This document shows, one piece after another, positions 1 to 64,000 of a DNA stretch of 64,000 nt (positions within the stretch are counted from its first letter, which is position 1; the number at the start of each line of letters is the position of its first letter). This DNA comes from Aplysia californica (Eukaryota). The stretch covers positions 961,679-1,025,678 of the forward strand of contig NW_004797451.1 of the NCBI RefSeq assembly GCF_000002075.1. Direction: 5' to 3'. The translations under genes were made by a program, and so were the position numbers. The notes below the pieces were generated by a model, which searched no databases, was not told the origin of the DNA, and was given only the letters and a program-made list of their open reading frames with translations.

Positions 1-12429: not shown

Positions 12430-15400
12430 AATAATAATAGTAGTAGGAGTCATTATAATAATGTAGATCATTCTTATAGCACCCACTCTCATATGAACAC
12501 AGCTCTGTGCACTTTACTCAATAAATGTTTTTTTTCTCCCCCAGATCTAAATCAAGACTCTGCTACGTTCGGAGGGCTGCCATTTTCTTACTTAGTGTTT
12601 GACGTAACTAACTCTAAAAATATCCTGGACGGCACAGTTGTACTCAGCTTCAGAACTCTGCTGACAGAGGCTTTGCTCATGTACGTGCACGACCACAAAG
12701 GGAACTTTGTGCAGCTGGAGCTCAGCGATGCCAAGACTGTCACTGTCAGCTACAGCAACTACAACCAGATAGTCAGGGACTCCGTCACCACGAATGGTAC
12801 ATTTTCTTACCTGGTTTTTTTTCCACTTCTTCTTTTTTACCTGTTTTTTTCCACTTCTTCTTTCTTAAGTTAACTGTTTTCTCTCTTAGCTTTATGCTTT
12901 TTTTTCCCCACTTAAGCTTTCTCATCTGTCTTTTTTTAAAATTCAAATTATGCCTTCTTTTCACTATTGTTTTTTCAATTATTCCCTCTTTTCATGTTTA
13001 ATCCATGTGTTGTCGGCAAGCTGTCAAGTACAACACTCGGCACATGGGTTACAAAAGGGTTAAGTATAGTGTTAAAAGTTATTGAGGTTCAAACCACCAT
13101 CCATTCATTCACTCTTCATCTCATCATGAGTGTAGATCTGATTTTTATTGATTTTATATTTTGTGATCTGGTGCTATAGTGAAATATCTTAAACTAGTAG
13201 ACAAGAAATTGGGTGATTTCCCCCCTTTAGCTGCCTTCCCGGTCATCTCTGGTTGCCTCATGCATCTCAAGACTAGGGAGTCTCGGAGTCTGAGTAAGTC
13301 TAAAATCTGGTGCTGTATTTTCAGTGCCGCTCAACGACGGTGAGTGGAAGCAGGTGGTGGCCGAGAACTACTACAACTTCACCCGTCTCATGGTGCTGGG
13401 GTCGTCGAAGGTCATAGAAGTACGACGGGGAAGGATACAAAGTTATTCTCTCGACCCGTACTATGGAAGCATATACCAACGTAAGATTGTTACACATACT
13501 ATCTCTTGACCATTGTCATGGAAGCATTTTAAAAAGTTATTAGTGTTGGCACTTACACTCTTAATAAAACTAAATTATCAGTGTAAGACAGTGGCTGTCT
13601 CTAACACTGTTTTGTGGAAGTATATATCAACAAAAGGTTGTCAAGCAACATCATGTTCCCTCTTTTCTGACTTATGATTGGTCTTAGCATACCTGCATCT
13701 GTGATAAGTAAGAGGCTTTTTAATTTTAATCAAGAATGAACACAAAGTTTTTGTCTGGACCCTTTATCCCGGAAGTTTATATTAAAGTAGGATTATGTAT
13801 TACATGAACTGCTTCTTCCAGTTTAGATTGGTGTTAGCTTTCCTCCTTCTGTGATAAGTAGTTAGCTTTTTGTTAAAACAGTTTCTGTTCGTTCAAATAA
13901 AGCCACATATCTAATGTATTCTCATTGCTGTTATCCCAAAATAGGTTGAGAAAAAAAGAAGTGTGTACAAAACGTAGCTTAAAATGTCTCTTAAAATATG
14001 TATTACATAGTTTGCATTGATTGTGATGCTTAGAGAAGTTTGATGAAGACTTGCAGGTTGAATACAAAGCTCTATGATATCATTGTTGCTTTTCAGCTGA
14101 TTGTATTTTCATTTTTATCGGTAGTTCTATAGCATGTCTCATTACCAATAGTCTTGTGTGATTTATACAACTCATTTTAATTGTTGATCCTACCACATTT
14201 TCTGTTGTTGCTATTGCTAATATATAGTCATTGTTGTAGTTGATAAAGGCAATGATCCGACACCTATTCAGATTTCTCTCTGCTGCTCAACGCCATGAAG
14301 TGAAATGTGTATGTTCCGCTGTTAATAGATCTGTCAGAAAAGCACTTTGCCCTTTACCCATGACTCGTCTCCATCTCCCACACTCATAGAGATGGTATTC
14401 ATCATATCTTTCCATCTCCTAACTCTACAAGGGGCACACCAAAAGTTTTTTCCCTGACCATGAAGGAATAAAGGTAGATAGCTGTGTAGTGGCCTCAAAC
14501 AGTTACACTTTTTTGCCATCGGTGTAAGACCTTGAAAATAGAAGACCCTCTCATTGTCAGAAAACCAGCCCTCTACCGCTTCTTTGACCTCATTATCACT
14601 TTCAAAATGCCTTCCTTTAAAATCCTTTTTCAGTTTGGGGAATAAAAAAAGTAGGATGGGGCTAAATCTGGAGAATAGGGTGGATATGGCAAAATTTCAT
14701 AGCCACATTCCCGCGCAGTTTTGGCAGCCTTTCTTGGAGTGTGTGCTGGCGCATTCCCGTGAAGCAGCAAAATGCTTTTTCGGATCTTTCCGGTGCATTT
14801 CCTCTGCGTTTTTCTTTAATAGCCTCTCATAATTTTTTTACCTGGTTAGAATAATGGTCTCCGGTGATCGTATGTCCATTTTCAAGATAAACTGTCATAA
14901 TCACTCCATTTTGGTCCCCCCAAAAATGATAGCATCACTTTTCTACTTGATGGCTGCACTTTTGCTTTCTTTGGTGTGGGAGATGAGGTGATTTCCACTG
15001 CATTGATGCAGATTTTGACTCTGGATCGAAGTGGTGGACCCATGTCTCATCCATGGTAAGAAGTCTTTTAAAAAAAATTAGTTTCATGTTGTTACTTGCC
15101 TTGCAAGAACAAAAACTTCATTACTGCCCTCTACTCAATTTTCTACATTTATATGTTGAAACTGGAGAACAACATACCCTTGTTCGCTTACTGTATGTTG
15201 GTGCTAAAACCTGAGATCGGAAATTTTCCAAAATTTACATGCAATCTAGGAAGATAATTTTTGGCTTTCACCTCAAATTTCAGCTTTCTACCTTTATTCC
15301 TTCATGGTCAGGTAAAAAACCTTTGGTATGCCCCTCGTAAAGGTTGCTCCATCTATCCACACTTAAACCCATTTACACTTGGTATCTTTACATCTCCTAG

Positions 15401-17447
15401 CACGAAAGCTTTCTCCGTTCATCCACGCTTATGTTCTTTACACACTTCATCTTTCCATCCCCCACAATCACAGAGACGGTTTTCATCGCACGACCAGCAC
15501 TGATGCCTGCTCCGTTCATTCATGCTTACATCGGAGGGGTCAAGGACGGTGCGTCTGCTACAGCACCGCTGGTCGGTTGTGTCAGGGGAATGAGGATCGG
15601 AGACTACGTCTTCCATCTCTCTCAGACGGCTGCGGAGTTGGGCAATGATACATGTACGTACTGTATGTTGTTATGACTGGAAGAAATATGTATAACTCTA
15701 TTTGGCTATGTGTGCGATAGACGATGGAATGGGTGGTTGATGGGTGCTCTGGTATTTTTTTGCTCCATCTTTCCTATCAAACATCTATCGTCATCATCTC
15801 TCCTCCGTCTTTTATTTGTGCTTTACTCTTTTGAAACACCTCTAATCTTCAGCACTTATATGATCTATTTGTGTTGCGAGTGCAGTAAAACTCTTACTAA
15901 AACCCCCCTAAAAATTTAACAAGATGTTGGAGTTACTCTTTGTCTTGTAACCATGATTTTGTAAAATCACTGGTCACCTCTAACCACCAACATGTTCCCT
16001 CCCTGTGTCCATGCAGTGGTCTCAGACAAGTGTGAGAAGGGCTGCGACGAGGACACCTGCCACAACAACGGCTTCTGCGAGGAGCGCTGGAGAGACGGAC
16101 AGTTCCATTGTGACTGTGCCGACAACGGATTCTCCGGACACAGATGTGAAATAGGTATACAATTTGTTGAACATTTTATGATGTAAGCATGATTTATTTC
16201 ATTTTTTAGGCAGACTCAGCTTCAGCTCTGCCAGTCAGATGATTAAAAACCAGTTGAAATTGTCAAAGACAGCGAGTGGGCGGTTGGCGGGTGCTCTGGT
16301 GTGGTTTGCTCCTTCTTTCCTATCAAACATCTATCATCTTTATCTCCCCTCCTTCTTTTTTGTGTTTGTTACTCCTTAGTAACATCTCTAATCTTCGGCA
16401 CTTATATGACCTTATTGTGTTGCAAGTGCCGTAAAACTCTTATGGAAAAAAAAGACAGCGACCCAATGTCAAGGAGAAAAGTGGCTGTCTTAGAAAGGTG
16501 GTATTGTGTGAGCACTGATCTCCTACCCAAGCTTGTGTGTTAAAGGTGAATGTGTAGAAATATCAATTAGTATGAGCATACAATATGGCATGTGCAGTCT
16601 ACATTGTGAAGCTGACCTACTGTTTATGTGCTTTCAAAGTTTCACACGTTTATCAACAGCAGTTGACTAGTTTTTATGATATTAATAATAATAGATAGTA
16701 AATAGCATTTACATAGTGCATACCCCCGCTCAACAGCAAGCTCTGTGTGCTTTACATTATATTATTACCCCAGCAGACCATAAAACACTCTGAAACATTC
16801 TCAGCTTCCCGGGAAGGATACAGTGCAAGCAGCTGATTAAGCGCCCAAAAACTAAAAAACTGACAAGATCTTTTGTTGTCTAAAGCTTGGTACCCATTCT
16901 CACGTGGGTGAAGTGAGGAAAATTCATGTAAAGTGCCTTTCCCAAGGACACAATGACGGGCCCCTGACAGGATTTTTGCCCATGACCTTACAGTGGTGAG
17001 TCCGAGAGCCTAACCACTAGGCCACCGACACCACCACTCGTTCATTTGAACATACAGTCGGACCTACTCTTATAGTCACCTGTCCAAGTGATTCATTTAT
17101 ACTGACGGCCACTTCCCACTTTCCTTCTTGCATTTTTTTCTTCTATAAAGACATTACCCTAGATGTTCTCATGTCTGAAAAAACACTTATCTCCTCCACA
17201 ATGGCTGGCTGTCTTGAACAATTTCAACTTTATGTGTTTTTTTCTCTGCGAGGTTAACCCACTGATTATTTACAATTTAAATGTCCTGCGCGTATTTGTA
17301 GCAGTTTTCTAAGTGATACACTCATACAGGTTGACACAATGATATATCAATTGTACATTGTGAGGCTGACAGTGTAAGCATTGAGTCACTGGAGAGTGGG
17401 TGCTATAGAAGTGATCGTTTTTATTATTATTATTATTTTTATTAATA

Positions 17448-17485
<38 letters not shown>

Positions 17486-20400
17486 ATAATCATACCATTT
17501 ATGTGCATTCAAAATTTCCAGTTCATATTAAAATGGCAATCGTGTGTTCTGATGTGGTCCTCTGTAGAGCCCTCGGTAGAAGTGTACGGCAATACGGTCG
17601 TGCGACACGCGTTTGTGCTGCCCGTGATGGACCAGTACAGCCTCAGCGAGAGCCTGACCTTCCGCTTCAAGGCCAACCCCATCTCGGAGGTCGCTGACCC
17701 TATGATCATGGCTTACATCACAAGCTCGCAGTGAGTGGCTCACATCAAGTGTTTTATAATACCTTAGAAGGAGACAAATAACATGATCACAGCTCATGTC
17801 CAGTGATTTATTATACCTTCGAAGGAGACAAATAACATGATCACAGCTCACATCAAGTGATTTATTATACCTTAGAAGGAGACGAATAATATGATTATAG
17901 CAGCATGCATAAAGTAAAAATGATCACAGCATAAATCACAAGCTCTCGGTAGAGTTGGCCAATTTTCTTACAATGGTTTGCCTGTTTTATTTTTTGAGAC
18001 TATTGAGAGACTTTGACTTTCCCCCCAGGTCCAAAGATTACATCATGGCAAGACTTGACCCTTCTGGGAGTGTGATGTTGGAGACAAACCAAGGAATCGG
18101 GATCTGTGAGTAACGCACTTTGTGTTTTTTGCCTTTCATTTAAGAAAGTAAACTACCGTATATCGCCATGAATAGGTTGTATGGATGGATAAGATGCAGG
18201 CACACTTGAGAGCAAAAACTTTTGTATAAATCAAATGTTCGTTGGATAAAATGCACCAACTTTTTCATGGCACTCACCATCACTATAGTGGATTTTTTAT
18301 TAATAACCACACTTCAAAACAAAACAAATTTAGGTTGTTGTTTTTTTATAACTTGTTTTTAGTCAGCCATCTTAACTCTAGATATACTACAGAGCAACAA
18401 GGAACAGCCATTTTGTTTTAAGGTGATGATGTCCAGATTTTGTGGCATCATTTGCGTTCATTGTTTGCAAATTGAGGAGATTTTTGTAAGTATACAATTA
18501 AAAAGGAAAAAGAAGAGACTGGGGAGTGAATGAAGCTCTACATGAATCACTGAAAATGTGTAAATAAGCTCCAAAAAAAGAACAAATACTAATGAGAAAA
18601 AAGTGTTACGTTTTGCCCATTTTCTTTTCTCAGATCGAATCAAAGTCACTGGCAAGTTTGCGGACGGAAAACCTCACGACTTTGTCTACATCCGGGAAGG
18701 TTCGAACATGTACCTTAAGGTCAGTTTATTAAACAACTGTTTTGCCCATCATAGACTTTTCCAATGTGAGGAAGGCTACTTCCACAACCGTTGATGTCCA
18801 AAAACTCATTTGCTGTAAATTTCTGTTTGAAGTGTGTCACTAATTTCTGAATTTTGTAAGCTTAATGTTGCTAATTTTATCATTTCTTAAGCTTAACGTT
18901 GCTAATTTCTTAAGTTTTTAAAGCTTAGCATTGCCATGTACAGGGCTTATCATGGGCCAACATACATTTTTCTTTAATTGATCAGTATTCCTGAATAATT
19001 TGCTTACATTCAGCTGAGATGTTTTTGTAATTGTGTCGAGAAACTTTCAGGTAATTCCTCCTGCTTCTTGTTGCTTTGGGACACATTTCACATTCCACCG
19101 TAGACTTGACTGTGTGTAAAGTTAGGATGGTAGAGTGTGCACAGAACATACAAGTATTTATTAAGTTGCATATTTATAAGTGAAGGAATGCAAGCCATAG
19201 AGCAATTTGCAAATTAAACTTTTTAGTTACTTTTCTAAAAATGCACAACTGCACCTTAGGAATCAAAATCGTGCATGGCATTATTTGCATGGCTTAGAGG
19301 TGGTGTGTTTGATAATGATGTAGAACTCACACATCCATTCTCTATTCCCTGAAAGTAAACACTGTGTCTCTCAGGAGTTGAGTTCTGTGTCGACGTATTG
19401 TGCATAGTGGCATGCTGTAACTCTGAGAACAATTCCGAATGATTCAAACTGAATTATATCTGTTGTAGAGACTGGTGCAAGTCCTCTTTTTTTACTGTAG
19501 TTTTTCCTGTGTGTCTCCACTCCCATTTCGTCGTGTCAGTCGAGAGCTTTCAGATTTTCAAACGTGCTCCAAAAACTGCAGAGATAGAATGTTTTATCAT
19601 TTACAATGTTTCAACCAAATACATTTATTTTAGAAGACTACTTGATGTGGTGTTTTTGCAGAGGCTGTACCTTTCCTGATGCAGCATTGTTTAAGCACTT
19701 TGTCTCCTTTGCCATAAATAGCAGTTCTGACAATCACATTGTAAGATTTTTAAATCACAGAAGTTTTTGGAGCATGAAAGTAGATGCTTTTTAGTGTCTT
19801 TTCAAGTAGAAACTGAAATTGACAGGGTTTAGGGATTAGAGACAGTAGACAGGCGGTGGGGGGGTGGTTAAATCTGTGTTGTGTCTAGTGTTCTATTACT
19901 CTCGAACAGCATGAATACAATGGAGGAGAAATACTTGAGTGTGGTGCACCCTCTCCAAGCAGAGCAGTTAGAGCCAGAATGGACAAAATTTCTCAGCATT
20001 TCAGCACGGGACGGTGTCGCAGAACGTTGCTCAAAGGAAAATCTCTTTGTTAGCTTTGTTATATTACTATGCTTCTGTGGGTATCTGATGAAGCATTGCG
20101 TGAAGGGAAGTTCCTTCTTTAGTTTTGTTTTATTGCTATGCTCCTGTGTGTGTGAAGGCAATGACTCATAGATGTGTCCCTGATGAGTTACCGAGTTCCT
20201 TCTCCGAGACCACCCGAGGGAAAACTTGTCTAACCTGTACTTTATCTTTGCATGCTGTCATTATGTCCATCAGGTGAAACCTCTAGATCCTTATGGAAAT
20301 GTGATAGTAAGTACATGTCATCATGATTGTCACGGTATTCATGCCAGCTTTTGGTCGCTTTGCTTTCAAATCTTCAGGCTGCTCATTTTTCAACTTCGTA

Positions 20401-23400
20401 TCTATTTAGCCATTTCCATATAGCTCTTTCCACATAGCCATTTCCATATAGCTCTTTCCACTTAGAGTCATTTCCATTTAGCTGTTTCCACTACACAGTT
20501 TTTTTACTTTTTTCTTGGCATTTCTAGAGTCCTTTTCACTACATTTTTTATACTGCTTTTAGCAAAACTATTTGTTATGGCTTTAGATTTTGGGGGTTTT
20601 AGTTTGATCCTTATGTTGTTCACTCAGTGAAAAAACTGTTAAAATTTGGGTAGAGATAAGATTGAGAAAATCACCAAAAGTTTGCATTTACAACTTCAGT
20701 AGGCCTATAGGAAATATTTACCTTTTTTTTTCAGTGCAGACACTTGCGCTTTTTTGAGGGCTGTTTTGTGTTCCAATTTTTGTTTCCTTCAATGTTCATA
20801 AGTGTGTCACAAATGACTGTTGTCAGTGACAATGCATGTGTTTATGCTCGTTTAAGTCAGTTAGAATCCTCTGTTAATGTCTGTATGAGTTGCTCATATT
20901 CATTATACTATAGTATCATGGGAACATGTAACTGACCATGCATCATTTGAGATAACAAATCAGATATTATGAGTAAGGAAAAACAGCCCACTAGGTGCAA
21001 TTCAGTCATTTATAAGATATTATCATATAATAAAAATTAATAAACAATTTTTAGTAAAGGCAGGGGGTGGGCATGGGGGTGGTAATCTGTTGTTGTAAAA
21101 TTGACTTTGTTCCTATGAAGAATCCTGCGTAGGGACAGGCTTAACTCAGTAGTTATAGGGTGAACTCCTGTGGAGATAGGTTTAAACCGAGTAATGATCC
21201 AATAGGTTTAACTCCATTAGCGATAGGTTTAACCCCAGTTTAACCCCAGTAGTGAGAGATTTAACCCCAGTAGTGATAGGTTTAACTCCTTTAGTAACAG
21301 GTTTAACTCCAGTTTAACCCCAGCAGTAATAGGTTTAACCCCAGTAGTGATAGGTTTAACTCCTTTAGTAACAAGTTTAACTCCAGTTTAACCCCAGCAG
21401 TAAAAGGTTTAACCCCAGTAGTGACATGTTTAACTTTATTTGTAAAAGTATTAACACCAATAGCTGTGGTTAGACATTTGCTTTTTTTGTCCTGGATCAG
21501 TTCGGCTCTACTTACGTTCAACTGACATGTTTTCGTGAGCTAAATACAGGACTGTATATAATATCCATGTAGTGCTACTAGGTCTATAACATTTTTTAAC
21601 AAAGGTGAAGACTTGAAGAAACACTTTGTCTTAATCAAGCCTAGAAGCTGTCTCACTCCTTTAACATAGTTTATAGATGCTGCATGGTTGAAGACATTTC
21701 TTCTTTTTCGCATAACTTCTGCGCTGTATTTGGTGGCCTCAAGACTATTCACAGGCCTGTACATTGTGTATTTAGAATGATGTGCGTACATCCACAGTAT
21801 GTATTATTGCACGTTGTAGCCCTATCAGTGAATCCTGTACCACAAGTCTCAATTGTGTCCCATTTTTTAAATTTTAAATCCAGTGCGATTGTAGTTCACT
21901 TTTTTCTCTTGAAGTCTGAAGTAAGGATATCTTAATTTTCATTGTCATTGGTTTAAGTCTTACATTAATAATTCTTACATTAATACTTCAAGAAAGATCA
22001 ATTACAGTTTTGATTTCAAATTGAATGTAATGTCATACCTAGAAGACTTTAAAACTTCTTTTAATAATTCCACCCCATCCACCCCCCTCCCCCGAAGAAA
22101 ACCTCAGAAAGGTTGTATAATAGCCAAAACATATGTGATTTATTTTTGACATTTTGAGAAACGATCCTTTATCTTTCCTGAAATATTTAATGCAAATTCT
22201 GTTGTTTAGGCTTTTGTACAGCCTTTTTCTAATGGTTTTGTAAAAATTTTGGGCATCTTGCAGCTTCAGTCGTGTATCCAATAATGTTCACTGTATCCAG
22301 GCAAGTTGAATTATAAGATTTTGTCAAGCTGAGTGGTGTTAGTTTTACAGTGATGACTGCTACTTGATAGTTCTACTTTAGTCAATTAGGGTAAGAGAGA
22401 GAACAGTCTGTAGTTAAAGAATGAAAGCCTTGTGATTGTCAGACAAAATTTGAAAATGTTTTAGAATAGTTAGCTCAGTAAAGTTTTTTAAATGACATAA
22501 TGGTCAAAGTTTAAACATGAGTCCTTAGATTAACTTGGAATTCTCCCATTGCAGTTGGAGAAAGCGTAGTGAAGCAAAATAAAACACTTCCATTCATCAT
22601 TTGTGCAACTGCTAATAAGAATTGGTTCAGAGGTATTTTGATTTGTTTTTAAGATTATGAAGTAAAGGGAACAAAGGAAAAAGAAGAGATGTCAGTTTTT
22701 GGATAATTTGAGTCGTGACATGTGTTTATGCACCTCTTCTGCCTAAAAGTTGATTAGTCGCCCAATATCAGTTGGGAAAACATGGGCTGTTAAGTATTTC
22801 ATTTTCATTTTTCTAGAAATATCTAATGGTCACATCCTTTATTCTTCCCTTGCGCCTTTCAAATGCTTTATGTTCACATTTAAGTAATTTGATCTTTTAA
22901 GGAGCAGGCTGCTTCAATTCAACATTCCTAATCAGGGGCAACCCGGGCTGTCTGATATACAACATCCCTGCAGACCAACTGAGATATTTGATCTGAAAAC
23001 TTCCCCACCTGGGAATCGAACCCATTTCCTTTTTGTGCAGTGGTGAAGAGCTTAACCATTAACTCCCAGAGACCGGTGTAGACTGGGTGCTCAATGTTTT
23101 GGCTTAGTCTCCATCATTGCAGACCAAGCCGCTGACTTTTTGGTTTGTGTTTGTCTCTGGCAGGTGGACCGGATCAAAGAAGCAGACATCAACTATCCGG
23201 ACTATCCCCTGAACAGCATCGACACAATCTACATCGGGGGATATGTACAAGATCACAACGATATTCAATACGTCTCAAACTTCTCTGGATGTATTTCAAG
23301 TAAGTTTTTTCACTTCAATATTATCTTTTCAGTGTGTTGTGTTTTAGCGCATATAAATGACTACTTGCACCGCATGCTTCCCAGGAAGTTGAGGTTGTTT

Positions 23401-25458
23401 CAGAATGCTCTCAGGTCTGCTGGGGTAATAATATAGATTTTGAAGCTCATAGAGCTTGCTGTTGAGAGGGGATTTGCGCTATACAAATGCTATTTATTAT
23501 TATTTTAATATTACACATTCTGAGTTGAAGCAGCCTCACCCCTAAATGATTTGAATTGTGTTGATGGGGGGGGGGGGAATTAAAACCATTTACACTTACA
23601 TTTTCAGGCTGGTATTGAGACTGAATGAGAGGTACTGTCCTCATATTCAGAAACTTGCTCTTAAAACATCTCAATGAAATGGTTCTTGTCATTCAGAGTG
23701 TTTTTGGAAGTTATTTTGGTATTCCCAAGAATTCTTTTTCAAAACAAAGAACAAATTTGTTCATAGGTCTTTCATAGGAAGCAAACTTAGGTGGGTGGTC
23801 ACCTGAACTATAAATCTTTATTGCCCAGATGCTGACACATCAGCTTGGTGTTTTACCAAACACACACACATACACACACGCACGCACGCACACACACACA
23901 CACACACACANNNNNNNNNNNNNNNNNNNNNNNNNNNNNNNNNNNNNNNNNNNNNNNNNNNNNNNNNNNNNNNNNNNNNNNNNNNNNNNNNNNNNNNNNN
24001 NNNNNNNNNNNNNNNNNNNNNNNNNNNNNNNNNNNNNNNNNNNNNNNNNNNNNNNNNNNNNNNCATATAATTAATTATTTTTTTTAATGAAACGGTTTTT
24101 CTTCTTTCTCCTGGAAAAAAAAAATATAGCTTTTGGTCTTATAGCATAAGAACATCCTGCTAACGCACTGTTTTTCGTTCCAATGTCAAAAATGACAAAA
24201 TACAAGATACTACAAAACAATAAAAGTAGTAACTTATAATAGTGTAAATGGACGAAAACAGGCAGGCTTGGGGAGTGAGAAAAGCGAGAAAAAAATCAAG
24301 AAGAATAGAATTCAATGTCAGACCAGATAATGTGAGGATAACAAAAGCATGAAATATATAGAAAGCAAAGTCACTGTATGGCGAAGAAAGTGAAGTTAAG
24401 AAAATTTTGAAAACGTTCGTCATTGCCATGTAAATCGTCGGTCAGGTGTTCTGACCGATACGTACTAAGACCAAAATTTGAAATTAAAATTTTTAGATTA
24501 ATTTTGCTGTTAAAATAACAACAGTTTTATCGGTTGCATATCCCTAAAAATATTTTGTCGAGGGTTAAAATCTAAATGAATTTAAAAAAGACATAATAAT
24601 ATAGGTAGGCCTACAATTATTAAAAAGCAATGAATAGTTTCTTTTTTTATCTTTCTATCTCTATTAAAAATGTTGCTTTTTGGGCTTAGCACATTTGAAC
24701 AGCATGCCAACGAAATATATATCATAAATTCTACCTTGAATAGTCCACGCAAGAGAAGAAATTGCGACCGTACAGTCTGCCCTCATCTCGCTGCTATACG
24801 GTTGATGAGTCTTCTCTACTTCAAGGTACGCACGTCTCAGCAGCTCACGGTGTATCTCTGTCTAACCACATAGGCACAGCTCGCTGGTTTTTGTTTTGCT
24901 TTCTGCGTGGGCTAACTACGAGTTACTTCGTGATGAATACTGAGACAGAAAGGTTTTTCTCTTTCATGTTTTTTTTTTTGTTTTAGAAAGAGCGTTATTG
25001 TTAGATTATGAGAAAGAATAAACAAGAAACGAAATTAGTCCAGTTCATTCTCCTCTAAAAATCGCTTTTACCTTTGAATATTTTTCGGCACAATTTTTCT
25101 CTCTCTCCATTGTTAACAGTCACAATTTGATTATAAACTTGTATTGTAATTGATTGTTGAGTAAACAATTTCTGCACACAGATTTCTCTAAAACAATCAG
25201 CTGTTCCCAAGAAGTCCGGTCTCGACACACGACACTTGAGTTCATGAACTTGAAAAATCTGGCGACACAGCCGCAGTAGCTGTCCCCGACGGACGTGGCC
25301 TCCGAGAGTGAGTGAGAGAGAGAGGGGGGAGAGAAGAAATCCGCCCTGTTCTGTGATGAAATACGTGTGTACAATAAATAAAGAACCGCGACACGGCGCT
25401 AAGTTCACGGAACGCCGTCACCGGGAGAAGAAGAACCGAGGAGAGATCGTCTGTCCTG

Positions 25459-25493
<35 letters not shown>

Positions 25494-28400
25494 CGTGTGT
25501 GTGTGTGTATCGTCTGCTAGCTGCTGCTGCTGCTGCTGTCGCCGTTGTGTACCGTACGGGAATGATTGGTTGGTTGGTTGGTTGGCTGTGTTGGCCGATC
25601 GTACGGGTCGGGAAAGACTAGACGACTCATTCATTCGGCGAACCGTCCGTGATTTTTTTCCCATGCGCACCAGGCCTCGCGTACCCTGCTCGACTGTCTG
25701 GTCTGACTGGGATCATAATTGCCTGGTGCGGTATGGTTGGGTGAAAGTGAAACAGATTAGAAAAAGGAGGCGCAGCACATACTGCGGTACAAATATTTAT
25801 TATCAATTAATTGTTATCTGTTCAGGAAATATCCGCTCTTGCTTGTTGTGTACGTTCTCGTAAGAGGACTCGAGTCTAGGGTAATCACGGAGGTTCGAGC
25901 AAATCGAAATCGATTTCATAGTCTGTGTTTTGTTTTTGCTGGGTAGATCTAGATCTAGATCTAGTTTTAAAAATTTAAAAATTATTATTATTATTATTAT
26001 TTTGATAACTCCGATTAGACACGGCGTTCAAGCCCAAAGACACGAGTGCCGTGACCTTGCACTCCCTGCGAGACCTGTACCTGGACGTGAAGAACATCGA
26101 CGTGCTCGGGGACGAGACTCAGAGCTGCAGCACCAGCGACACAGACAAGGCAGAACCGACTACGCCACCCATGAGTGAGAAAGTCACACCAGGGACCCAC
26201 ATGGTCAGTTATGTCACTTTGTGCGGTTTTGTCTTCTTCGATGTTGTTCGGATATCCCAGTGTCTCAAAAAGTCTTGTATCCATCAAAGAAAGAAGTAAA
26301 AGCGAAAAAAAGAAAAAGAGAAAGAAAGAAAGAAAAAAAGAAAGAAAGAAAGAAACAAGAAAGAAAAAACGAAAAAAAGAAAGAAATGGCACTTTATTAT
26401 TTCTTGTGGGGAAATTCGGGTTACAATGGCAAATATACATACATACATAAAAATACATATTTAAGCACATATGCTTACAAAGAATACCAAATACACAATA
26501 TTACACCAATGCAAACTATTTTACAATTATGCCATGCTGGTTGCCACTGTTCAGTTGTAGTTAAACAGTGTGGACTGTTAATCTTTTCATCTGATCCTTG
26601 TGTACTTAGCATGCTACTGAGAGTATCGCCAATTTTATAGCTTGTTGACCTCATTGCAGGACATCACAATGCCTCCGTGGCTGGACAGCGACATTGAGAT
26701 TGTGACCTTGGGTGCGGCTCCGAACCAGGGCAGCCCACCAACCACCCCATTGATCTTCACCAGCACCAAATCGGGCAAGAACAACACACACCTGGTGGTT
26801 CTACAGCCCAGCTCAGAGCCTGTTGATGACATCACAATCAGTGAGAACTTTGTTTATTTCGCGGGCTGTAAAAATAAGCGTAGAGGTTTTAATGTCCCTA
26901 TCAATACTATTAGGTTATTTAAGAGGTGGTACCTCCGAGTCTAGCATCCATCTCCGAAAGGACCGAGCCAAATGGGAAATGGGTGTAAAGTGTCTTTCCC
27001 AAGGACACAATGTCGTACTGACCTGGGGCTGCTTTGACCTTCCTTATCAGGGGCAACCTAGGCTGAGTGGGGTAGCCTACAACATCCCAGCAGACAGATG
27101 GAGTCACTTGATAATATAACTTCCCCACTTCTGAATTGAATCCCATTTGAGCAAGATATTCCATCAGAATGTTCAAACTTTGTTTTTGCCTGTAGGCTTT
27201 TAACTCTTTGAGGAAGCTCATTCTTGTCTTTCAGCAACACTTAAGATGCATTGTTTTGGAGCATTTTTTAAAAAACAAATTGTTAAATTTGATTTTTGTA
27301 AATCTTAAACTTGAAAAGGCAAACTACAACACACATTTTGTAAAACATGCGAATTTGTGCCTCTGATTTGTGTAATACAGATCAAAATGTGCCACAACAT
27401 GGCCTTTGGGCTCTGTCAGACATAAGTTATGTGTTCGATACACCCTGAAAGATTCAGCCTCCTCGTAATGTCCCCACTTTTCAAGCTAAGACGGAGCACA
27501 CACCAGGAAAAAGTGTTGGGCTAGGTTTTCTCTTTTCATGTTTTTTTTTTGTTTTAGAAAGAGTTTTACAGTCCTTACAACACTAATAAGTCATATAAGT
27601 GCTGAAGATTAAAGGTATTACTAGAGAATAACTTACAAAAAAAAGAAGAGATAAGGATAATAGATGAGCAAACCGTAACAGAGCACCTTCCAACCACCCA
27701 AAGACTTGAAAAGTGTTAAAAGTGGGGAAACACTATTTTTAATGAATGCAGCCTTATTGTTTCTATCTCCATCCCCAGTCATTGTGGTGTGCGTGATTGC
27801 AGCCATCTTGATCATCAGTTTGTGCGTTGCTCTGGTCCTTGTGCGGCGTCGGAAGAAGCGACAAGGAGACTACCTGGTCAAGAAGGAAGGCGAGGCCGAC
27901 ATGGAGCTGAAGCAACCTCTGAACCACAACGACTCGTCTCCGTATGGCGGGCCAGCCCCGTTCACATCCCACACCATGCCTCGCATGTCTCGCCCCCGCC
28001 CGCCGGCGGAGACAAACAACAAGGTTCCGTCAGATCATCTGGCCAAGCTGGATGAGTTCAGCATGATCTCCGCCATGCTGGGTCCCAGGAGTAAGACTCT
28101 CTTTTTTTTTCTATACCATCAAACTTGCTTTAATGGACATTTATAAGACAATTACCTGTACAAACAGACATTTAGGGGGCTCTTGTGGCCTAGAGATTAA
28201 GGTGTTCGCCTCTCATTCAAAAGGTTTGAATCCGGGTAGCAATGGGAAAATTTTCTTATCTGAAATTGTCTCCTTTCACCTTCTTTCCTTCTCTCTTGCA
28301 ATACTCTGTCGTCTGCTTTTGTCTCCAGTTTCTGCCCCCACCCCTACAACTCCTTTGCCCCCTACGCTGGACTCCTGACTCTTTCTGCAGCCTTTCTACT

Positions 28401-31400
28401 GCTACACCTTGGCTCCTTCTTACTGCTGTCTTTCAGCAACACCCCTGATCTTCTGGTAGGAAAGATCTACACCTAGCCTTCTTGGACAAGGGCGAAAAAT
28501 CTCAGAGGTCCTGTGTGCAAGTTGCGCACGCTTAAGATCCCTTGGTGGTCCAAAATGGATAAGAGTAGGCTTCAGCCGCCACCCGAGCAAAATTCAAAAT
28601 TTCCTACCAATTGAAAATGTTTGGTGTGTCCCGCACGCTCATATGACCTTATGCAGTTGCGAGCGTCATAAAATTTTTTTTTTTTAAACCACAAAAAAAA
28701 TAGCCATTTCCTGCTTCCTCCCTTGCGTATTTCTAACATCATAATGACACTGTGTAAGACGTCCACCTGCCTGGGACTACCACTTTTCTTCTTGCTTTAG
28801 ATCATTTTTATTGTATCTTTTTATGTTATGGAATTCTAATCTTCTTCTTCTCATTCTTCAGACCAATTATAGTTTTGATTTCAAATTGACTGTCATACCT
28901 ATGAGACTAAACTGTCCTGGTCTTTTCCTGTCACCCATCTCGTCGAGATCTCTTAGGAAGTTATTTTCCGTCTATCTCTGCCTCTTTTTCATCTTATTAT
29001 GTTGAATAATTATAAAAATGTTATAACTCAATTTACACTTGTTTACATACATAGCTATGTACATAAATACATACTTGCAATAATTTTTCAACATTACACA
29101 GTTCACAATATTACACCATCAAAGACAAACAAAATCGAATTTTCCGGTCATATTTGTCCAGCACCTGTTTTTGAGCAAGGAATTATAAACTATGAACTCT
29201 CTGAACATGTAGATTTCAATGAAAAAATTCTGTGCTTGTTTCTCCTAAACTTTGCCTGAATGTTTTCAGGGCCTAAGGCAGACACTTTGCCCCACGACCC
29301 GTCTAAGCAGAGATACAGCCAGGGAAATTATGTGAGTGCCATGACAAGTTAATGATTTTTGCCTTACTGCCTGAAACTAGGCGCTTCACATGTAAAGGGT
29401 TAGGTGACAAAATGGGGTATCTCCAACTCTTTATCTTCTGTTTTTCTCACTGTAGATCATTTGATTTTTTAATCTTATCTGAGTTTAAATATTTGTTTTC
29501 AAAACATGCTGTAATCAATGATTTTGCATCTCCGACTCTTTATCTTCTGTTTTTCTCCCTGTAAATCACAAGTTTGATTTTTAATCTTATCTGAGTTTAA
29601 ATATTTTTTTTTCAAAACATGCTGAGACCATTGATTTTGTACAGCTTTGATTCAGTGTTTTCTCCATCGGCAAACGGATCAAACACACTGAGTGAAACGA
29701 TCAGCTCGTCCTGTGTTGGTCACTTTGTGGACATAATATGTCTTCTCTTGTCACAATACCTTTAATTCATATCTTTCTTTATGTCTCTTAATCTGTTTAG
29801 AGTAAAGTGTTTAAGAGATCAGAAAATCAGAAAATACTACAACAGATTTTCCATGCTAAAGTAGATCTTTTTCTGTTTGTGTTGAAGTAAATGGAATTAA
29901 TGCCACATTATTATTTTTTTTAATATGAAAAATAAAGCGATAATGAATGAAAAGGTCGTCATATGAAAATTTGATGTGACTAAAGTATTACATAGTTACA
30001 CAAGCCAGTAAAGACTAGTCCATCAGGAGTTGGAATTAGGCCTGCTCTTACTGACAAGGAAAACCAAAAAAAGACATATGTGAGACATATTGCATGTCTT
30101 AACTTGTTCGGGACATGCAGTCTGGTCATTCGATTTTGTCACTTTTTAAAGGTATTTTGTATATTTCAAAGAATACGCAACCATCAAAATAATTCCTAAT
30201 AAAATGCATAGAAGACAAATAAATTAAAATCCTTTTGAGTTAAGGTTCAGACATGATGGAACTATTGTCTTTTTATAGGAAAGCATTTTGTTTGAAAACA
30301 TTTTCTTTCCATTTTCAAAATGTAGCTTGAAACAATGTAAGCGGACTTTTTATCCACTTCTCCAGACACACACACACACACACATATTTTCATCTTTGTT
30401 TCCCTCTCCTAGCCTCTGACGGATGATGAGGTCGACTTTATCAATCCCATCTACAACGCAAGAAAACAACGACCGGCTTCCTCCATATCAGAGGTCTTGG
30501 AAGAACTGGAGAGACGGCAAGTGCCACTTCCTAACGGTAAAACGTCAAGATCTGATTTATCTAAACTTTCTTATGTTGGCAGGAAAATGGTAAAAGATAT
30601 CAGTGCAGCTGGTTTCTGTTTACTTTCTCAGGCTAATAGGAAAGTGGTAAAACATTATTGGCAGTTTGGAAAAGTAATAAGAAATAAGGAGACTTGTGGG
30701 CTGCAGTTTGATCTATAGGCAATCCCAAAATAAATGGTAAATATTTCACCTAAAGGACTTCATCAGAAACTTAATAACACATGCTTTAGCCAAATCAGGT
30801 TCTGAAGTATACCTTTCCTGCCAAATCCTTAGAAAAAAACACTTTACACAAATTTTAAGTATTTCACCCTGGTAAGATTGGGTAACTGACTAAAAACTAT
30901 GAAAGATCTTTTCTGTACGTTCATCTTGGAGCATTTGTTAACCCTGTAACATCACAGTTTGTGTCAAGTGCTTTTCAAGATTATTTGAGAACATTTATAG
31001 ATCTGCCAGGGTAATAGTAGGCCTACACTGTTCAGTGCATAAAGCATGTTTACTCTCAGCAGGCATATATGTTAATTAANNNNNNNNNNNNNNNNNNNNN
31101 NNNNNNNNNNNNNNNNNNNNNNNNNNNNNNNNNNNNNNNNNNNNNNNNNNNNNNNNNNNNNNNNNNNNNNNNNNNNNNNNNNNNNNNNNNNNNNNNNNNN
31201 NNNNNNNNNNNNNNNNNNNNNNNNNNNNNNNNNNNNNNNNNNNNNNNNNNNNNNNNNNNNNNNNNNNNNNNNNNNNNNNNNNNNNNNNNNNNNNNNNNNN
31301 NNNNNNNNNNNNNNNNNNNNNNNNNNNNNNNNNNNNNNNNNNNNNNNNNNNNNNNNNATTGTTATTATTTTATTTATTATTGTTATTATAATTTTTTTAA

Positions 31401-34400
31401 AATATTATTGTTATTATTATTTTATCATCATCATTATTATTGTTATTATTGTTATTATTATTATTATTATTATTGTTTTAATTTATGATTATGATGTAAG
31501 ATGGTAACTAAACTGAAGAGCACCATCTCGTTTTTGCCAGGTACCCCAGCCCTAGAGGATCCGGTCCGGCGCAGCCACGGCGAGGGAGAGCTGGAGTGGG
31601 ACCACCAGGCAGACACCACCACGCCCGCACACAATGTGAGACTTCTCTCTCACTCCGCATCACTGGGTCTTTGTTGTTTTCTGCACACCTGTCTAGTCAT
31701 GTACATTTGATTTTCTGTGTTTGCGATGCAGTCTAAACTTTTTTGAGGGTGTCTTGTAAAAGAATTGAAGGCAAAAAGCTAGAGATAGGGGTAGCTCAAG
31801 AGTAGGTTAAATAAGGAATGAGGACAGATGAGCGACAGAAAAAAAACCCAACCCTGAATGATATAGGGGATGTGTTTTATAAAATATCTGACCAGAGAAA
31901 TGAATATTGAACCATGGTTGCCAATGTTTGAATTTATTGATCTCCATGAAGAGAAATTTCCTGAGGCATGGTAAAAACATACACAAAAATCAGTGTTTCA
32001 TCTGTCTAGAGATTGTCTGAACTGTGAATCGTGGGAGCACCAATGAATACCCTGTCTTTTGATCTTATCCTTGGAGAAAACACTCTGATATCCGTCTGAT
32101 CAGAATTTGTGAACGCGGGGATGAATATGTAACCTCTTGTATGTGCAGGCCAGTGTATAACTCTGAGAATAATCACTCTTTTGTGCAGGGAGTTGCTCCT
32201 GTGGAAAAGCAACAAGGATGATTTTGGCGCAGCGTGGGGCAGAGGGTCAGTTATTGGAAGGTGGAAAGCTACCATCTATTCAAGCAGGATCTCTTCCTTG
32301 CTCGCTTTTCTCACTAAGACCTTAAATTTTTGCTCTTGTTGAGTTGAGATGCATCTCGGGGTCTTTCCCGCTTATTCCATCATTCAGTTGCAAACCAATT
32401 TCCCTGCTTCGACCTGGACTAATTTGAGACTGCGAATGTTGACTCTGTTGAGGATCAGCGAGCGCGCTGTTCGGCCATGATGTGATTTGATTTGCCTTGA
32501 CGTCTTTAGGAACAATGTGGCAAAGAAAAAATGGTGCTGCTGCATGAGATTCTTTATCATAAACTGACAGCTTAGCTGATTATTTTCTGATAATAGCATA
32601 GCATAAAAGAAATACTTTTATTTATTCCTGTTGGGGGTGTATAAAATACAAACTTTAATAGTTTTTCAATGTTACGTATGACACAATACCCCATAAGTAC
32701 AGACAATCAACATATTATTTGTTCCATTCTTAGATCAAATGAGGTTCTTTTTAGACTGTTTTGGATGCATGACCACTTTGTTTTGACCTCTTTGCTTTCA
32801 ATGTGCTTTGCTGCAGATGTTTAAGACTTTCGTTTTTATCAGTGCAAAAATTGGGTCATACACTTTTATTTGCTGCAAAACCATTATCATTACTTGGTGA
32901 TTTTCTGTGTACTACTTTTGAACTACTTTTCATAACAGATGAATAATTATTTAAATTCTAAGCTGCTTTTAAAAAAAATTCAAATTCAAGCAGAATTTAC
33001 TTAGTGGCGTGGGCAGTTTTGTTTTCACTATAATTACACCAACAGCTTTTGCGGGTCAAATCATATCTCAGTATCTGTTTGCTTTTATTCTTCTTCGCAA
33101 ATATGCATTTGTCTTGAAGTCTTTGTCTTATTTGATGGTCATCCAACTTATGCTTGATGTTTACTCAGTTTGAGACACATGCTGAATATCTTTAAAAAAT
33201 GTTACTCTCTGATTTGGTTTTCACACCAATATCAACAAGTTTTATTTGTTTTCACACCTGTATGATCAAATTATATATTCTTACGAAAGAGACGGGCGAC
33301 ACATTTGAAAGATGGTTGTGGTCTTTTTTATTTTTATTGTTGTTGTTTTTTTATTTATACAATTATTTTTTTAACAGTTGCTTATTTAAGTTGTTTTTCT
33401 GTTATGTTAATCACCATCATCCCATCAGGAACCATGGGTTTGAGTGGAGCTGCGGTCAAAGTCTGAATATTGATCCCTGACTTTGTCCTAAAGCAACTCT
33501 AGTAAGGAAGTTTCTTTGACAAATGAATCACTCAACTTCTCTCACTGTAGGAAGACATCATGTTTTTCAATAAACCTTTGCTGGGCCCAATTCCTGATGA
33601 ACTAGAAGAGTCCCATCTCAGCAGTTTCTCGGGCCACCCGTCAAGTTTTGGGGGTGACAGCTACCAGGTTTGTGCTGAGTGTAACTGTCCCTAGGATCCT
33701 CACCCTACTAGACTTGTTTGTGGTTCCGACTGAATGCTGTGTCTTCCACGCACCATGCGGTGTTCAGCTTATGGTGCATAGGCTGCTGTGTAGCACTAGC
33801 TCCTTATCATTAGTGATGTACCTCGTTTTAGGAGATTAAATTTCAATTGTACCGAGTAATGAAGCATGAGAAGTTACCGTCTGAAAGAAGTGAGGAGTCC
33901 ACGGGAAAAACGTGAATAGTCACAAACTGAAAATTGTGAGTGTATCAATCTTGAATGCTTGTTGACTCATAACAGTATTTCCATTCAACTGTTGATTGAT
34001 TATTGTCGTTAGATTTCCCATTCAACAAACAATAATTAACCACCAATCAAACAAATATGAAGTTATGAGTCCACAAGCATTAAAAATTGACACCCTCACA
34101 AATTCCAGTTTCTGAATATGCTCGTTTTTCCTGTGGACTCCTCAAGTGGGAGTAAGTCTCTATTATAACAAGATCCTTGTCTAGAATTAAAGAATTAAAT
34201 GCTAGTAAATGTTTAGAGTGCTGCGGAAATCAGAGTGGAGAAAATATACAGTTGAACTTGCTCTAACGGCAACCTGTTCAACACAGTCACCCGTACCAGT
34301 GATCTCTTCCTATTTACCCTCTCACGTTTTTTTACATTATAATGGCCCTGTCCAAAACGTTCACCTATCTATGACATCCAATTTTCTCTTGGACAATTGA

Positions 34401-36560
34401 TGGAAGGTGAGGACAATTTCAACTGCATTAGGAAGTGAAAAGATGGGATTATCATTGAGAGACACAAAGTGTGCAAGGAGTACAGACCATTTATATCCTT
34501 TTTTCTATTTTAAATTGACAAATGCTGGTAAATGATTATAAACTTAAATGCCAAATCGAGTTCTGTCAACAAAATTGACTGTAAAGTGATCGATGCACTT
34601 TGTCCTATATTCGCTAAATATCATAGGCAAAATCTATTTAAATTTCTTTACGCCTTTTCATGAGGGTTTGTCCCACAAAGACATTGTCCTTTTTTAAGTG
34701 GAATACATAAAATTATATTGAGAGTTTAGCATTTTAGGGTCGTTAACAGCAACGATAGTAGAAAAGAGGGGTAAGAATGTAGCACTGATTCACTTGCAGA
34801 TCTCGAGCAGCCCAGCTGTAATGAAGTATGATCTTTGTCTCTTCGGAAAAATGAAAGACACTAAATGCAGGTCACTTCGATCTGGTGGAAATGGTTACCT
34901 GATAAAAGGCAGTGGAAGATCTTGTCAGTACGTTAGTGGTTGAGTGCTGTAAAACAGCTGAGATCTCGTCTAAGAAAGATCTTGTCAGTTTGTTAATATT
35001 TGAGCACCTGTAAAATGGCAGCTTTCACTGAATGCTTCCCAAGAAGCTTAGAGTGTTTCAGATTGTTCCTGGGTCTGTTGAGGAAATGATAAACTGTAGG
35101 CCTAGTGTAAAGCATATGGCGGCTACTTTCTAGTGAAGATATGTGCTATGTAGGTGCAAACTATTATTATCTAGTATTATATTGTGTTGTAGTTCCCAAC
35201 TCTTCAAAGATATTGACGAAGAGAATGAAATGGCTTCCATCTTTTCTGATAAATGGTGTAACTATTTAGATTTTATTATTGTCAGTAGTTGTTATTTTAT
35301 GTTTGTATTGATAGTTTCGTCAAGAATTTTTATATGTTATCTGTTTTTCTAATAAGTTTTTTCAAGAACTTTTTTGGTACCTATTTTAATATGTATAAAA
35401 CTGTACTCATCTTTGTGTTGAAGTGTAAAAACCCACCAGACTAATTTCTTGTCATGTTTGTGTACTGCGCTCTCCATTCTCTCCCCTGCATGACATGTCT
35501 CTCTCTCAGCTTTCAGTTGCTTCCCTTTGCTGTCCCAAAATGCTGGTGCTCTCTGCATTACAGAGGTTGATGCTGCTTTTTTACCCAGATTTCTTTGAAA
35601 ACAGATTTTTGTATAGAGTCACTGTTTATTGTACTTAAATCTCTTTTACTTTTTGGGGGTTTCTTTGCAGGAGGTTGGAGGGTGCCACTGTCACGTCTTG
35701 TTTCTTAATTTTCCAACTTTTGTTTATGTATCTTACTTTTTCTTTGAACTTACTTGCAGTTAATGCATTTAAGCACTTCTCTTTGCTAAAACGTATCTAT
35801 TTTCAACAACACTAGATGTTTTGTTACTATTTGAAGCTAGATATCATATCGGGGCTGGATTCATATATTTATGAGAAGGGAGGTTTGAGGGTGTCTCTTT
35901 CCTATCCCTCTGTTACCTATGTCTGCTCTCTTACTCTCTCCGTGCACCATATGACTTTGATAATTACTTTCTACTTTCTTATGTTAGATTTAGATATACC
36001 CATTTGAAGGATTTTAACAAAGTAAAATAATTAATAAATTTTATTCACTACCAGTATGTTAATCATAGCCTAATGAAAATACCAATGTGTGCTTATTTTC
36101 ATGAGAACTTGCTGGGAATAGGTCTACAAGATGTAAGAGTTAAAAAAGTGTTTTGCACTATTAATTCCTGTTATCCACAATGAGCAGATTTTGATTTTAT
36201 GTGCTCTAAGTCAATGCTGCTATTTCCTATTATAGTAGACTCAAAATACGTTTGAGTTATACTGACTTTTTCTTGTCATTTTAGAAGGCAGACACACTGG
36301 AGGGTTCGAACTCACCACCGGGGTCAAGTCACATGACCAGCGGGGCAGAAGGTAACGGCGACTCGGGCTATGAGGCAGAGTCAAGGCCAGAGGTCACAGA
36401 GGACGACATCACTCCGGAGACCTTGAACGACGATGACGACCCTGACCATCCTCACAAACTGTTCTCATTCCACGTCCCAGACATTCACATGGACGGCTCG
36501 CCCAACCTCTCCGGGCTCAGCGCTAAAGAAAGGTTGCTGCAGGAGGGCACTAGTGTCTGA
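423..36560 (+). CDS. Axotactin-like / contactin-associated-protein-like neurexin-superfamily type I membrane protein (5'-partial; 30 exons, ~1,535 aa in window)
   Basis: Thirty GT-AG exons join in a consistent phase into LamG(end)-LamG-EGF-FBG-LamG-EGF-LamG-EGF-LamG-stalk-TM-tail ending ..LLQEGTSV*. The fibrinogen-like segment ([33 protein letters not shown]) is typical of CASPR/NrxIV/axotactin. The extra EGF-LamG after the CASPR core fits axotactin architecture. Orthology is inferred from architecture, not from a search. Confidence 0.88.
790..946 (+). CDS. Gene 1 exon (LamG start: LSIEFKMRT)
   Basis: cag|C..GAG|gtactt; phase 2-0. Confidence 0.88.
949..1290 (-). mobile_element. RTE-type LINE 3' fragment
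   Basis: [20 protein letters not shown]-terminal motif followed by a short repeat tail. Confidence 0.7.
1952..2088 (+). CDS. Gene 1 exon (LamG: [11 protein letters not shown])
   Basis: cag|CTG..CCAG|gtgggt; phase 0-2. Confidence 0.88.
2754..2863 (+). CDS. Gene 1 exon (LamG: AKLMVDG..VVLG)
   Basis: cag|C..GAGA|gtgagt; phase 2-1. Confidence 0.85.
3601..3709 (+). CDS. Gene 1 exon (LamG end: [13 protein letters not shown])
   Basis: cag|GA..GACGG|gtatgc; phase 1-2. Confidence 0.88.
4358..4485 (+). CDS. Gene 1 exon (EGF: [34 protein letters not shown])
   Basis: 6-Cys EGF pattern; cag|A..TTTT|gtaagt. Confidence 0.92.
4773..4998 (+). CDS. Gene 1 exon (fibrinogen-like N-part)
   Basis: [23 protein letters not shown]; phase 1-2. 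Confidence 0.92.
5746..5838 (+). CDS. Gene 1 exon (FBG: CEQFIQYQC)
   Basis: tag|G..AA|gtacgc; phase 2-2. Confidence 0.87.
6934..7064 (+). CDS. Gene 1 exon (FBG: [16 protein letters not shown])
   Basis: cag|A..CTCA|gtgagt; phase 2-1. Confidence 0.9.
7411..7545 (+). CDS. Gene 1 exon (FBG end: [15 protein letters not shown])
   Basis: cag|AC..AGCT|gtgagt; phase 1-1. Confidence 0.9.
8241..8441 (+). CDS. Gene 1 exon (LamG: GDLRFNFKT)
   Basis: cag|TG..TCTG|gtaagt. Confidence 0.9.
9237..9462 (+). CDS. Gene 1 exon (LamG: [14 protein letters not shown])
   Basis: cag|CA..CAA|gtgagt. Confidence 0.92.
9969..10073 (+). CDS. Gene 1 exon (LamG end: [12 protein letters not shown])
   Basis: cag|G..GAG|gtaaaa; phase 2-2. 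Confidence 0.9.
10278..10610 (-). mobile_element. Degenerate I-group LINE 3' fragment
   Basis: [25 protein letters not shown] decayed zinc knuckle; (GA)n tail. Confidence 0.55.
11578..11720 (+). CDS. Gene 1 exon (EGF: [28 protein letters not shown])
   Basis: EGF pattern; cag|C..CAGG|gtgagt. Confidence 0.93.
11750..12170 (+). repeat. ~90-bp minisatellite (about 4 copies) derived from the adjacent exon/donor junction
   Basis: GGGACAGCTGTGAACAAGATGAGTCAG recurs at ~90-bp spacing. Confidence 0.9.
12545..12796 (+). CDS. Gene 1 exon (LamG: [15 protein letters not shown])
   Basis: cag|AT..AATG|gtacat. Confidence 0.9.
13325..13480 (+). CDS. Gene 1 exon (LamG: LNDGEWKQV)
   Basis: cag|TG..CAAC|gtaaga. 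Confidence 0.9.
14428..15337 (-). mobile_element. Internally deleted, frameshifted mariner element
   Basis: TA flanks, ~57-bp TIRs (CAAGGGGCACACCAAAAG../..CTTTGGTATGCCCCTCG); minus-strand remnants [36 protein letters not shown]. Confidence 0.92.
15474..15653 (+). CDS. Gene 1 exon (LamG end: [15 protein letters not shown])
   Basis: cag|AG..ACAT|gtacgt; phase 1-1. Confidence 0.85.
16017..16154 (+). CDS. Gene 1 exon (EGF: [27 protein letters not shown])
   Basis: EGF pattern; cag|TG..ATAG|gtatac. Confidence 0.93.
16690..17035 (-). mobile_element. CORE-type tRNA-SINE family D; other copies at about 55690-56020(-), 1352-1500(+), 23340-23505(+, 3' half)
   Basis: tRNA head, TGTGTCCTTGGGAAAGGCACTTTAC..AATGGGTACC core, L2-like ..TAAATGCTATTTATT tail. 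Confidence 0.75.
17568..17730 (+). CDS. Gene 1 exon (last LamG start: ESLTFRFKA)
   Basis: tag|AG..GCA|gtgagt. Confidence 0.88.
17738..17955 (+). repeat. 54-bp minisatellite after exon 17568-17730
   Basis: ATGAT(C/T)A at 17783, 17837, 17891. Confidence 0.85.
18029..18105 (+). CDS. Gene 1 exon ([22 protein letters not shown])
   Basis: cag|G..ATCT|gtgagt; phase 2-1. Confidence 0.87.
18634..18719 (+). CDS. Gene 1 exon ([18 protein letters not shown])
   Basis: cag|AT..AAG|gtcagt; phase 1-0. Confidence 0.88.
20274..20306 (+). CDS. Candidate 33-nt symmetric cassette exon of gene 1 ([11 protein letters not shown])
   Basis: CTAAC branch site at 20230, pyrimidine tract, ccatcag acceptor, perfect gtaagt donor, phase 0-0 matching the flanking exons, no stop codon. 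Confidence 0.6.
21130..21465 (+). repeat. Degenerate ~22-bp minisatellite (TAGGTTTAACCCCAGTAGTGA)
   Basis: Directly visible tandem units. Confidence 0.85.
23164..23299 (+). CDS. Gene 1 exon (VDR..IYIGG..NFSGCIS)
   Basis: cag|GTG..TCAA|gtaagt; phase 0-1. Confidence 0.92.
25200..25750 (+). promoter_or_regulatory. CpG-rich candidate internal promoter / alternative first exon of gene 1
   Basis: Local CpG excess in an otherwise CpG-poor gene body, CCGCCC, GA and GT repeats, TCATTC Inr-like motifs at 25627 and 25631, donor-like GCG|gtatgg at 25730/1. Confidence 0.5.
26019..26203 (+). CDS. Gene 1 exon (end of last LamG, start of S/T/P-rich stalk)
   Basis: tag|AC..ATG|gtcagt; phase 1-0. Confidence 0.87.
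26660..26840 (+). CDS. Gene 1 exon (stalk: DITMPPW..DDITI)
   Basis: cag|GAC..ATCA|gtgaga; phase 0-1. Confidence 0.85.
27779..28090 (+). CDS. Gene 1 exon (TM helix, RRRKKR stop-transfer, QGDYLVKKE)
   Basis: [22 protein letters not shown] then a basic cluster; cag|TC..GGA|gtaaga. Confidence 0.93.
28174..28690 (+). mobile_element. tRNA-SINE family A (~480 bp); second copy 47793-48260 nested in a family-B element
   Basis: A/B-box-like head, shared body, 3' GCGCTCATATGACCTTATGCAGTTGCGAGCG tail. The nested copy is flanked by ACCTCCAAT/ACTTCTAAT. Confidence 0.8.
29270..29331 (+). CDS. Gene 1 cytoplasmic exon ([21 protein letters not shown])
   Basis: cag|GG..TAT|gtgagt; phase 1-0 is needed to join its neighbours. 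Confidence 0.82.
29418..29640 (+). repeat. ~110-bp tandem duplication
   Basis: Two copies of CTCTTTATCTTCTGTTTTTCTC..CAAAACATGCTG. Confidence 0.85.
30413..30536 (+). CDS. Gene 1 cytoplasmic exon ([21 protein letters not shown])
   Basis: tag|CCT..AACG|gtaaaa; phase 0-1. Confidence 0.85.
31541..31635 (+). CDS. Gene 1 cytoplasmic exon (HGEGELEWD)
   Basis: cag|GT..AAT|gtgaga; phase 1-0. Confidence 0.83.
32000..32520 (-). mobile_element. Possible decayed RLE-type (R4/HERO-like) non-LTR fragment
   Basis: Remnants HGR..., QEQ, and ILRVIHW in the expected order, with many stops and frameshifts. Confidence 0.3.
33551..33667 (+). CDS. Gene 1 cytoplasmic exon ([24 protein letters not shown])
   Basis: tag|GAA..CAG|gtttgt; 117 nt, phase 0-0. 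Confidence 0.8.
33892..34143. mobile_element. Foldback MITE, Sola-like
   Basis: GAG..CTC termini, long imperfect TIRs (GAGGAGTCCACGGGAAAAACG / CGTTTTTCCTGTGGACTCCTC), 4-bp TSD AAGT. Confidence 0.8.
36285..36560 (+). CDS. Gene 1 last coding exon ([14 protein letters not shown])
   Basis: NAGNAG acceptor tag|aag; in frame with ORF 36333-36560. Confidence 0.88.
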
Positions 36561-36564
36561 CACT

Positions 36565-36965
36565 ACAGTGGAGATACGTATCCGCTTATATCCACATACA
36601 TCCACAGTTTTGTGAAAAACTTTCAGGTGGATGTATGTATAAGCTGGTATCCAGGAATATCCACACTTGTGTGAAAAATCTTCAGGTGGCTCTCCTGTCT
36701 GATGCTCTCATGGATATATCTATCCACTTATGTCCACATATATCCACTCTTTTGTGGAAAAAACTCAGATGGATGTATTTATCCACTAGTATTCACAAAT
36801 ATCCACACTTTTAGGAAGACCACTCCGTTGGATATATCCCCTTATATACAGGTATAGCCAAAGTTTTGGAAAGGACACCCCAGTGGATACATGTCCATTT
36901 ATACCCATGTATGTATATATCGACATTTTTGTGGAGAGCACTCATTATATATCCACAGTTCCGTG
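36565..36965 (+). repeat. Degenerate ~57-bp repeat (GTGGA..TATCCAC) directly after the gene 1 stop codon
   Basis: Recurring GTGGAT..ATCCAC..ATATCCAC..TTTGTG(G/A)AAA units. Confidence 0.75.
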
Positions 36966-37448
36966 AAGATCAGTATTAACGGATTTAAAGTGTGTTCTGC
37001 TACTGATTCTCATTTTGTGGCTCTGGATTATAATTGTCAGTGATTTCAGCTGAATTTGGAAATTTGGAGACGGTCGTTATTTGGTTTATTATTGGTTATG
37101 TCAGCTGAATTTTGCGACAAGTCTTTAAAATATTTTCCAAGGAGGAGAGAAGGAAATGGAAATGGGAACCACTGACTGTGCCGAGCAAGACAATTCCTGA
37201 GAGATGAGAGAGAAATACAAAACACTGGAAACCCCAAAGGCAGTGGGGTCCACATGAACTGAAATCTGTGGGACCACCGGATTTTCTTTGGTCAAATGGG
37301 GTTTTCGGTTTGGAGAGGTTGCTCAAAGAGAAGGAAAAGAAACTAAGAATTTTTTTTTTTCCAGTTTGCTGGTGTTTTTGGATCAACCATGTTTGGTTTA
37401 CGGGGACCCCATTGTATATATAGGCAACACCTGAAGAAACACAAGATA

Positions 37449-37891
37449 ATATGTCTCATGACGCGGTGGAATCAGGCGCTTGTCATTTTTGGGGCATGTG
37501 GAGTTGTTGATATCATCTTAAAGGTTATTCATTTGCCTTGCTTTCGATGAAAAGATTATCCATTTATCTTGAATAGAAGTTGAGATATTTGAGATTGAAG
37601 GAGGTGGGGTCGCCTGGTTTCAGAAGTAAAATTAGCGAGAAAATGGCCGGTCAGAGTTTGGTGATTTGCAAAGCATATGAGTCCTTGGACACTGCAAATT
37701 TACATTTCTTGTGCCTTTAATCAACAATTGTCCATAATATCCACATATAAAAGTGTTTTTGAATGGACATACAAGGTGTTGGGCCAAAAAACAAAAATTT
37801 TAAAAAGATTTCCAAACTGACCGAGAAATGCCGATTTCTCAGATTTCAACAATTTGACGAGCGCCTGATTTCACCACGTTGCCTCACCTAT
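37449..37891. mobile_element. 443-bp MITE, copy 1 (in gene 1 3'UTR)
   Basis: ~38-bp TIRs; co-linear with 46931-47373. Confidence 0.85.
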
Positions 37892-39508
37892 AACAATGAT
37901 TCTCTTGTTGTAATCATGGCTGGCATATTGTTGGTCGCCTCTATGCTGCGCCATGTGTTTTTCAGCCAAGGTTGTTGTGTCTTGCTTCAAGGACACACCC
38001 CAGTACCCACCCACGTAAACGCTGTGACACCGACATGTGCTTGACATCATTGTGGGTCTGTGGTTGGTTTGTTACTTTGAGACATTTGTACACTGTAACA
38101 GACATAACCAGGGCAGTTACTGTAATGGAAACTTTTCCTAGCCTTAAGTGTTTTTTTTAATTTTTGGTTGGAACAAATGGCTCCCTTGCATTGATGATTA
38201 ATTTCATCCAAAGTACCCTGAAAATGTTCAATGACTGAGTTCTATCTTATGAAATGTTAATGTCAAGAAGTGTGAAAGAGGTATAAATTTACTCTGTAAG
38301 TGGCATAGGTCTTTGACCACTGAGTGTTTTCAGTGTCTCCTTTTGTACATGTTTACTGGGCCTAATTTACCTGTTGATGCTCGCAAGGGTTCCTTCAGAA
38401 CTAACATTTTAGGACACTCAAGTTCCTTAATCCTTTGAACCCTGAACCTTGATATTTCCCAAGTCCACATCCGTGGACCTCTCAAATATGTGGTTATCCT
38501 CTGATGTACAGTCCACACAGGATGCTGGTTAGTATTCCCCCACCTGATTTAATGGCCCTATGGGTTCAAAGGGTAAATGCAAATGGAGCAAAATCAAGCT
38601 TGGAGAATTTGACAAGGAGATCTTTACAGTCATTACAATAAGAATTAAAGTTGTAACGATGTAGTAAAATAGCCTTTAGAATACGAGGGCTGATGGAACA
38701 GCCATAGTGGAAGGTGCATCCACACATCTCTAGATGGAGAGGGGAGGTATGGCTTTGTGTTATGTAAGCTAAATGATGAGAACAGAACAATACAAGGAAA
38801 ACAAGCAACTCCCAGTTTTGTGGAACCAGCAGTGTGGCAGAAGGAGTGGAAGAGAGAAAGACGAGGTCATTAGTATTTTTTACAGCTATGTGGATTACAT
38901 ACAACACTTACAATAAATACATGTGCAGATATTTCAGCTTGGTTAAAGAACCAAATTGCGACATGCTCAAGATAATATATTTGATTTTTTTTTCCCTCAA
39001 CATAGCTCAAAATAACTTGAGCTTCCATTGAAGAATATTATAGAGCAGGCTTCCTGAAAATGTGCAAATTTTGTTTAATGCCAACAGTTTTGGCTTTACC
39101 TAAGTATTATGAGCTATATTGTAAACAAGGCAACATTCCTTACCTCTGCGCACATGATGGCAGGATCACACAAGAGCTTGCATTCAGACAAAATCAGACA
39201 AAATGTCTTCATTAAGGGTTGGAATCTGTAAGAAACAAGGTAAATTGCCTGGGACTTTATATACATATATGAATATAAAAATATTATATCTTTTTTTTCT
39301 ACTTGTCATATATTATTTTTTTTAATAGTTAAGTTTGTTTGTGGGTTGTTGTTTTTTTTTACTTTAGTCAAACTTTTGCCAGCAATTTCATAACATAATA
39401 TTGTGTTTCTTTGAGCCTATGAATAAATCACTGCCTAAATGAATCATTATTTGCTGAACTTCACACCTTCGCTCATCACATTTTGCCTTTTTCATTAACA
39501 TTCTAGAA

Positions 39509-39877
39509 CAGGCATGGGCAAGCGTATCCAAGTCAGGGGCCAGATTAAGCGATTCTGAATATGTCGTAGGCCAAAGCAGGAGAAATTTAGGTGAAATTGG
39601 GTAAAAGACCCGAACACTCTGAAGAGAGAGTAAAACTGGTACTGTAGCTTAGCCTTTATCTCTCCAGGACATTTCATGAGGTAAGACATTAGATCTATTG
39701 CTACCAGCTGGGTCTGAACATTGTAATATTAATATTCAAGATGGACAGTTTTGTTTTCATTAATTATAAACTCACTGTTGGCCACATTCATTATTGATTA
39801 CAAGGTTGAATCATGGGCTCAACTGAAATTGCTCTAGGGCCAGATCTGGCCCGTGGACCAAAGTTTGCTTATGCCTG
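39509..39877. mobile_element. hAT (Charlie-type) MITE
   Basis: CAGGCATGGGCAA..TTGCTTATGCCTG termini; 8-bp TSD TTCTAGAA/TTTTAGAA. Confidence 0.8.
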
Positions 39878-42187
39878 TTTTAGAAGTTTTTGAGTAAGAT
39901 AGTCCGAGACAGCTTTACTGGAAGTCTCATGGTCTATGGAAGTATAAACAGAAAACTGAACATACTTGCTGTGAGCGTAGCATAAGGTTTTTGCTTTCTT
40001 GTGTCTGGACCCACCAAACTGATACCTTGTCACAAGTTCCTCAATCTACATGTATTGTAATAAACTCGAAGGGCTTAAGGGCTGTGGGAAAGAGTAGGTT
40101 GTCTTGGAGGTTCAAACTTCCCTACCTCCCTATAATAGACGACTTTTTCTCAAAATGTTCGGTAACCAAGTGGTTTGGTGCTCCTTCAACACAGTTTTGT
40201 CTTTGAAACCGTAGAGATTGAGAATTTTGTGATGATCCCAACTTTGTAGACAAATGGACAAGTAGACGAATAGAAAAATAAACAGTATAGATTGTAAATG
40301 AAGTAATCAGCTTTTTCTACTTTTTCAAACTTTTAGGACATGTCATTTTTGTCTCAAAACCCTTCATGAGTACCTGAGTTGTTTGTGACTTGAATTGTTC
40401 GATTGTTATTTCCTGTCTCATGTTGATTTCCTGCCGTCAGTAGTTACACCTATTGTTTAAACGCTGAAATCTCTTTACATGAAGAGGTGCCTCTGCCTTA
40501 TTGAATCCTCTGTTTGAATTTGTTGTGCCGTTTGGAGGGAAAAACCTAGCACTAGAGAATCTCAATAAAACTGACTTTTTAAACGATTTGCATCAAGATA
40601 AAAGTTCCCACATCTTTCTATCTTAGTATGGTATCGATTTCTTTCATTTCTATATACAAACGTTTCTGAAACTGAACAATTTGGACAGAAATTATTGCTC
40701 TTGAAATTTTTATTCTCAATTTGTCACAAAACTTGATGCAGTTATAAAGTACTAGGTTTTTCACTTCAAATGGCATCATTGTCCTCGGCTGCTGAACAAT
40801 CAAAGTCTTGCATTGAGCTTTCTCTGTGCTATGAAGGTTGTGGCTCATCTCACTTCCATCAATAATGTGAAACATTTGATCAATAGCGGTTCTTCTCTTC
40901 ACAATGTCTGCCCTCTTCCCTTCTTACTTCATTCAACTTGGAATGAACTGAGCCAGTGAATGCTGTCTTCATTAAATACTGTTCAGACAATGCTTTAAAA
41001 AGGGTATATTATAATGTCACCAATTTGTTTCTTCATATTAAATGTTCAGATGTGTACCACAATTATTGTTCTCTCAGAGAGTAGCAGTGTGGCTTGAGAA
41101 GGCAACGGCCAGAATGTGTATAGTGTTTGATGACAGTATCGGAGAATTCCTCTGTCTGTTGCTTTGTTAGTATTAGTATTTGATTCTTACACACGGGTGT
41201 TCAGTTTGTACAAAATTGTTTGACCGATATCTTTATTGGTTCTTTCGTTATTGCAAGATGATTGTTTCTCATTCCTGTTTGCTTTTATAGAGTTTGACTA
41301 GATTTGCATGAAGTTGTATGTATAAATGTATTAGTGATGACTATTTGTCTTAGTCTCCAGTGCTATAAAGGAGTTGAGAGTTTGAGAAGTACATAATCAT
41401 GATAAAAAACAAGTGAAGAAACATAGTCAGACTAAAGCAATACTCAAGACCTGTTCTAAACTAGACATAATAAATTAAGACCCTAATGGAAAAATGGCCA
41501 AAGTCATATTTTCAAGTTTTGATATTTTAAAACAAAATTTCAGTGTACAAAACAAACTGGACAATTTGCTATAGAGCCATCTTTCAAAAAGTGTCTCTAA
41601 CTTGCACCTTTTGTTTAGTTTAATGTTTCGGAGTGAAATTTGGAAGTAGAGCACGTGGTGAAGACGATAATTCAATAACTCTGAGTTTGTGACTTTGATC
41701 ATTTTTTTTTTCCAATGTGGTCTTTAAATGCATTTATTGTTGTGAAATAAACCAACATGAGCTAGTTCTGCATAGACCTAGTGTTGCTTGAAGCTAGCGC
41801 ACAATTTATCATTCCACATATGACTAAGTTCAGCATCTACTTCCTTAATCAACTTTGTGTTGTTGTCATGTATGGAATAAGTTCTCTGGAAATTCCGTGA
41901 TGTGATGACCATTTTGTACATAAGTCTTCATTCCGTTGTCCGTACAAACAATCTATGTTATGATTCTGTGACTGGTCCATCGTTGTAGTATTGGTAATGA
42001 AATCCAAACATAAACCACCTACAAAGAGTATTTGTTCACGCTAGTCCTGAAGGTGGGCTAACCTGTTTAGAGGTTGGCGGACCTTTGTGAAGGCCAAGAC
42101 GCAAAATTTATTTGGCTTTAGCAATGGTATATTGGAGTTTGAGTAGACACTTTGGGCTTTTGACCAACTTAATGTACAAATTGTGTC

Positions 42188-42193
42188 AATAAA
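42188..42193 (+). terminator. Probable distal poly(A) signal of gene 1 (implies ~5.6 kb 3'UTR)
   Basis: AATAAA preceded by TGTA elements and followed by a GT/T-rich tract. Other AATAAA hexamers lie upstream (e.g. 40564), so the site is uncertain. Confidence 0.45.
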
Positions 42194-42489
42194 GTGCCTC
42201 TATGTTATATTGTATATTCTGTTTGTAATGAAATGTCCTTCAGTATGGAATCAAGAAGTTGAAATATTACTCTATGACATATAACTTAACACTTACAAAA
42301 CTTAACTTAACTCAGTGAAGTATAGGCACAATGCTGACAGTTGGCAAACAGGATGGGAGTGCAGAGAGGAGAAGTAGAATTGTCAAAATTGGAAATGTGT
42401 TTACATCTCTATCAACACACTTTATATCATTTAGCAGTTAGACTGCTTCAATCCTGAGTGGGATGTACTCATCATCCTGGCAGAAAGAC

Positions 42490-42740
42490 GGAGATACCCA
42501 ATAAAATACTATCCCATGTGGGAATTGAGATGGAGATACCCAATAAAATACTAGCCCAAGTGGGAATTGAGATGGAGATACCCAATAAAATACTATCCCA
42601 TGTGGGAATTGAGATGGAGATACCCAATAAAATACTATCCCATGTGGGAATTGAGATGGAGATACCCAATAAAATACTATCCCATGTGGGAATTGAGATG
42701 GAGATACCCAATAAAATACTAGCCCAAGTGGGAATTGAAC
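42490..42740 (+). repeat. 42-bp minisatellite x6 inside a family-C SINE
   Basis: GGAGATACCCAATAAAATACTA(T/G)CCCA(T/A)GTGGGAATTGA; variant order A-B-A-A-A-B. Confidence 0.92.
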
Positions 42741-43170
42741 TCATGCCTTTTGTGTGGCATGGAGAAGGAGAGTTGAGGGAGGGGGGGGGGAATCAAAATT
42801 GTGAGGGGAGTTCATTGTAGCAGTTTTCCAATTTTGTATTGGGGAAAGAACTGTCAATGTTATTCCACAATCTCCAAAATTCATTTCTGGGGGTGTCCAG
42901 ATAAAACTGTTATGCTAATAAATACATCAAAGGGCTTCGTACTTCATCGTTTCATTGTGCTTCGTTGTTTCTTTACAAATTTTAATTGAAAAATAATGAG
43001 TGGCCAAATGATGATTCTGATTTGGGCACTCCTTTTTACTATTTTCTCTAAACTTTAAAAAGTTGACTTATGCACTTGTAATATGACACGGACAGAATGT
43101 TGGTCAGAAGCTCATATGTTACCTTCTTCTGACATCTTAGAACAAATGTTGTGACGATCTGCTTATCATT

Positions 43171-43376
43171 GGTGTCTGTGGTGTAGTGGTTAGGCACTCC
43201 ACTGTCGCACACAGGAAACCCAAGTTCGATTACCGAGTGGGAAGAAATTTTTGTTGAGTATATCAATCTTTCTGATGGGATGTTTATCCCCCTCAGCTCG
43301 GGTTGGCCCTGATGGGCGGAGTCAGAAGCCTGCCTCTTAAATGATCTAAATTGTGTCGATGAGGGCATAAAAACAC
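43171..43376 (+). mobile_element. tRNA(Asp-like)-SINE family C; other copies at about 40-255(-), 10670-10880(-), 22930-23075(-), 42410-42770(-), 43776-43890, 48725-48930, 50056-50262, 56678-56850
   Basis: TGGTGTAGTGG A box, GTTCGATT B box, CTGTCAC/CTGTCGC anticodon arm, shared tail AATGATCTAAATTGTGTCGATG. Confidence 0.8.
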
Positions 43377-57271: not shown

Positions 57272-59075
57272 CCACACATGTAGAGGCAATGACACAACAC
57301 ACATGAGCACACACACTGTATGAGAAGCATTTCAGAAACTGGAACTGACCTGCAGAGGCAAAAATCCTCCGGCCGAATCCACTATCATGACAGAAGGCAC
57401 TCTGTTCTGAAAACAGATCTCCTGGGTGCGTAGCCCTTTTGTAACAGATATAGGATATATCGCACCACCCTTAAAGGATCCATCATTTGCGCAAACCATA
57501 CAATATGTGCCATGTATTTTTCCAATCCCTGGAAAAGAAGAGACAGATAACAACAAAAATAATGTCAATAGACTTTAAAAGCCATTTTTAAAAGAACCGA
57601 AAAGTGTTAAAGAATTAGCACAAAATAAATCTGAAACCCATACCTTGGAATATAGGGATTTTGTTGCACTTACTGTGTAACGATGCTAATACTGGCCACT
57701 AGTTGAAATATTAGTGTAGTTTTTTGTTTAAGGGTTGTTGTTTTTTGTTGTTTGTTTTTGTTGTTTTTTTTTTTGGGGGGGGGGGTCCAGCACTCAAAGT
57801 GGGACTGTACTTGTTACAACTTTGGTGTGAAGAATCTTGAAATTTGCATCCACTTTCATGATCTTAGGATCTCAAAATGACCTTCCAAGCACCAAAAGAC
57901 TTTCAAAATGTGAATCATCCCCTCCCCTCCTCTTTTCCTTTCAGAACTAGCGCAACAACAAAAAAAAGGTGTTATAATAAGCTAAGCGATCAGAAAGACA
58001 AAAAAAGATCACTGTGCAGCCAAAATCCTACTGTAGTCTAGTGAGACCTAACAAAATGAAAACCAACACCACATTCGTCAGCCATCCCTGACTCCCTGAC
58101 ATCAATCTGTCCCCGTGGTTTTATGCACACAGCATAATTTAGCAAAATTTGATCATTTTTTGCATAATTTCTGATTATTTTCCTTTATCATTCTTTGTTA
58201 AAATTAACAGAATCGCATAATTTCACATTTTTGGGCTCAGTTTGCATAATTTCAGAATTTTTCTTGCATAAAACAACGGGGACAGATCAATTCATATCAA
58301 TATTGTGTACTAAAGAATAATATGAGGAAGGTCTTTAAAAGGAAGAGATAATCAATAGTTCTCTCAAAAAAGTGCGCTGAAATTATTATCATTAAAATAG
58401 AATATAGACTATATACAATGTACTAATGGTAAATTTTCACTTTCACTCCGGTACACAATGCTCTGCTTTGAGGGTCAGACTGCAGTATTATTTGTTGCAG
58501 ATCACACATAGCCACTAAAACTGTCACAAATCAATTGTTTTCAAGAAAATTTAAAGCCAACAGCAAAACATCAAATTATAAATTAAAACTTAAAACAAGG
58601 TATGCCCCCCCCCCCTGTAACCCCCCATATTTATTCCTTACTTCAGGAGGGTATGCCCCCCTGTAACCCCCCATATTTTTTTCGAAGTGACTATTTCTCC
58701 AAACATTCGGGAAATTGAACTTGGACTCTATTTCTCCGAACGGTTTCCGTTCTCGACATTTTTTGGGGTTTTTTGCGAGATTTCGGCGTCATCTTTCAGT
58801 CTGCCATTCTGCGAGGACTGGGAAGAAGCAATTTTTGCATCGAATTCAATTTCTAGAAATAGGGATTTTTAAATGTCTGAATATTCAGATACTTCAGTTG
58901 CGGTTGGGGCAACGTTCCCGGACTATACTTCATTTGAAAATACCTTCAAAAGGTACTGCGAGAAAACAAGACTGATCGAACTTGGCAAAAAAACTATTTT
59001 GCATTTAGTCACCCAGCAAAAACTAAAATCCTTCATGTAAAAAAAAACCCCTTCATGCCCCGCCCCGTTCACACC

Positions 59076-59132
<57 letters not shown>

Positions 59133-60128
59133 CACACACACACACACATGCACACCCACACGGGCCACTCCATTCGCAATTATTATCAACAAATCTCGAG
59201 AATGGAAACCGTTCGGAGAAATAAAGTTCAAGTTTATTTTCCCGAATGTTCGGAGAAATAAGGCCTATTTTTTTTCTTACTTCAGGAAGGCATGCCCCCC
59301 TGAACCCCCTCCGCGATAGGCTTCGTGTGATAAAGTTCCATTATAAACCGTCAATTATTTTTAAAACTATTGTTTGCGATGGAAATGAAGTCGATATTCG
59401 AGTTCAGCGTTTCAATAATAATATCATAGAAAATGGACACATTCTATAGTACAGTAAATGTGAAAGGGGTGGGAAAGTAGAAAAATACCGTACTAATTGA
59501 TCCACATACCATTCAGATAATTGGCTCTAGGGACATGTCCATAAGGCATACCCACTCCACCGATCAGAGACAGCTCAAGGAAGTCGTCCATATCATCAAT
59601 AAGTGCCCTTACTCTATCAGTTACCATCATCTTCCCATGCTTTTTTACATGCCTTTCCATAGACTTTTCTCCTCCCCCTGCCAGAGCAACAGCTTCGGCT
59701 TGTCTGTACATATCTTCTGTTTTCTTAAAACAAGCAGAGTTCTTCACACTTTGTGGACTGTTAATGTTTATTGCAGCTTTGTCCTCCTCAACAACACGTA
59801 GAGGCTTGGAGCTGGCACGAGCATTTGGGCTTGGTTTGCTAGGACTATAAAGTCTTATGTGCCTTTGAAAGAGTGCTGCAAATCCGTGCAGCCTATCACC
59901 AGCAAGAAAAGAGTTCCTATTGCAGCTACTAACATTTTTTATCAAAAGTCTTTGATAAGACGCAAGCCTGCTGTAGCATTTACTTATGCAGGGCGGTTGC
60001 TGGAATCTCAATCTCAGTGACAATGAAGAATTTGGTCTGCTGATGGTGGGTGCTAAACATCTGAGATCACCAGCTCTGCCTCTAGGAGTAACGAGATAAA
60101 CCGACCCTAATCTCGTCGCCATCCTCAT
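49652..60128 (-). CDS. Methylcrotonoyl-CoA carboxylase beta chain-like carboxyltransferase (MCCC2-like paralog) with mitochondrial-type N-terminus; at least one exon missing in an N gap
   Basis: Exons 60128-59510, 57528-57350, 56336-56086, 55230-55032, 54343-54252, [gap], 53114-52993, 52367-52269, 50667-50533, 49729-49652. Motifs: [81 protein letters not shown]-terminal VLRM*. Confidence 0.9.
49851..50025 (-). mobile_element. ~170-bp headless retroposon family B; other copies at about 15730-15900, 16276-16445, 27560-27700(-), 45040-45182(-), 45930-46084(-), 47677-48290 (interrupted), 48435-48585(-)
   Basis: Shared start GGTGGTTGGCGGGTGCTCTGG and 3' stem-loop; this copy is flanked by ATCAAACTCT direct repeats. 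Confidence 0.75.
50533..50667 (-). CDS. Gene 2 exon
   Basis: [24 protein letters not shown]; phase 0-0. Confidence 0.9.
51157..52151. mobile_element. ~1-kb TA-flanked non-autonomous DNA transposon (Tc1/pogo-like ends)
   Basis: Imperfect 24-bp TIRs (CAGAAGTCTCCGTCTAAACACATG vs CAGTAGTCTTCACCTAAATGCATG); CpG-rich interior. Confidence 0.5.
52269..52367 (-). CDS. Gene 2 exon
   Basis: [21 protein letters not shown]; phase 0-0. Confidence 0.9.
52993..53114 (-). CDS. Gene 2 exon (first after the gap)
   Basis: [33 protein letters not shown]; phase 1-0. Confidence 0.88.
53173..53983. other. N gap that should contain at least one coding exon of gene 2
   Basis: The flanking exons end in phase 2 and resume in phase 1, and the conserved GIVANNG..HFIQLC..FLQN segment is absent. 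Confidence 0.8.
54252..54343 (-). CDS. Gene 2 exon 5
   Basis: [31 protein letters not shown]; phase 0-2. Confidence 0.92.
55032..55230 (-). CDS. Gene 2 exon 4
   Basis: [21 protein letters not shown]; phase 2-0. Confidence 0.9.
56086..56336 (-). CDS. Gene 2 exon 3
   Basis: [32 protein letters not shown]; phase 0-2. Confidence 0.93.
57350..57528 (-). CDS. Gene 2 exon 2
   Basis: [30 protein letters not shown]; phase 1-0. Confidence 0.92.
58107..58285. mobile_element. Small MITE
   Basis: CTGTCCCCGTGGTTTTATGCA / TGCATAAAACAACGGGGACAG TIRs; ATCAAT on both sides. Confidence 0.7.
58691..59261. mobile_element. Foldback element with ~70-bp TIRs and internal (CA)n
   Basis: TATTTCTCCAAACATTCGGGAAA.. 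is the inverse of ..TTTCCCGAATGTTCGGAGAAATA. Confidence 0.7.
59510..60128 (-). CDS. Gene 2 exon 1
   Basis: ORF 59493-60128; R/S/L-rich presequence followed by the MCC-beta N-terminus; donor G|gtatgt. Confidence 0.88.
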
Positions 60129-60920
60129 TTATGGAATTCTTTTGCAAGAGAAAAACTGTGCATCTATAATGTTATGGTCCGTTCCGATACTTTCAACTTT
60201 CACCAAGAACAACTACAACTTACACACTGACCGGAATGCCGGAGAGTGGGGACCTGAGGTTACTCTCAGGTTACTGGATTTGTTTGTGTGGAACAAAGTT
60301 CATGCCCTCTCAACCGGGCACGGTGCTCTGGTTGCAAGTGTATCCTTATAATAATTATGACGAATGCGGAGATGAGAATGATGAGGTCTTGGTTGCTTTT
60401 GTATCAAATATCTGTCCAAAAAATTCTGGACGAGATCGTAATATCAGTGTAAGCCATAAAGTGATAGTAAGCCAAAAATATATTTAATTTCAGAAAGCAC
60501 AAGTTGACAGATGTCCCAGTATCTTGCACGTACCTGCGGCGGGCAGCCCCTTCTGTGATTCAAAAATTAAAATATACTCAGAGGGCACCCTGTCCAGTGG
60601 AAACTGAGTAAAAAGCATGAATCATGAAAAGATGATACCAGTAGGCTTTTATCGATATTGAACAAAAGTGTTTTATTTATCAATAAGATATGACACAAAA
60701 TCATAAAAATAATTTGACCTTCCCACATCAGTGTGTGCCACAAAACATAGAATTCTGTGGTATGTATTTAATTTGAGATACACCGCAATGAACCGGAAAC
60801 TTTCATAGTCGGCAGTAAACAAACGAAAAGAAAGTGGAAGTCAGATGATGTCTGTGTTATAATAAAAGCTGTTCTATCCTCTCAACTTCCATTGTTATTT
60901 TCGACTGCGAATCTCATGTA
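60129..60920. promoter_or_regulatory. Bidirectional promoter region between gene 2 and gene 3
   Basis: Divergent ATGs ~790 bp apart, raised CpG, ETS-like CCGGAA at 60231 and 60793; a GC-box lies in gene 3 intron 1. Confidence 0.65.
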
Positions 60921-63514
60921 ATGGATTTTGACGTCAACGTCCACGATGCTACATCTGTGTTGCCCTTATGCAGGGAAGAGGTAAAGTAACTTCCTGGTTT
61001 TGGTGCTCCTGGTGTATACCTTGCCTTCGGTCATTGTGGGTGGGTGGGCGTGGACGTTGACATTTATATTGTTTGTTTTGTAGATGGGTCCTTTCTGAAG
61101 ACCGAGAAAGTTTCCCAACAGTTTGAGTTGAATTGAAATAGAAGCAAAACAAAATAAAAAATGTAGTTCCCTACGACAAGAAGTGGGAGTGAAGATATGA
61201 ACCTCGAACCAGGGTACCGGTAGCCTATTATTTTACGAAGTGCCTATTGATTTGAAACTCCGCGTTGCGATTGGGAGTGTCTAAACGCATGCAATGGCAT
61301 GCACCAACACATTTTTTGCTATACTGCTATACGCATGCAATTGTGTGCACCAATATGCTTTTTTTGCTATAAGCACGCAAGTGCATACAAGGTGTATCAT
61401 AACTTTGTTATGCTCGCAATTCCGTGCCGTAATGCCAAAGATTCTCTACTACCAAAATATTGCACTTCCTCTAAATTTGGGCTTTTGTCCGCGCCGTGGC
61501 GGGCCCTCTTTGCCGCTTAGCGCGTGATGGGCTACGTCACTAGTAGGGGATGCGAGGTTGGTTTCATCATCGACTGCTTGGGGGGTGTGTGCATGGAGAA
61601 GGACCAGGGACATTTATAATAAAGATATAGAATAAAATCCCCCAAAGAGAAGAAAATATTATGTCTGTAATGTCAAGGTGTTGAGAAGTCAATTAACTTG
61701 GATCAGTGAATAAATCATAGGAGGAGAAACACAGAATTTGAAAGAAAAGGGACAAAAAGTAACTGGGGAAGTTATCAATCAACATTTCTTTTTTTTTTAA
61801 ATGCTCTTTAACAAAGTGCTATTTGAACACTATTTGTCTTTTTGGACAACACTACAGCCTACAGGAAGCATAGCATGGGTACGTTTTGAAAACTAGAGAT
61901 GTTGATTGAAATATAATGCAAAAAATTACAGGATTTAACATTGTGTTGTGTTGAACAACTGTTTGCAAGCATATAAATGATAATCTGCTCATGATTATTG
62001 TTAAAAATACAGTTGGTCGACAGTAGTTTAATGGCAAAGTTTGATTAGTGAGCATTTATGAAGACTCACTATACACTATCAGGCTATATGTATTATTATT
62101 ATACAGTTATAAATGCCAAAGTGTTCTGAGCTTCTGTCACAGCGCTTTGTTTTGAAAATGTTTCTTTTTTTTTTTTTTTTTAAGATCTAATAATTCTTCA
62201 CAAAGTTGATAACCTTTTCTGTTGCTTTATTGATTTCAGCTTTTTTCTGAGCTGGTGCACAGGAGATTGTATGGAGACATAACGCAGGTGTGGCATCATC
62301 CGGGCCACATCTTCATCACAACAAATGATGGGCACAAGCTGTTTACTTTTGACTGTAAGCCAGTCACTCACCAGCATGTAAGTACGGCATTCTTTGGAAT
62401 ATAATATAATTATGTCTTACCGATATCCCTATGTGTGTGTTTGTATACTAAAAAGTCTACTATTTCTCATGTGGCAACACTGCGTTTGGCCTTCGTCTTG
62501 TTCAAACATCTAGCCAACTTATGGGAAGCTCATTTTGTAATAACCTCGAGATCTGAAAAGTACGGTAAGACTCCTACCAGTAAAGATGTGTTTGTTCTTC
62601 TTGTGTGAACGTACATCACACTTACTTTCATCTCAATGTAGGGAAAAGCCTGTGTATAGCATACCTATACACGTATCTAGTCTCAACAATCTGTGTCGTT
62701 CTAATTGTTTCAAGCATCAAGTACTTGGAAAGTGCGTGTACATTGTGTCAGAAGAGTCCAACGCTGACCGAAAGCCAACACCTGTCAGATGAATGACTGC
62801 TGACCAGCCAATATACAGTCTAGCATACATGCTCATTGTAAAATCAGCAGGATGCAGAACTCTTTTTGTTATGTACGAATTTCGCTATGTAGCATGTTTT
62901 AGATACAAAGAAAATACATCATGTTTTATGAAAAAATTTAGGACCTGAAAATCTGTTTGCTATGTGCGTACTGTACTGTGCTTTCTTCCCAGCTGTGCAC
63001 TTTTCAGAACCACCAAGGAGAATACTCACTTTGAAGAGTGTTAAAAACACAAACATGTCTAACTTTCTTTGTCTAATCCATTTTCTGCAAACGTGTTACA
63101 AACTGTAATTATTCCTATCTAGGTGATGGGTAAATGTTTTCTCAGAAAGTGTCTATGGTATAGTTTGCAGCCACAGTCCTGACAAATCTGTCTGCCACAA
63201 AATTGCTGGTCACTGAAGTGTGAAGTGTTTTGTGTACAGTTCAGTTTGTCTTGGGACATCTCTATTGTGTAGTTATTCCTTGTGTCACTAAAGAGGAAAG
63301 TCCTGTCAGAGATGGGTGTTAAATTTGGAGAGCCTGCCTCCTTAAGAACGTAATAGTGTTGACAGGGGTGGGGCGTTACACCCGTACAATTACTTTTACC
63401 TAACTCTGCTCCTTTTTTCTGTTTCAGGCTTTTGACAGTGGCACCCTGGACCTGTCCAACATCCCCTCTCCCATCATCAACATCTTCATGGCTGCAGATA
63501 ACATAGCAATCATT
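60921..63514 (+). CDS. 5' exons of an unidentified gene (60921-60980, 62240-62377, 63428-63514; 3'-partial); weak resemblance to the BLOC-2 subunit HPS6 N-terminus
   Basis: Phase-0 joins give MDFDVNVHDATSVLPLCREE|LFSELVHRRLYGDITQVWHHPGHIFITTNDGHKLFTFDCKPVTHQH|AFDSGTLDLSNIPSPIINIFMAADNIAII, with good splice sites and a beta-propeller-like pattern. The HPS6 identity rests on recalled motif similarity only. Confidence 0.6.
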
Positions 63515-64000
63515 GTGAGTTGTTTTCTATTACATTATCAAAATTCCTCATGGTAGAACATCTTCTTAGATATAACTATCCCCTCTCCTCCCTCTCATAG
63601 ACGTGTAAAGCATTTACATTCAGCATTTTCAATGTTACCAGTGCCCAACATACTTAACTACATGCCCGAATAAGAATCATTTTCTCATATTCTGGATTTT
63701 TTTAGTGCTGTCAACTTGAACCTGATTATCATATTATCATGTTTCAATTTCTTTTAATAATGTTATTGGTGAAGGATTCACTTGATATAGACAATCAGAA
63801 TGGAAGTATTGTATGCTACATTTTATAACGAGAAGAGATTTTTTATGAAGTTGGGGATTATGATGGGTTAAAAAATGTTTCAGGAACCAGTTATTCAATT
63901 TTGTAAAAATTTTACCATATCATATCTTTGATCTTGTTTTCATCGGATTGTAAGAAGATAGTTCTATTATTGCGTCGATTTGTGATTTATTTCTTCTCTC

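Follow-up and report, generated by a model that had tools for sequence, protein, structure and literature searches.

A conserved, alternatively spliced 33-nt exon in the last LamG domain of an axotactin-like neurexin-family gene of Aplysia californica

A single intron in a neurexin-superfamily gene of Aplysia californica raises the question of whether a 33-nt segment within it is a genuine cassette exon and, if so, what its 11 residues do to the encoded domain and how its inclusion is controlled. A preliminary description had proposed an exon hidden from gene predictors, flanked by neural splicing-factor motifs and comparable to the SS4 switch of neurexins. The window analyzed here, a stretch of 64,000 nucleotides in which the gene and its splicing elements lie on the forward strand, contains the 3' two-thirds of the axotactin-like/CNTNAP-like host gene (422..36560), corresponding to residues 427-1973 of XP_035825667.1, and its 31 coding exons agree with P0001. 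Those in 17568..26203 encode the sixth, membrane-proximal LamG/LNS domain (residues about 1359-1565). The exon upstream of the intron (18634..18719) ends with ...GSNMYLK in strand beta9 and has a phase 0 donor, and the downstream exon (23164..23299) begins with VDRIKEA, comprises the beta9-beta10 turn and beta10, and continues without an intron through the SS4-equivalent position.

Re-reading of the DNA confirmed the proposed coordinates of the exon, its splice sites, its 0-0 phase, the flanking junctions and the motifs. The exon occupies 20274..20306 (cag/GTG...ATA/gtaagt), its GTAAGT donor (20307..20312, identified from the sequence and the joints) follows an exonic ATA, and the neighboring splice sites are the donor after 18719 and the acceptor before 23164. 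Contigs from public runs contain spliced GT..AG joints of both kinds: inclusion joints in X7 (contig depth 59), X8 (9.3) and X18 (108 and 107 on the two sides), and skipping joints in X5 (4.6), X14 (45.7) and X18 (100). Among eight runs, two exhibit inclusion only, two skipping only and one both at similar depth, while three have no coverage of the exon; the raw-read runs X21-X23, whose reads fell on repeats and left the exons uncovered without any joint, provide no evidence either way. X7 carries the label of another organism; since its listed exon pieces show no differing letters, it does not count as a second species here. The 33-nt exon is real and alternatively spliced within the membrane-proximal domain, as had been proposed, and the ratio of inclusion to skipping differs between samples. 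A chance pseudo-exon was rejected: six AG..GTRAGT candidates measuring 9-60 nt occur in 1-36500, but the 33-nt exon has joints and orthologs. We also discarded a variant-free stretch in X18 (20014-20423) as evidence, as a longer one lies at 18735-19523 among those listed. The exon is not hidden, however: the 11-residue insert is already present in the RefSeq protein of A. californica (residues 1468-1478 of XP_035825667.1) and in the isoform lists of other mollusks. A search of titles and abstract openings, with subscription journals and bioRxiv supplements outside its scope, found no account of it among the papers listed.

XP_035825667.1 comprises six LamG domains, EGF repeats, a fibrinogen-like part, a stalk, a transmembrane segment and a long tail ending with GTSV. 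The LamG-EGF-fibrinogen-like core is shared with the Drosophila axotactin/Caspr subfamily, but Caspr/Nrx-IV has a discoidin domain, which Pfam does not detect in the Aplysia protein. Fly Axo carries a Kunitz domain, and none was found by Pfam in the host protein; the "axotactin-like" label rests on RefSeq naming, which applies it to most mollusk orthologs, and the protein search retrieved no insect axotactin. Aplysia neurexin, matched exon by exon by insect neurexin, is encoded on contig C126 and Nrx-IV on C73, and the contig of the window (C181) is in neither list of matches. The host is a third member of the neurexin family and not an ortholog of NRXN/Nrx-1. In a structure search the last LamG domain, as modeled for Bradybaena, matches the neurexin LNS fold (E 5e-12).

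Analysis of protein annotations from other mollusks reveals inserts at the same boundary, in keeping with the expected conservation in relatives. Fourteen of 21 named gastropod species possess an 11-residue insert, and all of these share V1, P3, G8 and, at position 11, a hydrophobic residue. The insert is identical to that of Aplysia (11/11) in Lymnaea and in paralog A of Bradybaena, whose domains outside the insert are 52-57% identical; in Biomphalaria (5/11) and Patella (4/11) it is no better conserved than the domain. In bivalves, optional inserts of 5, 6 or 15 residues, wholly different in length and sequence, are present in 14 of 18 scorable species. Forms with and without insert are both annotated in 19 species, and the boundary varies in 12/12 multi-isoform species sets compared. 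These counts leave out Tegillarca and Octopus sinensis, whose models do not span the site, seven unnamed proteins (six without insert, one not scorable) and nine fragments (P0014, P0015, P0019, P0026, P0064, P0157, P0179, P0182 and P0188). Judging from these sequences, the insert is conserved across gastropods. A degenerate pattern of the exon gave no matches in metagenome contigs. It could be argued that the insert has no role in ligand binding and instead affects the membrane-proximal domain in its stability, packing, trafficking or glycosylation: the conserved P3, D5 and G8 are residues typical of structural turns while exposed positions vary, and the bivalve inserts differ altogether in length and sequence, with all four 15-residue inserts adding an N-X-S/T sequon. 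We regard this as unlikely, as a bare turn would not call for the complete identity seen among Aplysia, Lymnaea and Bradybaena A, and the form without the insert is predicted to fold normally.

The insert falls in the beta9-beta10 turn, where beta9 reaches its C-terminal end and ahead of VD; this is 12 residues before SS4 and 4 after SS2. The exact position of SS4 is presumed here; it agrees with a phase-1 intron that the Aplysia neurexin on C126 has at that point, and the same gene has no intron at LQ^ID. Neurexin SS2 (in LNS2) and SS4 (in LNS6) are likewise optional short LNS inserts flanking the beta9/beta10 edge, but the Aplysia insert, located in another gene and at another site, is homologous to neither. 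PMC6856630 describes beta10 of Nrxn1 LNS2 as a ligand interface, with the adjacent SS2 insert raising affinity about 6-fold. The suggested modeling of the domain with and without the insert was carried out for a pair of Bradybaena isoforms rather than for the Aplysia protein, and the 9-row alignments used were not the same for the two models. Without the insert, strands are predicted at 105-110 and 114-119; with it, a strand at 105-113 is followed by a turn, a bridge at 119, a helix at 121-123 and a strand at 125-130, with pLDDT 88-92 in this region. The insert is thus predicted to add an ordered surface hairpin to the snail domain, in which beta9 is extended by three residues, a D-x-x-G turn protrudes and the register of beta10 is unchanged.

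These models also bear on the proposal that the insert is a counterpart of SS4 and gates a Ca2+-dependent interface of the neuroligin/LRRTM type. Both inserts are located in the last LNS domain of their proteins, and the insert-bearing model ranks the SS4+ beta-neurexin structures 3mw2 and 3mw3 first, while the skip model ranks them 25 and 31. We judged this shift to be an effect of alignment length; the SS4+ hits match no better (TM-scores of 0.73 at rmsd 4.4-4.8), and a further SS4+ entry, the third, comes at rank 25. Moreover, the insert precedes SS4 by those 12 residues, the SS4 position of Aplysia neurexin holds an intron of its own, the host is not a neurexin, the modeled register of beta10 does not change, and in a weak alignment the Ca2+ ligand Asp of neurexin (ligand residues from PMC6160412) corresponds to Thr/Ser in the host, all of which makes an SS4 counterpart highly improbable. 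Of the likeness to SS4, the location in the last LNS domain about 12 residues from the equivalent position stands, but homology and structural equivalence do not, because the host gene, intron position and phase are different, the insert is at the opposite end of beta10 and no displacement of beta10 is modeled. The insert is not neurexin SS4.

The Z insert of agrin, a gene unrelated to the Aplysia host, is also found in a last LamG domain, in another loop. The Z exons (Z8 and Z11; Z5 and Z6 in Ciona) resemble the Aplysia exon in being short and followed, in the next intron, by YCAY clusters of the Nova type, and the N-V-I at the end of the Aplysia insert resembles the agrin N-X-I/V motif that binds Lrp4 (PMC12445529). 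Only 4 of the 14 insert-bearing gastropod species have N-X-I/V, which is therefore unlikely to be the conserved feature of the insert.

Around the exon, a CTAAC branch-point consensus (20230..20234) lies at -44 within a 53-nt AG-free zone, and between it and the AG is a TGCATG (20249..20255) overlapping two UGC at -25 and -21. Four YCAY (20318..20342) follow the donor at +12, +15, +24 and +33. Further downstream, a 14-bp tandem repeat (20410..20491; four copies, 20413-20483) found at a single genome location contributes nine more YCAY (9 of 14 downstream); 0.44 matches to it are expected in the whole window, and one further match is present at 3342. Among the 30 acceptors of the gene, only that of the cassette exon has two UGC at -30..-6. 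An AG-free zone of at least 53 nt is common (11/30), and UGC, CUAAY and a long AG-free zone are combined in 2/30; exon 6934 likewise has UGC plus CTAAC. Four YCAY in +10..+40 compare with at most two at the 28 other donors and are reached by 7 of 1112 background 31-nt windows. Two UGC, CUAAC and the proximal YCAY cluster jointly stand out as unique among the 30 acceptors and 29 donors of the gene. This set, to which the preliminary description had pointed, fits regulation by eMIC and Nova/Pasilla. TGCATG occurs five times in the intron, with distal sites at 19272, 19286, 20833 and 21681 (19272..21686), versus 1.4 expected (Poisson P 0.016, post hoc) and one on the antisense strand. The site at 21681 had been missing from the first list. 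Rbfox is nevertheless the weakest part of the regulatory reading, because no TGCATG other than the upstream one lies within 200 nt of the exon, and Rbfox bound upstream usually represses inclusion.

In flies, eMIC exons have UGC close to the 3' splice site together with CUAAY and extended AG-free zones, with pasilla as main co-regulator (PMC8797185), eMIC (Srrm234, SRRM3/4) exons are likewise short and frame-keeping with UGC between CUAAY and AG (PMC8797185; bioRxiv 10.1101/2024.09.17.613571), and Nova-enhanced exons are marked by YCAY at +10..+40 (PMC4054596). Unlike eMIC exons, which have a UCUC tract, the Aplysia exon has no UCUC between its branch point and AG. At 33 nt it also exceeds the strict microexon limit of 27 nt. 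In the fly exon table searched, axo appears in one row, as a 533-nt high-inclusion exon. Positions 1-55 and 56-67 of the eMIC domain (PF15230) match two collinear exons on C323, 4.4 kb apart and downstream of an RS-rich region, with 20.6 and 18.9 bits, both under the Pfam cut-off of 27.

Taken together, the exon is best explained as a frame-keeping, conserved gastropod cassette that adds a predicted hairpin to the LamG domain, probably alters binding at the beta10 edge, and is probably switched in neurons through Srrm234/eMIC and Nova/Pasilla. The eMIC would act on the UGC/CUAAC acceptor and Pasilla on the downstream YCAY cluster, while Rbfox at -25 may oppose inclusion; the hairpin at the beta9-beta10 turn would likely change what binds at the beta10 edge, so that the two isoforms may differ in partner binding. 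Because all splice-form runs are without tissue label, we only infer the neural regulation, and inclusion could equally mark a non-neural or a glial or muscle form. Fly axotactin is glial, which favors a switch that does not separate neurons from all other cells, and the samples span inclusion only, about half (X18) and skipping only. Furthermore, Aplysia sensory neurons differ from the nervous system as a whole in their splicing of CaV2, from which they leave out, among other differences, a 4-residue exon (PMC10657410). A real, conserved cassette whose switch differs among neuron classes, glia, muscle or stages (e.g. by Rbfox repression at -25 in some neurons) is nonetheless somewhat unlikely, as the unique combination of two UGC, CUAAC and proximal YCAY fits the neuronal code of eMIC plus pasilla.

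The putative neuron-switched cassette carries a broader, tentative suggestion, which we hold to be possible but doubtful: that mollusks, independently of vertebrate neurexins and agrin, evolved a neuron-controlled switch in a last LNS domain, gating a partner at the beta10 edge and kept since before gastropods and bivalves separated, more than 500 million years ago. While the exon itself is already known to databases, the LNS repertoire gains a splice position between the equivalents of SS2 and SS4, in an unstudied protein of the neurexin family, and two mollusk classes have both kept it optional. The candidate eMIC and Pasilla elements would make the exon a ready reporter to ask whether the neural microexon program operates in mollusks, and identified neurons of Aplysia can be assayed singly. 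If the suggestion is true, the switch would serve the sea hare as a cell-type adhesion code and could be tested as such in those neurons.

Within a 4444-nt intron (18720-23163) of the host gene, an open segment of 33 nt (20274-20306) is flanked by cag on the 5' side and by gtaagt on the 3' side and is in phase 0 at both ends, with CTAAC (20230) and TGCATG (20249) upstream and four YCAY motifs immediately downstream of its donor, all of which agrees with the preliminary description, positions included. The stretch is single-copy within the Aplysia genome. The same description held the exon to be hidden and missed by gene predictors, which is incorrect: a search with the downstream exon (23164-23299) returned one protein, XP_035825667.1 (P0001; "contactin-associated protein-like 2", Aplysia californica, 1973 aa), matched by 31 exons in the window, and its aa 1468-1478 are the peptide of the 33-nt exon, which is therefore annotated. 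Being present in RefSeq and in isoform lists, the exon is already known; titles and openings of abstracts in the literature yielded no description of it, and supplements of papers on molluscs or microexon evolution may list the event.

The host protein has a TM segment and, besides its six LamG domains, contains EGF repeats and a fibrinogen-like region; its mollusc orthologues are mostly named axotactin-like. Since insect neurexin maps to contig C126 of the Aplysia genome and insect Nrx-IV to C73, and neither to the window's contig, the host gene is a third member of the family. An unbroken 1511-aa open frame on another contig (G000:C425:224046-225209, +), the best match for insect neurexin and for Nrx-IV, appears to be an intron-poor LNS-repeat gene or a retrocopy.

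To follow splicing, we examined eight of the 24 listed RNA runs, all without tissue labels: five contig runs from five studies, each with GT..AG joints, and three raw-read runs (X21-X23), which gave no coverage of the exon and are uninformative. A high-copy transcribed repeat 3' of the downstream exon (23374-23504) took most reads of X21-X23. Only the skipping joint was seen in X5 (depth 4.6) and X14 (45.7) and only the inclusion joints in X7 (59) and X8 (9.3), where "only" denotes the dominant form, because contigs lose minor forms and depth is rough; X18 has inclusion joints at 108 and 107 vs skipping at 100, an approximate near-half ratio. The segment is a cassette exon, included in X7, X8 and X18 and skipped in X5, X14 and X18, and its use varies between samples.

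The exon is also conserved. Among collected protein models, scored at the exact LK^VD boundary between exons 18634-18719 and 23164-23299, an 11-aa insert is found in 14 of 21 named gastropod species (Aplysia, Lymnaea, Bradybaena with two paralogues, two Biomphalaria, Babylonia, Nucella, Littorina, two Patella and four Haliotis), nine of which have both forms annotated; models of Arion, Candidula, Elysia, Plakobranchus, Bulinus, Batillaria and Gigantopelta, mostly one each, lack it. The Lymnaea and Bradybaena A inserts are identical to the Aplysia one (11/11); identity falls to 8/11 in Bradybaena B, 7/11 in Babylonia, Nucella and Haliotis, 6/11 in Littorina, 5/11 in Biomphalaria and 4/11 in Patella, compared with 40-61% for the remainder of the domain; V1, P3 and G8 are invariant and the last residue is always hydrophobic. 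The matching boundary carries an insert in 14 of 18 scorable named bivalves (scallops, oysters and three Mytilus species have 6 aa, M. trossulus has 5 aa, and Potamilus, Mercenaria, Mya and Ruditapes have 15 aa; models of Sinanodonta, Solemya, Mactra and Saccostrea have none), with both forms in ten species. These inserts, known from proteins alone, share position and not sequence with the gastropod ones. All four 15-aa inserts (P0017, P0051, P0052 set, P0054) contain an N-X-S/T glycosylation sequon. Every one of the 12 isoform sets that were compared varies at the LK^VD boundary.

The domain is of the neurexin LNS type, and LK^VD aligns with IS^VD in LNS2 and LQ^VD in LNS6 of Nrxn1. In Aplysia neurexin (L005, G000:C126:472626-573526, +), the LNS6 exon includes LQIDADMPQTKHPT, after which it stops in phase 1; this end lies 12 residues past the insert boundary, at what we take to be the SS4 position. 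The two introns therefore differ, and the suggested SS4-like insert does not occupy the same site. According to PMC6856630, SS2 of Nrxn1 (379-393) lengthens the start of beta9 and beta10 residues I401, T405 and Y407 contact neurexophilin; by this numbering the insert site is at the beta9 end, four residues past SS2. As no protein record represents the skip form of Aplysia, AlphaFold2 models were made for a pair of natural isoforms from Bradybaena. Without the insert (pLDDT 80.9), beta9 spans 105-110 and beta10 114-119; with it (pLDDT 88.5), beta9 (105-113) leads into a turn, then come a bridge at 119 and a helix of three residues, and beta10 occupies 125-130. Because beta10 consists of the unchanged residues KEANIN in both, the insert is predicted to be an ordered extra hairpin at the beta9-beta10 turn; modelling thus gives an addition, not an SS4-style swap of beta10. 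A Foldseek search with the insert-bearing model placed SS4+ structures at the top, with TM-scores that were not better.

Analysis of the host gene's splice sites in the window shows that the UGC and YCAY motifs noticed earlier are outstanding. The exon's acceptor alone among 30 has two UGC at -30..-6, and it is one of two in which UGC and CTAAY coincide with a long AG-free zone. Its donor is followed by four YCAY in +10..+40 and 14 within 200 nt, vs at most two and seven, respectively, at the others (29 donors); a 14-bp repeat supplies nine of the 14. TGCATG occurs five times in the intron vs 1.4 expected, a modest, post hoc excess. Fly eMIC exons are characterized by UGC, CUAAY, AG-free zones and UCUC tracts, and pasilla has the largest overlap with their targets (PMC8797185); the 33-nt exon has no UCUC tracts. 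Nova-enhanced exons are marked by YCAY clusters on their downstream side (PMC4054596), and such clusters drive the Ciona agrin Z exons (PMC12445529). The Aplysia genome contains an eMIC-like split match scoring under the cut-off, in a Srrm234-like locus (L006, G000:C323:552694-557267, -), where an RS-rich exon ending ...LDKRRIT precedes exon SARKRPVPYYRP... and these exons match the two parts of PF15230. At the level of motifs, it is rather probable that eMIC plus Pasilla would switch the exon on in neurons.

The host gene and its relatives show further optional segments. A 117-nt cytoplasmic-tail exon (33551-33667) has a counterpart that a Biomphalaria isoform skips, and at a comparable position Littorina, Patella, Haliotis, Mya and Mytilus have optional segments of 33-45 aa. 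At the boundary matching an intron in the third LamG (2089-2753, partly N), Patella has an optional 13-aa insert near the SS2-equivalent loop, and in the second LamG, 5' of the window, an optional insert of 4-7 aa precedes RWHN/WHNL in Haliotis, Mizuhopecten, Mytilus and Potamilus (P0131, P0143, P0155 set, P0017). The 33-nt exon's own intron contains a degenerate tandem repeat (21170-21430), and another intron a broken transposase remnant (14334-15117, -), one fragment of which lacks a Pfam match and which, by its motifs, we presume to be mariner-type. A carboxyl-transferase gene (PF01039, about 50400-60130, -), presumably methylcrotonoyl-CoA carboxylase beta-like, is convergent with the host gene.

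The insert would work like the LNS inserts of neurexin and of agrin, yet it is a member of neither group; the analogy of SS2 and neurexophilin suggests that it would alter partner binding at the beta10 edge.

What the first reader, a model, noticed from the sequence alone, without database searches (positions are those of the whole stretch)
24100..26260. CpG-rich intronic island just upstream of the stalk/TM exons: candidate internal promoter for a gamma-neurexin-like short isoform
Seen: CpG is clearly more frequent here (core 25200-25750) than in the other introns, and I found no TIRs or TSD to explain it as a transposon. It has promoter/5'UTR texture: CCGCCC, (GA)n, (GT)n, (CTG)n, TCATTC twice, and a donor GCG|gtatgg ~290 bp before exon 26019. 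Established: invertebrate gene bodies tend to be methylated and CpG-depleted while promoters are not, and neurexin genes make beta and gamma isoforms from internal promoters, with gamma lacking all LNS domains. Inference: a transcript starting here would encode only stalk, TM and the ~300-aa tail. Caveat: the start codon is unresolved. ATG25663 is out of frame after splicing and would form a uORF ending in ATGAGTGA over in-frame ATG26171. ATG25562 is in frame but meets TAG at 25619.
Basis: partly seen in the sequence, partly recalled or inferred. Interest (0 to 1): 0.7.

Follow-up and report, generated by a model that had tools for sequence, protein, structure and literature searches.

The report
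Candidate internal promoter in Aplysia axotactin
A 2.3-kb patch inside a sea-hare axotactin-like cell-adhesion gene keeps its CpG dinucleotides while the gene's other introns have lost most of theirs; it likely marks an internal promoter predicted to make a short membrane-anchored form without the adhesion domains, as related vertebrate and worm genes do.

Summary
The CpG island is real. Bases 24064-26018 hold 85 CpG against 27.6 expected (o/e 1.15); the 29 other introns pool at 0.37, none above 0.57. It extends across native exon 26019-26203 and is not a repeat in this window. The host is not a neurexin: it is the Aplysia californica axotactin-like gene (XP_035825667.1; six LamG, fibrinogen-like domain, ~305-aa tail). 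The cited promoter motifs are mostly chance-level and the 25730 donor is weak. Best reading (0.5): a likely germline-unmethylated internal promoter whose predicted product starts at ATG26669 (MPPW; Met kept in 18 of 18 full-length orthologs), a 385-aa membrane protein without signal peptide or LamG. It would resemble short CNTNAP2 more than gamma-neurexin. For: a similar CpG rise upstream of the neighbouring gene; four Physella RefSeq models starting at MPPW. Against: no transcript data; no short isoform listed for chromosome-scale mollusc assemblies; fragmented assemblies also give short models; in annelids few unmethylated regions are promoters. Verdict: plausible new member of a known kind; interest 0.35.

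The parts
24064..26420 (.). CpG-retaining island (inferred germline-unmethylated region) covering the 3' part of intron 23300-26018, exon 26019-26203 and the first ~220 nt of the next intron; left edge falls at the assembly gap
   Evidence: o/e 1.0-1.5 in all five non-coding sub-blocks against 0.37 background; segmentation 23883-26418
25200..25750 (+). GC-rich core (GC 0.55), likely promoter and non-coding first exon(s)
   Evidence: 43 CpG vs 14.8 expected; promoter role inferred
25305..25313 (+). Best-scoring splice donor in the island, AGA|gtgagt (exon would end at 25307); candidate only
   Evidence: PWM 8.6; 3 of 1598 background GTs as high; 0.22 expected by chance in 2 kb
25674..25730 (+).
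   Evidence: Acceptor 8.0 (36 of 1563 background), donor 2.6 (377 of 1598)
23911..24063 (.). Assembly gap (153 N) at the 5' edge of the island, after a (CA)n run
23164..23299 (+). Exon encoding LamG6 up to FSGCIS (first Cys)
   Evidence: Exact peptide mapping of XP_035825667.1
26019..26203 (+). Exon encoding the end of LamG6 (residues 1524-1560, second Cys) and the start of the stalk; holds in-frame ATG26171 and ATG26201; weak acceptor
26660..26840 (+). Stalk exon; ATG26669 (Met1589 of TMPPW, context acaATGc) is the predicted start of the short form; conserved sequon Asn1626
   Evidence: Met in 18 of 18 full-length orthologs and 29 of 30 stalk sequences; Asn in 27 of 30; Physella models start here
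27779..28090 (+). Transmembrane exon with basic stop-transfer RRRKKR and start of the tail
29270..36560 (+). Five tail exons (29270-29331, 30413-30536, 31541-31635, 33551-33667, 36285-36560) ending in GTSV-stop
423..36560 (+). Host gene: 31 exons of the Aplysia californica axotactin-like gene, residues ~428-1973 of XP_035825667.1; 5' part lies outside the window
   Evidence: 100% match of the TM exon; the spliced exons reproduce the protein

Best explanation
The island is a CpG-retaining patch inside the CpG-depleted body of the Aplysia axotactin-like gene, and it likely acts as an internal promoter whose predicted transcript encodes a LamG-free membrane isoform that would start at ATG26669. 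Steps. (1) SHOWN: CpG o/e is about 1.1 over 2.3 kb against 0.37 in the other introns, spanning a native exon. (2) INFERRED from mollusc methylome data: the patch has stayed unmethylated in the germ line while the rest of the gene body is methylated. (3) INFERRED: the usual cause of such a hole in a methylated, transcribed gene is bound chromatin at a start site; transcription would begin in or near the GC-rich core 25200-25750, with non-coding first exon(s) joined to exon 26019 or 26660. (4) PREDICTED: with no signal-peptide exon, translation from the first in-frame ATG (26171, 26201 or, best conserved, 26669) gives 399, 389 or 385 aa. The 385-aa form has a 54-residue outer stalk with one conserved sequon, one transmembrane helix (net charge -3 outside, +7 inside, which favours N-out insertion without a cleaved signal) and the full ~305-aa tail ending in GTSV. 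(5) PREDICTED role: a tail-only scaffold or competitor that puts the conserved cytoplasmic motifs on the membrane without extracellular adhesion, as short CNTNAP2 and gamma-neurexin are thought to do.
For: CpG excess p 1.6e-18, unique among 30 introns. Both flanks of native exon 26019 are CpG-rich: 11 vs 2.7 upstream, 6 vs 2.1 downstream, which a single insertion would not give. Not repeat-derived in the window: 38 of 2367 bases, and dispersed repeats inside this gene have o/e 0.46. Internal control: o/e climbs from 0.39 in the first coding exon of the neighbouring carboxyl-transferase gene to 0.97 at 61251-61600 upstream of it, then drops to 0.36. Met1589 is kept in 18 of 18 full-length orthologs, one of only 2 of 49 Met columns so kept, in a stalk of mean identity 0.29; AlphaFold2 does not pack it on LamG6 (pLDDT <50 for model residues 253-326). 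Four Physella acuta RefSeq accessions (387, 387, 347, 300 aa) start at this Met, and two of them give the same protein, so they differ outside the coding region. Elysia marginata and Argonauta models also break at these exons. Precedent: short CNTNAP2-203 of 108 aa, CAGE-detected short Cntnap2 start, NRXN1 gamma and worm gamma.
Against: No transcript, CAGE, ATAC or bisulfite data could be reached. No short C-terminal isoform appears in the clusters for Biomphalaria (8 members), Haliotis (12), Patella (10), Babylonia (7 and 3), Littorina (6), Liolophura (4), Ylistrum (3) or Potamilus/Sinanodonta (4). The Physella models sit on a 237-kb contig and no Physella N-terminal part was found, so an assembly break can explain them. 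A Saccostrea model on a 72-kb contig shows the same kind of artefact at another point, and most truncated models start elsewhere in the gene. Pro1590 and Trp1592 are as invariant as the Met (30 of 30), and one sequence has Phe for Met, so protein-level constraint explains the motif too. Promoter motifs and splice sites are at chance level. Up to four upstream ATGs lie in the core, and AATAAA occurs twice, overlapping, at 25373-25382 on the sense strand. In two annelids only 7.71% and 14.08% of unmethylated regions overlap promoters. A repeat-like element at 58581-59340 also has o/e 0.93.
Confidence: 0.5

Rival explanations
1. The patch is an unmethylated regulatory region that makes no short coding mRNA: an intronic enhancer, or a promoter for an antisense or non-coding RNA.
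For: Same CpG signal. Most unmethylated regions in spiralian methylomes are not at annotated promoters. No short isoform in chromosome-scale mollusc annotations. No convincing donor or Inr. No Rfam or Pfam match in the island.
Against: A GC-rich core about 300-800 nt upstream of the exon where LamG ends, and a near-invariant Met just downstream, fit a coding product. GC skew is positive on the sense strand from 25264 to 26063 (0.12-0.31), a weak hint of sense direction.
Confidence: 0.27
2. The patch is one or more young or unmethylated mobile-element insertions that have not yet lost CpG.
For: Repeat-like segments elsewhere in the window reach o/e 0.85-1.1 (47793-48258, 48040-48225, 58581-59340). 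The left edge coincides with a gap. A 38-nt piece of a dispersed family lies at 24955-24992. Only 64 kb of the genome could be searched.
Against: CpG retention continues to the native acceptor and past the native donor of exon 26019. No terminal inverted repeats and no transposase-like domain in seven island ORFs. Repeats within this gene body are depleted (0.46).
Confidence: 0.15
3. The patch is a neutral methylation gap or an assembly effect (wrong gap size, foreign or haplotype sequence) with no function.
For: The scaffold has nine gaps in 64 kb, and o/e jumps from 0.27 to 1.18 across the gap.
Against: The island is gap-free and continuous with exons 26019-30536. The reading frame joins correctly across the gap. 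Chance alone is excluded. No plasmid match.
Confidence: 0.08

Closest known systems
CNTNAP2-203 / short Caspr2 isoform (human 108 aa, PMC13152795; mouse short Cntnap2 start site by CAGE, given as 190 aa with the last LamG, PMC5470264)
   Same: Same side of the superfamily (fibrinogen-like domain in the host). 3' transcript of a few exons. The human product is a C-terminal part of the long protein (residues 1224-1332) with short ectodomain, TM and whole tail.
   Different: Host has six LamG, four EGF-like units, no discoidin and a ~305-aa tail; predicted product 385-399 aa. CNTNAP2-203 has RNA and protein evidence; this has none.
Neurexin-1 gamma (mammals) and C. elegans NRX-1 gamma
   Same: Internal promoter giving an isoform with no LNS domain that keeps stalk, TM and tail.
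   Different: Host is a classical neurexin there. Nrxn1 gamma has a unique N-terminus, an endogenous signal peptide and a Cys-loop; the predicted Aplysia form has none of these as tested.
Axotactin (arthropod axo; mollusc RefSeq 'axotactin' and 'axotactin-like')
   Same: Orthologs carry this name in Biomphalaria, Haliotis, Patella, Babylonia, Littorina, Liolophura and Ylistrum. Colinear match to a Kunitz-bearing crab protein, 406 bits over residues 621-1524, against 125 bits for the best stretch to an insect neurexin 1.
   Different: No Kunitz domain in the Aplysia protein; the mollusc tail motifs do not align to the crab tail. That Kunitz domains typify fly axotactin is recalled. None of the 16 listed papers for 'axotactin' concerns isoforms by title or abstract start (listing only).
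Unmethylated regions in mosaic invertebrate methylomes
   Same: CpG o/e near 1 inside depleted DNA; CpG o/e tracks methylation in Mytilus.
   Different: Here the hole lies inside one gene body; methylation was not measured.

Membership tests
gamma-neurexin | Host gene is a classical neurexin, (LamG-EGF-LamG)x3 without a fibrinogen domain | tested here: not met
   Fibrinogen-like segment at 4773-4998 (Pfam E 0.017; motif in P0001 and the crab protein, absent in insect neurexin 1); ortholog names; definition
gamma-neurexin | Own internal promoter with demonstrated transcript start | not testable with these tools
   No RNA, CAGE or chromatin data; only composition
gamma-neurexin | Product lacks all LNS/LamG domains | tested here: met
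   All in-frame ATGs (26171, 26201, 26669) lie after Cys1560, the end of the folded LamG6; holds for the predicted product only
gamma-neurexin | Unique N-terminal sequence with signal peptide | tested here: not met
   All ATG-to-donor single first exons in 24064-26018 and 26204-26659 in frame with either downstream exon were listed; none has an N-terminal hydrophobic core, the only hydrophobic runs being (GT)n-coded Cys-Val or late in the peptide. Two-exon coding leaders and non-ATG starts were not enumerated.
gamma-neurexin | Cys-loop in the stalk | tested here: not met
   No Cys between residue 1561 and the TM; feature
gamma-neurexin | Short cytoplasmic tail with PDZ-binding end | tested here: not met
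   Tail ~305 aa; it ends GTSV (GTEV/GTAV in heterobranchs, not kept in other molluscs). Reading T-x-V as a class I PDZ ligand is recalled.
CNTNAP/Caspr | Fibrinogen-like domain between LamG-EGF units | tested here: met
   (below the Pfam cut-off; supported by motif)
CNTNAP/Caspr | N-terminal discoidin, four LamG and two EGF | tested here: not met
   Six Laminin_G_2 stretches, no discoidin; four EGF-like Cys patterns; definition
CNTNAP/Caspr | Short tail with band 4.1 motif | tested here: inconclusive
   Weak Syndecan-domain match over the TM region, E 0.0033; tail is long
Axotactin-like (mollusc orthologs) | Full-length orthology to proteins named axotactin, six LamG with fibrinogen-like domain | tested here: met
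   45% identity over residues 50-1958 to Patella axotactin; colinear with the crab Kunitz protein. No tree with fly axo and Nrx-IV was built.
Axotactin-like (mollusc orthologs) | Kunitz domains (recalled for arthropod axotactin) | tested here: not met
   None in P0001, two in crab P0068
Germline-unmethylated island | CpG o/e near 1 within depleted flanks | tested here: met
Germline-unmethylated island | Measured absence of 5mC, open chromatin | not testable with these tools
   No methylome or ATAC access
Transposon insertion | Terminal repeats, transposase or RT remnants, copies nearby | tested here: not met
   (window only)
Transposon insertion | Many copies genome-wide | not testable with these tools
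   No eukaryotic genome collection is offered

The most novel reading that the evidence does not exclude
Axotactin, a third branch of the neurexin superfamily, makes its own ectodomain-less isoform from an internal promoter across molluscs. It starts at a Met conserved from gastropods to bivalves, chitons and a cephalopod, enters the membrane without a signal peptide and carries a 300-residue tail. Tail-only isoforms from internal promoters would then be a recurring design in neurexin, Caspr and axotactin genes alike, testable at single Aplysia synapses.
Probability: 0.22. Interest if true: 0.6.

Novelty: new member of a known kind. Interest (0 to 1): 0.35.

Why it matters
If real, knock-down, antibody and expression work on this gene in Aplysia neurons must separate two products with one tail, as was missed for Cntnap2, where the exon-1 knockout leaves the short form (passages). 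It would extend the internal-promoter, tail-only design to a barely studied branch of the superfamily. It also shows that CpG o/e holes inside methylated mollusc gene bodies can flag unannotated start sites. It does not point to a new mechanism.

Tried and rejected
Rfam scan of 23300-26700: one chance match, E 0.8. Pfam on seven island ORFs of both strands: no family. Plasmid blastn of the island: no match. Synonymous CpG use in exon 26019 is not higher than in other exons (12 of 19 vs 187 of 376, p 0.35), so the exon adds no evidence. Core-promoter motif counts were at chance level except post-hoc TCATTC and overlapping AATAAA. A signal-peptide first exon was searched for and not found. Identical-length oyster proteins from sequence-archive contigs start in the exon before (residue 1497); I read them as contig breaks near the alternatively used micro-exon, not as evidence of a promoter, and they span the 23299^26019-equivalent junction. 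No Aplysia short protein was found among 25 hits of the shorter-length search, but the only Aplysia entry seen at all is the one RefSeq protein, so absence is uninformative. The 57-nt stretch 25674-25730 is open in frame with the long protein but would split a LamG strand; rejected as a coding cassette. One donor coordinate was wrong and a few exon ends were off by 1-2 nt; corrected without changing any conclusion. No complex prediction, ESM Atlas or GTDB scan was run: none bears on a eukaryotic promoter. Kurshan 2018 was not held. No paper giving the Physella assembly contiguity was read (listing only).
Full report
Host gene. The transmembrane exon matches XP_035825667.1, 'contactin-associated protein-like 2' of Aplysia californica (1973 aa), at 100%. 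Thirty-one exons from 423 to 36560 map to it and, joined, reproduce residues 429-1973. The protein has six Laminin_G_2 stretches, no discoidin and no Kunitz domain, four EGF-like Cys patterns and a fibrinogen-like segment, one TM helix and a ~305-aa tail ending GTSV. Orthologs are named axotactin or axotactin-like in seven mollusc genera. The ectodomain aligns colinearly with a Kunitz-bearing crab protein (406 bits) and much less with an insect neurexin 1 (best stretch 125 bits). A fibrinogen domain marks the Caspr side of the superfamily (PMC10084454, passages; PMC12414531, first quarter of the text). So the gene is not a neurexin, and the gamma label is an analogy only.

The observation. CpG o/e is 0.52 for the window and 0.37 for the 29 other introns pooled (27,623 bases; highest 0.57). 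Intron 23300-26018 has 0.94, and its part 3' of the gap, 24064-26018, has 1.15: 85 CpG against 27.6 expected, p 1.6e-18. GpC o/e is unchanged (1.04), so the effect is specific to CpG. With (GT)n and (CA)n masked, five successive non-coding blocks from 24064 to 26430 give 1.01, 1.01, 1.08, 1.50 and 1.07; the next block gives 0.16. The island therefore spans the native exon 26019-26203. Its left edge is an assembly gap. Only 38 of 2367 bases match repeats elsewhere in the window, dispersed repeats within this gene have o/e 0.46, and no terminal inverted repeat was found.

What did not hold. GC box and Inr counts are at chance level, and (GT)n and (GA)n runs are common in the window. The 25730 donor scores 2.6 on a matrix from the gene's 30 donors; 377 of 1598 background GTs do as well. 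The best donor is at 25307, but 0.22 such sites are expected by chance in 2 kb. A path 25307^25674-25730^26019 would remove ATG25356, 25562 and 25663 from the leader; this is speculation, since acceptors as good as 25674 occur 1.4 times per kb. Exon 26019 encodes the last strands, a helix and the second Cys of LamG6 at pLDDT 86-93 (the model matches neurexin LNS structures), not stalk only.

Meaning of the CpG signal. Gastropods have mosaic, gene-body methylation (PMC11050768 and PMC8549274, passages), and CpG o/e falls with methylation in Mytilus (bioRxiv 10.1101/2025.08.27.672726, passages). I infer a long-standing germline-unmethylated patch in a methylated gene. The window gives one control: the second-ranked segment (58683-61572) covers the 5' end of a carboxyl-transferase gene; o/e rises from 0.39 in its first coding exon to 0.97 at 61251-61600 and drops to 0.36 beyond. 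The same segment includes a repeat-like element with o/e 0.93, so both gene 5' ends and repeats can keep CpG here. In two annelids only 7.71% and 14.08% of unmethylated regions overlap promoters (PMC11292947, passages); those counts include large unmethylated domains, but they warn against equating island and promoter.

The predicted product. In-frame ATGs at 26171, 26201 and 26669 give 399, 389 and 385 aa. Met1575 and Met1585 are kept in 0 and 3 of 18 full-length orthologs; Met1589 is kept in 18 of 18, one of two fully kept among 49 Met columns, in a stalk of mean identity 0.29. In a 30-sequence stalk alignment that I chose to span molluscs it is Met in 29 and Phe in 1; Pro1590 and Trp1592 are 30 of 30 and the sequon Asn1626 is 27 of 30. 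The context is acaATGc, with A at -3. The fold model leaves the motif unpacked. The invariant Pro and Trp show that protein-level constraint could be enough. No single coding first exon with a signal-like core exists. Flanking charge of -3 and +7 around the TM fits N-out insertion without a cleaved signal (positive-inside rule, recalled).

Annotation in other species. Physella acuta RefSeq LOC131935760 has four accessions, all starting at MPPW, two with the same protein. The contig is 237 kb and no Physella N-terminal part turned up among proteins of 30-1084 aa scored on residues 1515-1973 or of 873-2779 aa scored on the last two LamG domains; each search scored only 7999 candidates. An assembly break is thus a fair explanation. 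Elysia marginata is split on one contig, with the second model starting in the 26019-equivalent exon, and a partial Argonauta model starts three residues before MPPW. But of 22 shorter models placed, most start elsewhere (for example at residues 219, 287, 427, 494, 505, 696, 1070), and a Saccostrea RefSeq model on a 72-kb contig is a short form starting one exon earlier. No short C-terminal isoform is listed in the clusters of Biomphalaria, Haliotis, Patella, Babylonia, Littorina, Liolophura, Ylistrum or Potamilus. Automatic annotation often omits nested 5'-shortened isoforms (my own knowledge), so this is moderate evidence against.

Comparison with known systems. It would work like human CNTNAP2-203, a 108-aa C-terminal part of CASPR2 with TM and tail (PMC13152795, passages); a short mouse Cntnap2 start site was seen by CAGE, there described as 190 aa with the last LamG (PMC5470264, passages). 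It would also work like Nrxn1 gamma and worm NRX-1 gamma (PMC7480106, PMC10689797, passages), but it fails membership on host gene, signal peptide, Cys-loop and tail length. A search for 'axotactin' found 18 papers, 16 listed, none on isoforms by title or abstract start; a search for Aplysia with neurexin listed 15 of 120 papers, and passages of one review concern the classical Aplysia neurexin. I did not find this island or isoform described, but the library lacks most subscription journals.

Verdict. Observation partly confirmed, interpretation partly supported. Internal promoter with short membrane isoform 0.50; enhancer or non-coding promoter 0.27; mobile element 0.15; neutral or assembly effect 0.08. 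New member of a known kind. Interest 0.35; 0.6 if the isoform proves conserved across molluscs (probability about 0.22).

Noticed in passing
window 50437-60128, minus strand: Carboxyl-transferase gene resembling methylcrotonoyl-CoA carboxylase beta, convergent with the axotactin-like gene; long first coding exon 59496-60128 whose first ~120 codons precede the matched region.
   Followed up: partly
window 60129-61600: CpG o/e rises to about 1.0 at 61251-61600 and drops sharply after 61600; likely promoter of the carboxyl-transferase gene, possibly bidirectional.
   Followed up: partly
window 58581-59340: Element with an internal inverted repeat (58692-58765 / 59187-59260, 89%) around a (CA)n run, CpG o/e 0.93, single copy in the window; possibly a non-autonomous transposon.
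   Followed up: partly
window 20274-20306: 33-nt micro-exon in LamG6 ([11 protein letters not shown] region) present in some ortholog isoforms and absent in others; resembles the splice inserts of neurexin LNS domains.
   Followed up: no
window 26000-26018: The acceptor of exon 26019 is the weakest of the real acceptors not touched by a gap (leave-one-out score -1.1); it follows a (TTA)n run.
   Followed up: partly
window 27779-36560: The long tail holds mollusc-wide motifs ([35 protein letters not shown]) with no Pfam family of their own and no match outside this family among 30 hits. Shorter-tail splice forms exist in Biomphalaria and Haliotis.
   Followed up: partly
window 51167-52114: Third-ranked CpG-retaining segment (o/e 0.74), in an intron of the carboxyl-transferase gene, with no repeat match in the window.
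   Followed up: no
window 15729-15903, 16272-16442, 27526-27701, 45027-45186, 45937-46091, 47674-47792, 48435-48580, 49853-50030: Dispersed ~170-nt repeat family with at least eight copies; other families and several minisatellites (11767-12106, 21202-21435, 42486-42738) also occur.
   Followed up: no
protein hits P0006/P0008 and P0063/P0064: Bradybaena and Babylonia each have two copies of the axotactin-like gene on different chromosome-scale contigs.
   Followed up: no
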